NCBI GenBank assembly: GCA_963739545.1
Contig: CAVUAT010000011.1
Coordinates: 536,317 to 600,316 of the forward strand
Source: an uncultured Solirubrobacterales bacterium
GTDB taxonomy: Bacteria > Actinomycetota > Thermoleophilia > Solirubrobacterales > 70-9
Length of the DNA stretch: 64,000 nucleotides
Reading direction: 5' to 3'
The notes below the pieces were generated by a model, which saw only the letters and a list, made by a program, of their open reading frames with translations, made no database searches and was not told where the DNA came from. Of the stretch, positions 1 through 64,000 are shown piece after piece (the first letter of the stretch is position 1; every line of letters begins with the position of its first letter). A program made the translations under genes and the position numbers.

Positions 1-49
1 CAAGGGTTGAGGCGCCACAGCGCGTTTCGCGCGCTCCGATCGTCTCGGG

Positions 50-529
50 TCAGAGGGTGATGGCGACCGTGAGCACGGCCGCTGCCGCGAGCGCCGCGGC
101 GGTTCGGAGGTGGTTCCACGCGGTCCAACGCGTGACGTACTCGTCCCAGTAGACAGCTGCCTCGGCGTCCCCGGGGTTCAAGTCCGCGAGCCTGTCGTTC
201 ATCGGGACGTTCCCCGCCATCGTCGTCCCGATCGCGCCGACGAGATACAGCGCCGCGCCAGCCACCACCGCCGCCACGGGCCACTCACCGGGCGAAATCA
301 CAGCCCAGACGATCAGCCCGAGGCACGCGATCGCCGTGCCGAATAGGGCCGTCATGAACGCCGGGGTGATCACCACCACGTTGATCGACTGCATCGCGGC
401 GATCCCCTGCGCCGGCGGCAGCCGGCGCAGGGCGCCCATCACGAAGGTCGAGAAGGCGAAGAAGACGCCGGCGACCAGGCCGCACCCAAGCGCGGTCACG
501 ATCGCCGCCGCCTCGGCCGGACCGCTCAT
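50..529 (-). CDS. DUF1772-family (anthrone-oxygenase-like) integral membrane protein
   Basis: Last 159 codons of ORF 50..1237, starting MSGPAEAAAIVTALGCG. It has four hydrophobic segments and a GNVPMNDRL...WTAWNHLR pattern typical of DUF1772. Its ATG overlaps (ATGA) the stop of the upstream NmrA-like frame. Confidence 0.65.
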   Translation of the reverse strand: MSGPAEAAAIVTALGCGLVAGVFFAFSTFVMGALRRLPPAQGIAAMQSINVVVITPAFMTALFGTAIACLGLIVWAVISPGEWPVAAVVAGAALYLVGAIGTTMAGNVPMNDRLADLNPGDAEAAVYWDEYVTRWTAWNHLRTAAALAAAAVLTVAITL

Positions 530-1403
530 CGCGACGGGACTGCGTCGGGGTTCTGGTTCGCCTGTGTGTCGCTCGGCGTCCAGACGCCGGTGGCGGCCGC
601 GCTTCGGGCGTAGTCCTCGAAGCTCCTCGCGTCGCGGCCGAGGGCGCGACGCACGCCGTCGGTGGTGTCCGGCGTTTCGCCCGTCGACGACCTCGCTGAA
701 CAGGTAGTTGAACAGCTCGATCACCTCGGTCGGCACGCCGTGCTCGGTGAGCTCGGTTGCGTGCTCCTCGAACGAGACGGGCACGTAGCGGACCTCGCGG
801 TCCGCCGCCTCCGCGATCTCGGCCGCCGCCTCGGCGAACGTCAACGATCGCGGCCCGGTCAGCTCGTAGAGCTTGCCGATGTGCCGGTCGTCGGTGAGCG
901 CCGCAACGGCGACGTCGGCGATGTCGTCGGCGTCGACGAACGGGGTCGGAAGGTCACCGGCCGGGAGCCGGATCTCGCCGCTCAGCACGTGCTGGTGCAT
1001 GTAGTCCTCGCTGAAATTCTGCATGAACCAGGTCGAGCGCACGATCGTCAGCTCGGCGCCGGTCTCGCGCACCGCCTGCTCGCCGCGCTCGTTCTCGGGC
1101 TCGCCGCGGCCGGAGAGCAGCACCAGCCTCGGGGCCCCGCTCTCGATCGCCAGCTCGGCGAACGAGCGCACGGCCTCCAGTCGCGCCGGGGACGGCGATG
1201 TCCGGGTAGTAGCTGAGGTAGACAGACCCCACTCCATAGAGGGTGGGCGCCCACGTCGCGGCGTCCTCCCAGTCGAAGGGCGGCGCGCCAGTGCGAGAGC
1301 CGGCGCGCACGTCCAGGCCGCGCGCCTCGAGCCTCTCGGCCACCCGCCGGCCCGTCTTGCCGTTGGCCCCGAGGACCAGGATCTTGTTCGAAGTCGTCGT
1401 CAT
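526..1403 (-). pseudogene. NmrA-family NAD(P)-binding oxidoreductase with its reading frame broken twice
   Basis: The N-terminus MTTTSNKILVLGANGKTGRRVAERL (Rossmann motif) is in the frame of ORF 954..1541. The middle part ...LVLLSGRGEPENERGEQAVRETGAELTIVRSTWFMQNF... is in the frame of ORF 50..1237. The C-terminus DTTDGVRRALGRDARSFEDYARSAAATGVW... reads only in a third frame. The shifts lie near 1190-1200 and 670-680, both at short C/G runs. Confidence 0.7.
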
Positions 1404-1506
1404 CGTGTTCCTCCAATCGTTTTCATCGTGGGTCCAGTGTGGGCCGCCGGCGCGAGACTGTCTATGGCTTAGAGTCGCGAATGCATGCTCGAACGTCCAG
1501 GAAGTC

Positions 1507-2538
1507 ATGACGCGCGAGGAGTTCCGGCATACTCCGCGCATGGACCCAGCCCCACCCTCACCGCCGCCGGACCCGCTGGGCGAAGCCCTCCATTTCCTGC
1601 GAATGGACGGCGGCTACTACTGCCGCTCGGAGCTGGGCGCACCCTGGGGCATGACGCTCCACCCGATGCCCGGATACCTCTGGTTCCACGTCGCCACGAC
1701 CGGCGCCGCCCTCGTGGAGGTCGACGATGAGAACTCGAGGTGGCTGCACCCGGGCGACGTGACGCTCGTGCCGCACGGCAACGGGCACTCCCTTCGAAGC
1801 GAGCCCGGCGTCCCCGCGCCCGGGATCCTGGAGCTCGATCTCGAGCAAGCCAGCGACCGATACGACATCCTTCGCGCCGGCGAGGGAGGCACGCCGACCA
1901 CCCTGTTCTGCGGAGGCGTGCGCTTCGACCACCCGGTGGCGCGCAACCTCGTCGGGATGCTGCCGCGGATGATCCACATCCAGGGCTCCGACGGGCCCCG
2001 GGCGAGCCGGATGCACGGTGTGTTCGAGCTGATGGCGGCCGAGGCGAGGGAGTTCCAGGCGGGTGGCGAGGCGGTGATCACCCGGCTCGCGGACGTCCTC
2101 GTGATCCAGGCGATCAGATCGTGGATCGAGACCGCGCCGGCGGCGCGCGGCGGCTGGCTCGGCGCCCTGCAGGACCAGCAGATCGGGCGGGCGCTCGCGC
2201 TCATTCATCAGGATCCCGCGCGGGAGTGGACCGTCGCCTCGCTGGCGGGCGAGCTGGCGCTCTCGCGCTCGGCGTTCTCCGCGCGGTTCACCGAGCTCGT
2301 CGGCGAGCCGGTGATGCAGTACGTGACGCGGTGGCGGATGCAGGTCGCCCAGAGCGCGCTCGAGACCGAGGGCGCCACCGTCGCCGACCTGGCGAATCGG
2401 CTGGGCTACAGGTCGGAGGCCGCCTTCGCGCGCGCCTTCAAGCGCGTGACCGGCCTTCCACCCGGCGCTGTCAGGCGTCGCGCCGAGGCTCAGGCGGACC
2501 CGGCTTCCGCGCTCGCAACCGTCGCCGCACCCGCCTAG
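1507..2538 (+). CDS. AraC-family transcriptional regulator with N-terminal cupin domain
   Basis: ORF 1243..2538, with an internal ATG at 1507 (MTREEFRH). The C-terminal HTH_18 pattern is ...WTVASLAGELALSRSAFSARFTELVGEPVMQYVTRWRMQVAQ...LANRLGYRSEAAFARAFKR. It is divergent from the NmrA-like gene. Confidence 0.85.
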   Translation: MTREEFRHTPRMDPAPPSPPPDPLGEALHFLRMDGGYYCRSELGAPWGMTLHPMPGYLWFHVATTGAALVEVDDENSRWLHPGDVTLVPHGNGHSLRSEPGVPAPGILELDLEQASDRYDILRAGEGGTPTTLFCGGVRFDHPVARNLVGMLPRMIHIQGSDGPRASRMHGVFELMAAEAREFQAGGEAVITRLADVLVIQAIRSWIETAPAARGGWLGALQDQQIGRALALIHQDPAREWTVASLAGELALSRSAFSARFTELVGEPVMQYVTRWRMQVAQSALETEGATVADLANRLGYRSEAAFARAFKRVTGLPPGAVRRRAEAQADPASALATVAAPA

Positions 2539-2602
2539 CGGAGGTGGCACAAAAACAAAGGCACCCGATCGGGGGGACGCTCCGCCGGCGAGGCGGTCTA
2601 GC

Positions 2603-3709
2603 GTGGGAACCACTGCCGGCGACGCGGAGCTCACGAACATCCCGCCCGAATTGAACATCAAGGTCACGTACCCGTCCCCGGCGGACCTGCCAGGGGAGTT
2701 CCAGTCCCGGACGTTGGGGCGCCGCCTGCTGCAGGCGATCGCCGCGCTCACCGTTCTGGTCGCGGTCGTGGTGTTCGCGCCCGGGCTGGGCGAGGTCAGG
2801 GACAACCTGGCAGAGGCGAACCCTGGGTGGCTGGCCCTCGCGGCCTTGTTCGAGGCCCTCTCGTTCGCGTCCTACGTAGTCATGTTCGGCCCGATCTTCT
2901 GCACCGGGTTGAGCTGGCGGCGAAGCTGGCAGATCGGGGGCTCAGAGCTCGCGATGGGCTCGCTGATCCCGGCGAGCGGCGCCGGCGGGCTGGCGCTCGG
3001 CGCGTGGGTGCTGCACAGAGGGGGAATGGGCGGCGAGCGGATCGCGCGCCGGTCGGTCGCCTTCTTCCTGATCAAGAGCTCGGTCAATTTCATCGCGGTC
3101 GCCCTGCTGGGGACGGCGATGGCGCTCGGTGTGGTCGGCCCGGATCTTTCTCTCTGGCTGACCGCCTTCCCGGCCGCCGTGGCGACGCTGGCGCTCGCCG
3201 CGGTGGTGGCCGTGCCCCGCCTTGGTCCGGGGACCACCCCGAGCCCCGATGCCTCGCGATTTCGCCGCTGGGTCAGCGCTGCGCGGCGCGCTCTGATCGA
3301 TGGGAGCGCCGAGGCCGTCCTGATTGTTCGCTCTGGAAACAGCCGCGTGCTCGCCGGTTCATTCGGCTACTGGGCCTTCGACAACGCCGTGCTCTGGGCA
3401 ACGTTTGAAGCGTTCAGCCTCTCCGTCCCGCTGAGCGTCGTCCTGATGGGGTACCTGATCGGCCAGCTCGGCGGGCTGCTGCCGATCCCCGGCGGAATCG
3501 GCGGCATCGACGGCGGGTTGATCGGGACCCTGATCGTCTACGGGGCGCCCGCTGCGGGCACCGCGGCTGCCGTGCTCGGCTACCGCGTGATCCTCTTCTG
3601 GCTGCCGCTGATCATCGGCGCGATCGCATTCGCCGCGCTGCGCCGCGACATGCCGAGCGGCTACGAGTTCGCCTCGTGCGAGCCCGCCCTCGCCGCCCAG
3701 TCCGCGTGA
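2603..3709 (+). CDS. Flippase-like / lysylphosphatidylglycerol-synthase TM-region family membrane protein
   Basis: 368-aa polytopic membrane ORF. It has a glycine-rich GQLGGLLPIPGGIGGIDGGLIG segment typical of the LPG_synthase_TM (UPF0104) family. Confidence 0.65.
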   Translation: MGTTAGDAELTNIPPELNIKVTYPSPADLPGEFQSRTLGRRLLQAIAALTVLVAVVVFAPGLGEVRDNLAEANPGWLALAALFEALSFASYVVMFGPIFCTGLSWRRSWQIGGSELAMGSLIPASGAGGLALGAWVLHRGGMGGERIARRSVAFFLIKSSVNFIAVALLGTAMALGVVGPDLSLWLTAFPAAVATLALAAVVAVPRLGPGTTPSPDASRFRRWVSAARRALIDGSAEAVLIVRSGNSRVLAGSFGYWAFDNAVLWATFEAFSLSVPLSVVLMGYLIGQLGGLLPIPGGIGGIDGGLIGTLIVYGAPAAGTAAAVLGYRVILFWLPLIIGAIAFAALRRDMPSGYEFASCEPALAAQSA

Positions 3710-5257
3710 CTAGGCGCGCTCAGGGACTCGGTCGGGCTGAGAATCGGGCGCCAGCGGCGCGCCCGCGATCGGACACGAGAACTTCTCCCGCGGCTCGGAT
3801 GCGGGTGCGGCGGCAGCTCGGTCTCCCGCGAGACGCGGTTCGATCGTGAACCAGGCCAGGATGCCCCCGCCGGCCGCGAGGGCAGCGCAGGCGAGCATCG
3901 CTGAGTGGAAGCCATCGGTCATCGCCACCGGGTCATAGAAGGCATCGCCGGTCAGGCCCCCGACCAGCGGCAGGACAGCGACGGCGAGCAAGCCGGCCAC
4001 GCGGGACACCGCGTTGTTGATGCCGGAAGCGATGCCGGCGTTTCGCGGGTCGGCCGCCGCGAGAACCGTCGCGGTGACTGGCGCGACCACCAGCGTGAGC
4101 CCGGCGCCGAAGATCAACACTGCCGGGAGCACGCTCGAGACGTAGGAGTCACCGGGATCGATCCTCGTCATCAGCAGCAGGCTCAGCGCGACCACCAGTG
4201 GTCCCACGGTGAGGGGGATCCGCGCACCGATCCGGGTTGCCAGCGCGCCCGAACGGGCCGAGAAGACCAGCATCAGCGCCGTCACCGGCAGCGTCGCGGC
4301 GCCGGCTGCGATCGCCGAATAGCCGAGGGAGATCTGCACGAACGCGACGAAGAGGAAGAAGAAGCCGCCGATCGCCGCGTAGACGACGAACGTGACCAGG
4401 TTGGCGGCGCTGAACTGGCGGGAGGCGAAGAGCCAGAGCGGCATCATCGGCTCGGCGCTTCGCTTCTCGGCCACGATGAACGCGCCCAGCGCCAGCAGGC
4501 CTCCGATCCCCGCTACGAGGACCAGCGGCGAGGTCGCCTGTCCCGGCGCTTCGATCAGCGCGTAGGTGGTGCCGGCCAGGCCGAGGGCAGCGAGCGTCGC
4601 ACCGCGGACGTCGAGCGGCCCGGCCGCGCGGTCGTCCTTGGTCTCGGGCACGTGCCGGGTGGCCATCACCATCACGAAGATCCCGATCGGGATGTTGATC
4701 AGGAAGATCGCCCGCCACGAGACCGCGTCGACCAGGTAGCCGCCGAGCAGCGGGCCGAGCGCTGTCGCGACGCCCCCGAGGCCCGACCACGCGCCGATCG
4801 CCCGGGCTCGGTCCCCCTCTCGGAAGCTCGCCTCGATCATCGCCAGGCTCCCCGGGGTCAGCATGGCCCCGCCGACCCCCTGCAGGAGCCGGGCGGCGAT
4901 CAGCAGCTCGACGTTCGGAGCCACGGCGCAGAGCACCGACGCGACCGTGAACAAGCCCGTTCCTGCGACGAAGACGAGGCGGCGGCCGTAGCGGTCCCCA
5001 AGCGAGCCGCCGAGCAGGATCAACGACGCCAGCGTCAGCAGGTAGCCGTTCAGGATCCACTGCAGAGAGCTCGTCGACGCATCGAGGTCGCGACCGATCT
5101 CGGGCAACGCGACGTTGACGACGGTGCCGTCGAGGAACACGATCCCCGAGCCGAGGACGGCGATCGCCAGCACCCACCGCCCGCTCGTGCTCTTCAAAGC
5201 GAGCCCGTCAGAGCTCTCACTCGAGGAGGCGGCCGGATCGCCGTTCGTAGGTTGCAC
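3710..5257 (-). CDS. MFS transporter, DHA2 (EmrB/QacA, 14-TMS) type
   Basis: 515-aa ORF with MFS signatures (LDGTVVNVALPEI, GGSLGDRYGRRLVF) and about 14 hydrophobic segments. Confidence 0.85.
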   Translation of the reverse strand: MQPTNGDPAASSSESSDGLALKSTSGRWVLAIAVLGSGIVFLDGTVVNVALPEIGRDLDASTSSLQWILNGYLLTLASLILLGGSLGDRYGRRLVFVAGTGLFTVASVLCAVAPNVELLIAARLLQGVGGAMLTPGSLAMIEASFREGDRARAIGAWSGLGGVATALGPLLGGYLVDAVSWRAIFLINIPIGIFVMVMATRHVPETKDDRAAGPLDVRGATLAALGLAGTTYALIEAPGQATSPLVLVAGIGGLLALGAFIVAEKRSAEPMMPLWLFASRQFSAANLVTFVVYAAIGGFFFLFVAFVQISLGYSAIAAGAATLPVTALMLVFSARSGALATRIGARIPLTVGPLVVALSLLLMTRIDPGDSYVSSVLPAVLIFGAGLTLVVAPVTATVLAAADPRNAGIASGINNAVSRVAGLLAVAVLPLVGGLTGDAFYDPVAMTDGFHSAMLACAALAAGGGILAWFTIEPRLAGDRAAAAPASEPREKFSCPIAGAPLAPDSQPDRVPERA

Positions 5258-5610
5258 GCCCGCCCGTCGTGCCTAGGCGGTCTTGAAGATCACAGCGGGA
5301 TGAACGAAGGTGTCGACGGAGGCGACGATAACAGCGAGGGCTCGGGTCCCGGCCCCACGTGCTCGGCCCCTTCGCGCCCCCGTGGAGTGCCTTCACGATG
5401 AACTCGGCGTACCACGCCGGCCACTCCTCGTCGCGGACACCCCCGAGCTCCTCCTTCTCGTGGCGCTCAGAGGAGTAGGGTCGTCCCGAGCTACGGCTCG
5501 CACGTTGCCATCCGGCTCCGCAAAAGGCTGCCCGACTCGACGAGACGGATATCGGACTCAGGTTGGCCGGCCGCTTTCGGACTACTGCATCTGGTCACCG
5601 TCCCGGCAAA

Positions 5611-7992
5611 ATGCCCTCGACTCCCGAACCTTCCAGTGGAAGCCAGCCGCTTCAGCCTGGCGAGCCTCCCCCGCGCCGCGAGCTGCTGATCTCGAAGGGC
5701 TGGGTCCAGGCCGCCGCTCTGGTCATCCTCTTCGGCTTCTTCATCCTCGGCCTACTCGCCTACAGGAGCTACATGCACAAGCCGCCGGTGCCGGTCAAGT
5801 TCGTCGACCAGACCGGCGAGGTCGTCTACACCGGCGACGACGTCAGCGAGGGCCAGAAGGTCTTTCTCCACAACGGGCTGATGGAATACGGGTCGGTCTT
5901 CGGGCATGGGGCCTACCTCGGCCCTGACTTCACTGCCGACTACCTCCATCGCTCATCGGAGATCGTCCGCGACTCCTATGGCGGCGCTGGATCGGCCGAA
6001 GCAGAGCAGAAAACCGTCGCGGACTTCCGCACCAACACATACGACGAGGACGCAGGGACCGTCACGCTGACCGCGTCGCAGGTCGCCGCCTTCAACGAAC
6101 TCGTCCCCCACTACAGCGAGTTCTTCTCCGACCCCGACACCGATCACGGACTACGCCCAGACGCGATCACGGATCCCGTCCAGCTACGGCAGCTGACCGC
6201 ATTCTTCGCATGGACGGCGTGGGCCGCGTCCACCGAGCGACCGGGGAAGAACTACTCCTACACCAACAATTGGCCGGGGGAGACGAACGTCGACAACGCG
6301 CCGACCGCGAACGTGCTCGTCTGGTCGGCGGCTTCGCTGATCGCGTTGCTCGCCGGGATCGGCCTGCTCTTCGCGGCCTTCGGGCGGTGGGGGGACAAGC
6401 TCGGCTGGCACGGCCGCGAGCAGGCCACGCTCTCGTTCCGGCCTCCGCGCGAGGTCGCGCTGACGCCGGCCCAGCGGGCGACCGCTTGGTTCTTCTTCGT
6501 CATGGCGGCGCTGTTCTTGATTCAGACGCTCGTCGGAGCCGCCACCCAGCACTATCGCGCTGAGATCGAGGGGTTCTTCGGCTTCGACCTCGCGCAGTAC
6601 ATGCCCTACAACCTGCTGCGCACCTGGCACATCCAGCTGGCCCTGTTCTGGGTCTCCACGTCTTTCGTCGCGGCCGGGATCTTCTTGGCGCCGATGATCT
6701 CCGGGCGCGAGCCCAAGCACCAGGGCAAGCTCGCCTTCGTGCTGCTCGGAGCGTTGGCCTTCGTCGTCTTCGGCACGCTGATCGGCTCCTATCTCGGCGT
6801 GCACCACGTCCTCGAGGACGCGGCATCCAACTGGTTCGGCCTGCAAGGTTTCGAGTACCTCGACCTCGCCCGGCTCTACCAGGTGCTCCTGGCCATCGGG
6901 CTCTTCTTCTGGGTCTTCATGCTCTTCCGCGTCCTGCGCCGTCGGCTCAAGGGAGAGCACAAGGGCAACATGCCTTGGCTCTTCTTCCTCGCGGCATGCG
7001 CGATCCCGGCGTTCTACGCGGTCGGGCTGATCGCTCGCACCGGGGACAACTTCACCACTACGGAGTTCTGGCGTTTCTGGGTGGTCCACCTCTGGGTCGA
7101 GGACTTCCTCGAACTTTTCACGACGGTGATGGTCGCTTACATGTTCGTCCTGCTCGGAGTCGTACGCGAACGAGTCGCCCTGGCGATCGTCTTCCTCGAC
7201 ATCATTCTCTACTCGGCGGGCGGCGTCATCGGGACGATGCACCACCTCTACTTCTCCGGCGAACCGGCCGAGCACATGGCGCTCGGAGCATTCTTCTCTG
7301 CGATCGAGGTCATCCCCCTCACCTTTCTCACGGTTGAAGCCTGGTCGTTCCTCCAGCTCGGCGCATCGCAGGAATCCCGCTCGGAAACGCCGTTCCCACA
7401 TCGGTGGGCGGTCATGTTCCTCGTCGCGGTGGGCTTCTGGAACTTCGTCGGCGCCGGCATCTTCGGGTTCTTGATCAACCTTCCGATCGTGTCCTACTAC
7501 GAGATCGGCACCGCCCTGACCGCGAACCACGGACACGCGGCGATGATGGGTGTGTACGGGATGCTCGCTCTCGGGCTCGCGCTGTTCTGCCTCCGCTACA
7601 TCATTCCCGAGGACAAGTGGCCAGAGCGCTGGGCCAAGATCTGCTTCTGGTCGACCAACATCGGGCTGGCCTGGATGTGCTTTGCGACGCTGGTGCCGCT
7701 CGGGTTTCTTCAGCTCTATAAGTCGGTCGACAGCGGCTACTTCGCGGCGCGCGAGCTCGATTTCCTGACCAATGACACCAACAGCCTGATCGAGTGGCTG
7801 CGGCTGCCGGGTGACATCTTGTTCATCGCCGGGGGCGCTGTCCCCGCTCTCTACATCGCCTACCTCGGTATCCGCCATACGGTCAAGAAGGTGACCCTCG
7901 ATGAGCCCGACGACATTCTCTTCACCGAGATCGCGGTTCCCTCCCGCACCGACATCGATGACTCCGGGGCAGCGGCGGCCAAGCTCCTATGA
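5611..7992 (+). CDS. norB: Quinol-dependent nitric-oxide reductase large subunit (qNOR)
   Basis: ORF 5563..7992. It is a long heme-copper-oxidase-like protein with the qNOR N-terminal extension. His-ligand regions are present (GTMHHLYFSG, NHGHAAMMGVYGM, WVVHLWVE). ATG 5611 is the likely start, with 5563 as the alternative. Confidence 0.9.
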   Translation: MPSTPEPSSGSQPLQPGEPPPRRELLISKGWVQAAALVILFGFFILGLLAYRSYMHKPPVPVKFVDQTGEVVYTGDDVSEGQKVFLHNGLMEYGSVFGHGAYLGPDFTADYLHRSSEIVRDSYGGAGSAEAEQKTVADFRTNTYDEDAGTVTLTASQVAAFNELVPHYSEFFSDPDTDHGLRPDAITDPVQLRQLTAFFAWTAWAASTERPGKNYSYTNNWPGETNVDNAPTANVLVWSAASLIALLAGIGLLFAAFGRWGDKLGWHGREQATLSFRPPREVALTPAQRATAWFFFVMAALFLIQTLVGAATQHYRAEIEGFFGFDLAQYMPYNLLRTWHIQLALFWVSTSFVAAGIFLAPMISGREPKHQGKLAFVLLGALAFVVFGTLIGSYLGVHHVLEDAASNWFGLQGFEYLDLARLYQVLLAIGLFFWVFMLFRVLRRRLKGEHKGNMPWLFFLAACAIPAFYAVGLIARTGDNFTTTEFWRFWVVHLWVEDFLELFTTVMVAYMFVLLGVVRERVALAIVFLDIILYSAGGVIGTMHHLYFSGEPAEHMALGAFFSAIEVIPLTFLTVEAWSFLQLGASQESRSETPFPHRWAVMFLVAVGFWNFVGAGIFGFLINLPIVSYYEIGTALTANHGHAAMMGVYGMLALGLALFCLRYIIPEDKWPERWAKICFWSTNIGLAWMCFATLVPLGFLQLYKSVDSGYFAARELDFLTNDTNSLIEWLRLPGDILFIAGGAVPALYIAYLGIRHTVKKVTLDEPDDILFTEIAVPSRTDIDDSGAAAAKLL

Positions 7993-8594
7993 GCCCAGAG
8001 GTCGTCATGGCCGGGGGCTATGCGCTCGCGCTGGTTCTCGCAGCTTTCATTCTCGAATGGCTCTCGGCACACACCCATCGGCGTTCTTTGCGCTACCGCA
8101 CTGCCGGCTTCACCTACGACGCGGGTCACGACAACTGGCAGTGCCCCGAGGGCGAGGCTCTTTGGCCCCACGAATACGACCGCGAGAAGCGACTGGTCCG
8201 CTACCGCGCAAAGGCAGCCGTGTGCAACGCCTGTCCAATCAAGGACAGGTGCACCGACTCCGATCGCGGCCGCGAGGTCGTGCGACCGATAGATCCGTGG
8301 CCGCATTCCGAGGCCGGGCGCTTCCACCGCGGCCTCTCCGTGATGCTCGTCGGGCTTGGATTGATGATCGTCGTGGTCGAGGTCGTGCGCAATCACGCGC
8401 CGAACGAAATCGCGGCGCTGGCCGTCGTCGCGATCGTCGGCGTCGCATCCGGGTACTGGCTCGCTCGCGATCTGCGTCGGCATCCCGCCAACTTCCCGGC
8501 TCCGACCGGATCACACGGGCTCGGCCTCCCCGCGACGGCGGGCGACGGCATACGAGCTCACAGCCGCTGGGCCTCCCAGCAAGCCGAGAAGTAA
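7989..8594 (+). CDS. Membrane protein with a transposase-type Cys-rich zinc-ribbon segment, translationally coupled to norB
   Basis: Its ATG overlaps the norB stop (ATGA at 7989-7992). One N-terminal and two C-terminal hydrophobic helices flank FTYDAGHDNWQCPEGEALW...YRAKAAVCNACPIKDRCTDSDRGREVVR. That segment resembles the C-terminal region of IS1182/IS5-type transposases. Confidence 0.55.
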   Translation: MSPEVVMAGGYALALVLAAFILEWLSAHTHRRSLRYRTAGFTYDAGHDNWQCPEGEALWPHEYDREKRLVRYRAKAAVCNACPIKDRCTDSDRGREVVRPIDPWPHSEAGRFHRGLSVMLVGLGLMIVVVEVVRNHAPNEIAALAVVAIVGVASGYWLARDLRRHPANFPAPTGSHGLGLPATAGDGIRAHSRWASQQAEK

Positions 8595-8941
8595 CTGCCG
8601 ATCAGCGCCTCCGTTGCAGAAGTCACCATTGGACGACATCGAGCAAACCGCGCACGCCGCGCCGCGCGCTGTGTTCGAGTTCGCCGCCGTGGACGGGTGC
8701 AGGTCAAGGGCGTGCGTGACCCCTTGACCGTCGTGACCGCGGAGTGGTCCGAAGCTCGCCCTGGCGGTGCGGGATGCCAGGGCCGTGCCGAGGCAGAAGT
8801 GCCGGCCGCACTTGCTCCTTCGTGCGCAGGTCAAGCGTGCGCTTGGCAATCATCCCCGCCTTCGCATCGCCAATTTATTGCCACTCGCCCCGATCGACGC
8901 ACTAGCGTCTGATCCCGAAGCGAAGAAACCCCGCCACCAGG

Positions 8942-11647
8942 CTAGGCGGGCGACCAGGCGCTCGGCCAGGAGCGCCGCGGGGCCGCCGCCTCGACCCGTA
9001 CCCGGGCGTCGACCGACATGACGCCGTCCACGGCGACGATCACGGGGTTCAGGTCCATCTCGGCGATCTCATGGTGGGCCTCGACCATGGCGCTGGTCCT
9101 CAGAAGCAGGTCCTGCAGGGCCGCCACGTCGACCTCGGGGGCACCTCGGTACCCGGTGAGGAGGGGGAACGTCCGGAGTGAATGCAGCATCTCGTCAACG
9201 TCCGATGACGTCAGGGGGCTGAGCCGAACCGCCACGTCTTTCAAGAGCTCCGCCTCGACACCGCCGGCACCGCAGGCCACCACCGGTCCAAAGACGGCAT
9301 CGCCTACGACTCCGACGAGCATCTCGACGCTGCCCTCGACCATCGCCTGTACGAGAAACCGCTCCCGGCTCACCCCCGCGCGACGCAAACCCTCGTCGAT
9401 CCCGGCGGCGGCGTCCGCCACCTGCTGGCGCCCGGAGAGGCCCACTCGCACCGCACCGAGATCGGTCTTGTGGACTATCTCGGGTCCGAGCGCCTTCAGC
9501 GCCACGCTCCCGCCGATCTCCGCGGCGGCGTCGGCCGCAGCCTGTGAGTCGGCCGCCATCCGCCACTCGGCCAGCGGAATCCCGTAGGCCCCCAGGAGCC
9601 GGCTCAACCGTTCGAAGTCGAGCCACTCGGCGCCCTCGCCAAGGCCCTCTGCGATCGCGGCCGCGGCGATGTCCGGCCGCACGTCGTCAAAGCTCGGCGG
9701 GGCCTCGGCGGGGCGCCGCCTCCACTCCGCATGGTGCGCGACTCGCGCCAGGGCGTGGGCGCCATTCTCCGGATGCAGATAGGTCGGCACGTCCCCCTTG
9801 CGGATCATCTCGGCACGGTCGTGGGTCGACATGAAGATTGCCTGCACGGGGATCTCCCTCGGCAGATCCTGCACCGCTCGCGTCACCGCGTCCGCCACGT
9901 CCTCGGCCGTGATCAAGAGGGGGCGCACAAAGATGACGACCAGCGCGTCGATGCCATCCCAAGCCGCGAGCGTCGAGATCGCCTGCTGGAAATGCTCCGC
10001 GGTTGCAGTCGCGATCATGTCGACTGGATTTCCGAGCGACGCCTCAGGCGGCAGGAACTCGCGCAGGCGCTCCTGGATCTGCGCCGGGAGGGACGGGAGC
10101 TCGAGCCCCGACGCCTCGCAGGCATCCGCACACATGATTCCCGGGCCGCCCGCGTTGGTCAGCACGGCCACCCGGCGGCCCTCGGGGAGCGGTTGGTTGG
10201 CGAGCATCGACGCGACGTCGAGCATCTCCGCGAGGCTGTCGGTGCGAATCACCCCTGCCTGTTGGAAGAGGGCGTCCACGGTGACGTCGGAGGCCGCCAG
10301 CATCGCCCCGGTGTGGGAGCTGGTCGCCCGTGCTCCCGCCGCCGAGCGGCCGCTCTTCACCACGACGATCGGTTTCACCCTGCCCACCCGGGGCGCCACC
10401 CGCGAGAAGCGCCGCGGATCGCTGAACGACTCGATATAGAGCAGCGCCACGTCGGTGCCTGGATCCGACTCCCAGTACTCGAGCATGTCGTTGGCGGTGA
10501 TGTCGGCGCGGTTCCCCACCGACGCGAACGAGGACAGGCCCAGGTTGCGATCGCCGGAGAGCTCGATGAAGGCCAGCCCGAGCGCACCGCTCTGCGAGAC
10601 GAAGCCGACGTTGCCCGGATCGGGCATGCGGGGCGCGAAGGTCGCATTCAGACGCACGTCTGCGGCAGTGTTGGCGATGCCGAGACAGTTGGGCCCGACC
10701 AGCCGCACACCGCCCTCGCGACAGACTTCGAGCAACTCGCGCTGACGCTCGACTCCTTCCGCTCCGACCTCGGCGAACCCAGCCGAGATCACGACCACTG
10801 CCGGGACCCCCTGGCCCGCACACTCCCTGACGACGTCGATCACGGCCGCCGAGGGGACGGCCACCACCGCGAGGTCGATCGGTGCTGGGATCTCAACGAC
10901 GCTACGGTAGGCCCGCACCGACTGCACGACATCGGCTTGCCGGTTGACGGGGTACGCGGTCCCTTCGAAGCCGGCATCGAGGAGGTTGTGGAAGATCTGG
11001 CCGCCGATCGTGTCCCTCTGCCGCGATGCCCCGATGACGGCGACCGACCGCGGCGCGATGAAGCGGCCAACCGCGGCGGCGGACGCGCTCCGATCCCGAT
11101 CCTCGAACCTCTCCACCGCGCCTGAGCCGAATGACGTCGGCAGCTCGATATGTATCGATCCGGGTACCGAGCGCACCTTGACCGGAAAACCGCTCTCCCG
11201 GAACACCTCAATCATGCGGTGGTTCTGCGGCAGGACCTCGGCCTCGAAGGTCGCGATCCCGTGCTCGTCCGCCATCTCGGCCAGGTGGGCGAGCAGGATC
11301 GTGCCCAGGCCGCGGCCCTGAAGCTCGTCCGCCACCGTGAACGCGATCTCGGCTTCGCTCTGTGAGGTTCGGTAGTAGGCGCTGTGGCCGACGGGATGCC
11401 CATCCTCCCCCCGGGTGGCGATCAGGGCGCAGCGGTCCGCATGGTCGACGTGCACGGCTCGCGCGGCTTCCTGCTCCACGTTGGCAGCCGCCGTGAAAAA
11501 CCGGAAGCCCAGTGAGTCGGGCGTCAGGCCCCCGAAGAACTCCGCCATCGCAGCTCGGTCGTCCTCGCGCACCGGGCGCACGTGCACGCTCGAGCCATCG
11601 CTCAAGATCACATCCACCTCGCGGCTGGTCGGATATGCAGCGCTCAA
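8942..11647 (-). CDS. Bifunctional GNAT acetyltransferase / ADP-forming acyl-CoA synthetase-like protein (Pat-type protein acetyltransferase)
   Basis: 901-aa ORF with four parts: an N-terminal GNAT (ELQGRGLGTILL), a CoA-binding domain (VAVIGASRQRDTIGG), a succinyl-CoA-ligase-like domain and a C-terminal ATP-grasp. Confidence 0.85.
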   Translation of the reverse strand: MSAAYPTSREVDVILSDGSSVHVRPVREDDRAAMAEFFGGLTPDSLGFRFFTAAANVEQEAARAVHVDHADRCALIATRGEDGHPVGHSAYYRTSQSEAEIAFTVADELQGRGLGTILLAHLAEMADEHGIATFEAEVLPQNHRMIEVFRESGFPVKVRSVPGSIHIELPTSFGSGAVERFEDRDRSASAAAVGRFIAPRSVAVIGASRQRDTIGGQIFHNLLDAGFEGTAYPVNRQADVVQSVRAYRSVVEIPAPIDLAVVAVPSAAVIDVVRECAGQGVPAVVVISAGFAEVGAEGVERQRELLEVCREGGVRLVGPNCLGIANTAADVRLNATFAPRMPDPGNVGFVSQSGALGLAFIELSGDRNLGLSSFASVGNRADITANDMLEYWESDPGTDVALLYIESFSDPRRFSRVAPRVGRVKPIVVVKSGRSAAGARATSSHTGAMLAASDVTVDALFQQAGVIRTDSLAEMLDVASMLANQPLPEGRRVAVLTNAGGPGIMCADACEASGLELPSLPAQIQERLREFLPPEASLGNPVDMIATATAEHFQQAISTLAAWDGIDALVVIFVRPLLITAEDVADAVTRAVQDLPREIPVQAIFMSTHDRAEMIRKGDVPTYLHPENGAHALARVAHHAEWRRRPAEAPPSFDDVRPDIAAAAIAEGLGEGAEWLDFERLSRLLGAYGIPLAEWRMAADSQAAADAAAEIGGSVALKALGPEIVHKTDLGAVRVGLSGRQQVADAAAGIDEGLRRAGVSRERFLVQAMVEGSVEMLVGVVGDAVFGPVVACGAGGVEAELLKDVAVRLSPLTSSDVDEMLHSLRTFPLLTGYRGAPEVDVAALQDLLLRTSAMVEAHHEIAEMDLNPVIVAVDGVMSVDARVRVEAAAPRRSWPSAWSPA

Positions 11648-11780
11648 GCAGAATCCTTCTTCCTGTGCTCGCCGCCACCTCGTTCGGCGGCGCGGTCTCC
11701 GAGATCTTCTACGAGGGTAACCAGGAACTCATCGCCAATTGTTTCCATCCGCTGAGCCTCCGCCGACGTCCATGACGACT

Positions 11781-11801
11781 CGTGAGGGCGACGACCTCAC
11801 G
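11781..11801. promoter_or_regulatory. Inverted repeat CGTGAGG-N7-CCTCACG upstream of the hydrogenase operon
   Basis: Perfect 7-bp arms lie about 70-90 nt upstream of the 11872 start. There is no further support for function. Confidence 0.25.
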
Positions 11802-11871
11802 ACCGCAAGGCTAGCCCTAGCTGCTCGCGGCGGCGAGTAGTGTTCAGGCGCGTGGGCTGCCTGGGTGCCAG

Positions 11872-13053
11872 ATGGCGGTGAGCGGGGTGAGCGACCTCGC
11901 GGGACACGACCGCCCGGCCGCGGTCATCGATCGCGGGAAGCTCGACGAGCTGCTCACGGCCCTCGCTGCGCGGGGCTTCAAGGTGATCGGCCCGACCGTC
12001 CGCGACCAGGCGATCGTCTACGACGAGATCGCCTCGACCGCCGACCTACCCGAGGGCTGGACCGATGAGCAGGAAGGTGGCACCTACCGCCTGCGCCGCC
12101 GCGAGGACAGTGCGCTGTTCGGCTTCAACGTCGGCCCCAACTCCTGGAAGAGTCATCTCTTCCCCGCAAAGCTGAAGCTCTGGCATGCGCGGCGGGGAGA
12201 GGACGGCGAGATCGCCTTCTCCGAGGAGGAGCGCGAGCAGGTCGACTACGCCTTCGTCGGGGTGCGCTCCTGCGATCTTGCTGCGATCGGCATCCAGGAC
12301 CGCGTCTTGATCGGCAATGGCTACACCGACCCCGACTACGAGGCTCGCCGCCGCGAGGCGTTCATCGTCGCGGTCAACTGCGGCAAGGCCGGCAACACCT
12401 GCTTCTGCGTCTCCATGGACACCGGTCCGAAGGCGCGCCAGGGGTTCGACCTCGCACTGACCGAGCTGCTCGACGGCGAGCACCGCTTCCTCGTCGAGGT
12501 GGGGAGCGAGCGCGGCGCCGAGCTGCTCGCCGAGATCAACGCCGGCCCCGCCGCCGAGGCGGACGATCAGGCGGCCGTGGAGGTCAGCGAGCGCTGCGCC
12601 GCGCAGATGGGCCGCGAGCTGGAGACCGACGGGATCAAGGAGCTGCTCTATCGCAACATGGAGCACCCTCGATGGGACGAGGTCTCCGAGCGCTGCTTGA
12701 GCTGCGGCAACTGCACCCTGGTCTGCCCCACCTGCTTCTGCAGCACCGTCGAGGACGTCAGCGACCTCGCGGGCGAAGAGGCCGAGCGGGTGCGGCAATG
12801 GGACTCGTGCTTCACGCTCGAGCACTCGCACGTGAACGGCGGCAGCGTTCACAACTCTCCCAAGTCGCGCTACCGCCAGTGGATGACCCACAAGCTCTCG
12901 ACCTGGATCGACCAGTTCGGGACCTCGGGCTGCGTCGGCTGCGGGCGCTGCATCACGTGGTGCCCGGTGGCGATAGACATCACCGAGGAGGCGGCGGCGA
13001 TCCGGGCCACCGACCTCGGCGAGGAGGGAAGGGGAATCGATGCGGAAGATTGA
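11872..13053 (+). CDS. Hydrogenase-associated 4Fe-4S protein (sulfhydrogenase beta / AsrA-like)
   Basis: 393-aa ORF with Cys clusters [16 protein letters not shown] and [12 protein letters not shown]. It is the first gene of the hydrogenase operon. Confidence 0.8.
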
Positions 13054-13507
13054 GGAGCTGCTGGGCGAAACGCCCGCCTTCGAGGGCATCGAATCGGCCC
13101 ACCTCGAGCTGATCGCCGGCTGCGCTCACAACGAGACCTTCGAGCAAGGCGCCTACCTGATGCGCGAGGGAGACCCGGCGGATTGCTTCTACGTGATTCG
13201 CAGGGGAAGCGTGGCGATGGAGACCTTCATCCCCCGACGCGGCGGGCTGACGGTCGAGACGATCGAGGACGGCGACCTGCTCGGCTGGTCCTGGCTGGTG
13301 CCACCCTACCGGGCCCACCTCGACGTCCGGGCCCAGACGGAGGTCCACGCGATCTCCTTCGATGCCGCCTGCCTTCGCGGCAAGTGCGAGCAGGACCCGG
13401 CCCTCGGCTACGAGCTGATGAAGCGCTTCGTGCCGGTAATAGTCGAGCGCCTGCAGGCGACCCGATTTCGCCTTCTGGACGTGTACGGGCGTGTCGAGGC
13501 CGGCTGA
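13040..13507 (+). CDS. Stand-alone cyclic-nucleotide-binding domain protein (no HTH)
   Basis: 155-aa ORF with the cNMP-binding fold pattern ([28 protein letters not shown]...GDLLGWSWL). It overlaps both neighbours inside the hydrogenase operon. Confidence 0.8.
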
Positions 13508-14387
13508 GGGGACCGCCCGCGCGGCGGCCGAGTCGGTGGGACAGCTACCCCCCCCAGAGGCTGCTCGCCCGGACCCGATGTTGCCCTTCGCCTACCGGGT
13601 GCTCGGCAAGCGCCAGGAGCTCGAAGACACCTGGACCCTGGAACTGGAGCCCGCAGGGGATGGCGTCGGGGAGTTTCGACCCGGCCAGTTCGCGATGCTC
13701 TACGCCTTCGGCTCAGGGGAGGTGGCGATCTCGGTCAGCGGCGGGATCGGGGCCCGAGGACGTCTGGTGCACACGGTCCGTGCGGTCGGCGCCGCCACCC
13801 GGGCCCTCTGCGCCTGCGAACCGGGCGACTCACTGGGGGTGCGCGGGCCGTTCGGCAGTGAGTGGCCGCTGGCCGAGGCCGAGGGAGGCGACGTGGTCGT
13901 GATCACGGGCGGGATCGGACTCGCCCCGCTGCGACCCGCGATCGAGCGGCTGATCGCGAAGCGCGACAGCTACGGCTCGATCCTGGTGCTCTACGGAGCG
14001 CGCTCGCCCGAGGAGATGCTCTACGAGCGGCAGCTAGGGAGCTGGCGCGAGGCGGGCATCGAGGTCGAGACGACCGTCGACAGCGCCCCGGCCGGCTGGA
14101 AGGGCCGGGTCGGGCTGGTGACCACGCTTATCCCTCCCGCGGGCTTCGAGGGCGAGCGGACCACCGCCCTCGTCTGCGGCCCGGAGGTGATGATGCGCTT
14201 CGTCGCCACCGCCCTCCGAGACCGCGGGGTGGCGCCGGAGCGAATCCACGTCTCGCTGGAGCGGAACATGAAATGTGCGATCGGCCACTGCGGCCACTGC
14301 CAGCTCGCCCACCAATTCGTCTGCAAGGACGGACCCGTCTTCCCCTACCGGCGGGTCGAGACACTGATGGGGGTGCGGGAGCTGTGA
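13491..14387 (+). CDS. FAD/NAD(P)-binding, 2Fe-2S hydrogenase gamma subunit
   Basis: Ferredoxin-reductase-type fold ([21 protein letters not shown]) with a C-terminal Cys cluster [11 protein letters not shown]...C. An alternative start is ATG 13578. Confidence 0.8.
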
Positions 14388-15163
14388 GCTCCGGCACGAC
14401 GACCCCCAAGCTCGCCGTCTGGAAGTTCGCATCCTGCGACGGCTGCCAACTCAGCCTGCTCGACTTCGAGCAGGAGCTGGTCGCGCTGCCCGGTCAGATC
14501 GACGTCGCCTACTTCCTCGAGGCGACGTCGGGCACAGCCGAAGGGCCCTACGACCTCTCGCTGGTCGAGGGCTCGATCACCACACCCGAGGACGCCGAGC
14601 GGATCAAGGAGGTCCGCCGCCAGTCGCGCCGCCTGGTCACGATCGGCGCCTGCGCCACCTCGGGTGGGATCCAGGCGCTTCGGAACTTCGCAGACGTTAA
14701 GGAGTTCATCTCGGTCGTCTACGCCGAGCCCGATTACATCTCAACGCTGGAGAACTCGACCGCGATCTCGGCCAACGTCAACGTCGACTTCGAGCTCCAG
14801 GGCTGCCCCGTCGACCGCCACCAGCTGCTCGAGGTGATCAGCGCCTTCCTCAACGAGCGCAAGCCCGCGGTCGCCAACCACAGCGTCTGCATCGAGTGCA
14901 AGCGGGCCGGCAACGTCTGCGTGATGGTCGCCCACGGCACCCCCTGCCTCGGCCCGGTCACCCACGCCGGCTGCGGCGCCCTCTGCCCGAGCTATGACCG
15001 CGGCTGCTACGGGTGCTTCGGGCCGATGGAGTCCCCCAACGCGCCCTCGCTGAGCGCCTGGCTGCAAGGCCTCGGCATGGACGAGGTGGACCTGGTCCGC
15101 GTTTATCGCACCTTCCACGCCACCCGCGAGCCGTTCAAGAGCGAGAGCCGGGCGCACGAGTGA
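14384..15163 (+). CDS. [NiFe]-hydrogenase small (delta) subunit, group 3 type
   Basis: The GTG start overlaps the upstream stop (GTGA). Starts [24 protein letters not shown]. Also has [10 protein letters not shown] and a C-terminal Cys-rich cluster. This is the NADH-ubiquinone oxidoreductase 20-kDa-like fold. Confidence 0.9.
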
Positions 15164-16452
15164 GCGCCCGGACTCGGACGATCAAGACGAACGCTCTGGC
15201 GCGAGTCGAGGGGGAGGGCGCGATGTACGTCCGTATCCGCGATGGCGAGGTCGAGGATGTCCGCCTGGAGATCTACGAGCCGCCGCGCTTCTTTGAGGCG
15301 CTCCTGCGCGGCCGCGACTTCAGCGAGGCTCCCGACATCACCGCCCGCATCTGCGGCATCTGCCCGGTCGCCTACATGACCAGCGCCTTCAACGCGATCG
15401 AGGACGCGCTCGGAGTCGAAGTGGACGACGGGGTCAAGCGACTTCGCCGCCTCATGTACTGCGGCGAGTGGATCGAGAGCCACGCCCTGCACGTGTTCAT
15501 GCTGCACGCGCCCGACTTCCTCGGCTTCGAGAGTGCCTGGGCGATGGCGCGTGAGCACCGCGAGGTGGTCGAGGGCGGGCTCCGGATCAAGGCGGCCGGC
15601 AACGACCTGCTCCGGGTGATCGGCGGCCGACCCATTCACCCGGTCAACGTCCGGGTCGGAGGCTTTTACAAGGCGCCGAGCAAGAAGGACTTGGATTCGC
15701 TGCTCGGGGGGCTTGAGGAGGCCCGCGAGCTGGCCCGCGAATCCGTGCGCTGGGTGTCAGCGCTCCCCTTCCCCGACTTCGACCAGGACTACGAGTTCGT
15801 CGCGCTGCGAGACCCGGATGAGTACGCGATCGAGGACGGTCGGCTGGTCTCCAGCAGCGGCCTCGAGATCGGGGCAAGCGAGTACGAGGAGCACTTCACC
15901 GAGCAGCAGGTCGAGCACTCGTCCGCGCTGCATTCGCGGCTGCGCGGCGGCGGCACATACTTCCTCGGCCCGATGGCGCGCTACTCGCTCAACTCCGAGC
16001 AGCTCTCACCGCTGGCCCGGGAGGCCGCCGAGGAGGCCGGCCTGGGCGCGAGCTGCCGCAACCCCTTCAGGAGCATCATCGTCCGGGCCGTCGAGATCCT
16101 CTACGCCTTCGACGAGGCGATCCGCCTGATCGAGGCCTACGAGCCCCCCGACCAGCCCGCCGTCGAGGTCGAGCCCAGAGCCGCGGCCGGCTGCGGTTGG
16201 AGCGAGGCTCCCCGCGGAATGCTCTGGCATCGCTACCGCCTGCACGACGACGGCTCGATCGCCGAGGCGCGGATCGTGCCGCCGACCTCCCAGAACCAGG
16301 CCCGGGTGGAGGAAGACTTGCGCGCGTTCGTCGCGCCGCGCGTGGAGCTCTCGGACGAGCGGCTGAAGTGGGAGTGCGAGCAGGCGATCCGCAATTACGA
16401 CCCCTGCATCTCCTGCTCGACCCACTTCCTCAACCTCCGGGTGGACCGCTGA
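15160..16452 (+). CDS. [NiFe]-hydrogenase large (alpha) subunit, group 3 type
   Basis: The GTG start overlaps the small-subunit stop. The N-terminal Ni-binding motif is [10 protein letters not shown]. The C-terminal motif DPCISCSTH is followed by a short cleavable tail. Confidence 0.9.
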
Positions 16453-16455
16453 CCG

Positions 16456-17151
16456 GTGCCCCACTTCCTGCACCAAACCAACCGTAACCTCAGCCCGGAG
16501 TTTCTCCACGAAGAGAGGCTCTTCCTCGAGCGCGAGCGCGCCGCGCTGCATGTGATGGAGCGCCACCGGGATCATCTGGTGCATGAGATCGAGAAGGCGA
16601 GGTCGCTGGCGGAGCAGGCACACATCCCGATCGACCGGTCGGTCGAGGTGGCGGAGCGCAAGTTGCTGGCGCTGATCGGTATCGGCAACCAGTTCCGCCG
16701 CGACGACGGTGCCGGGCTGGAGGTCGCGCGCCGCCTCCGCCTGGCACAGCCCCCCGGGGTCAAGGTGCTCGAGCAGGAGGGTGAGCCGGCCTCGCTGCTC
16801 GAGGCCTGGAGCAGCGCGGACGAGGTGCTGGTGGTGGACGGCGTCTCCTCCGGCTCCCCGCCGGGGACCCTGCACCGCTTCGAGGTGGGCGATCAGCCGC
16901 TCCCCGCAGAGCTCTTTCGCCCCTCCACCCATGCCTTGGGCCTCGCCGAGGCCGTGGAGCTGGCACGCGAGCTCGACCGTCTGCCCGGCAGGCTCGCCGT
17001 CTACGGGATCGAGGGCGAGAGCTTCGAAACCGGAGAGGGCCTGACGCCGCTCGTGCAAGCGGCGGTCGAGCAACTCGTCGCCGAGCTGTTTGAGGAGCTC
17101 GGTGGCCGGGATCTACACAACCAGGGCGAGTCGCCGCCGGACGCCATCTGA
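16456..17151 (+). CDS. Hydrogenase maturation endopeptidase with an N-terminal extension of about 65 aa
   Basis: The protease core is LLALIGIGNQFRRDDGAGLEVARRL...VVDGV...THALGLAEAVELA. The preceding roughly 65 codons have coding-like GC3. An alternative start is GTG 16648. Confidence 0.7.
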   Translation: MPHFLHQTNRNLSPEFLHEERLFLERERAALHVMERHRDHLVHEIEKARSLAEQAHIPIDRSVEVAERKLLALIGIGNQFRRDDGAGLEVARRLRLAQPPGVKVLEQEGEPASLLEAWSSADEVLVVDGVSSGSPPGTLHRFEVGDQPLPAELFRPSTHALGLAEAVELARELDRLPGRLAVYGIEGESFETGEGLTPLVQAAVEQLVAELFEELGGRDLHNQGESPPDAI

Positions 17152-17165
17152 GGATGCACGAGGAG

Positions 17166-18089
17166 CTAGCCGGTCGCCGCCTCGGCGGAGGTGTAGACCT
17201 CGATGAAGCGTTGGTAGTTGTCGGCCACCTTGGTGGCAGCTGCCTCCCGCGAGAGGCTGGCGTCGATGAAGCCCGCGAGCGGGTCCCCCCAGATCGATCG
17301 CCCGATCGCAAAGCCCACATAAGCGTCGACGGGAGCCGCCTGGCGCAGCCAATGGTCGACCTTGTCGTCGTCGGCCCCTCGCCCGAGGACGACGCAGACG
17401 ACGCCGTCACGACCGCCGGCGCGGCACTGGGCCGCGAGCAGCTCGCAATCGGCGCGAGCTTCCACGCCCTCGATCTTCCAGATGTCGGCTTCCACGCCGG
17501 CCTCCTGCAGCGCGGCGATCGCGCGGCGCATCAGCTCGGGACGCAGCTCGGCGTCATAGCGGTCTGAATCGCCGTCCACCGAGGCGAGCTGCGCCTCCTC
17601 GGCGGGCACCAGCAGCTCGAAGAGAAACCTGCGATCGCGCTCGTGCAGCCACTCCGACAGGCGCCGGAGCCGCTCGGCCTGGCGCTGATTCATCTCGGCG
17701 TCGCCGTCGGGGTTGTAGCGGACGAGCACCTTGGAGAAGTCGGGGTCGCAGCGCTCGATGTGGGCGCCGAAATCGTCGCCGTACTCGAAGTCGAACTCGT
17801 GCTGACCGCTCTTCTCAACCGGCATGGCGAGCTTGATGCCCCTGGCCTTGGCCTGCTCGGGAACGTGCGCGGGGCCCCCGAACTGCTCGTCGACGAGTGC
17901 GCCGGTCGCCGAGGGGTCGGCGCCGCGCTCGAGGGCCGCCTCGATGCCCTCGAAGATCAGGTGCTTGCCGTCGGTGAGGCGCTGCATCTCCTCGGGTGTG
18001 GGATCGCCTTCGATCCCGAACCTCTTGATGAACGACCCGCGGTGGTCAAAAGCGAGGATGTAGAGCTTGCCGTCGTAGCCGATGTCCAT
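17166..18089 (-). CDS. DUF2090 / class-I aldolase-like protein (IolC C-terminal-domain-like)
   Basis: 307-aa ORF starting MDIGYDGKLYILAFDHRGSF, with KVLVRYNP and WKIEG motifs. The family name is from memory. Confidence 0.55.
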   Translation of the reverse strand: MDIGYDGKLYILAFDHRGSFIKRFGIEGDPTPEEMQRLTDGKHLIFEGIEAALERGADPSATGALVDEQFGGPAHVPEQAKARGIKLAMPVEKSGQHEFDFEYGDDFGAHIERCDPDFSKVLVRYNPDGDAEMNQRQAERLRRLSEWLHERDRRFLFELLVPAEEAQLASVDGDSDRYDAELRPELMRRAIAALQEAGVEADIWKIEGVEARADCELLAAQCRAGGRDGVVCVVLGRGADDDKVDHWLRQAAPVDAYVGFAIGRSIWGDPLAGFIDASLSREAAATKVADNYQRFIEVYTSAEAATG

Positions 18090-18169
18090 GAATTCACGAG
18101 CTCCTGGGAGTTGGGGCGTTGAGTCTATTTGGCCTCGCTCGCCGGGCTCAACGCTCGATGGGCGAATGG

Positions 18170-18460
18170 CTAGACCGCGAGGTGGGCGAGCTCCCGCAGC
18201 TTCGCGAGCGACTCATCGAGACCGTCCAAGACCACGTCGAGGTCGGTGACGGCGTCGCGGTCGGCGTTGAAGGTAAAAAAAAGCTCGCCGTCGTAGCTCA
18301 GCACCGCGAGGGCGATCGAGTGCTCGGCGGCCAGCGGCACGATCGGCCAGACGGCGCGAATCCGTGATCCGAGTGCGTACAGCGGCTGCTGGGGGCCGGG
18401 CACGTTTGTGATCGTCAGGTTGAACAGCCGCGTGGCACCTGGAAGATCTGGCTCTCCTTG
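18170..18460 (-). pseudogene. C-terminal remnant of a WS/DGAT (wax ester synthase/diacylglycerol acyltransferase)
   Basis: Only the family's C-terminal block is present: NLTITNVPGPQQPLYALGSRIRAVWPIVPLAAEHSIALAVLSYDGELFFTFNADRDAVTD. No upstream catalytic HHxxxDG region exists, because the neighbouring usp gene starts at 18550. Confidence 0.55.
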
Positions 18461-18549
18461 TCGCGCCGCGCTTCCTTGCAGTTTCACTGTACTCGGCACG
18501 GCGCGAGCAGACCGGCCACCGAGTACGAGTAGGCTCCGGCGAAGCCAGG

Positions 18550-19458
18550 ATGCCACGGAGAAAGATCGTCATCGGGTACAACGACTCTCCCCAGGGGATG
18601 GATGCCCTCGCGCTCGGCCGGGCACTCGGCGAGCCGCTCGACGCAGTAGCCGAGATCGCGGTGGTGGCCCACTATCCGCCGCACGCCCCGGACAGCGAGC
18701 GGGACAGCAGCTTCGCAGAGTTCTGGGAGCCGCTGTTCGCGAGCGCTCGCGGCCGGCTCGGGGACCTGACCGTGAAAGAGCGGCCGATCCTGGGCGATTC
18801 CCCCGGGCGCGCTCTACATGAGCTTGCAGACGAGATCCACGCTACGGTGACCGTGATCGGATCCGCGCACCACGGCCCCGTCGGCAAGGTCATCCTCGGC
18901 GGCGTCGGGGACTCGATGCTCTCGGGCGCCCCTTGCGCGATCGCCGTCGCCCCCCTCGGCTTCGCTGAAGGCGAGCAGAAGCTCGGCCGCATCGGGGTGG
19001 CCGTCGACGGATCCTGGCAGGCGTGGCGCGCACTTCAGGGAGCCGCCGTTCTTGCCGAGGCGGCGAAGACCCCGATCCGGGTGCTGACGGTCGAGGAGCC
19101 GCACCACTACGCCCTCGGCGGGGCGCTCTCGCCCCTCAGCCCCGAGCAGTACGAGCAATACAAGGAGAAGGAGTCCGAGAGCATCCTCGACGAGGCGTTC
19201 GAGAAGGTTCCGCCCGCTGTGTCCGCCGAGCGCAGCTTGCTGCACGGCCCGGCCGCGGAAGCGCTTGCCGAGGAGGCCAAGGACCTGGACCTGCTGATCC
19301 TCGGCTCCCGGGGTTACGGCCCCGTCAAAGGCGCCTTGCTCGGCAGCGTCTCGGCGAAGCTGATGAGATCCGCGCCGTGCGCCTTGCTGGTCTTTCCTCG
19401 CGGGTCCGGCAGTGACCCCTTGGGCGCCCGCATCGCGGCAGCCCATGCCGCAAGCTGA
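18550..19458 (+). CDS. Universal stress protein, tandem Usp domains
   Basis: 302-aa ORF with two Usp repeats, each ending in G(S)xxxGxxxxxxLGSV (VIGSAHHGPVGKVILGGV; ILGSRGYGPVKGALLGSV). Confidence 0.85.
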   Translation: MPRRKIVIGYNDSPQGMDALALGRALGEPLDAVAEIAVVAHYPPHAPDSERDSSFAEFWEPLFASARGRLGDLTVKERPILGDSPGRALHELADEIHATVTVIGSAHHGPVGKVILGGVGDSMLSGAPCAIAVAPLGFAEGEQKLGRIGVAVDGSWQAWRALQGAAVLAEAAKTPIRVLTVEEPHHYALGGALSPLSPEQYEQYKEKESESILDEAFEKVPPAVSAERSLLHGPAAEALAEEAKDLDLLILGSRGYGPVKGALLGSVSAKLMRSAPCALLVFPRGSGSDPLGARIAAAHAAS

Positions 19459-28531: not shown

Positions 28532-28574
28532 TGGGCCGGGGTGGACTCGAACCACCGACCGACGGATTATGAGT
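28532..28574 (-). repeat. Direct repeat of the 3' part of tRNA-Met (att-like site, distal end of the island)
   Basis: 42 of 43 nt are identical to 41717-41759 (TGGGCCGGGGTGGACTCGAACCACCGACC[G/T]ACGGATTATGAGT). Confidence 0.8.
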
Positions 28575-29069
28575 TCTGCGCTAGGCGTGCAGCGTCAAGC
28601 CGGCAGGTGTGTATTCCGTGCCTACAGGGCCGCTCACGTGGTCTGAGTTTTCGGCAGTTCGGGATACGGTTCGGGATACGGATTTCGTCCTCCGACAACC
28701 ATCGCGTTTGCATCGAAAGCGGCAGTCCCCTAGACCGATGTCCCCCGACGCTGCTTAGCCACTGAGCGTGCTGATCAGGCACCAGCCCAGGAACTTCACG
28801 CCTGGTGGCGACCGCTACCGAGAACCCGAGTGCAGCGCAGCTTCGAAACCGCATATCCGGTCTGGTCCCTGCAAATGAAGCCCCAGAAATTGCCGGCTTC
28901 CCAGCCGCCACCTCAGAACCACTCCCGGGCCACAGTCTTGGGGCTCTTGCAGCCGATGTTCTTGGCATGGACGTTTGTAGTAACCGGCTCCTCCGCCCTT
29001 TTGGTCGCCGCAGTTCTTCCGCTTGCCCGCTGAGGGGGACGGCGCTGGCGAGCAACGCCAGACTCATGC

Positions 29070-29489
29070 TCAGCCCTCGGGAAGTTGAAAGACGGTCATC
29101 GGAAGCTCGAATCGGTGCTGCACGGCATCGGTCAAGCCACGCTCCTGCCACCCTGCTCGGTCCTCCGCTCGTAGGCCGATCAGGATGTGGTCCGGGCGAA
29201 ACGACCGAATCGCGTCCTCGAACGCAACAAGGGGGTCGTCGGCAGCGACCGTTCCCGACCCGGATCCGCCTACCTCTTCGATCTGACCGAGGACAACTTT
29301 CAGACGCTCGTCGGCCTGTTGGGTCGCTTTGTCGGTCGCTGAAGCCCACCATTCGAATCTCGCGGGCAACGTGGGTGCGATCACGTAGATCTCCTCCGCC
29401 GATGCGATGAGGGCCCGGACGCTGGGAGGAAGATCAGCTGCGTCTCCGGCCGCCTCGCCGGCGGCGATCAAGAGGCGTGTACCGGCCAT
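29070..29489 (-). CDS. Hypothetical protein, Usp-like fold suspected; paralog of 34372..34824
   Basis: 139-aa ORF that is the last gene of the sigma/anti-sigma operon. It shares PSVRA..E.YV.AP...EW...ERL...GTV..D...F..D.I.I....W.ER.L with the 34.4-kb gene. Confidence 0.5.
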   Translation of the reverse strand: MAGTRLLIAAGEAAGDAADLPPSVRALIASAEEIYVIAPTLPARFEWWASATDKATQQADERLKVVLGQIEEVGGSGSGTVAADDPLVAFEDAIRSFRPDHILIGLRAEDRAGWQERGLTDAVQHRFELPMTVFQLPEG

Positions 29490-29600
29490 GAGGTCTTACC
29501 GTACCTAGCGCGGCTCGGTCGGGGACCCAGCGCGAGGCCGATCGGCTCCGCGAGCAGCTCGCGGACGCGCTTCAGGAAGAGCGATTCGTCCGCCCAGCGG

Positions 29601-29849
29601 CTACGCCCTCTCAGCCGGGGGCCTCGTGCTGGTGACCACGTCCTTGAGGCTCTGGTAGTCCTCCGCGCAGGCAGGGCAGCCCTCCAGGTGGGCCTGCATC
29701 CCCGGGATCCTGGCCCCTGCGTCTGCGCCTGCGACCTCGAACTCCACATAGCGATCGAGCTGCTCGAAACATTGCTCGCACGTCAGCTCGGGGCTTCCGG
29801 GCCCCAGAAGGCGGGCGAGCACGTCGCTCTCATGGTCGTGGCTGGTCAT
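29601..29849 (-). CDS. Small soluble zinc-binding (ZAS, RsrA-like) anti-sigma factor
   Basis: 82 aa, starting MTSHDHESDV, with CEQC...HLEGCPAC (an HxxxCxxC motif plus upstream Cys). It has no TM segment, and its start overlaps the sigma gene stop. Confidence 0.7.
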   Translation of the reverse strand: MTSHDHESDVLARLLGPGSPELTCEQCFEQLDRYVEFEVAGADAGARIPGMQAHLEGCPACAEDYQSLKDVVTSTRPPAERA

Positions 29850-30556
29850 GGTGTTGGTTCCTCCTCTCGGGACTCGAGTTCGAAACCGGCATCCTCCAGC
29901 CCGGTGCGGAGCTTCTTGCGGGCGTCGTGAACCGTCTTGTAGAGGGCTCCGCGAGTTGTGTTCAGGCGCTCGGCCATGACGTCGATCGGGACGCCGTTGA
30001 CGGCGACCGCCAACAGCACCTCGCGCTGATGGGGGGAGAGCTCGGCCTTGATCGTCTTCTGAATCTGGGTCAGCAACGCGCGCTGTTCGGCGTCGGAAGC
30101 GGGGGAAAGCCCGGAATCGGCCATCACCGACCAATGCTCAGGCTCCATCGGCAATTCGCGGCCCTGCCACGCGCGCCGGCGCAGCTTGACCGCAGCCTCG
30201 AGCAGGGCGAACTTGTAGGCCCAGGTGGTGAAGCGGCTGTCGCCGCGGAAGTCGTCGAGCTTGGCGAGGATCGCCATCAAAGCGTCGCTGGCGGCTTGAT
30301 GGGCAAGGTCGTCGAAGTCGTCGCCGCGGAGATGGGGCATCCCAGCCCTGCGGCGATTCACCTCGAAGCGCGATGCTCGCAGCAGTAGCTCGTGAAGCCG
30401 CGCCGTCGCCTCCTCGCGCGACGGCCCCTCGCTGCTCAAATCCCTCAACCAGGCGCGCGACTCCTCGTCGAGCCCTGGAATCGACCGTGGTGGACTCGTC
30501 AAATTCATCGTCTCGATTGTCGCGCGTTCGACGCGGGTGTTCGTCGCACTCAGCAT
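29846..30556 (-). CDS. Sigma-70 family (ECF-like) RNA polymerase sigma factor
   Basis: Region 2 (DDLAHQAASDALMAILAKLDDFRGDSRFTTWAYKFA) and region 4 (LSPHQREVLLAVAVNGVPIDVMAERLNTTRGALYKTVHDARKKLR) are present. An alternative start is at 30508. Confidence 0.8.
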   Translation of the reverse strand: MLSATNTRVERATIETMNLTSPPRSIPGLDEESRAWLRDLSSEGPSREEATARLHELLLRASRFEVNRRRAGMPHLRGDDFDDLAHQAASDALMAILAKLDDFRGDSRFTTWAYKFALLEAAVKLRRRAWQGRELPMEPEHWSVMADSGLSPASDAEQRALLTQIQKTIKAELSPHQREVLLAVAVNGVPIDVMAERLNTTRGALYKTVHDARKKLRTGLEDAGFELESREEEPTP

Positions 30557-30639
30557 CCTTGAGTCTCCTCATCGAGGGCGTGTGTGCGTCCTGTTTGTGT
30601 CCCTGAGCGGGCGAGCCTTACCTGTCGCTGATCCCGCGG

Positions 30640-30657
30640 ATAGGGGAAAGGCCCCAT
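30640..30657. promoter_or_regulatory. Island box 1: ATAGGGGAAAGGCCCCAT
   Basis: Lies in the divergent gap between the sigma operon and doxX and is followed by CGAC. It is one member of a seven-copy 18-nt palindromic motif. Confidence 0.55.
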
Positions 30658-30789
30658 CGACGCGGCAACCACCCGCAGTGATGCTGGACCCGGTGTCGAT
30701 GGCGGGCCAAGTGCCCGACGTAAGAGACGACGAGCCGCCGACGCCAAGAGTCACTGCACCACTTCCAATAACCCACCAAGGAGGTACAC

Positions 30790-31269
30790 ATGTCCTCGGC
30801 CACGCTCACCGGGCGCGCGGGCACACAGGGCGGCCCGTCCAGCGTCAATGGCGCGGGCTCAACCACGGATCGCCTCAAGGCCGACCCTGCCTATCAGGCG
30901 TTCTGGATGCTGCGAATCGGGTTCGCCGCGCTGCCGATCCTGTTCGGCCTGGACAAGTTCTTTGACGTCCTGGTCAACTGGGAGATCTACCTGGCACCCT
31001 GGATCAACGACAGCATCCCCGGCACCGCCGCCGAGGCGATGTACGCCGTCGGAGTGATCGAGATCCTGGCGGGCATCGCGGTGGCGCTGAAGCCGCGCTA
31101 CGCGGCCTACGTGGTCGCCGCCTGGCTCGGCGGGATCATCGTTAGCCTGCTGACGGTCTCGGGCTACTACGACGTTGCGCTGCGGGACTTCGGTCTGCTG
31201 CTCGGCGCCCTGGCCCTGGCCCGGCTCGCCAGCAAGTACGACCCGCCGCTGTTCGGCGCGAAGGCATAA
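30790..31269 (+). CDS. DoxX-family membrane protein
   Basis: The RBS context is AAGGAGGTACACATG. Has FGLDKFFDVLVNWEIYLAPWI...GVIEILAGIAVALKPR...GYYDVALRDFGLLLGALALARLA. Confidence 0.75.
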   Translation: MSSATLTGRAGTQGGPSSVNGAGSTTDRLKADPAYQAFWMLRIGFAALPILFGLDKFFDVLVNWEIYLAPWINDSIPGTAAEAMYAVGVIEILAGIAVALKPRYAAYVVAAWLGGIIVSLLTVSGYYDVALRDFGLLLGALALARLASKYDPPLFGAKA

Positions 31270-31342
31270 CCGCTCTCCTCCCCGGCGCAGGCCGCGGCCT
31301 GCGCCGGGCGTGGCTTGCGCGGGGGATCGTGGTCCCGCTCAA

Positions 31343-31360
31343 ATGAGGAGAAAGCCCCAT
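31343..31360. promoter_or_regulatory. Island box 2: ATGAGGAGAAAGCCCCAT
   Basis: Lies between doxX and the PQ-loop gene and is followed by CGAC. Confidence 0.5.
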
Positions 31361-31581
31361 CGACAGGCGAGATGTGCGGGGCGATCATTGGGCTATGCCA
31401 ATGGCAGCCCGAGCAGGAATCATCTACCAAACCCCACGCCCGCCCCAGAGGCGGCCGTCGGAGCCGGTTGCGCGATCGATCGTCGCCCGTGATGGCGAGC
31501 GCGCGAACGCTGAGAATCGCCGGCGCCCGGCATCCGCCCGCAGCTAGGGCTCAACCGGGCCTTCGCTGCGGAAAGGCGGCA

Positions 31582-31938
31582 ATGAGCGAGCTGATCGGAC
31601 TCACAGGGGCGTCGCTGGCGGGATACGCCTACCTCCCTCAGATTTCCCATCTCGTCCGCGAGCAATGCTCGGCGGGCATCAGCAGGAGCGCGTTCACGAT
31701 CTGGCTTCTGGCCTCGGTTCTGATGACGGTCCACGCGATCCTGCTGCCCGCGGTGGTGTTCATCGCGCTCGGAGTAATCCAGATCGGGGCAATCACGACC
31801 ATCCTCGTCTACAGCGCCCGCTACCGCGGCCTTGTATGTCCCACCCACCTAAGGAGCCCGGCCCACGACTCGGTTCAGCCGGCGCTGCATACGCCACCCG
31901 TGGGTGGAGTGCCAGGGGATGGGGAAAACCCCCCATAG
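31582..31938 (+). CDS. Small PQ-loop (SemiSWEET-like) 3-TM membrane protein
   Basis: Starts MSELIGLTGASLAGYAYLPQISHLV and has three hydrophobic helices. It is the internal start of ORF 31315..31938. Confidence 0.5.
   Translation: MSELIGLTGASLAGYAYLPQISHLVREQCSAGISRSAFTIWLLASVLMTVHAILLPAVVFIALGVIQIGAITTILVYSARYRGLVCPTHLRSPAHDSVQPALHTPPVGGVPGDGENPP
31919..31936. promoter_or_regulatory. Island box 3: ATGGGGAAAACCCCCCAT
   Basis: Lies 36 nt upstream of the ctaD ATG and overlaps the end of the PQ-loop gene. Confidence 0.5.
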
Positions 31939-31971
31939 CCGTCAGGACTTTCGCGGGCGACCATTCCGTCC

Positions 31972-33994
31972 ATGCCGGATCCAGCTCGAACCGATTTGCC
32001 GGCCCTCGCGACCGCCTCTCCCCCCCAACAGACGACCCGCGTCCCTCCCTCCCCGGGGCGCGGGTCGTCGCTCTCCGCGTTTCGAGGCGCGGGCTGGCCC
32101 CGGGCGTTGCTCGGGGCGCTCCTCGGCGGGGGCCTCGGCTTCGGCCTCGTCGTCGGGCTGCGAGCGATCGCCGGCCTGGAGATCTTCCAGACCGAGCAGA
32201 CCGGCTACCCGCACCTGATCGTCCCCGCGATCACCGCCCCGCTCGGCTTCCTGCTCGGGATCGGCTGCTTCGATTACTGGCTGCGCTGGGCGCCGGGAGC
32301 CCCGACCGTCCCCGACGACCACACCGATCACGGCGCCGACTCGTGGCGGGATTACCTGCGCTTCAACACCGATCACAAGGTGATCGGGATCCAGTACATC
32401 GTCACCACCTTCTTCTTCTTCTTCATCGGCGGCCTGCTGGCGATGGTGATCCGCGCCGAGCTCGCCCAGCCCGGCACGCAGATCGTCGATCCGCAGCGTC
32501 TACAACGGGCTCTTCTCGACCCACGCGGCGATCATGATCTTCCTGTTCGTGATCCCGGTCTTCGCCGGGCATCGCCAACTACGTGCTGCCGCTGATGCTC
32601 GGGCGCCCCGGACATGGCGTTCCCGCGCCTCAACGCGCTCTGCTTCTGGCTCCTGCCGTTCGCCGGCATCCTCTTCATCGCGAGCTTCCTCGTCCCCGGC
32701 GGCGCCTTCGACGCCGGCTGGACCGGCTACGCGCCGCTATCGACCGGGGCGCCGCTCGGGCAGTCGTTCTTCAACATCGGCGTCCAGTTCGCGGGCTTCT
32801 CATCGATCCTCGCGGCGATCAACTTCCTGGTCACGATCATCACCATGCGGGCGCCGGGGATGAACTTCTGGCGGATGCCGCTGCTGGTCTGGGCGAACCT
32901 GGCGACGTCGATCCTGATCGTCGGCGCGACGCCGTTCATCGCCGGCGTGCAGCTGATGGTCCTGTTCGACCGCGCGCTCGGCACGAACTTCTTCCAGGCG
33001 GCCGCCGGCGGCGACGTCATCAGCTACCAGCACATCTTCTGGTTCTACTCGCACCCCGCCGTCTACATCATGATGCTGCCGGGGTTCGGGATCGTCTCCG
33101 AGGTGATCTCGACCAACTCCCGCAAGCCGATCTTCGGCTACCGGCTGATGGCGATCTCGCTGCTCGGCATCGTCGTCCTCTCCTTCAGCGTCTGGGCCCA
33201 CCACATGTTCGTCTCCGGCATGTTCAGCTGGCTGCGCGTGCCGATGATGCTGACCTCGGTGCTGATCGCGATTCCGACCGGGATCAAGATCTTCAGCCTG
33301 GCTCGGCGACGCTGTTCAACGGCGTGATCCACACCAAGAGCACCGGGATGCTGTTCGCGCTCGGCTTCGTCTGCAGCTTCATCCTCGGCGGGATCTCCGG
33401 CGTGATGACGGCGATGGTGCCGCTCGACATCCACGTCACCGACACCTACTTCATCGTCGCCCACATCCACTTCGTGCTGTTCGCCGGATCGGTGTTCACG
33501 ATCTTCGCCGGCATCTACCACTGGTTCCCGAAGATGACCGGGCCGGATGTACGACGAGCGGCTCGGGCAGCATGCATTCTGGCTGACGCTGGTCGGCACC
33601 TGGGGCACGTTCGTGCCGATGCACTGGATCGGGATGGAGGGGATGCCGCGCCGGGTCGCCGACTACGCGGCCGAGTTCGGCAACTGGAACCTGTTCATCT
33701 CGGTGTTCGGCGTTCATGCTCGGCGCCGCCCAGCTGATCTTCCTCTACAACATGGTCGTCTCGCTGGAGGTGGGGGCCGAAGGCGCCGGCCGAACCCCTG
33801 GCGGTGCGAAGACGATCGAATGGCTCGTCTCCTCGCCGCCGCCGCGGTTCAACTTCGACGCGATCCCCCGCGTCGTCGGCGGCCCGTACGAGTTCGGCGT
33901 CCCCGGCGCCCGCCACGCGCTGCTGGCCGGCGACGAGGGCTACAAGCCTGCGCCGAGGGCTCGACCGGTCGGCGCCGGCAAAGAGCCGACCTGA
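31972..33994 (+). pseudogene. ctaD: Cytochrome c oxidase subunit I, split over at least six frame changes, with an extra two-TM N-terminal region of about 110 aa
   Basis: Consecutive CtaD segments are found in ORFs 31972..32595, 32534.., 32583.., 32614..33327, 32583..33737 (part), 33547.. and 33716..33994. Motifs are intact ([36 protein letters not shown]). No ctaC or ctaE is adjacent. Confidence 0.8.
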
Positions 33995-34016
33995 GCGCTC
34001 GCGTGCCGTTCAACGA

Positions 34017-34034
34017 ATGGGGCAAACGCCCCAT
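34017..34034. promoter_or_regulatory. Island box 4: ATGGGGCAAACGCCCCAT (perfect 7-4-7 palindrome)
   Basis: Lies 70 nt upstream of small ORF 34104 and is followed by CGAC. Confidence 0.55.
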
Positions 34035-34103
34035 CGACCCCGCCTGTTCCCGCGGCGACCATGGTCATGACGAACAAATCCACGAAGCGAAAGGGAGCCC
34101 AAG

Positions 34104-34262
34104 ATGGATGGCAACAGAGAGCATGAGAAGCGAGCACCGCAGCCCGGCATGACCCCCAAGTACCCCGAGACGCCAGCGGAGTTCGACGAGTCGGTCAAGA
34201 AGGGTGCGAAGGAGTCGGCTCGTCGAGGAGCCGGGCAGCGGCGAGGGCTCGGGCGCAGCTAG
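34104..34262 (+). CDS. Small hydrophilic protein (52 aa), not in the ORF track
   Basis: The RBS GAAAGGGAG lies 8 nt before the ATG. Sequence: MDGNREHEKRAPQPGMTPKYPETPAEFDESVKKGAKESARRGAGQRRGLGRS. Box 4 is upstream. Confidence 0.35.
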   Translation: MDGNREHEKRAPQPGMTPKYPETPAEFDESVKKGAKESARRGAGQRRGLGRS

Positions 34263-34371
34263 GGCTGACCCGAGTCACTTGATGAGGAACCCTTCGGTGC
34301 ACCCGGGTCGGACGCGAACCCTTCGGTGCACCGAGGGGAACGGGGCAAACGAGAAGGAGGCCGCGCAGCGG

Positions 34372-34824
34372 TCAGACTCGGACCGATGCGGCGCCGTCGG
34401 CGTCGACGAGCAGCTCCGTGAGCGGTTGAGAGTGGTGGGCGCGGATCCGCTCGGCGAGGTGTCGCTCGCGCCAATGGCGGTCGTAGTCGGTGTGGACGGC
34501 GATGACGATCTCGTCGGCTGGAAACTCAGCGAGCGCGTCGCCGATCGCTGTCACGACGGAAGCATCGTCGCCCACGGTTCCCTCGGCCTCGATCTCTCGG
34601 TCGTATAGCTGCTGAAGCGTGGAGGCCAGTCGCTCCTCTGCGTCTGCGATGGCGTCAGGATCGTCCTCGTTCGTGACCCACTCCACACGGGTGATCAGGA
34701 GTGGGGCTAGCACGTAGACCTCGCTGGCTTCGCGTTCGGCGACCGCCCGGACCGAGGGGCGGACCACTCTGGTGTCGCTGATCGTCGGGTCGACGACGAG
34801 GAGGATGCGCTTCTGCTTGCTCAT
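34372..34824 (-). CDS. Hypothetical protein, Usp-like fold suspected; paralog of 29070..29489
   Basis: Starts MSKQKRILLVVDPT... An alternative start is at 34833. See the paralog alignment under 29070..29489. Confidence 0.55.
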   Translation of the reverse strand: MSKQKRILLVVDPTISDTRVVRPSVRAVAEREASEVYVLAPLLITRVEWVTNEDDPDAIADAEERLASTLQQLYDREIEAEGTVGDDASVVTAIGDALAEFPADEIVIAVHTDYDRHWRERHLAERIRAHHSQPLTELLVDADGAASVRV

Positions 34825-34859
34825 GACGCCCATCTTCGACGATTGATGCCCGAGTTGGA

Positions 34860-34877
34860 ATGGGCGTTTACCCCCAT
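34860..34877. promoter_or_regulatory. Island box 5: ATGGGCGTTTACCCCCAT (reverse orientation)
   Basis: Lies in the 88-nt divergent gap between 34824(-) and 34913(+). Its reverse complement is ATGGGGGTAAACGCCCAT. Confidence 0.5.
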
Positions 34878-34912
34878 GGAGCCGCAGCACCGTCGCTGGG
34901 AGCATTGGCGCC

Positions 34913-35890
34913 ATGACGACCTATCCGAGCGACGATCGCCGCCGAGACACGCGATCCCCCTCCGTTCACGAACCGGTACTGGTCGGCGTGGAGGGCTCGA
35001 AGCGCTCGGCGGACGCTCTCGCGCTGGCCGATCTGCTGAGTCCCCTACTCGGACGCTCGGTCCTGATCGCGTTCGTGCATCCGTACGGGAACGTGTCGGG
35101 CCTACTCGGGGAAGGCGAATACCAGCGACTCGTACGGAAGGTGGCCGAAGAGACGTTCCGCGACGTGCGGGAACACCTCCCCTCGGTCAGCGAGCGGGAG
35201 ATGGACCTCGTGTCCGATGGCTCCGCCGCGGCGGGTCTCCACGGCCTGGCGGAGCGAAAGCGTGCGTCGCTGCTCGTGGTCGGCTCTTCACACCGATCAA
35301 GGTTGGGGAGGGTACTTCCCGGCGGCACCGGCGAGCGACTGCTGACGGGCGCCCCGGCGCCGGTGGCAGTCGCGCCGGCCGGCTATGCAAGCGGGAGGCC
35401 TCACATCCGGACGGTGGGCTGCGCCTTCGATGGTTCCCCGGAGTCCCGCCACGCCCTCGAGTGGGCGGCCGCCATCGCGCGAGCGGCCTCGGCCAGCCTT
35501 CGGGTGATCGGCGTCCATGAGCGACTGCCCTCCGCGAGCGTCTCGATCGAGGGAGGGCTTCCGATCCGCTCCCTCAACGACCTACTTCACGCCGAGCAGA
35601 GCAAAGAGCTGGAGGAGGCAGCGGCGGGGTACGGCACGGAACTGGATGTCAGCGCGGAGCTGCTCGAAGGAAACCCAGCCAACGCCCTGAAGACGCAATC
35701 GCGGGATCTGGATCTGCTGGTGCTCGGCTCGCGCGGCTACGGCCCGCTGCGCGCGGTCCTGGCCGGGAGCGTTTCGCTGGCGCTGATGCGCTCGGCGGAG
35801 GCACCCATCGTCATCACCCCTAGAGGGACCGAGATCATCAAGTGGTGGACCGAGCCGCGATCCACCGCTGTCGGGAAGGTCGGCTCATGA
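34913..35890 (+). CDS. Universal stress protein, tandem Usp domains
   Basis: 325 aa with two repeats carrying VVGSSHRSRLGRVLPGGT and VLGSRGYGPLRAVLAGSV. Confidence 0.85.
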   Translation: MTTYPSDDRRRDTRSPSVHEPVLVGVEGSKRSADALALADLLSPLLGRSVLIAFVHPYGNVSGLLGEGEYQRLVRKVAEETFRDVREHLPSVSEREMDLVSDGSAAAGLHGLAERKRASLLVVGSSHRSRLGRVLPGGTGERLLTGAPAPVAVAPAGYASGRPHIRTVGCAFDGSPESRHALEWAAAIARAASASLRVIGVHERLPSASVSIEGGLPIRSLNDLLHAEQSKELEEAAAGYGTELDVSAELLEGNPANALKTQSRDLDLLVLGSRGYGPLRAVLAGSVSLALMRSAEAPIVITPRGTEIIKWWTEPRSTAVGKVGS

Positions 35891-36243
35891 CGACCCTCCA
35901 GGTCCGAGCCAAGCGCATCTACGAGGAGCCGCAACGTGGTGATGGCTACCGGATCCTGATCGATCACATGTGGCCACGCGGCGTCTCGCGCGAGCGCGCC
36001 CACCTCGATGAATGGGCACGCGAGCTGGCGCCAAGCAACGAGCTCCGGAAGTGGTTCGACCATGTCCCCGCGCGCTTCACGCAGTTTCGAACCCGCTACC
36101 GCCACGAGCTGGCCGCTCATCCCGAACGTCTCGACGAGCTTCGCCGTCGCGCAGCGAGGCGTCAGCTGACGGTCCTGTATGCAGCCCGCGACCAAGTGCA
36201 CAACAACGCCGTGGTGCTCGTCGAGCTGCTGAACGATGCCTGA
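35887..36243 (+). CDS. DUF488-family protein
   Basis: An ATGA overlap joins it to the usp stop. Has RIYEEPQRGDGYRILIDHMWPRGVSRERAHLDEWARELAPSNELRKWF. Confidence 0.75.
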   Translation: MTTLQVRAKRIYEEPQRGDGYRILIDHMWPRGVSRERAHLDEWARELAPSNELRKWFDHVPARFTQFRTRYRHELAAHPERLDELRRRAARRQLTVLYAARDQVHNNAVVLVELLNDA

Positions 36244-36255
36244 GCCCCTCTGTGA

Positions 36256-36915
36256 CTAGGGCTGGACCAGCCCCCGCTTGATCGCGTATCGCGTCAGATC
36301 GACGCGGTTTCGCATCCCGAGCTTCTCGAGGATGTTGTCGCGGTGGCGGTCGACGGTGTTCTTAGCGATCACGAGCGTCTCGCCGACCTCCTCGCTGGTC
36401 AGACCCTCAGCGATCAGCTTGATCACCTCCAGCTCGCGCGGGGTCAGCGGGTCACCTGTGATCTCCTCCCCCCGCTGGGCACGCTCGAGGTAATCCTTGA
36501 CGAGCGCTGAGGCGGCCGCCGGGTAGATGAACGGCTCGCCTCGCAGCGCCCCGCGGCAGGCTTCGATCAGATCGCGGTTGGCCTCGGATTTGAGAACGTA
36601 GCCCGAGGCGCCGGCCTTCAGCGCCTCGAAGAAATACTGCTCGTTGTCGTGAACCGACAGCATGAGAGTGTGCAGCTCGGGTCGGCGGCTGTGAAGCTCA
36701 GCGGCAACCTGGAGTCCGGTCAGCCGCGGCATCGAGACGTCGAGCACCGCCAGGTCGAGCTCCTCGCTGATCGCGATCTTCAACGCCTCCTCCCCGTCAC
36801 TTGCCTCGACCACCACCTCCAAATCGGGCTGAGATTCGAGAACGAGCTTCAACCCGCTCCGGACGAGCTCGTGGTCGTCGGCGAGGAGTATCCGTGCGCG
36901 CAATGGAATCGTCAT
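36256..36915 (-). CDS. NarL/LuxR-family response regulator
   Basis: The receiver domain is ILLADDHELVRSGL...DLAVLDVSMP and the C-terminal LuxR HTH is LTPRELEVIKLIAEGLTSEEVGETLVIAKNTVDRHRDNILEKLG. Confidence 0.9.
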   Translation of the reverse strand: MTIPLRARILLADDHELVRSGLKLVLESQPDLEVVVEASDGEEALKIAISEELDLAVLDVSMPRLTGLQVAAELHSRRPELHTLMLSVHDNEQYFFEALKAGASGYVLKSEANRDLIEACRGALRGEPFIYPAAASALVKDYLERAQRGEEITGDPLTPRELEVIKLIAEGLTSEEVGETLVIAKNTVDRHRDNILEKLGMRNRVDLTRYAIKRGLVQP

Positions 36916-37910
36916 CAGGTGCGCACCAGGGGAAAACTGAGCATCACAGTTGTTCCGTTTCCGGATTGGGAGTCGATCGCCAAAGTCCCGCCCGCGAGCA
37001 GCGCTCGCTCGCGCATGCCCTCGATCCCGATCGTTTCGCCCTCGGGGCGATCGGGAATCCCACGCCCGTCATCGCTGACGGTGAGGTTGATCGCGCCGTT
37101 CGAGCCCTCCAGCTCGATCACGGCATGCGACGCCTGAGCATGCCGGAGAACGTTCGTCAACGCCTCCTGGGCCACGCGATAGAGGACCAACTCCTGATCC
37201 GAGGAGAGATCGGGCAGGTCATCGGAGAGACGACGCTCGATTCGCAGCCCGCCCTGGCGAGCTGCCCGGGAGCTGAGCGCGATCAGAGCGTTGATCAACC
37301 CGAGATCGTCGAGCGCCTCGGGGCGCAGCTCGCGGGCGATTCGTCTGATCTCATCGAGGGCGGAGTGGAGCTCGCCGGCGAGCACGGCCATTCGCTTCCG
37401 CTCGCCCTCGGGACCCTGCGAAGCGGCCCGTTCGATCTCGAGAGCCACCGCGGTCAGGGTCTGACCGGCCTCATCGTGAAGGGCCCGAGCGATTCGCAGG
37501 CGCTCCCGCTCTTGGGCGAGGAGCGCGGCGCGCGAGCCCGCACGACGTTCATCGGCCAAGCGGCCGAGCATCGCATTGAACGCGTTCGTGAATGCGGCCA
37601 GCTCGACGCTCTCGCTGGAGCCACCGATCCGTGCCCGCTCGGGGTGGCGCAAGTCGACCTCCCCCATCTCGGCCGCGAAGGTCCGAAGCGGCGCGAAAGC
37701 GCGACGGACGCGAATCGCGTTGACCGCCAGCATCGCCACAAACGCCAAGACCAAGATCAGGAGCTCGCCGGCGCGGATCGGGTGGCTGACGGTAACGGGT
37801 GTCACCACCAGGAGCACGAAGATCAAAGTGAGCAAGGCACTGCTTGAAAGGAGTGCCCGCCGCGCGATCGATCTCGATTCCCGGGAGGAGGGTTCGGCGC
37901 TGGAAGTCAT
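36915..37910 (-). CDS. Sensor histidine kinase (HisKA_3 type) with two TM helices and almost no extracytoplasmic loop
   Basis: The H-box is RIARALHDEAGQTL and the ATPase motifs are EALTNVLRHA and DDGRGI...GIEGMRERA. Its stop overlaps the RR start. Confidence 0.85.
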   Translation of the reverse strand: MTSSAEPSSRESRSIARRALLSSSALLTLIFVLLVVTPVTVSHPIRAGELLILVLAFVAMLAVNAIRVRRAFAPLRTFAAEMGEVDLRHPERARIGGSSESVELAAFTNAFNAMLGRLADERRAGSRAALLAQERERLRIARALHDEAGQTLTAVALEIERAASQGPEGERKRMAVLAGELHSALDEIRRIARELRPEALDDLGLINALIALSSRAARQGGLRIERRLSDDLPDLSSDQELVLYRVAQEALTNVLRHAQASHAVIELEGSNGAINLTVSDDGRGIPDRPEGETIGIEGMRERALLAGGTLAIDSQSGNGTTVMLSFPLVRT

Positions 37911-37988
37911 CGCCTAACGAAAGCACGCTCCTCCTCGAATAGCGAGAGGGTCGCTGTGCGGCCCGCCGCAGCGCCCGTCCCTGCCCGA

Positions 37989-38006
37989 ATGAGGATTTCC
38001 ACCCAT
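37989..38006. promoter_or_regulatory. Island box 6: ATGAGGATTTCCACCCAT (reverse orientation)
   Basis: Lies in the divergent gap between the HK-RR operon (start 37910) and the 38041 gene. Its reverse complement is 16/18 identical to box 7. Confidence 0.5.
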
Positions 38007-38040
38007 GGACCGGCGACCCAGCCGTTGCGAGTCTTGCGCC

Positions 38041-38354
38041 ATGGTCAAGATCGCGATCCTCTGCCACCCGTGCACGCCGGCCCCCACCGGCGACCTCGAG
38101 GATTGGCTTGAAGGTCAGCTCGACCAACTCCGGAAGGCCGCGCCCGTGGGCATCATCCGTCTGTCCGGCTGGCCCAGGGCCTCCCCGACACCGAGATCGA
38201 GGTCGGGTGGCTTGTCGAGCTGGAACTGCCCGAGGAATCCGTCCAGCTGGGACGCGATCGCCTTGTCAACGCCTTGGCCGATCTCGTCACGGATATGCGG
38301 TTCCTCGGGCTGCAGCCGAGCGTCCTGACCCCGAACGAGTGCGGGAATCCGTAG
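38041..38354 (+). pseudogene. Small hypothetical protein with one frameshift (apparent 1-nt loss in a C run near 38165)
   Basis: MVKIAILCHPCTPAPTGDLEDWLEGQLDQLRKAAPVGIIRLS continues in the -1 frame as RLAQGLPDTEIEVGWLVELELPEESVQLGRDRLVNALADLVTDMRFLGLQPSV... GC3 is coding-like in both parts. Confidence 0.45.
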
Positions 38355-38365
38355 GCGCTCGTGGG

Positions 38366-38383
38366 ATGGGTGGAAAGCCCCAT
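38366..38383. promoter_or_regulatory. Island box 7: ATGGGTGGAAAGCCCCAT
   Basis: Lies about 260 nt upstream of the reductase gene and is followed by CGAC. Confidence 0.5.
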
Positions 38384-38644
38384 CGACACGGCGACCGCCT
38401 GAGTCGATCATTCGGGTCATGGCAACCATCGGCCCAGCAGGAGTTCTGATCTTCACTCGTCGCGCCGAACTCGCCCGGACGCCTCGGCGAACCGCTGTGG
38501 GGCGACGGCCAACCCGCGAGACCAAGGCCGTGATGAGGGAGTTCAGGCGTCTGCATCGCACCGAAGGTAAGAACGCCCCCTTCCGGGACGCATACAGGGG
38601 GCCAAAGCAGTCAAACGGCCGGATGGCCCCCGAGGAAGGAAGAG

Positions 38645-39943
38645 ATGGCCGTCGCATCGCTTGAGACGTTCGTGATCGTCGGCGCGGGGCTGGCCGGCGC
38701 CAAAGCGGCAGAGACGCTGCGTGAAGAGGGCTTCGACGGTCGCCTCGTCCTGGTGGGCGATGAGCCCGAGCGCCCCTACGAGCGCCCGCCCCTGTCCAAG
38801 GAATACCTGCGGGGGGAGGCCGAGGATGCCCCCTACGTGCATGACCGGACCTTCTATGACGACCGTTCGATCGAGCTCTGGTGCTCGACGCGCGTCACCG
38901 GCCTCGACGCCGGCTTTCGGGAGCTCCTATTGGAAGGCGATCGCCGCCTCGGCTACGACCGCCTCCTGCTCTCGACCGGCGCGGTTCCGCGCCGGCTCGA
39001 CGTCCAGGGCGCCGACCTCGACGGCATCCACTACCTGCGAACGCTGGCCGACTCCGCGCGGATCCGTGAGCGGATCGAATCGAGCCAGCGACTGGTCGTA
39101 GTCGGCTCGGGCTGGATCGGCGCGGAGATCGCCGCCTCGGCTCGCCAGAAAGGATGCGAGGTGACCATGCTCGAGATGGCCTCACTACCCCTCGAGCGTG
39201 TCTTGGGGCCCGAGCTCGGGCAGATCTACCTAGACCTGCACCGCGATCACGGCGTCGAGTTCCTGCCCGAGACGACGGTCGAGCGCTTCGAGGGCCAGGG
39301 CTCTGTGGAGCGGGTGATCACCCGCGACGGCGCCTCGATCGAGACTGGGTTCGTCGTCGTCGGCATTGGCGTCGCCCCCCGCACCGGGCTGCTTGAAAGC
39401 GCCGGGCTTCGGATCGACAACGGCATCGTCGTCGACGAGCATCTCCAGAGCAGCATCCCGGGCGTGTACGCCGCGGGCGACGTCGCCAACGTTCGCCATC
39501 CCTTCTACCGACGCCACCTCCGCGTCGAGCACTGGGACACCGCGCTCCATCAGGGCCCCGTCGCCGCCAGGAACATGCTCGGCGCAAGCGAGCCCTACGA
39601 GCGGATCCCCTATTTCTTCTCCGACCAGTACGAGACCGGAATGGAGTACAGCGGCCACGCAATCGAATGGGACGAGGTCGTCTTCCGCGGCGACATCGGA
39701 GCCCGCGAGTTCATCGCCTTCTGGCTCGAGGACCAGCGCCTCGTCGCGGGAATGAATATGAACGTCTGGGACGTAAGCGACCCGATCCGGGAGCTGATCG
39801 CCTCCCGCCGGCGACTCGATCCGCGTGAGCTCGCCGACCCCGACACTCCGCTGGCCGAACTGAGCGAGCCCGGCGACGCTGACGACGACGAGGACGAGCG
39901 CGAAGCCCTCGGCGCGTGGGCATCCGAGGGTGGATCATGGTGA
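38645..39943 (+). CDS. FAD-dependent pyridine-nucleotide-disulfide-type oxidoreductase (ferredoxin/rubredoxin reductase-like) with an acidic C-terminal tail
   Basis: Has FVIVGAGLAGAKAAETLR, VVVGSGWIGAEIA and AAGDVA motifs. The tail is EPGDADDDEDEREAL. Confidence 0.85.
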   Translation: MAVASLETFVIVGAGLAGAKAAETLREEGFDGRLVLVGDEPERPYERPPLSKEYLRGEAEDAPYVHDRTFYDDRSIELWCSTRVTGLDAGFRELLLEGDRRLGYDRLLLSTGAVPRRLDVQGADLDGIHYLRTLADSARIRERIESSQRLVVVGSGWIGAEIAASARQKGCEVTMLEMASLPLERVLGPELGQIYLDLHRDHGVEFLPETTVERFEGQGSVERVITRDGASIETGFVVVGIGVAPRTGLLESAGLRIDNGIVVDEHLQSSIPGVYAAGDVANVRHPFYRRHLRVEHWDTALHQGPVAARNMLGASEPYERIPYFFSDQYETGMEYSGHAIEWDEVVFRGDIGAREFIAFWLEDQRLVAGMNMNVWDVSDPIRELIASRRRLDPRELADPDTPLAELSEPGDADDDEDEREALGAWASEGGSW

Positions 39944-41055
39944 ACCGCCTGCAGCACCTCCAGGACGCCGGGGTGTCGATCTGGCTGGACGACCTCTCCC
40001 GAGAGCTGCTCGACAGCGGCGAGTTCATGCGCTATGTGCGAGAGCTCGCGGTGACCGGAGCGACCTCGAACCCGACGATCTTCGCCAAGGCGATCACGCG
40101 CTCGGACCTGTATGACCCCCAGATCCGCCGCGCGCTTGATCTGGGCCTGAGCGATCCGCGGGAGATCTTCTTCGAGCTCGCTCTGGAGGACGTCCGCCGC
40201 GGCGCCGACAACCTGCGCGCGGTCTACGAGCTGAGCGACGGCCGCGATGGCTTCGTCTCCTTCGAGTGCACCCCCGACCTCGCGGACGACGCGAATGCGA
40301 CCGTGAAACAGGCGCTGGACGTCTGCAATCGAGTGAACGTACCCAACCTCCTGATCAAGGTCGCCGCGACCGACGCCGGGATCACCGCGATTGAGGAGCT
40401 GACGGCGCGCGGCGTCAGCGTCAACGTCACTCTGCTCTTCTCGGTGCGCCGCTACGAGCAGGCGATCGACGCATATTGGAGCGGCCTCGAGCGCCGGCTG
40501 GGAGTCGGCAAGCCGGTCGTGGAGATCTCCTCGGTGGCGTCCTTCTTCGTCTCGCGGGTCGACACGATCGTCGACCCGTGGCTCGCGCCCGACTCGCCAC
40601 TGCGCGGGCGAATCGCGATCGCAAACGCCCAGATCGCCTACGCGCGCTACATCCGGTCCCTCGAGAGCGCGAGATGGAAGGACCTCGCCGTTCGCGGTGC
40701 CACACCGCAGCGCCCGCTGTGGGCGAGCACCGGCACGAAAGACCCCGACTACTCCGACGTCCGCTACGTCCAAGAGCTGATCGCCCCGGGTGTGATTAGC
40801 ACGGTCCCGATCAAGACGCTTCAAGCCTTTGCCGACCATGGTGACGTCGGCGCCTCACTCGGCCGCGACGCGATCCGCGCCCAGCGGCTACTCGGCGAGC
40901 TGGCCGAGGCCGATATCGACTTCGCTGCGATCACGGACGAGCTCGAGCGCCGAGGCGTCGACTCCTTCCGCGATTCCTATCGCGAGCTGTTGGCCTGTAT
41001 CGAGGCGAAGACCTCCGAGGTGAGCGCCGGCGCTCTTGAGGCTGTCCATGCCTAG
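39937..41055 (+). CDS. tal: Transaldolase (long actinobacterial type)
   Basis: Starts MVNRLQHLQDAGVSIWLDDLSRELL...VTGATSNPTIFAKAI, with NLLIKVAAT. Its start overlaps the reductase stop (ATGGTGA). Confidence 0.9.
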   Translation: MVNRLQHLQDAGVSIWLDDLSRELLDSGEFMRYVRELAVTGATSNPTIFAKAITRSDLYDPQIRRALDLGLSDPREIFFELALEDVRRGADNLRAVYELSDGRDGFVSFECTPDLADDANATVKQALDVCNRVNVPNLLIKVAATDAGITAIEELTARGVSVNVTLLFSVRRYEQAIDAYWSGLERRLGVGKPVVEISSVASFFVSRVDTIVDPWLAPDSPLRGRIAIANAQIAYARYIRSLESARWKDLAVRGATPQRPLWASTGTKDPDYSDVRYVQELIAPGVISTVPIKTLQAFADHGDVGASLGRDAIRAQRLLGELAEADIDFAAITDELERRGVDSFRDSYRELLACIEAKTSEVSAGALEAVHA

Positions 41056-41105
41056 CGGAATGACCATTTCGCCCATGGTCGTAGGCCGTCTTTCCGCGGG
41101 AGCCT

Positions 41106-41771
41106 GTGGGGGATGGCCGATCCCGGCCATCCAGAAAGGAGCCACCATGTCTTCGGAAGTCGCGATACCAACAACCGCAACGCGCCCACCCGCGCCCTGG
41201 GCACCTCTCGGGCTTGCGCCTTCGCGTTCGCGGGCGCGCCCACGAGCTCGACAGAGCGCTCGCCGGCAAGGTCCGATCGGTGCCGATGGTCGATCAGGCC
41301 GCCCGGGCCCTCGACCAGCTGAGCCGCAGGCAGCGGTGGACCGGCGAGAACGATCTCGTATTCGTGAACGCGGTCGGCGGCGTGGTCGAGGACTCCCGCC
41401 CTGCGGCGGCGCTTCTACGCCGCCCTGAAGGCAGCGGAGGTGCCCCGCCTGCGCTTCCACGACCCCGGCACACGTTCGGGACGCTCGCCGTGCAGGCCTT
41501 CGCGCTTTCCGATGTGAAGGCCTACATGGGCCACGCGGACATTCAGACGACCATGCGCTACGTCCACCACGTGCCGCAGCACGACGCCGCCGAGCAGCTG
41601 ACCAAGCTCTTGCAGGAGCGCACCGAGATCGACGTTGGGTGCGCGCCGGGTGCGCGCGACTTAGACAACGAGAGGGGAGCGGAGGCAGAAAGCCCGCCTG
41701 AGCGGGCAATTTCTGATGGGCCGGGGTGGACTCGAACCACCGACCTACGGATTATGAGTCCGCTGCTCTGA
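41106..41771 (+). pseudogene. Tyrosine-recombinase (phage-type integrase) remnant, C-terminal catalytic part only, frameshifted
   Basis: Reads ...RSVPMVDQAARALDQLSRRQRWTGENDLVFVN... then, in another frame, LRRRFYAALKAAEVPRLRFHD, then RHTFGTLAVQAFALSDVKAYMGHADIQTTMRYVHH. The N-terminal half is absent because tal ends at 41055. It abuts the 3' end of tRNA-Met. Confidence 0.7.
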
Positions 41772-41790
41772 CCAACTGAGCTACCGGCCC
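41717..41790 (-). tRNA. tRNA-Met (anticodon CAT; elongator-type or possibly Ile2)
   Basis: The minus strand folds as a cloverleaf: GGGCCGG TA GCTC AGTTGGTC AGAGC A GCGGA CTCATAA TCCGT AGGTC GGTGG TTCGAGT CCACC CCGGCCC A. No CCA is encoded. Confidence 0.85.
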
Positions 41791-41853
41791 CGCAGGGGCG
41801 AGCCTAACGTCGCGGCGGGCGGCGCCGTCGCGGGACCGGCGCCTCAGCTTGGG

Positions 41854-42447
41854 CTAGGAGCCGTAAGGCGTGAGGGCGTAGCGGGCGCTGTAGCCGTCCA
41901 TCGGGCGCGGGGTGCTGCGCCAGCGCGGGCCGCTGCCGCTGGTCAGCGACTCGCCGACCGCGGAGGTATCGAAGCGCAGGCCGGCGACGACCATGTAGGC
42001 GTGGCCGCTGTTGCCGTAGACGGTGATCCACTTGCCGATTCCCGGCTTGCCCCACTTCGAGCCGAGCGGGCCCGACGGGAGCGGGGTCTTGAGCAGGCCG
42101 GCGGCGTGCAGGACGTAGCTGACGGCGCCCGAGCAGTCGTAGCCCTTGGACTTGAAGCTGGCGTGGCCTCCGCCGTAGACGTAGGGCTTGTAGCGGATCT
42201 TGTTGGCGGCGTTGATCGCCTTGCGGACGCGCTTGGGGGCGTCGGACGGCGCGGTCGCCGAGCCGTCGGCGTTAAGAGTGGCGACGCCCATGGTCCCCGA
42301 GACGGGGGGCGTCGTGGTGCCGCCCGGGGCCACCGATCCACCGGTCTGCGCCTGGGCTGAAGTCGTCGGTATCGCTATCGCTGCCGCCAGCAGCACCATG
42401 GCTGCTGTGCCCTTCCCGTACCTGCTCGCATCGAACCGCAAAGCCAT
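41854..42447 (-). CDS. Secreted NlpC/P60 (C40) peptidoglycan hydrolase
   Basis: Has a signal peptide and YVYGGGHASFKSKGYDCSGAVSYVLH...GHAYMVV. Confidence 0.85.
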   Translation of the reverse strand: MALRFDASRYGKGTAAMVLLAAAIAIPTTSAQAQTGGSVAPGGTTTPPVSGTMGVATLNADGSATAPSDAPKRVRKAINAANKIRYKPYVYGGGHASFKSKGYDCSGAVSYVLHAAGLLKTPLPSGPLGSKWGKPGIGKWITVYGNSGHAYMVVAGLRFDTSAVGESLTSGSGPRWRSTPRPMDGYSARYALTPYGS

Positions 42448-42460
42448 TCCTCCTTCGTCG

Positions 42461-42582
42461 GCCTACGGGGTTAGCTGTCGGGCTGGCGCTAAAGGACTCG
42501 CGCTCCCACTAGGTGGGTTCGCCCCAGGAACATTGGTTCCCCCGTTCCCATCTCGCGGTGAGGTGGGATTCGGCGTGTGTTG
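42461..42582 (-). promoter_or_regulatory. Cyclic-di-AMP (ydaO/yuaA-type) riboswitch in the NlpC/P60 leader
   Basis: The minus-strand RNA contains CGCCGAAUCC..., ACGGGGGAACC, CUGGGGCGAACC and the hallmark CCCGACAGCUAACCCCGUAGGC. These run directly into the RBS GAAGGAGG and ATG 42447. Confidence 0.7.
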
Positions 42583-42649
42583 GCGGAAACCGTAGCAACT
42601 GTGAAGGATCCCTTGCAAAAGGGAACCGTCGCGGCGGTTCGAGGCCGAA

Positions 42650-43024
42650 TCAGTCGTCGCCTGAGAGCACGGCGAGCCCCTCGCCCACTGAGGCGGGCTC
42701 AGGCTCCCCGGCGGCCGCTGCGCGAGCGCCCTCGCGGAGGCCGCTGACGCCCGCGGTCAGCTTCGACGCGAGCTCGGCGTCGATCGTCCCCGGGGCGGTG
42801 CGCTGGACGAGCGCGATCTCGAGCTGTTCGCTCAGCTCCGCGAGGCGCTGTTGGCCGACGACCATCGCGGCGCCCCTCAGCCCGTGCGCATCGATGCGCA
42901 GGCGCTCGACCTCATCCGATGCGGGCTCGGTCGCCGCCGCAAGCCGCTCGATTCCCTCGAGCATCTCGGGGGCGCGCCGCTCGGCCTCGGTGGCGAGCAT
43001 CTGCAGCAGCTCGTTATCGGCCAT
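42650..43024 (-). CDS. Stand-alone Hpt (histidine phosphotransfer) domain protein
   Basis: 124 aa with the phospho-acceptor context RIDAHGLRGAAMVVG. Confidence 0.7.
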   Translation of the reverse strand: MADNELLQMLATEAERRAPEMLEGIERLAAATEPASDEVERLRIDAHGLRGAAMVVGQQRLAELSEQLEIALVQRTAPGTIDAELASKLTAGVSGLREGARAAAAGEPEPASVGEGLAVLSGDD

Positions 43025-43039
43025 CCGGGTAGTTGTATC

Positions 43040-44086
43040 TCAGGAGGAGCCGGCGGGCGAGGCCGTCACCTTGTCGACCGCGGCGCGCAGCTCCTCGACT
43101 GAATAGGCGCCCTCGATCACGGTGCTGACCTTGCCGTCGCGATCGATCACGTAGAGCCAGGGCTCGCTCGGGAGACGGTAGGCCTCGACCTGGGGACGCG
43201 AACCCTTCTGGATGTCGTTGTCCACGTAGATCTCCTGGTGGATGAAGGCGACGTCCTCGCCCTCGACGTCGCGCTTGACCTGCTCGGCGACGTCGACGAC
43301 AGGCCCGCAGATGCGGCTCTGGCAGAGGGCGGGAGTCGCGAAGGACAACACCACCGGCTTCTCGCCCAGCACGTCCGCGAGGTCCTCGTCGTGCATCGTG
43401 CTGGCGGGGACCCGCGTGTCTATCTCCGCGACATCGGCGACGTCGTCGGTCGTAAGGGTGGAGACGACCGGCGCCTTCTCCCCGACGGCCACCGGGTCGA
43501 ACTCTCCGACCAGGCTGGGGGTCGCGATCAGGGAGCCCGAGAAGCCGTCGCCCTCCTTGACCAGCGCGGCGAAGGACCACTTCCCTGGTTGCTCGAGCGG
43601 CACGTCGCTTACGTAGACGACCTTGCCCGCGTCCGGGTCGGCGGCCGTGGACTCGGCGACGAACGCCGGCTCGGTCTCGAGCGACTCGATGCGCGCCGGG
43701 AAGGGGCCTTCCGCGGGGCCCTGGAGGTTCTTGGGCGCCGCGTAGATGGCCACCTCGGCGGTCGTGATCTGCTCTCGCTCGACCGTGAACACTCCGAAGG
43801 GGAAGCGGTTGTCGCCGACGGTGAGGACGCGGGCGGCCGGCGAGATGACCGGGCCCTGCGAGCTCGCGTTAGCGAGGACCTGCTCAAGGCTCTGGCCCTC
43901 CGCTGCGGGGAAGTCGGTGGCGGGGGGCGCGGGACGGGAGGCGCTGCTCGGCTCGTCGCCGCCGTCGTCGTCGTCTCCGCAGCCGGCGACGAGCGCCAGC
44001 GCCAAGGCGCCGGACGCGAGAGCCGCGGCCATGGCGGCGCGGCGCATTGATCCCGTCCCTGGACTCACGCGGCGCATCCTAGTCAC
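43040..44086 (-). CDS. Lipoprotein with C-terminal thioredoxin-like/redoxin domain
   Basis: Has the lipobox LALVAGC and a C-terminal PVVLSFATPALCQSRICGP (CxxxC) segment. The N-terminal domain is unrecognised. Confidence 0.65.
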   Translation of the reverse strand: MTRMRRVSPGTGSMRRAAMAAALASGALALALVAGCGDDDDGGDEPSSASRPAPPATDFPAAEGQSLEQVLANASSQGPVISPAARVLTVGDNRFPFGVFTVEREQITTAEVAIYAAPKNLQGPAEGPFPARIESLETEPAFVAESTAADPDAGKVVYVSDVPLEQPGKWSFAALVKEGDGFSGSLIATPSLVGEFDPVAVGEKAPVVSTLTTDDVADVAEIDTRVPASTMHDEDLADVLGEKPVVLSFATPALCQSRICGPVVDVAEQVKRDVEGEDVAFIHQEIYVDNDIQKGSRPQVEAYRLPSEPWLYVIDRDGKVSTVIEGAYSVEELRAAVDKVTASPAGSS

Positions 44087-44179
44087 GGACGTGAAAGCCC
44101 CGCTCAGCGCGAGGCACAGGTAGGGTGCGCCGGCTGCTGCAAAGGTGCTTCGAAAACGAAGGCTCGAGAGGAGATCGAC

Positions 44180-44917
44180 TTGGCTCAGAGGTCTGCATTG
44201 GTCACCGGCGGTTCAAGCGGCATCGGACTGGCGATAGCGAGGGCGCTGGCCGAGGATGGCTACTCGATCACGCTCTCGGCGAGGCGGCCCGAAAAGCTGG
44301 CCGCGGCCGGTGATGTTCTGCGCGCCGACGGCTTCGACGTCCTCGACGTGCCGGCGCAGATGACCGAGGAAGAGGACATGCGCAGGATCGTCGAGGCCCA
44401 CGCCGGGCGCTTCGGGCGGCTGGACGTGCTCGTCAACAACGCCGGGGTCGGGATCGGCGAGCAGATGCACGAGATGACGACGAAGAAGGTCGACATGCAG
44501 CTCGACGTCAACCTGCGCGCGGTGATCCTGATGACGCGTGAGTGCCTGCCGCTGTTGAAGGAAGCGGGCGCCGAGCACAGCAAGGCGCTGATCATCAACA
44601 CGGCCTCGATCGCCGGAAAGTCGCCCCAGCCGTGGCTTTCGGTCTACTCCGCGACCAAGGCGGCCGTGCTCGCGTGGAGCCAGTCGACGCAGAAGGAGAT
44701 CGCGGGCCAGGGGATTCAGGTGACCGCGCTGGCGCCGGGGTTCGTCGACACGCCGATGACGGAGTTCGTCAAGCAGTCGGTCGACGCCGAGTCGATGATC
44801 CGCCCCGAGGATCTCGCCGAGTCCGTGCGCTTCCTCCTGAAGACCTCGCCGAACTGTCTCGTGCCCGAGATCGTCTTCATGCGGCCCGACGAGACGAGCC
44901 GCGAGGGCTCCCCCTAG
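44180..44917 (+). CDS. SDR-family oxidoreductase
   Basis: Has TGGSSGIGLAIA, NNAG and YSATKAA motifs. Confidence 0.85.
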   Translation: MAQRSALVTGGSSGIGLAIARALAEDGYSITLSARRPEKLAAAGDVLRADGFDVLDVPAQMTEEEDMRRIVEAHAGRFGRLDVLVNNAGVGIGEQMHEMTTKKVDMQLDVNLRAVILMTRECLPLLKEAGAEHSKALIINTASIAGKSPQPWLSVYSATKAAVLAWSQSTQKEIAGQGIQVTALAPGFVDTPMTEFVKQSVDAESMIRPEDLAESVRFLLKTSPNCLVPEIVFMRPDETSREGSP

Positions 44918-44923
44918 GCCGCT

Positions 44924-45925
44924 TCAGCTTCGCCGCTGCGACGTCACCGGTTGCGGCGGCTCGGGGTATGCGAGCCCGCCGCGCTCCGCGCGGGCGCGCG
45001 CCTCGCCGGCGAACAGGCGGGCGCCCTTCCACATTCCCGCCCTCGCTCCGGCGTACCAGGCGACCTGGCGCAGGAGGCCGAACCAGGCGTCCTCGAGGTA
45101 GGAGCGCCGGTAGGGGGTGACCGGGTCGCGGGAGAACCGCAACGCGAGCACGCCGCGTACCCCCTCCGCCGAGTCGCGGACGTCGATCAGGCGAGGCGGC
45201 GGGCTCGGCCGGCCGTCGAGCGCGTGGTATTTGGCGGCTACCAGGCCGGCGCCGTATGCCCAGCCGAGCTGCTGGCGCAAAAAGCCGCGCTGCGTCGGGC
45301 GGTGGCGATGGCGCACGACCGCCTGGGCGCTGTAGGCGAGGCCGTAGTCGCTGCGCTCGCTGAAGCGCAGGCCGAGCTCGACGTCCTGGGCGCGCGGCAT
45401 GCGCGGGTCGAAGGGGCCGATCTCGTCGAACACGCTGGCGCGGTAGGCGGCGTTGGCGGTGATCGCGTAGGGCGGGTTCGAGTTGACGGCGTATGCCTGC
45501 CAGGCGCCGAGCATGCGCGTCGCCTGGCGCACCGCGACCGAGTCGCCTGGGGCGTGGGCGAGCTCGCCGGCGACGCAGCCGACCTCGGGGTCCGAGAAGG
45601 GGGCGATCAGCTCGCTAAGCCAGTTCGGGTCGGCCAGGCAGTCGCCGTCGACGAAGGCGAACACCTCTCCCCTGCCCTCGGCGATGCCGCGGTTGCGCGC
45701 GTTGGAGACGCCCGGGCGCGGCTCGTGCAGGTAGATGACCGGGCGGCTGCGGATGACCTCGGCGGTGGCATCGGTGGAGCCGTTGTCGACGACGAGGATC
45801 TCGCGGCGATCGGCGGGGAAGTCGCCGGCGAGGATGGAGTCGAGCGTGTCGCCGATCATCTCGGCGCCGTTTCGAACGGGCACGACGACGGTCGTGTAAG
45901 GAAGATCGGTGGATGCCCCGCTCAT
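44924..45925 (-). CDS. GT2-family glycosyltransferase
   Basis: The internal start MSGASTDLPYTTVVVPVRNGAEMI lies within ORF 44924..46594. Has VVDNGSTD and FVDGDC motifs. Confidence 0.8.
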   Translation of the reverse strand: MSGASTDLPYTTVVVPVRNGAEMIGDTLDSILAGDFPADRREILVVDNGSTDATAEVIRSRPVIYLHEPRPGVSNARNRGIAEGRGEVFAFVDGDCLADPNWLSELIAPFSDPEVGCVAGELAHAPGDSVAVRQATRMLGAWQAYAVNSNPPYAITANAAYRASVFDEIGPFDPRMPRAQDVELGLRFSERSDYGLAYSAQAVVRHRHRPTQRGFLRQQLGWAYGAGLVAAKYHALDGRPSPPPRLIDVRDSAEGVRGVLALRFSRDPVTPYRRSYLEDAWFGLLRQVAWYAGARAGMWKGARLFAGEARARAERGGLAYPEPPQPVTSQRRS

Positions 45926-45935
45926 GGGGCTGACG

Positions 45936-46482
45936 TTAGCGGGGGGCGGCCGGCTCGCCGTCGAGCAGCTCCTGCGCTCGCTGCTCGGTTCGCTTCTGCT
46001 CGCCGGCTGCGTGGGTGCTCGCCAGGAGCTCCTCGATCGTGACCTCGGCGTGGTCTTGGGCGTCGGCCTCGGCGAGGCGGCGGCGGGTCGCCTGGACGGC
46101 GCGGACCTCGTCGACGAGCGGGCGGTCACCGACCCACCCGGTCGCGGGCTCGGCGCCGGGCTCGCGGGAGCGCGACGCCGTCGCGGATCAGGGCGACCTC
46201 GAGATAACCCTTGAGGGTGCGCACCTCGCGCGCGCTGGCGCGGCGGGCGCGCTTCGCGCCCGTGAACGAGTCCCAGGCGCGGGCGAAGGTGCTGAAGTCG
46301 GTGCGGCCGCCGTTTCGGTGAGCCGCGAGCATCGGGCAGATCCCTCCGCGCTTGTCGCTGTATGCGCCGACGATCACGCGGTTGGCGCTGATGCCCTCGA
46401 GCATGCCGAGCTTGGTGCGCTCCGGGAGGGCGTCGACGGCGTATCGCAGGCGCCTGGCGTTCGTTCGTCTGCCGCGGGTCAT
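45936..46482 (-). pseudogene. Hypothetical protein with one frameshift near 46185
   Basis: ORF 46126..46482 (MTRGRRTNARRL...) continues with high GC3 in the +1 frame as ...EPGAEPATGWVGDRPLVDEVRAVQATRRRLAEADAQDHAEVTIEELL... It runs to a TAA at 45936-45938, 10 nt before the GT2 start. Confidence 0.45.
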
Positions 46483-46523
46483 TGCGCGACCAGGGATAGC
46501 GCGTTGCCCGTAGGGTCAGCGCA

Positions 46524-47765
46524 ATGACGCGCCCATCCAAGCTGCGGCTGGTCGTCGCGGCCTTCGGCGACCCCGGGCACGCCTTCCCCGCCATCGCGCT
46601 GGCGCGCGAGCTGCACGCCCGTGGGCACGAGGTCGTGGTCGAGACGTGGGAGCATTGGCGCGAGCCGGTCGAGGCGGAGGGCCTGACGTTTCGCGGGGCT
46701 CAGGAGTACACGGTTTTTCCTCCACCCGGGCCCGACACGCCCGACGGCAAGACCGCCGCCGACGCAGCGCTGGCGCTCGCCGCGCTGATGGACGAGTGGG
46801 AGCCCGACCTGGTGGTCAGCGACATTCTCACGCTCGCGCCGACCCTCGCGGCCGAGGTGGCGGGGGTCCCACACGCCACGCTGGTCCCCCACGTCTATCC
46901 GGTGCAGGAGTCCGGGCAGCCGATGTACTCGCTCGGCTTTCGGCCCTCCCGCACCCCGCTGGGACGCGCCGGGTGGAAGGCGACGATGCCGATCCTCGAG
47001 ACCGGGCTGCGCCGCGGGCGCGAGGAGATGAACGACACGCGGGCGCGGCTGGGGCTGGCGCCGCTGGACCGCTTCCACGGCGGGATCAGCGAGCTGCTCG
47101 CGCTCGTCGCCACCTTCCCCCAGCTCGAGTATCCGCGGCCCTGGCCCGAGCACGTGAAGGTCACCGGGCCGCTCTTCTTCGAGGTCCCGGCCGACGAGAT
47201 CGAGATCCCGCCCGGCGACGAGCCCCTGGTGGTCGTCGCCCCCAGCACGTCGCAGGACCCCGAGCGCGAGTTGGTGCGGGCGGCGCTCGAGGGGCTCGCG
47301 GACGAGCCGGTGCGGGTGGTGGCGACGTTCAACAACCACCGCCCGGACGACCCGATCGACGTTCCCGACAACGCCGTGCTGACCCCCTGGCTCTCCTACT
47401 CGCAGGTGATGTCGCAGGCCGACCTGGTGATCTGCCACGGCGGGCACGGGACGCTGGTTCGCTCCTTCTCGGAGGGAGTGCCGGTCCTCGCCTGTCCAAC
47501 GGTCGGCGACATGGGCGAGAACGGCGCGCGGGTGGGCTGGTCGGGCGCGGGCCTTGCCCTGCCGAAGCGGTTGCTCTCACCGCGCGGAGTGCGGCTCGCC
47601 TCCGCGCGAATCCTCAGCGACGACGGCTACCGCGCCAAGGCGGAGGAGATGCAGCGCTGGCACGCAGAGAACGACGGGGCGGCGAACGCCGCGGACGAGG
47701 TGGAGAAGGTCATCGCGTCGAAGGAGCTCCGGGGGTGGGACTCGAACCCACAACCTCTCGATTAA
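46524..47765 (+). CDS. GT1-family (MGT/UDP-glycosyltransferase-like) glycosyltransferase
   Basis: Has LRLVVAAFGDPGHAFPAIALARELHARGHEV and CHGGHGTLVRSFSEGVPVLACP motifs. The last roughly 13 codons run into tRNA-Asn on the opposite strand, so the true C-terminus is uncertain. Confidence 0.8.
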   Translation: MTRPSKLRLVVAAFGDPGHAFPAIALARELHARGHEVVVETWEHWREPVEAEGLTFRGAQEYTVFPPPGPDTPDGKTAADAALALAALMDEWEPDLVVSDILTLAPTLAAEVAGVPHATLVPHVYPVQESGQPMYSLGFRPSRTPLGRAGWKATMPILETGLRRGREEMNDTRARLGLAPLDRFHGGISELLALVATFPQLEYPRPWPEHVKVTGPLFFEVPADEIEIPPGDEPLVVVAPSTSQDPERELVRAALEGLADEPVRVVATFNNHRPDDPIDVPDNAVLTPWLSYSQVMSQADLVICHGGHGTLVRSFSEGVPVLACPTVGDMGENGARVGWSGAGLALPKRLLSPRGVRLASARILSDDGYRAKAEEMQRWHAENDGAANAADEVEKVIASKELRGWDSNPQPLD

Positions 47766-47800
47766 CAGTCGAGCGCATCTACCAATTGAGCTACCCCGGA
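47727..47800 (-). tRNA. tRNA-Asn (anticodon GTT) with one extra T in the D-stem
   Basis: The minus strand reads TCCGGGG TA GCTC AATTGGTA GA[T]GC G CTCGA CTGTTAA TCGAG AGGTT GTGGG TTCGAGT CCCAC CCCCGGA G. It is canonical if the bracketed T is removed. Confidence 0.8.
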
Positions 47801-47890
47801 TCGCCCCTGAGATTATCGGTCGCCGAATGCAGTTCCGCTGACTCGTGCCCCACATGGGGGGCATGATTCAGCGAGAGCGCGAAAAGCCGG

Positions 47891-49666
47891 CTAGGGGGCC
47901 GGTGAATCGGAGTGTGAGATGCGGGCCGTCAGCTTCGAGCCCTCCTGGCTGAGGCGCGAGACCTCTTCCATGTTGCCGGCCTCGCGCGCGGCCGAGATGT
48001 CGTCGTCGAGGCGCTGCTGTTCGAGCAGCATGAAGTTGAGCTCCATCGCAGCGGGCGAGTGCGGCTCGCGGGAGGCGCGCATCGTCAGCTCGGTGACGAG
48101 TGCGACGAGCGCCTCGTCGTGGCGCGGCAACCCCTCCAACGGCGCATCGAGGTGATCGCGCAGCCACTCGAGCGCGGGCGCGCCCGAAGCCGACATGTGC
48201 TCGGGGCGCAACCGCTCGATGAACCCCCGCCCCAGCTTCGGGTCCGAGATGCACATCGCCAGCAGCGCCCGCTCGCGCGCCTCGCGCGGCGTCAGCGGCG
48301 CGCTCGGCACCACCCTGCGCCGCTCGCCCTCATCTCCCGCGGAAGGCGGCGCCTCGATCAACTCCACCTGGTTCGCGGTCCGGACCCTCTCGCTGACCAT
48401 GCTCGGGTCGGTGTCGAGCCCGTCGGCGACCTCGCGCATCAGCTCGTCCCGGCCCACGGTCTGCCCCATCGCCTGCAGCAGCGGGGCCAACTCCGTCAAC
48501 GCGCGCTCCCGGCCGGCCGGCGTTCCCACGTCGGCCCGCCCCAGCACCGTCCGCACCCTGAAGCTCGGCAGGTCGATCGCCTCGTCGACGATCCCGCGGA
48601 AGCGGTCGATGTGCCCAGCGGCGAGCATGTCTGCGGGATCCTCGCCCTCGGGCATCGCCGCAACCTTCAAATCGAGCGTGCGGTCTGCCGCCACCCGCTG
48701 CGCGCGGATCATGGCGTTGGCGCCCGCCTTGTCGGCATCGAGCGCCAGCACCACCGACTCGGGCCCGAGCGCCGAGAGCGCCTGCAGCTGCTCCGGGGTG
48801 ATCGCGGTCCCCATGATCGCCACCGCCTCGTGCACCCCGGCCTGGTGCAGCGCCAGCACGTCGGTGTAGCCCTCGACGACGATGGCCCGCCGCGCCCTCG
48901 CGATCGCCTGACGCGCGCGCTCGATCCCATAGAGGTTCTCGCTCTTCTTGAAGATGCCCTCGGGCGAGTTCAGGTACTTCGGCTTCGAGTCGGCGCTCAT
49001 CGCCCGAGCTCCGAACCCCAGGACCCTCCCCCGCCCGTCGCGGATCGGGAACGTGATGCGCGAGCGGAAGCGGTCGTAGTGGCCGCCCTGGCGCCCCTTC
49101 TGGATCAACCCCGCGCCGACCAGCTCGGGGATCGAGAACCTGGCGCGCTGGCTCCCGACGAGAACGGAGTCCCACGCGCTCGGCGCCATCCCGACGCTGA
49201 ACTCGCGTAGCGTCTCCTCGCTCAGCCCGCGCCCGAGCAGGTACTCGCGCGCCTTCGCGGCCTTCGGCGACTCCCACAGGTAGCGGACGTAGAACTCCGC
49301 CGTGCGCGCGAGCAGCTCGTAGGAGCGCGCCCGCTTGCGCCGCGCCGCCTCTAGCCTCGGGTCCTCGCTCTCGCGCTCGAGCTCGATCCCGTAGCGCTCG
49401 GCCAGCGACTCGATCGCCTCGGGGAAGTCCAGCCCCTGCTTCTCCTGCACGAAGCTGAAGATGTCACCCCCGGCCTCGCACCCAAAGCAGTAGTAGACCT
49501 TCTGCACCGGGTCGACCGAGAACGACGGCGTCCGCTCGTCGTGGAAGGGGCAAAGGCCCTGGAACCGCGCACCGGCCCGGCGCAGGTCGGTGTAGGCCGA
49601 GACGACCTCGACGATGTCCGCCGCGTCCTTCACCCGATTCACCGTCTCGTCAGAGAACCTCGCCAT
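47891..49666 (-). CDS. dnaG: DNA primase
   Basis: Has the zinc finger GLCPFHDERTPSFSVDP...YYCFGCEAGGD and a TOPRIM region EGYTDVLALHQAG. Confidence 0.95.
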   Translation of the reverse strand: MARFSDETVNRVKDAADIVEVVSAYTDLRRAGARFQGLCPFHDERTPSFSVDPVQKVYYCFGCEAGGDIFSFVQEKQGLDFPEAIESLAERYGIELERESEDPRLEAARRKRARSYELLARTAEFYVRYLWESPKAAKAREYLLGRGLSEETLREFSVGMAPSAWDSVLVGSQRARFSIPELVGAGLIQKGRQGGHYDRFRSRITFPIRDGRGRVLGFGARAMSADSKPKYLNSPEGIFKKSENLYGIERARQAIARARRAIVVEGYTDVLALHQAGVHEAVAIMGTAITPEQLQALSALGPESVVLALDADKAGANAMIRAQRVAADRTLDLKVAAMPEGEDPADMLAAGHIDRFRGIVDEAIDLPSFRVRTVLGRADVGTPAGRERALTELAPLLQAMGQTVGRDELMREVADGLDTDPSMVSERVRTANQVELIEAPPSAGDEGERRRVVPSAPLTPREARERALLAMCISDPKLGRGFIERLRPEHMSASGAPALEWLRDHLDAPLEGLPRHDEALVALVTELTMRASREPHSPAAMELNFMLLEQQRLDDDISAAREAGNMEEVSRLSQEGSKLTARISHSDSPAP

Positions 49667-50683
49667 CTAGGGATTCTCCCCGCTCGGCGCCGCGCCCGAG
49701 AGCTCCGCGTACTGCGTGAGGCAGAAACGGTCGGTCATTCCGGCGAGATAGTCGGTCACGAGCTGAACCGCGTCGGCCTCGGGGTCACTCGCCGGCACCT
49801 CATCGATGTTCGCCAGGTAGTGCGTGAACAGGAACCCGAGCGCCTCCCGCGCCCGCTCCTGCTCGGAGCGCGCCTCGGCGCCGAGGTAGACCCGCTCGAA
49901 CATGAACTTCCGCAGCCGCAACATCGCCCCGCCGATCTCCTCGCTCTGTGCGATGTCGCCCTCAGCGCGCGAGCGCTCGACCATGTCGCGCACCAGCGTG
50001 TCGATCCGCTCGGCGCCGCTCGACCCCAGCAGCTCGATCTCGTCACTCGGCAGGTCCCCCTCAGAGAGGATTCCCGCCCGCACCGCATCGTCGATGTCGT
50101 GGTTGATGTAGGCGACGCGGTCGACGATCCGCACCACTCGCCCCTCGAGCGTCCCCGGCTTCTGGGAGCCGGTGTGTCGCAGGATCCCATCGCGCACCGG
50201 CACGGTCAGGTTCAGCCCCCGCCGATCGCTTTCGAGCACCTCGACGACCCGCAGCGAGTGCTCGTTGTGCTTGAAGTTCCGCCCGTGCTCGGCCAGTCGT
50301 TCGGCCAGCACCTCCTCGCCGATGTGGCCGAAGGGCGGATGGCCGAGGTCGTGCCCCAGGCCGATCGCCTCGGTCAGGTCCTCGTTCAGCCCGAGCGCCC
50401 GCGAGACGGTGCGCGAAATGAAGCAGGCCTCCAGCGTGTGGGTGAGCCGCGTGCGGTAGTGGTCGCCCTCGGGGGCGACGAACACCTGCGTCTTGTGCTT
50501 GAGCCGGCGAAAGGCCTTCGAGTGGACGATGCGGTCGCGGTCGCGCTGGAACGGCGTCCGGATCGGGCTGTCGGCCTCGGGGTGGTCGCGCACCGCCGGA
50601 TATGACGGCGTCCCGCGCTCCCACATGTAGCGCGACTCCCAGGAGCGCACGCGCTCCTCGAGCGTTTCGGTGCTGGTGCTCAC
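49667..50683 (-). CDS. dgt: dGTP triphosphohydrolase-like HD-domain protein
   Basis: The GTG start overlaps the ppdK stop (GTGA). Has FQRDRDRIVHSKAFRRLKHKTQVF...RTRLTHTLE...HDLGHPPFGH. Confidence 0.85.
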   Translation of the reverse strand: MSTSTETLEERVRSWESRYMWERGTPSYPAVRDHPEADSPIRTPFQRDRDRIVHSKAFRRLKHKTQVFVAPEGDHYRTRLTHTLEACFISRTVSRALGLNEDLTEAIGLGHDLGHPPFGHIGEEVLAERLAEHGRNFKHNEHSLRVVEVLESDRRGLNLTVPVRDGILRHTGSQKPGTLEGRVVRIVDRVAYINHDIDDAVRAGILSEGDLPSDEIELLGSSGAERIDTLVRDMVERSRAEGDIAQSEEIGGAMLRLRKFMFERVYLGAEARSEQERAREALGFLFTHYLANIDEVPASDPEADAVQLVTDYLAGMTDRFCLTQYAELSGAAPSGENP

Positions 50684-53382
50684 GATTCGATGGTGGCAGC
50701 CTCGTCGGCGACCGCCTCCTTGACCGGGTCGGTCACCGCCGCCTGAGCTGCAGCGACCCGCGCGATCGGCACCCGGTAGGGCGAGCAGCTGACGTAATCG
50801 AGCCCGGCGCGGTGGAAGAAGCCGACACTGTCGGGATCCCCGCCGTGCTCTCCGCAGACACCGACCTTGAGCCCGGGGTTCGCCTCGCGCCCGCGCTCGG
50901 TGCCGACCCGCACCAGCTCCCCAACCCCCGGCTCGTCGATCGTCTCGAACGGGCTGCGGTCGATGATCCCGTGCTCGATGTAGCGGTTCAGGAACTTCCC
51001 CTCGACGTCGTCGCGCGAGAGCCCGATGGCCGTCTGGGTGAGGTCGTTGGTCCCGAAGCTGAAGAAGTCGGCGTGCCGCGCGATGCGCCCCGCGACCAGG
51101 CACGCGCGCGGCAACTCGAGCATCGTCCCGATCGAATGCGAGACCTCGCGGCCGACCCCCTTCTGGGCCTCGGCCGCGGCCCCCTCGACCATCGAGCGCA
51201 CGCGCTCGAGCTCGGTCTCGTAGGCGATCAGCGGAAGCATGATCTCGACCTGCGGGTCGTCGCCGTGCTCGGCGGCCGCAGCCGCGGCCTCGATGATCGC
51301 CCGCACCTGCATCTCGTAAATGGGGGGATAGAGGATCGCCAATCGCACCCCGCGCGTCCCGAGCATCGGGTTCGCCTCCTGCAGGTCCCGCACCATCGCG
51401 AGCACGTCGGCGGGACCGTCCTCGAAGTGCGCCACGGGGAGGAACTCGTGCAGCGGCGGGTCGAGCAGCCTGATCGTCACCTCCAGCCCCGCCATCGCGC
51501 GGAAGATCCCCTCGAAGTCCGAGCGCTGAAGCTCGCGCAGGGCGGCGAGGCTGCCGCGGAAGCGCTCGTCGACCTCCTCGACGTTCGTCTCGCCCTCGTC
51601 GGGGCTCAGGTGCGCCCGGCGCCACTGCTCGGCGGCCAGGAACATGTCCTTGACCAGGCTGTCGCGGTCGGCCCCGAAGAACATGTGCTCGGTGCGGCAG
51701 AGCCCGATGCCCTCGGCGCCGAACGACCGCGCCTTGGCGGCGTCCTTGGGGTTGTCGGCGTTGGCGCGCACCTGAAGGCGCCGAAGCTCGTCGGCCCAGC
51801 CCAGCACGGTCTGGAACTCCTCCGAGATCTCGGGCTCGATCAGGGGGACGTCGTCGAGGGTGATCGCGCCGGTCGAGCCGTCGATAGCGATCAGATCGCC
51901 CGCAGCGAGGCTGCGGCCGTCGACGCTGACGGTCTTCGCCGCGAGGTCGACGACGAGCTCCGACGCGCCGCAGATGCAGGGGCGCCCCATTCCGCGAGCG
52001 ACCAGCGCGGCGTGCGAGGCCTTGCCGCCCTCGGATGTGAGGATCCCCCGCGCCGCCGCGAACCCGGCGACGTCCTCGGCCTCGGTGAATGGCCTGACCA
52101 GGATCACGTCCTCGCCAGCCTCCCCGCGCTCGACCGCCTCGCCGGCGGTCAGCACGATCGCGCCCTTCGCCGCTCCCGGCGAGGCGGCGATCCCGCGCGT
52201 CAGCACCTCGTACTCGCTGTCGGGATCGAAGGTCGGATGCAGGAGCGCGTCGAGCCTGTCGGCCTCGATGGTGGCCAGAGCGCCGCCCTTGTCGAGCAGG
52301 CCCTCGCCGACCGCGTCGACCGCGAAGCGCACGGCGGCCTGAGCGGGCCGTTTCGCGTCGCGGGTCTGCAGCAGGTAGAGGCGGCCCTCCTCGACGGTGA
52401 ACTCGGTGTCCTGCATGTCGAGGTTGTGGCGCTCGAGCGTCGTCAGCGCCTCGAGCAGCTCGCGGTGGGCGTCGGGCAGGACACGCGCCATCTCGGTGAG
52501 GCCCTGCGTGTTGCGCACGCCCGAGACGACGTCCTCGCCCTGGGCGTCGATCAAGAAGTCGCCCGAGGGCTCGGGCGCGCCGGTGATCTCGTCGCGGCTG
52601 AAGGCGACGCCCGATCCCGAGCTCTCGCCCTTGTTCCCGAAGACCATCTGCTGCACGTTGACCGCGGTGCCCCAGTCGTCCGGGATCGCGTTCAGCCGCC
52701 GGTACTCGATCGCCCGCTTGCCGTTCCAGGACTCGAACACTGCGCGGATCGCCGCATCAAGCTGTTCACGCGGATCGTCGGGGAACTCTTCGCCCGTCTC
52801 GTCGCGGTAGATCTCGCGGAAGCGCTCGATCAGACCGCGCAGCTCATCGGGGCCGAGCTCGGTGTCGAGCTTGACGCCATGCTCGCTCTTTGCCTCCGCG
52901 ATCGCCTTCTCGTAGCGCTCGCCGGGGATGCCGCGCACGACGTTTCCGAACATCTGGACGAGCCGGCGATGGGAATCGCGGGCGAAGCGCTCGTTGCCGG
53001 TGCGCTCGGCGAGGCCCTCGACCGATTCGTCGCCGAGGCCGAGGTTGAGGATCGTGTCGAGCATGCCGGGCATCGAGACGCGAGCCCCCGAGCGCACCGA
53101 GAGGAGCAGCGGGTCCTCCGCGTCGCCGAGCCGTTTGCCGGCGCCGGACTCGAGCGCCTCCAGGGCCGCATCGACCTGAGCGTCGAGCCCGGGCGGCATC
53201 TCCCCCCGCTGCATGAACTCGACACAGGCCTCGGTCGTGATCGTGAACCCCGGCGGCACGCGCTCGGGCCCGAGCACGCGCGTCATCTCGGCCAGGTTGG
53301 CCCCCTTGCCGCCGAGTAGGTCGCGCATCTCGCGCGAGCCCTCGGCGAACCCGTAGACGAACTGCGTCACCGTGGCGATCAT
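50680..53382 (-). CDS. ppdK: Pyruvate, phosphate dikinase
   Basis: Starts MIATVTQFVYGFAEGSREMRDLLGGKGANLAEM, with the phospho-His region GGKASHAALVARGMG and the PEP-utilizer C-terminus GICGEHGGDP. An alternative upstream start is at 53418. Confidence 0.95.
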   Translation of the reverse strand: MIATVTQFVYGFAEGSREMRDLLGGKGANLAEMTRVLGPERVPPGFTITTEACVEFMQRGEMPPGLDAQVDAALEALESGAGKRLGDAEDPLLLSVRSGARVSMPGMLDTILNLGLGDESVEGLAERTGNERFARDSHRRLVQMFGNVVRGIPGERYEKAIAEAKSEHGVKLDTELGPDELRGLIERFREIYRDETGEEFPDDPREQLDAAIRAVFESWNGKRAIEYRRLNAIPDDWGTAVNVQQMVFGNKGESSGSGVAFSRDEITGAPEPSGDFLIDAQGEDVVSGVRNTQGLTEMARVLPDAHRELLEALTTLERHNLDMQDTEFTVEEGRLYLLQTRDAKRPAQAAVRFAVDAVGEGLLDKGGALATIEADRLDALLHPTFDPDSEYEVLTRGIAASPGAAKGAIVLTAGEAVERGEAGEDVILVRPFTEAEDVAGFAAARGILTSEGGKASHAALVARGMGRPCICGASELVVDLAAKTVSVDGRSLAAGDLIAIDGSTGAITLDDVPLIEPEISEEFQTVLGWADELRRLQVRANADNPKDAAKARSFGAEGIGLCRTEHMFFGADRDSLVKDMFLAAEQWRRAHLSPDEGETNVEEVDERFRGSLAALRELQRSDFEGIFRAMAGLEVTIRLLDPPLHEFLPVAHFEDGPADVLAMVRDLQEANPMLGTRGVRLAILYPPIYEMQVRAIIEAAAAAAEHGDDPQVEIMLPLIAYETELERVRSMVEGAAAEAQKGVGREVSHSIGTMLELPRACLVAGRIARHADFFSFGTNDLTQTAIGLSRDDVEGKFLNRYIEHGIIDRSPFETIDEPGVGELVRVGTERGREANPGLKVGVCGEHGGDPDSVGFFHRAGLDYVSCSPYRVPIARVAAAQAAVTDPVKEAVADEAATIES

Positions 53383-53402
53383 AGGTGGATAGGGTCTCGC
53401 CG

Positions 53403-54164
53403 ATGGCCCAGACCGCACTGATCACGGGGGCCTCCTCGGGCATCGGCGAGGAGTTCGCCAAGGCCCTGTCCGCCCGGGGCTACGAGCTCGTACTCGTCGC
53501 TCGGCGGCGGGACCGCCTCGAGGCCCTGGCTCAGTCCCTGCCGGGCAGGGCGCAGATCGTCACCTGCGACCTGGCCTCCGAAGCCGCGAAGCTCCCCGGC
53601 GACGTGGCGGAGTTCGGGGTCGATGTCGACCTGCTCGTGAACAACGCCGGATTCGGCCTGCGCGGCCGGTTCTCCGAGCTGCCGGTGGAGCGCCAGGCCG
53701 AGATGGTGCGCGTCAACTGCGAGGCGGTGGTCGTGCTCACGGGCGCCTTCCTTCCCGCGATGATCGAGCGCGGCCGCGGCGGCGTCATCACCGTCGCGTC
53801 GACGGCCGGGATGCAGCCCCTCCCCTACGAGGCGACGTACGGCGCATCGAAGGCCTTCGCCCTGAATCTGACCGACGCGCTCCACGCCGAGCTGAAGGGA
53901 ACTGGGGTCAAGGCGCTGTCGGTCAACCCCGGCCCGGTGCCGACCGAATGGCAGCAGGTCGCCGGCTACGAGGAGGCCGGCGGCGAGATGATGCCGGGCG
54001 CGATCGAAGCCGACCAGGTCGTCCGCGAGGCGATGGCCGCCTACGACCGCGGCAAGCGGTCGATCGTCCCCGGCCGCTTCTTCCGCAACTTCATGCGCAT
54101 CAATAACGCAAGTCCCCGCGCCGTCCGCCTGGCGGTCGGCGAGCGCCTGTACCGCCCGAAGTAG
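53403..54164 (+). CDS. SDR-family oxidoreductase
   Basis: Starts MAQTALITGASSGIGEEFA, with NNAG and YGASKAF motifs. Confidence 0.85.
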   Translation: MAQTALITGASSGIGEEFAKALSARGYELVLVARRRDRLEALAQSLPGRAQIVTCDLASEAAKLPGDVAEFGVDVDLLVNNAGFGLRGRFSELPVERQAEMVRVNCEAVVVLTGAFLPAMIERGRGGVITVASTAGMQPLPYEATYGASKAFALNLTDALHAELKGTGVKALSVNPGPVPTEWQQVAGYEEAGGEMMPGAIEADQVVREAMAAYDRGKRSIVPGRFFRNFMRINNASPRAVRLAVGERLYRPK

Positions 54165-54220
54165 GCGAACCCCACAGAAACAGGCTGGGTAGGGGGCGAA
54201 CTGAGCGCTTCCGGGCGCTC

Positions 54221-55141
54221 ATGACGGCTATGGCCGTCACCAACGCCCGGGAGCGCTCGCTCCACGCCTGGAGGCTTGCGTCCGCTCAGCACGGCGTGGT
54301 GCACCGTGACCAGCTTCGGGGCTTGGGCTTCTCGGACCACGCGATCGCCCATCGCGTCACGAGAGGCCGATTGCGCCGCCTCTACCCAGCCGTTTTCACG
54401 ACTGGTCCTGCCGAGCTGAGTCTCCTCGGCCGCTGGATGGCGGCGACTCTCGCTTGTGGAGACGATGCCTTGCTCAGCCATTCGAGCGCAGCGGCCCTCT
54501 GGAGGCTAGGCAGGGAGTGGGCGACCGTCGAGGTCACGGTAACCGGCGATCGCCACCTGAGGCGCCGGGGAATCAGTGTTCACCGATCCGCGACTCATCT
54601 TCCGGAGGATGTCACCACCCACGACGGCATCCCCGTCACTTCCCCCATCCGCACCCTCATCGACCTTTCGACTCGCCTCTCGTCATCCAGCCTCGAGGCT
54701 GCGATCAACGCTGCGGACAAGCGCAATCTGGTCGATCCCGATGCTCTTCGCGCCGCCATCGAGAGGCGGTCGGGGCAGCGCGGCGTGCCCCACCTACGCC
54801 GAGTCTTGGACAAGAGGACGTTCGTGCTCACCGACTCTGAGCTCGAGCGCATGATGCTGCCATTGATCCGGCGAGCCGGGCTCCCCTTGCCGCAGACCGA
54901 GGTCACGGTGAACGGCTTCAGGGTGGACTTCCACTGGCCGGAGCTCGGCTTGGTCGTCGAGACCGACGGGCTTCGCTACCACCGCACGCAGGCCCAACAG
55001 GCCCGAGACAGGGTCAGGGACCACTCGTACGTCGAGGCGGGGCTCTTCCCGCTGCGGTTCACCTACGCGCAGGTGGCTCACGACCCGGAGGCGGTCGTGC
55101 GAACGCTCTCGGCCGCGGCCGAGCGGTTGAGCTCCGACTAG
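54221..55141 (+). CDS. DUF559 (Vsr-like endonuclease fold) protein with AbiEi-like N-terminal domain
   Basis: The N-terminus is GVVHRDQLRGLGFSDHAIAHRVTRGRLRRLYPAVF. The C-terminus is VDFHWPELGLVVETDGLRYHRTQAQQARDRVRD. Confidence 0.7.
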   Translation: MTAMAVTNARERSLHAWRLASAQHGVVHRDQLRGLGFSDHAIAHRVTRGRLRRLYPAVFTTGPAELSLLGRWMAATLACGDDALLSHSSAAALWRLGREWATVEVTVTGDRHLRRRGISVHRSATHLPEDVTTHDGIPVTSPIRTLIDLSTRLSSSSLEAAINAADKRNLVDPDALRAAIERRSGQRGVPHLRRVLDKRTFVLTDSELERMMLPLIRRAGLPLPQTEVTVNGFRVDFHWPELGLVVETDGLRYHRTQAQQARDRVRDHSYVEAGLFPLRFTYAQVAHDPEAVVRTLSAAAERLSSD

Positions 55142-55875
55142 GCCGCGGCGCGGAGCTGCACGTTCGCGTGATGCTCGAGGGTCTCGACGATCGCTCGGTC
55201 GGCCTGCGCTGCGATCCGGGCGTCGGCTGGCGGAGCCTCCGCGAGGGGTCGCGCCAGGGCGTCGACCATGAAGCGGTGGGTTTCCTCGTCGATCGCGAAG
55301 CCCTCGCCCTCGCAGCCCGCGCAGACGACTCCTCCGGCCGAGCCCGAGAACGAGGTGATGTGCTCGGCCTCGCCGCAGCGCGCGCAGCTCGCCAGCTCGG
55401 GCGAGAACCCCGCGGCGAGCGCCAGCTTCATCCGGTAGGCAAGCGCCGCCCCCGGCGCGCTCGAGGCCTTCGGATCGGCGTCGAGCAGGCCCAGGTAGTT
55501 GACGAGCAGGTTGTAGGCGGGCTTGTTCGCCTCGCCGGAGTCGAACAGGCGCAGCAGCGTGTCGCACGCTCGGCCCGCGGCCTGCAGCGCCGCCCCGTCG
55601 CTTCGCAGCCTCCCGTGGCCTTCGACCGTGGAGGCCCCGGTCACGGTCAGCAGGTCGCTGCGCCCCTCGTAGAGGACCATGTCGAGCCTGAAGAACGGCT
55701 CCAGCCGCCCGCCGAAGCGCGACTTCGGCCGCCGCGAGCCCTTCGCGATCGCACCGATCCTCCCCCGCGTCGCCGAGTACAGGTGCACGATCCGGTCGGC
55801 CTCGCCGTAGCGAATGCTCCGCAGCACCACCGCCTCCGTCTTGATCGAGCCCGGCATCCCCTCAACTTGCCCCAC
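55138..55875 (-). CDS. recO: DNA repair protein RecO
   Basis: Has TEAVVLRSIRYGEADRIVHLYS and the zinc motif CARCGE...CAGC. An alternative start is at 55857. Confidence 0.9.
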   Translation of the reverse strand: MGQVEGMPGSIKTEAVVLRSIRYGEADRIVHLYSATRGRIGAIAKGSRRPKSRFGGRLEPFFRLDMVLYEGRSDLLTVTGASTVEGHGRLRSDGAALQAAGRACDTLLRLFDSGEANKPAYNLLVNYLGLLDADPKASSAPGAALAYRMKLALAAGFSPELASCARCGEAEHITSFSGSAGGVVCAGCEGEGFAIDEETHRFMVDALARPLAEAPPADARIAAQADRAIVETLEHHANVQLRAAA

Positions 55876-56821
55876 GGTCCGGACGGCCCGAGCGGACCGC
55901 GTCGCGGATCGCCGCGGCGGTCGCCGTCGCGGCCGCCGCCCCGATCTGCATCGAGATGAACTCGCGGTGCTCGCCGGCTGTTCCAGAGGCCATGCAGAAC
56001 GCGACGTCGCCGTCGACCGGGGTGAACGTGGGATCGACGGCGCGGGCGATCCCCGCCGTGGCCGCGCGGGCGACCATGCCAGTCTCGCGCTTGTCGAGGG
56101 CGGCGTCGGTGCAGATGCAGACCAGGGTCGTGTTGCCCTCGGGGACGCGCAGGTCGGGGCCCTGCTCCATCGCCACCAGCAGGTCCGCGCCGCGCTTCAT
56201 CTCGCCGTCGTCGCCCCGCGGGCCGGCGATCACCGAGCCGTCGGCGGCGAGCACGTCGCCGGCCGCGTTCACGACCGCGATCGCGGAGACCGTCTCGCCC
56301 GCGCCGGTGTGGAGCGCGGCGTAACCGAGCCCTCCGCGCGAGGCGCGGTCGCGGCCCAGCATCTTCGCGACCGTGGCGCCGGTGCCCGCGCCGACGTGCC
56401 CGGCTTCGGGAACGCCGGGCGCCGCCGCCTCACAGGCCGCGTAGCCCTGCTCGGAGCCCGGCCGGGCCTCGGGGTCCCCGCTGGCCAGGTCGTAGACGAC
56501 CGCAGCCGGGACGATCGGCACCAGTCCGGCCGGCGTCGGGTGGCCTCGCTCGCGCTCCTCGAGCCAGCGCGCCACTCCGTCGGCGGCGGCCAGGCCGAAC
56601 GCGCTGCCGCCGGTCAGCAGGATTGCCGAGGCGCCGTCGGCGCGTGAGAGAGGGCTGAGGATGTCGGTCTCGCGCGTGCCGGGTCCGCCACCCGCGACGA
56701 ACACACCCGCGCTCCCCTCGTCGGGCGGCGGGATGACGACGGTGCAGCCGGTCAGGCCCTCGGGATCGCTCCAGTGGCCGACCGAGAAGCCCTCGGGCAG
56801 CGGCACCTGCGGCTCGCTCAC
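55862..56821 (-). CDS. P1/S58 (DmpA-type) family peptidase
   Basis: The GTG start overlaps the mutM stop. Has GFSVGHWSDPEGLTGCTVVI...GGGPGTRETD...LLTGGSAFGL. Confidence 0.75.
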   Translation of the reverse strand: MSEPQVPLPEGFSVGHWSDPEGLTGCTVVIPPPDEGSAGVFVAGGGPGTRETDILSPLSRADGASAILLTGGSAFGLAAADGVARWLEERERGHPTPAGLVPIVPAAVVYDLASGDPEARPGSEQGYAACEAAAPGVPEAGHVGAGTGATVAKMLGRDRASRGGLGYAALHTGAGETVSAIAVVNAAGDVLAADGSVIAGPRGDDGEMKRGADLLVAMEQGPDLRVPEGNTTLVCICTDAALDKRETGMVARAATAGIARAVDPTFTPVDGDVAFCMASGTAGEHREFISMQIGAAAATATAAAIRDAVRSGRPDRGAS

Positions 56822-57801
56822 CGCCCGGTCCCCGCGGCGGCGCGCTTTCGCTTTCGCCGCTTCGGGCGCTTTCGCAGCTTCACCTGGCAGTCGGGGCAGA
56901 AGTAGGTCGAGCGCCCGCCGACGACGATTCGCTCGATGGTCGGCACACCTTCCTCGCGCTCGTCCTGAGCGCTCGCACAGCGCGGGCACGGCAGGCCCTC
57001 GCGGGTGTGGACGAGGAACTCCTCCTGCATCGAGCCCCGCTCGCCGCGAGCGTCGCGGTAGTCGTCGATGCTGGCGCCGCCCTCGGCGAGCCCCGTCTCG
57101 AGCGCGTCGACGATCCCCTCGACCAGCGCTTCGAGATGCTCGTGGCGCATCGATCCGGCGGGCGAGAGCGGATGGAGCTCGGCGCGGTGCAGTGCCTCGT
57201 CGGCATAGATGTTGCCGATGCCGGCGACGCCGGTCTGCGTCAGCAGGAAAGACTTCAGCGGCGCCGACCGTCCCGCTGCGATCCGTCCTAGTGTCTCGGG
57301 CGTGAGGTCGGTCGACAAGGGCTCGATCCCGACCCTCGTCGTCAGGTAGTCCTCGAGCGCGTCGGATCCCTCCAGAAGCACGGCCGTGCCGAATCGCCGC
57401 ACGTCTGTGAACAGCATCTCGGTGCCGTCGTCGAGACCGATCCGCATCCGCAGGAAGCGCGGCTCGGTGGGCGACTCGTACAGGCGGGGCCCGCCGAGGC
57501 GCGAGTCGGTCTCCATCAGGTCGGCGAGCTCCCCGTCGCCTCCGAGAGAGCGCAGCAGCACGTTGCCTGTCATCCGCAGGTGCAGGGCGAGGACGCCGTC
57601 CCCCTCGAGGCGGATCAGCAGGTACTTGCCCCGGCGATCGACGCCTTCGATCTCACGCCCCTCGAGCCCGCGGGCGACTGGGCCCGGCGGCAACGGTCTC
57701 GTCAGGCGCTCGTCGAGGATCTCGGCCGATGCGATCCTGAGCCCGGTCACTGCTGGCGCAAGCTGGCGCCGGATCGTCTCGACCTCGGGCAGCTCCGGCA
57801 T
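56818..57801 (-). CDS. mutM: Formamidopyrimidine-DNA glycosylase with an extended zinc finger and a basic C-terminal tail
   Basis: Starts MPELPEVETIRRQL, with H2TH GIGNIYADEALHRA and the zinc finger CPRC...CPDCQ. The tail is KLRKRPKRRKRKR. Confidence 0.9.
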   Translation of the reverse strand: MPELPEVETIRRQLAPAVTGLRIASAEILDERLTRPLPPGPVARGLEGREIEGVDRRGKYLLIRLEGDGVLALHLRMTGNVLLRSLGGDGELADLMETDSRLGGPRLYESPTEPRFLRMRIGLDDGTEMLFTDVRRFGTAVLLEGSDALEDYLTTRVGIEPLSTDLTPETLGRIAAGRSAPLKSFLLTQTGVAGIGNIYADEALHRAELHPLSPAGSMRHEHLEALVEGIVDALETGLAEGGASIDDYRDARGERGSMQEEFLVHTREGLPCPRCASAQDEREEGVPTIERIVVGGRSTYFCPDCQVKLRKRPKRRKRKRAAAGTGR

Positions 57802-57811
57802 GAAGCGAAGA

Positions 57812-58786
57812 CTAGGCGCCGGTTGAAGCGAGCGCGCGTGGGTGCGCCTTGAAGTACGCCTCCTTCAGCTCCTCGCCCGAGAGGTGGGTGTAAAGCTGGG
57901 TGGTCGAGAGGTCGGCGTGGCCGAGCATCTCCTGGACCGAGCGCAGGTCGCAGCCGCCCGAGAGCAGGTGCGTTGCGAACGAGTGGCGCAGGGTGTGCGG
58001 GCTCATCCGGCCCTTGAGGCCGGCGCTCTCGGCGTGCCGCGAGACGATCTTGTAGAGCCCTTGCCGGGTCAGAGGCCCCCCGCGGAAGTTGAGGAAGAGC
58101 TTTTTCTCATCCCCCGTGCGCACCAGCGCCGGGCGGCCCGAGCGCAGGTAGATGCGGACGGCGGCCAGCGCCTTGTCGCCGACCGGCACGAGCCGCTCCT
58201 TCGAGCCCTTGCCCCGGGCGCGGAGCACCCCGTTCTCGACGTCGATGTCGCCGACCTCGAGCCCGATGGTCTCCGACGCCCGCAGGCCCGACGCGTACAT
58301 CAGCTCGAGCAGCGCGCGGTCGCGGGTCACCGTCTTGTCGTCCCCTCGGGGCTGTGCCAGGAGCTTCTGCACTTCGCTGTAGCTCAGTACCTCCGGCAGC
58401 TTCTTGCCCCGCCGCGGCGTCGGCAGCTTCGCCGCCGGGTCGTCGTTGATCAGATCCTCGCGGCGCAGGTGGCGGTAGAACGAGCGCAGGCATGCCGCCT
58501 TGCGGTGGATCGTCGCGGGCGAGCACGGCGGGGTCTCGTCGCCGTCGCCGCTCGCGAGCGCCGCGAGGAAGTCCGAGAGGTCCTGCCCGGTCGCCGTCTG
58601 GGCCTCGCGGTCGCGCTCGGCCAGGAAGGACCCGAGTTGGAGCAGGTCGGTGCGATACGCCGTGAGGGTGTTGCGAGACAGCCCGCGCTCAAACTCGAGG
58701 TGGGCGAGGAAGTCGAGCACGAGGGCCTCGAAGCGAGGCGAGGGCCGCGGCTTCGCGGGATCGACAGGAGGCGCCATGGTGGCCAT
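57812..58786 (-). CDS. xerD: Site-specific tyrosine recombinase XerD
   Basis: Has RNTLTAYRTDL, ASGLRASE, HTLRHSFATHLL and GHADLSTTQLYTH motifs. The synteny pyrG...NUDIX-xerD is typical of Actinomycetota. Confidence 0.85.
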   Translation of the reverse strand: MATMAPPVDPAKPRPSPRFEALVLDFLAHLEFERGLSRNTLTAYRTDLLQLGSFLAERDREAQTATGQDLSDFLAALASGDGDETPPCSPATIHRKAACLRSFYRHLRREDLINDDPAAKLPTPRRGKKLPEVLSYSEVQKLLAQPRGDDKTVTRDRALLELMYASGLRASETIGLEVGDIDVENGVLRARGKGSKERLVPVGDKALAAVRIYLRSGRPALVRTGDEKKLFLNFRGGPLTRQGLYKIVSRHAESAGLKGRMSPHTLRHSFATHLLSGGCDLRSVQEMLGHADLSTTQLYTHLSGEELKEAYFKAHPRALASTGA

Positions 58787-58843
58787 GCCTGCTGTGTTCG
58801 ACGCGGCGGACGCTCGTCCCTTCCCGGCGATGCGGGCGGCAGG

Positions 58844-59416
58844 TCAAGCGCGGCTGGCGAGGTGGTCGCGCAGCATGATCAGCCCGATGATGGACTTCGC
58901 GTCGGCGCAGACGTCGATCGTCGAATCCAGCTCCTCGAACGGTACGCGCACGACCTCGATGCGCTCGTCGTCCTCGGGCTCAGCGGGCACGTCGTAGAGC
59001 TCGGTCGCCATGAACAGGTGGACGCGCTCGTTCGCGAAGCCGGGGGACGTGTAGAAGCGCCGCAGCTCGCGCCAGTCGCCGGCGGACTTGCCGATCTCCT
59101 CGCCGAGCTCGCGCTGGGCGGCCTCGAGCGGGGACTCCCCCTCTTTGTCGAGCCTTCCAGCGGGGAGCTCGAGCAGCGCGGACTCCTCGACCGGCTCGCG
59201 CGGCTGGCGCACCATGTAGAAGACGCGCGCGTCGTAGGCGACGATCGCCACCGACCCGGGATGGATCACCACCTGGCGCACATCGGTGCCGCCGTCGGGG
59301 TAGCGGAAGCGGTCCATCCGCACCGAAACAATCGGACCCTTATGGATCAGCTTCCCACCCTCGCGCTCCAGCTTGTCACCTTCGCTGTGCTCTTGATCGC
59401 TCACGACAAGGCACAC
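58844..59416 (-). CDS. NUDIX hydrolase (ADP-ribose pyrophosphatase-like)
   Basis: The Nudix box is GRLDKEGESPLEAAQRELGEEIG. The start is uncertain. Confidence 0.8.
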   Translation of the reverse strand: MCLVVSDQEHSEGDKLEREGGKLIHKGPIVSVRMDRFRYPDGGTDVRQVVIHPGSVAIVAYDARVFYMVRQPREPVEESALLELPAGRLDKEGESPLEAAQRELGEEIGKSAGDWRELRRFYTSPGFANERVHLFMATELYDVPAEPEDDERIEVVRVPFEELDSTIDVCADAKSIIGLIMLRDHLASRA

Positions 59417-60478
59417 TTACAGGTCGGGCGCCGTGGGTGAGGGCCCCGGTCGGGCCCGGCGTGCCGCGGCCCCCAGGGCGTCGCCGGCCGCGAGCGCGGC
59501 GGCGAAGAAGAGCCCGTCTGAGTCCAGATCGCGCCCCATCGTCGTCGTCGGCAGCCCGCTCGCCGCGTAGTCGGAGAGCGCTGCCTCGCGGACCGAGACC
59601 TCGTGATCGCCGGCGGCGCAGAGCGCCTCGAGCTCCTCCCGCGAGCCCTCGGGCCACTCGGCTTCGTCGCCGGGCACCGCGACGGTGACCGGCGCCAGCA
59701 GCAGCTCGAGCACCGTCGCCGTGTGGTGGCTGACGCCGCGGTGGCGCGGGCGCTCGTCGCCAGACGAGAGCCGGGGCGCCACCATCGCCTCCAGCCCCAG
59801 CGCGAGCGCGGCGTGGGCCGTGTCGAGGGCAGCCATCCCGCCGTGACCGAGGGCGGAAGCCGAGCCGATGATGCCGGGGCCGGGGCCCGCGGCCACTGCG
59901 TCCCACCCGAGCGAGACGGATGCGTCGAGGGCGCCGGCGACGCTGATCGCCTCGCCTTCGCCACCGTAGGCGGCGCCCGCCGTCAGGTGGCCGCAGAGAA
60001 GTTCGCGCTCGCGCAGCTCGGCGACGTCCCGCGAGAGGGAGCCGGGAAGCGCGCCGCCCGGCGTCTGCACGTAGCCGAGCTTCAGCCCCGGCGCCGCGCG
60101 AGCCGCGGCCCAGGCCGCCGGCGCGAGCTGGCCGTGGAGAGAGAGGACGAGGACCGGAATCGCAGGTCCCGAGGCGGTCGCGCGCTCGCCGGGCTCAACC
60201 GGCTCGACGGGATGCTGGAGCGAGCTGTAGTTGAGCTTCATCACGTCCAGCCCTCGGCTCCCCTCGGAGTCGAGCCCGCGTGTGAGGTTGGCGTGCACGA
60301 TGTCGAATCCTCCCGAGCCGAGCGCGAGGTCGAGCGCCTCGACGTTGACGATCACCTCGTCGCCGACGCCCACCTTGCCGACCATCGACTCGTCGGCCCA
60401 GGCGCGGCGCTCGGCGCCGTCGACGCTGACGGTGAGCGGATCGGCAGAGACGACCGTCCCCCTACGCAGCTTCAGCAC
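59417..60478 (-). CDS. DUF3866-family protein
   Basis: 353 aa, starting MLKLRRGTVVSADPLTVSVDGAERRAWADESMVGKVGVGDEVIVNVEALDLALGSGGF. The family name is from memory. Confidence 0.5.
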   Translation of the reverse strand: MLKLRRGTVVSADPLTVSVDGAERRAWADESMVGKVGVGDEVIVNVEALDLALGSGGFDIVHANLTRGLDSEGSRGLDVMKLNYSSLQHPVEPVEPGERATASGPAIPVLVLSLHGQLAPAAWAAARAAPGLKLGYVQTPGGALPGSLSRDVAELRERELLCGHLTAGAAYGGEGEAISVAGALDASVSLGWDAVAAGPGPGIIGSASALGHGGMAALDTAHAALALGLEAMVAPRLSSGDERPRHRGVSHHTATVLELLLAPVTVAVPGDEAEWPEGSREELEALCAAGDHEVSVREAALSDYAASGLPTTTMGRDLDSDGLFFAAALAAGDALGAAARRARPGPSPTAPDL

Positions 60479-61589
60479 GCGCGGCCTCCTCGATCGCGGC
60501 CTCGAGAACGGCGAGCATCCGGGTCAGGGCCTCGGCGCTGACCGACTCCTGCGGCGTGTGGTTCGCCTCGGTCCCGTTGGCGAGCAGCACGCACTCGTAG
60601 CCCCCCGCGATCAGCGCGTTCGCGTCGCTGCCGCCGCCCGTCGCCACGTGGGTGGGCTCGACCCCGGCGCGCTTCAGTGCGCGGTTCGCCACTGCCACCG
60701 GCTCCGAATCGGGATCGGAGCGGTAGCCGCGGAACATCTCGATCACTTCGAGGTCGACGTCGCAGCCGTGCTCGCCGGCGGCCCAGGTGCAGGCGTCGAC
60801 CATCTCGCCGACCACCGCTGCCGCTCGGGGCCCATCGATGCTTCGGGCCTCTCCAAGGACGCGGCAGCGGCCCGCGACGACGTTCGACGCCGTCCCGCCC
60901 TCGATCACCCCGACGTTCGCCGTGGTCTCATCGTCGAGGCGGCCGAGCGACATGCCGGAAATCGCAGCGGCGGCCGCGGCGATGGCGCTGTGGCCGTCCT
61001 CGGGGTTGATGCCCGAATGCGCCTCGGAGCCCTCGAACTCGGCGATCAGCCGTTTATAGGTCGGTGCCGCGACGATCACCTCGCCGATCGGCGTCGCGTG
61101 GTCGATGACGTAGCCGTAGGGAGCTCGCAGCGCCGAGGTGTCGAGGGCCTCCGCTCCGCGCAGGCCGTCCTCCTCGGCGACGGTGAGCACGATCTCGAGA
61201 CCGACCGCAGCGGGATCGGACGCGTGGCGCGCCGCCAGCTCCATCAGCACCGCGACGGCTGCCTTGTTGTCTGCTCCGAGGATCGTGTCGCCGGCGCTGC
61301 GAAAAGTTCCGTTCTGCTCGACGACCTCGACCGCGCCTTCGTGCGGGACTGTGTCGAGGTGGCCGCAGAGCATCAGCCAGCGGTCCTCGCGGCCGGGGAC
61401 GCGGGCGACCAGGTTGCCGGCGCCCGCGCGGGCCGCCTCGGCCGAACCGTCCTCAGCGACCTCAACGCCGAGCTCGCGGAACTCGGCCAGCACCGCGTCG
61501 GCGACCGCGCGCTCTGACCCCGTGGGACTCGGGGTCTCGCACAGGCGCACGAAGCGGTCGAGCATGCGCCGTTCATCCGGGGAGGCCAT
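60462..61589 (-). CDS. M20-family metallopeptidase (PepT-like)
   Basis: The internal start MASPDERRMLDRFVRL lies in ORF 60462..61808. Has GHLDTVP, ILGADNKAAVA, AEEDGLRGA and GGGSDAN motifs. Confidence 0.8.
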   Translation of the reverse strand: MASPDERRMLDRFVRLCETPSPTGSERAVADAVLAEFRELGVEVAEDGSAEAARAGAGNLVARVPGREDRWLMLCGHLDTVPHEGAVEVVEQNGTFRSAGDTILGADNKAAVAVLMELAARHASDPAAVGLEIVLTVAEEDGLRGAEALDTSALRAPYGYVIDHATPIGEVIVAAPTYKRLIAEFEGSEAHSGINPEDGHSAIAAAAAAISGMSLGRLDDETTANVGVIEGGTASNVVAGRCRVLGEARSIDGPRAAAVVGEMVDACTWAAGEHGCDVDLEVIEMFRGYRSDPDSEPVAVANRALKRAGVEPTHVATGGGSDANALIAGGYECVLLANGTEANHTPQESVSAEALTRMLAVLEAAIEEAARAEAA

Positions 61590-61836
61590 CGCCGCAAGGC
61601 TAATGCGGGGCGGAGTGCGCGGGCCGCGAAGAGTCGGTGAACCTGCGTCCAGGTCCTTGCTCACGCGAGCTTCGCTGGGGTAGGTTCGGCTCGCCAACGA
61701 CCCAGGGAGAGCTACCGATGAACTTGAGCTCGGACAGACGGATGCGCGCAGGCCTCGGAAATCGCGCTCGGCTTCGCCGCCTTCGCAGTGGTCGCCCAGC
61801 CGGGTCAAGCTCTAGACGCAGCCCAGATCGGCGCGA

Positions 61837-64000
<2,164 letters not shown>

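Follow-up and report, generated by a model that had tools for sequence, protein, structure and literature searches.

Seven near-identical promoters, each built around an 18-nt palindromic box, are carried by a 13.2-kb island of an uncultured soil actinobacterium, together with a sensor/regulator pair of the island's own. The boxes are read here, with a probability of roughly three in four, as the operators of that NarL-family regulator, which would activate a set of co-regulated promoters on an element inserted at tRNA-Met; its family would be that of GarR/SCO5785, not that of DosR. The regulator probably switches on stress and respiration genes together, and the island adds a solid new case to a familiar class of circuits. 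The DNA analysed, referred to below as the window, spans 64 kb of a 2.38-Mb contig, and boxes were searched for over its whole length.

An earlier note on this DNA had listed seven boxes lying between 30.6 and 38.4 kb, and all seven 18-mers were re-located there in the sequence. On a matrix derived from the seven sites they scored 23.1–28.4 bits (15.8–26.4 bits on leave-one-out matrices), no other site in the window exceeding 7.8 bits. The consensus ATGGGGNAAANGCCCCAT, with up to three mismatches allowed, matched six of the seven boxes and nothing else in the 64 kb; 0.22 matches are expected in a shuffled window, and none of 100 shuffles contained seven. The boxes are indeed confined to the region described, the sole other candidate being a decayed 17-nt look-alike, ATGACCATTTCGCCCAT (41060-41076, + strand), which scores under the matrix threshold. 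A GAGCCT lies 40 nt from the start of this 17-mer, the two together occupying 41060..41104, and from 41148 there follows a frameshifted, truncated gene whose family, ELDxALAxGA, is under box control in relatives. Since the assembly shows homopolymer-type frame breaks (in ctaD and in 38041-38354), single bases in the G/C runs of the boxes may be wrong.

On the + strand, all seven boxes are followed by the same arrangement: a -35-like hexamer (the 'CGAC'; TCGACn or TGGACn) that overlaps the box by one base, a 17-nt spacer and a -10 element of the type GAnCAT. Measured from the box, a G-A-n-n-n-T sequence occurs after 22 nt in seven cases out of seven, whereas nAnnnT is expected at ∼2.5% of positions, as computed from base composition (GC content). 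CGAC directly follows four of the boxes, as had been claimed. In their + strand promoter layout the two boxes described as reversed (34860 and 37989) do not differ from the remaining five; box 34860 shows the full layout on the minus strand as well. All seven window promoters have a G, and none the consensus T, as the first base of the -10 hexamer; the box promoters of Streptomyces have C or G there. At six of the seven boxes an ATG lies 4–7 nt past the -10 hexamer, which suggests that the mRNAs are leaderless and places the box centre at about -44 relative to the predicted start. In relatives, an ATG or GTG was found 6–7 nt past the -10 in 45 of 69 promoters.

The first promoter (P1, 30640..30685, + strand) consists of the box 30640-30657, TCGACG at 30657-30662 and GATGCT at 30680-30685, and serves a DoxX-like gene (30790-31269, a weak DoxX match in Pfam) via a ∼100-nt leader with an AAGGAGG ribosome-binding site; a box precedes the orthologous gene in four of five relatives. 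P2 (31343..31388, +; box 31343-31360, -35 TCGACA, -10 GATCAT at 31383-31388) leads to an ATG at 31395. The leaderless ORF starting there (31395-31547) preserves only 36 N-terminal residues of a GreA-like gene, as judged by alignment with the intact gene of locus L001, and is followed by the PQ-loop gene (31582-31938). The box of P3 (31919..31964, +) runs through the final codons of this PQ-loop gene into its stop (31936-31938), so the claim that the boxes lie in non-coding gaps fails for box 31919-31936. The -10 of P3 (GACCAT, 31959-31964) precedes the ATG at 31972 of a cytochrome oxidase subunit I gene, which runs to ∼33994 and is split into several frames; COX1 genes with an upstream box are also present in L006, L008 and L084. 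P4 (34017..34062, +) contains a perfect 7-4-7 palindrome (box 34017-34034), TCGACC and GACCAT (34057-34062), followed by an ATG at 34067 that opens 19 codons. Further downstream lies a candidate 52-aa ORF (34104-34262), whose coding status is putative; it had no Pfam match and no homologue among the loci fetched.

P5 (34832..34905, both strands) is bidirectional, each of the divergent start codons being 44.5 nt from the centre of box 34860-34877. On the + side, GAGCAT (34900-34905) and an ATG at 34913 precede a tandem Usp gene (34913-35890) and a DUF488 gene (35887-36243); on the - side, GAAGAT (34837-34832) and an ATG at 34824 precede a gene for a 150-aa protein (34372-34824). The divergent gene pair recurs in L085. 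P6 (37989..38034, +; box 37989-38006, TGGACC, GAGTCT at 38029-38034) drives a conserved hypothetical gene (38041-38354, ∼104 aa) that is interrupted by a single frameshift near 38160. Its start is probably the ATG at 38041 and not position 38005, homologues aligning from residue 12-13; in six analysed sequences, the window included, this gene family is divergent from the kinase gene, and mostly leaderless. P7 (38366..38411, +; box 38366-38383, TCGACA, GATCAT at 38406-38411, ATG at 38419) serves a ferredoxin-reductase-like gene (38645-39943) and a transaldolase gene (39916-41055). No homologue was found for the ∼230-nt stretch between P7 and the reductase gene; in L005 a P7-type box lies ∼30 nt from the reductase start. 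The statement that a box marks every promoter gap was too broad: on their own strands, neither the sigma factor operon nor the kinase operon of the window has a box in the activating register.

The response regulator (36256..36915, - strand) comprises a receiver domain and a GerE/LuxR helix-turn-helix (Pfam). The histidine kinase (36915..37910, -) consists of HisKA_3 and HATPase_c domains alone behind two N-terminal hydrophobic segments ∼10 residues apart; in keeping with the earlier note, a domain search found no GAF or haem domain in it, and no PAS domain either. Regulator homologues are 81–97% identical in metagenome-assembled genomes of Solirubrobacterales and 59–64% identical in Streptomyces, Micromonospora and Nocardioides, and the recognition helix TVxRHRxN is conserved. 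Of 80 loci ranging from Solirubrobacterales to Streptomyces, 57 have the core ATGGG-N8-CCCAT at -1450..-950, upstream of the operon for the orthologous kinase and regulator. Of 84 loci, 66 had it in the 3.6 kb preceding the regulator gene, and 18 had no box in that interval. When one mismatch was allowed, 82 related loci gave 100 occurrences in the 500-nt bin that immediately precedes the kinase gene, against 0–10 in each of the other bins (at most eight outside a secondary cluster downstream of the regulator gene). This enrichment includes Streptomyces loci at ∼61% regulator identity, which keep CGAC and the 22-nt spacing to the -10. Since the core lies upstream of the kinase-regulator operon in most related loci, the local regulator, already proposed as the binder, is by far the best candidate, and very probably both binds the boxes and activates from them. 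Autoregulation is well supported for the family and uncertain for the window copy, because the stretch ahead of the kinase gene has no box but 37989-38006, which aims at the divergent gene, and the sole -10-like hexamer on the kinase side, CGCTAT, is 44 nt away. A metagenome scan with the full promoter pattern also gave a few matches on 8–14 kb contigs lacking the two-component genes, which may be explained by remote sites or by other factors using similar palindromes.

In the circuit proposed, the kinase, whose two membrane helices leave hardly any external loop, would phosphorylate the regulator in response to a presumed signal. A regulator dimer would then bind ATGGG-N8-CCCAT, each half-site taking one ATGGG, at a box that abuts the -35 hexamer and has its centre ∼44 bp ahead of the transcription start. 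The bound dimer would help a housekeeping-type RNA polymerase to initiate at promoters with a -10 (GAnCAT) in which the usual first T is missing, giving mostly leaderless transcripts that begin at or beside the start codon. The products induced together would be the DoxX-like membrane protein, the PQ-loop protein, an extra cytochrome oxidase subunit I, the Usp-type stress proteins, DUF488, the conserved hypothetical protein, the ferredoxin-reductase-like enzyme and transaldolase, all encoded on the 13.2-kb element integrated at tRNA-Met, whose integrase is now truncated.

The same regulator could act on the same boxes as a repressor, the promoters being intrinsically active and the dimer hindering the polymerase at -35 until a signal arrives. 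A recognisable -35-like hexamer, the optimal 17-nt spacing and the one-base overlap with the box would suit this, and GarR/GarS is genetically a negative regulator of antibiotic production, an effect that may be indirect (PMC11043171). Repression is nevertheless unlikely: the box lies upstream of the -35 and does not cover the -10 or the start, and a -10 that never begins with T fits activator-dependent promoters. LuxR/TraR-type activators use a site centred near -44. The centre at about -44 is also the position used by DevR (-42.5; PMC3177182). A different reader of the boxes is considerably less probable still, be it a regulator encoded elsewhere or the island's own ECF-type sigma factor taking the box and CGAC as its promoter. 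The sigma gene (29846..30556, - strand; first in an operon that continues with an 82-aa ORF and a 139-aa paralogue of the 150-aa gene) lies 84 nt from the first box, eight relatives have a homologue of it no more than 10 kb from the two-component genes (with a box nearby in two), and in Streptomyces a GGAA before the box and the CGAC after it loosely recall ECF -35/-10 elements. The GGAA, however, is not conserved in the window, and the motif is a symmetric palindrome which, as predicted from the layout, works both ways at box 34860. The first box does not face the sigma operon. Moreover, in the gene lists read, L001-L003 keep boxes with no sigma gene called within 10 kb of the pair and four Streptomyces-type loci keep them with none seen nearby; the kinase and regulator are the only genes common to all box-bearing loci. 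Least credible is a structural or selfish repeat (a hairpin terminator, a REP- or MITE-like repeat, an RNA motif) that involves no regulatory protein. The copies are clustered and box 34017 could fold, but symmetry is confined to the outer five positions: complementary inner pairs occur in just 9–38% of 69 sites, and across these and the seven window sites compensatory changes are absent. No T-run follows the boxes, an Rfam search matched the tRNA alone, the distances to the -10-like hexamers and start codons are fixed, and conservation is positional, upstream of orthologous operons and across classes, unlike that of a dispersed repeat. These observations support a dimeric transcription-factor site over a hairpin or a chance repeat.

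The set had also been described as a DosR-like regulon, and several resemblances exist to DevR/DosR with DevS/DosT of Mycobacterium tuberculosis and to OsdR-OsdK of Streptomyces coelicolor. All have a NarL-family regulator, an ∼18–20 bp palindromic operator with GGG and CCC eight bases apart (in the DevR box, half-site G4G5G6A7C8T9, PMC3177182; in the OsdR box, AGGGCCGATCGGCCCT, PMC5069765), a promoter-proximal site centred between -42.5 and -44.5, and targets that include Usp genes, with many targets clustered round the gene for the regulator (PMC3177182, PMC5069765). The respiratory genes among the window targets point the same way, as do genes for hemerythrin, ferredoxin and cytochrome bd beside the cluster of a 95% identical relative. 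A true orthologous dormancy regulon responding to hypoxia or NO is nonetheless very improbable. The window kinase lacks the GAF or haem sensor of those systems and precedes its regulator, while the osd operon runs osdR-osdK (PMC5069765). By score, the whole regulator is equally close to NarL, VraR and DevR; with the DNA-binding domain alone, DevR was not retrieved at 1e-6, a threshold that 16 other structures pass. Conservation in the half-site covers ATGGG, not (C/G)GGGAC or AGGGCC, and leaves out the inner bases. Boxes occur singly, while a hallmark of DevR promoters is the presence of at least two in phase (PMC3177182). In Streptomyces, the relatives lie in GarS/GarR-type synteny, not at osdKR. 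Membership of the DosR/DevR-OsdR family was rejected on these domain, DNA-binding-domain, half-site, box-number and synteny tests, the GGG-N8-CCC geometry alone being common.

The closest studied relatives of the pair are Streptomyces GarS/GarR (SCO6163/6162) and the paralogue SCO5784/SCO5785, orthology to the S. coelicolor proteins being inferred from synteny. Those systems are known only from mutant phenotypes and in-silico 30-nt motifs, with no operator defined (PMC11043171, PMC3276577). As in GarS/GarR, the window has the kinase before a NarL/LuxR-type regulator, and its kinase shares with GarS two membrane helices ∼9–10 residues apart followed by a HisKA_3-type core (PMC11043171). Identity to Streptomyces homologues is 59–64% for the regulator and 48% for the kinase, the latter with that of the Streptomyces canus GarS-type locus. 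The Streptomyces loci, with divergent DksA/TraR-like genes in 39 and SecDF downstream in 31, match the layout of SCO6160-6164 (PMC11043171) and carry ATGGG-N8-CCCAT, CGAC and the 22-nt spacing upstream of the operon. They differ from the window in having two boxes, one per divergent promoter, which are not leaderless, and no local regulon is detectable in them beyond the DksA-like genes; the window has seven boxes, a different cargo and a tRNA island.

At class II promoters of LuxR/TraR- or NarL-type activators, an 18–20-bp palindrome abuts or overlaps the -35, centred ∼42–44 bp upstream of the start, and a dimeric GerE-type helix-turn-helix protein serves a weak core promoter. The window palindromes likewise abut the -35, ahead of predicted transcription starts, but these promoters are mostly leaderless, and one box is exactly symmetric between two divergent start codons. 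In tRNA-integrated islands with their own two-component regulator, such as SPI-2 with SsrA/SsrB, the pair controls genes of the same island. The window resembles SPI-2 in that acquired DNA adjoins a tRNA gene and encodes a kinase-regulator pair; it differs in being much smaller (6–13 kb among these clusters), without virulence functions and with an integrase truncated or absent, and in that related uncultured Thermoleophilia carry the same cluster at varying tRNAs (Met, Pro, Val).

The word island proved literal. The element (28531-41716) is bounded by tRNA-Met (CAT; 41717..41790, - strand), whose 3' part (∼41716-41760) forms the right attachment site, and by a left repeat (28531..28575, + strand) in which 43 of 45 bases match that 3' part. 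Its GC content is lower. Next to the tRNA lies the C-terminal fragment of a tyrosine integrase (41271..41675, +; Pfam PF00589, E = 5e-9), which lacks the N-terminal half and whose translation holds the catalytic RHT...HxxxxTxxxY region; its homologues adjoin tRNA-Gly in L029 and L030. In relatives, the cluster is bracketed by repeats of tRNA-Pro (48/48, L001), tRNA-Val (L005) or a tRNA fragment (L027).

All seven of the 18-nt palindromic boxes that the earlier note had listed, at 30640, 31343, 31919, 34017, 34860, 37989 and 38366, were found. A consensus search allowing up to three mismatches recovered six of the seven and no other match in the 64-kb window, while 0.22 matches would be expected in shuffled sequence. 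On a position matrix made from the seven boxes themselves the boxes scored 23–28 bits (15.8–26.4 bits when each was left out in turn), and the best non-box site of the window reached 7.8 bits on the seven-box matrix. The boxes are single, one per promoter, no further site of the window attaining 8 bits. Matrix and consensus scans thus agree with the claimed confinement of the boxes to 30.6–38.4 kb, within the 64-kb window, itself part of a 2.38-Mb contig (ENA ERZ25039456 contig_17996). The repeat is real, and the observation is confirmed in a form stronger than that first reported. The interpretation given in the earlier note, a local NarL-type regulator with its operator on a real island, is correct in broad terms; the family label and several details are wrong.

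In all seven cases the box was followed on the + strand, after exactly 22 nt, by a G-A-n-n-n-T hexamer; by arithmetic from base composition, nAnnnT would occur at about 2.5% of positions at 68.5% GC. When the final T of the box and the five bases after it are read as a −35-like hexamer, the −35-like and −10 sequences were TCGACG and GATGCT (box 30640), TCGACA and GATCAT (boxes 31343 and 38366), TAGCCG and GACCAT (box 31919), TCGACC and GACCAT (box 34017), TGGAGC and GAGCAT (box 34860), and TGGACC and GAGTCT (box 37989). The upstream hexamer resembles TTGACA, and a 17-nt spacer separates it from the −10; we therefore take the recurring CGAC to be the −35 element. An ATG is present 4–7 nt past the −10 in six of the seven promoters, and in four or five of those six the gene downstream begins with it. 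These ATGs, all on the + strand, include those of ctaD (31972), the tandem Usp gene (34913), a conserved hypothetical protein (38041), a GreA-like remnant (31395) and an ORF of uncertain status (38419). The spacing and the positions of the −35, −10 and ATG thus place all seven boxes at the head of + strand promoters, including boxes 34860 and 37989, which had been described as lying in reverse orientation and which share the layout of the others. The box centre is predicted to lie about 41.5–44.5 bp upstream of a leaderless start in all seven promoters, values that hold if the predicted starts lie about 7 nt past GAnCAT. The consensus T at the first −10 base was present in none of the seven promoters, nor in those of Streptomyces, which fits promoters that would need an activator. 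Box 34860 is bidirectional: read on the minus strand it has the same layout, with 22 nt between the box and GAAGAT and a further 7 nt before the ATG (34824) of a 150-aa minus-strand gene, so that the box centre is 44.5 nt away from each of the two divergent start codons. The boxes mark a compact natural set of predicted promoters of the leaderless, activator type, one divergent pair among them being perfectly symmetric.

The candidate binder is the product of the regulator gene (36256–36915, minus strand; REC and GerE domains in Pfam), which is paired with a kinase gene (36915–37910, minus strand). More than 120 clusters of close regulator homologues (81–97% identity) were found in Solirubrobacterales metagenome bins, and homologues 59–64% identical occur in Streptomyces (there over the full length), Micromonospora, Nocardioides and further taxa. 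In 82 loci centred on homologues of the pair, the 500-nt bin that directly precedes the kinase gene contained 100 occurrences of the core motif ATGGG-N8-CCCAT, with at most one mismatch, against 0–10 in each of the other bins; the only others above 8 formed a smaller cluster 0.5–2.5 kb downstream of the regulator gene. The motif was present at −1450..−950 in 57 of 80 loci and within 3.6 kb upstream in 66 of 84. The Streptomyces loci keep both the CGAC and the 22-nt spacing to the −10 (CAGGCT), the recognition helix TVxRHRxN is kept throughout the regulator homologues, and no genes other than those of the kinase and the regulator are shared by all these loci. We consider this comparative evidence decisive for the link between box and regulator, the latter being the predicted binder.

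Other explanations for the palindrome were weighed. Across 69 promoters, the symmetric positions were the outer ATGGG/CCCAT only, the inner positions being complementary in 9–38% of sites; this pattern is the signature of a dimeric protein rather than that of a hairpin. A hairpin or RNA motif is out because of these non-complementary inner positions and because the Rfam match in the region was a tRNA alone. The island does contain an ECF-type sigma factor gene (29846–30556, minus strand; Pfam), but an ECF sigma promoter can also be discarded: the motif is symmetric, box 34860 works both ways, and the related loci L001–L003, in whose gene lists no sigma factor gene was called, keep their boxes. 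A metagenome scan for remote sites gave 11 matches to the 19-base promoter pattern. Two adjoined a kinase or regulator gene, and the rest were either too short or corresponded to another conserved palindrome, ATGGGGACTCCTCCCCAT, with unrelated genes next to it. In three metagenome contigs (L088–L090) this palindrome, with the same CGAC and GAGCAT layout, separates a short-chain dehydrogenase gene from a divergent gene, and no homologue of the kinase or of the regulator was seen in 8–9 kb; it may be a distant member of the regulon or a site for some other factor.

The whole regulator scored 5e-33 against NarL, 1e-31 against VraR and 6e-31 against DevR and, judged by these values, is a generic NarL-family protein. 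DevR was absent among the 16 PDB sequences retrieved at E ≤ 1e-6 with the DNA-binding domain alone as query. Pfam recognized HisKA_3 and HATPase_c alone in the kinase, the N-terminus of which has two hydrophobic stretches about 10 residues apart and lacks a sensor domain, in agreement with the earlier description of a two-helix kinase devoid of GAF or haem domains. That the boxes define a DosR-like regulon could not be upheld, since the DNA-binding domain, the kinase domains, the half-site and the number of boxes are all unlike those of DevR. The DevR half-site is GGGAC(T) (G4G5G6A7C8T9), and at least two phased boxes are needed, for example at −42.5 and −63.5 (PMC3177182). The OsdR box is AGGGCCGATCGGCCCT, with an AGGGCC half-site in a palindrome; the osd operon has the order osdR-osdK, and OsdK resembles DevS and DosT (PMC5069765). 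The window boxes share with these systems the GGG-N8-CCC geometry and the box position; however, their conserved half-site is ATGGG, the inner four positions are unconserved, and there is one box per promoter whereas DevR promoters carry at least two in tandem and in phase. OsdKR was rejected as the Streptomyces counterpart on the basis of its gene order, its DevS/DosT-like kinase and its box, the Streptomyces loci having instead the SCO6160–6164 layout. On domain and motif comparison, then, the system of the window is not OsdKR or DevRS, and GGG-N8-CCC palindromes beside Usp genes are insufficient for a DosR assignment.

The counterpart in Streptomyces appears to be GarS/GarR. In the loci of this genus, two DksA/TraR zinc-finger genes are divergent from the operon of the pair and SecDF lies downstream, and the published SCO6160–SCO6164 layout also combines divergent DksA/TraR-like genes with SecDF; GarS has two membrane helices joined by a 9-residue loop (PMC11043171). 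The window pair shares with GarS/GarR the kinase-then-regulator order, a two-helix kinase with a HisKA_3 core, and a receiver plus LuxR-type regulator; its kinase is 48% identical to the S. canus homologue. Orthology is inferred from this synteny, S. coelicolor SCO6162/SCO6163 lying outside the fetched loci. The Streptomyces loci L038–L083 show two boxes about 75 nt apart, some 1.1–1.3 kb upstream of the regulator gene, in back-to-back promoters, one directed toward the GarS/GarR-type operon and the other toward the two zinc-finger genes. In 32 of the 34 two-box Streptomyces loci the distal box, read in reverse, has, 22 nt beyond it, a −10 of the CAGGCT or CAGGGT type facing the DksA-like genes, which are therefore predicted co-targets. 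A 2024 paper judged sco6164/6165 to be unrelated (PMC11043171); contrary to this, these divergent DksA/TraR-like genes are predicted to be direct GarR targets. What has been published on GarR and on SCO5785, a paralogue with 78% identity, is limited to phenotypes and 30-nt motifs predicted in silico (PMC11043171, PMC3276577). Both GarS/GarR and SCO5784/5785 affect antibiotic production and their binding site was not previously known; ATGGG-N8-CCCAT abutting the −35 offers a candidate, testable operator for this widespread actinobacterial two-component family.

The island is literal. An intact tRNA-Met gene (41717–41790, minus strand) forms its right border, and a repeat of the 3′ 45 nt of this tRNA (28531–28575, 43/45 matches) its left border. 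The seven boxes, the genes of the pair and the sigma operon all lie inside, at 28531–41716, and GC content is 64–68% at 22–42 kb versus 69–72% in the flanks. The tyrosine integrase at the tRNA-Met is a C-terminal fragment only, abutting the tRNA (PF00589, E = 5e-9). Related loci show similar brackets: a 48/48 tRNA-Pro repeat encloses all six boxes of L001, tRNA-Val repeats of about 27 nt enclose all three boxes of L005, and a 45-nt tRNA fragment is repeated in L027. No integrase was seen in L001 or L005; L029 and L030 have homologous integrases beside a tRNA-Gly near the pair. The tRNA bracketing in the window and its relatives therefore indicates that the cluster behaves as a small integrative element with its own circuit. 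The window copy looks decayed: its integrase is truncated, the GreA-like gene has shrunk to a remnant, and the degenerate box at 41060 precedes an ELD-family gene that is itself truncated. Although palindromic-operator regulons of NarL-family pairs on genomic islands are already known, this is a new case, and a clean example of a whole regulon travelling together on an island integrated at a tRNA gene, within an uncultured soil lineage.

Most of the gene calls of the earlier note were upheld by Pfam: a weak DoxX match (30790–31269), a PQ-loop protein (31582–31938), COX1 split over several frames (from 31972), a tandem Usp protein (34913–35890), DUF488 (35887–36243), a ferredoxin-reductase-like enzyme (38645–39943) and a transaldolase (39916–41055). 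The ORF behind the promoter of box 31343 is a 36-residue remnant of a GreA-like gene, and a search of the window for GreA-like, DksA-like and hemerythrin genes found nothing else. The COX1 gene (31972–33994) is broken into four frames or more, and a single frameshift near 38160 interrupts the conserved hypothetical gene 38041–38354. These breaks fall at short G or C runs; they resemble long-read homopolymer errors, or could be those of real pseudogenes. The oxidase is extended at its N-terminus by about 100 residues, among which are two additional hydrophobic segments; its segment 33040–33075 carries the YSHPAV motif, a mark of A2-type haem-copper oxygen reductases, and the genes next to it include none for subunit II or III.

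In the Thermoleophilia loci, boxes of the same layout were found upstream of the kinase operon, of the hypothetical family of 38041–38354, of a 160–175-aa family with an ELDxALAxGA motif, and of DoxX-like, COX1, GreA-like, Usp and reductase genes; an ATG or GTG lay 6–7 nt past the −10 in 45 of 69 promoters of relatives. A box in the kinase promoter had been taken as a sign of autoregulation. Box 37989 is indeed in that gap but is the only one there and is aimed at the divergent gene; the second, kinase-facing box of close relatives was not found in the window. Autoregulation of the window copy is therefore uncertain. Thermoleophilia relatives have a box-controlled GreA-like gene in place of the Streptomyces DksA/TraR genes, both families being binders of the RNA polymerase secondary channel. 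We tentatively propose, with a probability of about 0.3, that tRNA-targeting elements of 6–13 kb move a complete circuit between Thermoleophilia genomes, made up of a membrane kinase, its regulator and between three and eight promoters that bear operators, are mostly leaderless and drive exchangeable cargo, and that the ancestral regulon core may consist of secondary-channel binders (GreA-like in Thermoleophilia, DksA/TraR-like in Streptomyces). If this core is true, the system would reprogramme transcription itself on a membrane or respiratory signal, the nature of the signal being a guess from kinase architecture and cargo.

Several further features were observed. In L084 (10511–14354), a locus whose regulator is 95% identical to that of the window, the cluster adjoins hemerythrin, ArsR-type regulator, ferredoxin and cytochrome bd oxidase genes, upstream of which no box was detected. 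The related locus L009 has two copies, 6.5 kb apart at 10704 and 17253, of one box with its flanking sequence (GTCAGATGGGTAACAGTCCCCAT) and of some 30 nt from the start of the gene downstream, a pattern that suggests recent copying of a box-controlled gene. A 17-nt direct repeat, GAACCCTTCGGTGCACC, is present in the window at 34287–34303 and 34317–34333, 30 nt apart, in the interval that separates the 52-aa ORF from the 3′ end of the 150-aa gene convergent with it; this stretch may be a terminator region. A second integrase-like stretch (57884–58195, minus strand) is 32% identical to the fragment adjoining the tRNA-Met, and has near it a tRNA-Asn (47726–47800), an Hpt-domain gene (42650–43024) and a DnaG primase gene (47891–49666). 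Finally, a more diverged repeat of the tRNA-Met 3′ end occurs at 23902–23946, and the segment 23902–28531 contains SnoaL-like genes (25127–25537, 25541–25942 and 27705–28091) and a cupin gene (26876–27523), which suggests an older island arranged in tandem with that of the boxes.

Follow-up and report, generated by a model that had tools for sequence, protein, structure and literature searches.

The stand-alone ctaD gene and its surroundings

The DNA analysed here, a stretch of 64 kb from a member of the Solirubrobacterales referred to as the window, carries on its plus strand at positions 31972–33994 a paralog of ctaD, the gene for subunit I of heme-copper oxidases. If read through, the gene would encode about 670 amino acids; as assembled, ten single-base extras spread it over three frames. 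Its start codon is uncertain, with an ATG at 31972 and homology from about 32002. An N-terminal extension of ~105 amino acids with two hydrophobic helices (32074–32390, plus strand) precedes the COX1 domain and is free of frame breaks. Such an extension had been described in an earlier note on this DNA as unusual. The extension and its helices are real, but the intact housekeeping ctaD of the same genome (COX1 domain beginning at residue 106, after an extension of ~105 residues) and all 11 orthologs from relatives have it as well, and it is thus a trait of the whole family. The extension (residues 1–105 in the housekeeping paralog) has no match in Pfam and may represent a fused small subunit.

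Directly upstream of ctaD, as in syntenic relatives, lies an intact gene for a PQ-loop membrane protein (31582–31935, plus strand). On the other side follow an intact and likewise syntenic gene for a universal stress protein (Usp; 34961–35833, plus strand) and, on the minus strand, the intact genes for a GerE-type response regulator (36259–36915) and a HisKA_3 histidine kinase (36918–37910), whose products share 95 and 92 % amino acid identity, respectively, with those of the syntenic locus L028. All syntenic neighbours between 29.8 and 37.9 kb, namely the genes for a sigma-like protein, a 159-aa protein, the PQ-loop protein, a 186-aa protein, Usp, a DUF488 protein, the regulator and the kinase, are each encoded in a single frame. 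Two of the nearest CtaD proteins are encoded in L028 (ERZ27311206 k141_6325813) and in a further locus, L029 (ERZ25039516 contig_1214), and the window is syntenic with both. In these two loci the neighbourhood of ctaD comprises genes for hemerythrin, a PQ-loop protein, Usp, a DUF488 protein, a GerE regulator, a HisKA_3 kinase, ferredoxin, patatin and cytochrome bd. This conserved neighbourhood of stand-alone ctaD genes in Solirubrobacterales resembles a low-oxygen or stress module. In the present genome it is located on an element integrated at a tRNA-Met gene; the left end of the element is marked by a 30-nt exact copy of the tRNA-Met 3′ end (28531–28560) and the right end by tRNA-Met(CAT) itself (41717–41790, minus strand), with the copy of the repeat beginning at 41716.

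Searching the whole genome with a COX1 profile, which also matched norB, revealed an intact ctaD at C11:905106-907013. The second ctaD operon that the earlier note had proposed to look for therefore exists, as an intact ctaC-ctaD...ctaE set at C11:903-907 kb. In the entire genome, C11:894 and 907 kb are the only locations of COX2 genes and COX3 lies at 903 kb, and the 64-kb window contains neither a COX2 nor a COX3 gene; hence the ctaD of the window is stand-alone. The missing ctaC and ctaE partners had been noticed before. They are indeed absent from the vicinity, but this is no oddity: it is the conserved, normal arrangement for this class of paralogs, which is intact in relatives. The window gene is a true second ctaD that stands alone, and its paralog class is found intact and in synteny in other Solirubrobacterales. 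A further heme-copper oxidase is encoded at C11:894068-895875 (302 bits to COX1, an open frame of 926 aa, a COX2-like gene directly upstream); this locus at C11:894.5 kb is separate from the ctaC-ctaD set, which lies at 905-907 kb.

Ten extra bases in an otherwise conserved gene

The stop-to-stop open reading frames distribute the CtaD segments over three plus-strand frames between 31.9 and 34.0 kb, so that no single uninterrupted frame covers the gene as assembled. Accordingly, the whole-genome profile search found COX1 (PF00115) in pieces in different frames at C11:568699-570030, with 252.7, 89.1, 51 and 24 bits; combined with their neighbours in frame these pieces reach 318 bits, above the curated PF00115 cut-off. 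An alignment of the DNA with the intact paralog (84 % identity) and 12 intact homologs shows ten one-base columns that are unique to the window gene, all of them between 32493 and 33805. In the same alignment the conserved core of the gene has no deletion relative to the 12 intact homologs. According to the homolog alignments, a first sub-cluster of three extras lies at 32493-32497, 32565-32570 and 32600-32604, followed by two extras at 33297/8 and 33307/8, separated by 10 nt, which together produce a net shift of +2. One extra is located in the motif CCGGGCC (33538–33544), and four more occur at 33709-33712, 33763/4, 33790-33798 and 33803-33805. The positions are stated as ranges, as several alternative removals yield an identical peptide. 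It had been considered that all extras fall between codons and duplicate a wobble allele, but this was dropped after all frame-restoring removals had been enumerated and the placement had turned out to be ambiguous at no fewer than five sites. Since half the sites are affected by this ambiguity, the codon phase of the extras in ctaD is not relied on here.

Six frame changes plus a locally scrambled stretch had been counted from the sequence alone. The gene is indeed split between frames, but by ten +1 events, and the apparent scramble consists of three of these within 45 nt. The impression that the shifts are mostly +1 insertions was correct and even holds for all ten. Their assignment to short G runs holds only loosely: at three sites a C stands beside GGG, and a homopolymer is extended at two of the ten. 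Some contexts recur: three sites have GGG-C, two have GGC-G, and two or three have C-TGG.

Skipping the ten extras restores a full-length CtaD reading without an internal stop. VAHIHFV and the other histidine motifs for heme and CuB can be read off the translations unchanged, as had been recognised earlier. The alignment of the repaired protein to CtaD orthologs, which had been put forward as a check, shows a full-length protein whose conservation lies in the range of intact genes: at 375 otherwise invariant columns the read-through has 6 private changes, compared with 0–23 in the 12 intact homologs, to which it is 80–83 % identical. There is no relaxed constraint in the window gene. The closest proteins share 86–89 % identity, are about 660 aa long and are intact. 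Among 5.8 billion public clusters no near-identical CtaD is present; the best match reaches 89 % with the full-length query and 85 % with a fragment. Furthermore, each of the 11 orthologs in relatives, and the gene in each of the two syntenic loci, forms one uninterrupted ORF. At the ten sites, 0/13 of these orthologous or syntenic genes carry an additional base, and neither does the paralog. Beneath the breaks lies an ordinary ctaD paralog, stand-alone and probably functional.

Frame breaks and duplicate contigs in the whole assembly

All 2.8 Mb of the assembly were scanned with a frame tracker, a seven-state Viterbi model of codon usage trained on 976 long ORFs, which recovered the switches in ctaD. 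A switch was counted if it occurred on the same strand and if the upstream frame stayed open for more than 60 nt past it. Genome-wide, 192 frameshift-like switches were obtained, 150 of the +1 type and 42 of the −1 type. They include 15 clusters of at least three switches, the largest with 18; that of ctaD is among the 15. Within the 64 kb of the window the tracker finds only one other frame break, near 1.18 kb, which bears out the statement that the indel density in ctaD is far above the window average. It divides an NmrA-like NAD(P)-binding gene (50–1541, minus strand) between two frames by a single +1-type break near 1177-1200; the N-terminal part of the gene product begins MTTTSNKILVLGANGKTG in one frame, and the remainder follows in the next. 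A small gene at 38041–38339 (plus strand), homologous to a 130-aa protein of L028, is also divided, with amino acids 1–66 in frame 1 and 43–100 in frame 3; this isolated break near 38.2 kb was found by synteny and is located on the same element as ctaD. A switch at 29.86 kb was rejected as a frameshift, as two separate ORFs are present there.

The assembly consists of two contigs of 0.96 and 1.59 Mb and twelve of 3.7–16 kb. Ten of the twelve small contigs (C1, C3-C10 and C13) are duplicates, 93–99.7 % identical, of stretches of C11 or C14, the duplicated part amounting to 89 kb (3.3 %). When the break zones were compared by BLAST with the rest of the genome, most of them had a second copy on a small contig, 93–99 % identical and rich in gaps. 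The duplicated 3.3 % holds 53 of 186 frame breaks, that is 0.59 per kb versus 0.051 per kb elsewhere (11.5-fold). In the paired stretches the main copies contain 117 single-base extras and the alternative copies 34; the corresponding numbers of frame switches are 47 and 3. Of the 117 extras in the main copies, 90 are not in homopolymers and 85 % are G or C, a spectrum which matches that of ctaD. By adjacent codon position (1/2/3) the extras in the paired zones number 19, 34 and 49, an enrichment at position 3 for which the placement is firmer than in ctaD. The mismatches between main and alternative copies lie to 70 % at codon position 3 and, being concentrated there, identify the copies as real biological variants and not as noise.

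Housekeeping genes are found on the alternative contigs. In the main copies, RNase J is divided between three frames (C11:452.7-454.4 kb), SecA between two, with a break near residue 865 of 935 (C14:81.0-83.8 kb), and UvrB also between two, with a break at residue 395 (C11:718.3-720.3 kb); intact copies of the three are found on the small contigs C13, C6 and C9, respectively. XseA and others are likewise distributed over two frames on the main contigs and intact on the alternatives. A true loss of RNase J, SecA, UvrB and the like is unlikely in a free-living organism. The ten small contigs are alternative strain versions that were binned together with the main sequence, and these duplicates may explain the reported contamination of about 3 %.

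The largest of the break zones (Z2) is the kdp operon, which is non-essential. This region (KdpA/B/C/D/E-like genes, L021; C11:513.5-522.5 kb) has no duplicate contig and falls into about 38 frame fragments. Its single-base extras number 87 versus 28 in the comparison with a genome of the same genus (G003), whose syntenic region (L031) has long ORFs. As the kdp zone is also devoid of an alternative contig, the lack of one for ctaD is not exceptional.

Origin of the frame breaks and comparison with known systems

The frame breaks in ctaD are best explained as consensus errors from collapsed strain variants and not as mutations; we put the probability of this reading at roughly 85 %. The assembly is probably a long-read metagenome assembly. 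Along some stretches, reads of closely related variants would have been collapsed to one consensus. Where the variants differ, misaligned reads could have led the consensus caller to keep an extra base, and the result would be clusters of single, mostly non-homopolymer G or C insertions that shred the reading frames. Three points of this account are inferred: the use of long reads, a shared origin of the ctaD stretch and the other zones, and the exact way in which the errors came about. They agree with published experience: collapsed allelic variants in a long-read consensus lead to wrong read alignments and to INDEL errors that resemble frameshifts (Cosentino et al. 2021, PMC8445201), frameshift errors are well known in long-read consensus sequences (PMC9262707), and unitigs in which strains are collapsed alternate with strain-resolved ones in the output of long-read metagenome assemblers (Strainy preprint 10.1101/2023.01.31.526521). 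The presence of two megabase-scale contigs together with short near-duplicates fits such an assembly alternating between collapsed and resolved stretches. The reading as consensus errors is favoured because the same +1-only signature as in ctaD recurs in about 15 zones elsewhere in the assembly and is enriched 11.5-fold opposite the alternative contigs, where a variant copy exists, and because housekeeping genes are broken on the main contigs and intact on the alternatives. The earlier note had left three causes side by side; a low-quality assembly and a heterogeneous population now appear to have acted together, and the very young pseudogene is disfavoured by the insertion-only, stop-free pattern and by the genome-wide occurrence of this signature.

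A true and very young pseudogene would mean that the accessory ctaD on the tRNA-Met element is really frameshifted, at all or some of the sites, and no longer yields one protein. Several observations point in this direction and at the same time against consensus errors. The breaks are confined to 1.3 kb of one gene with clean flanks and neighbours. This gene is dispensable, as the intact ctaC-ctaD...ctaE set is present on the same contig, and it is carried by an integrated element. The housekeeping ctaD, equally conserved, is unaffected. Moreover, an indel-free second copy is available for other zones, whereas for ctaD the nearest sequence is 89 % identical, and neither an alternative contig in the bin nor any independent sequence contradicts the indels. 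Against consensus errors, finally, the ten sites are only weakly and not significantly associated with regions where ctaD is locally variable (P=0.06). However, ten insertions of one base each, with no deletions and no accompanying substitutions, are a poor fit to neutral decay, as bacterial mutation is biased towards deletion (Danneels et al. 2018, PMC6054270). The varied, deletion-biased indels, stops or excess changes at conserved residues that decay would leave are not seen in ctaD, and about 15 zones elsewhere bear an identical signature, among them housekeeping genes with intact alternative copies. A pseudogene is therefore improbable, and the small weight it retains is mainly due to the abrupt end of the damage at the edges of the 1.3 kb, with clean flanks and a clean housekeeping copy.

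Consensus errors might also have arisen in a different manner, by recruitment of reads from the housekeeping ctaD or from ctaD genes of the community during polishing, which would have corrupted the consensus. This variant would account for the restriction of the damage to the conserved core, the flanks and the 5′ part, which is less conserved, being clean, and many ctaD genes of 80–89 % identity exist in the community. But in a three-way comparison, bases resembling the paralog are not in excess around the frame breaks, the equally conserved housekeeping ctaD is intact, and the response-regulator gene nearby, although more conserved (95 % aa identity to L028), is clean. Recruitment of this kind is accordingly a doubtful account, if slightly less so than the pseudogene. 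Very improbable, finally, is that the extras are real and that a full-length oxidase subunit is still made, the ribosome bypassing them by programmed +1 frameshifting or four-base decoding; we regard a localised mutational process that produces only insertions on particular stretches as just as remote. The fully open frame after the skips, the well conserved protein and the recurrence of some site contexts (GGG-C, GGC-G and C-TGG) speak for recoding. Yet none of the 13 orthologous or syntenic genes shares an extra, no motif is common to all ten sites, most of the identical codons elsewhere in ctaD have no extra, and the extras of the other zones are absent from the sister haplotypes.

If the breaks are consensus errors from collapsed variants, as preferred here, caution is needed in annotation. 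In this assembly, a cluster of one-base insertions marks collapsed strain variants, and the same probably holds for comparable metagenome bins from long reads. Genes in such zones should not be called pseudogenes; they require frame-aware annotation or strain-aware re-polishing. At least 15 zones are affected in this assembly, among them secA, rnj, uvrB and the kdp operon.

As for the gene itself, its location on a tRNA-Met element with stress-type neighbours suggests an alternative catalytic subunit that is used under stress. Stand-alone ccoN genes of the cbb3 oxidases of Pseudomonas aeruginosa are known as orphan paralogs of the catalytic subunit. The ctaD of the window resembles them as an extra subunit I encoded away from the genes of the other subunits, which presumably partners the subunits of the main operon, and the likeness to orphan subunit-I paralogs extends to the stress and two-component genes alongside. 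In contrast to the ccoN case, the present protein is an A-type (aa3-like) CtaD from Solirubrobacterales with a lineage-specific N-terminal extension of two helices.

With respect to the frame breaks, the mitochondrial cox1 of Perkinsus requires multiple programmed frameshifts, at sites that have one fixed motif in common and are conserved from species to species. The need for about ten +1 corrections in a cox1/ctaD gene is common to both cases, but in the window gene the sites lack a common motif, and the extras are absent from all orthologs. Another parallel is offered by bacterial pseudogenes that arose through neutral decay (PMC6054270), as here too frameshifts interrupt a dispensable copy carried by a mobile element; genuine pseudogenes differ in being deletion-biased and in having stops and missense changes, whereas ctaD has only +1 insertions, is free of stops and shows normal conservation. 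A parallel to the preferred reading is provided by assemblies with collapsed haplotypes (PMC8445201). That case concerns a diploid eukaryote and the present one a mixture of strains in a metagenome bin; the errors are here overwhelmingly non-homopolymer +1 insertions, in contrast to the homopolymer indels that are usually reported for Nanopore, and, unlike in the eukaryote, the ctaD stretch has no recovered alternative copy. In both systems, small indels truncate ORFs where variants were merged, and the ORFs are whole in the phased or alternative copies.
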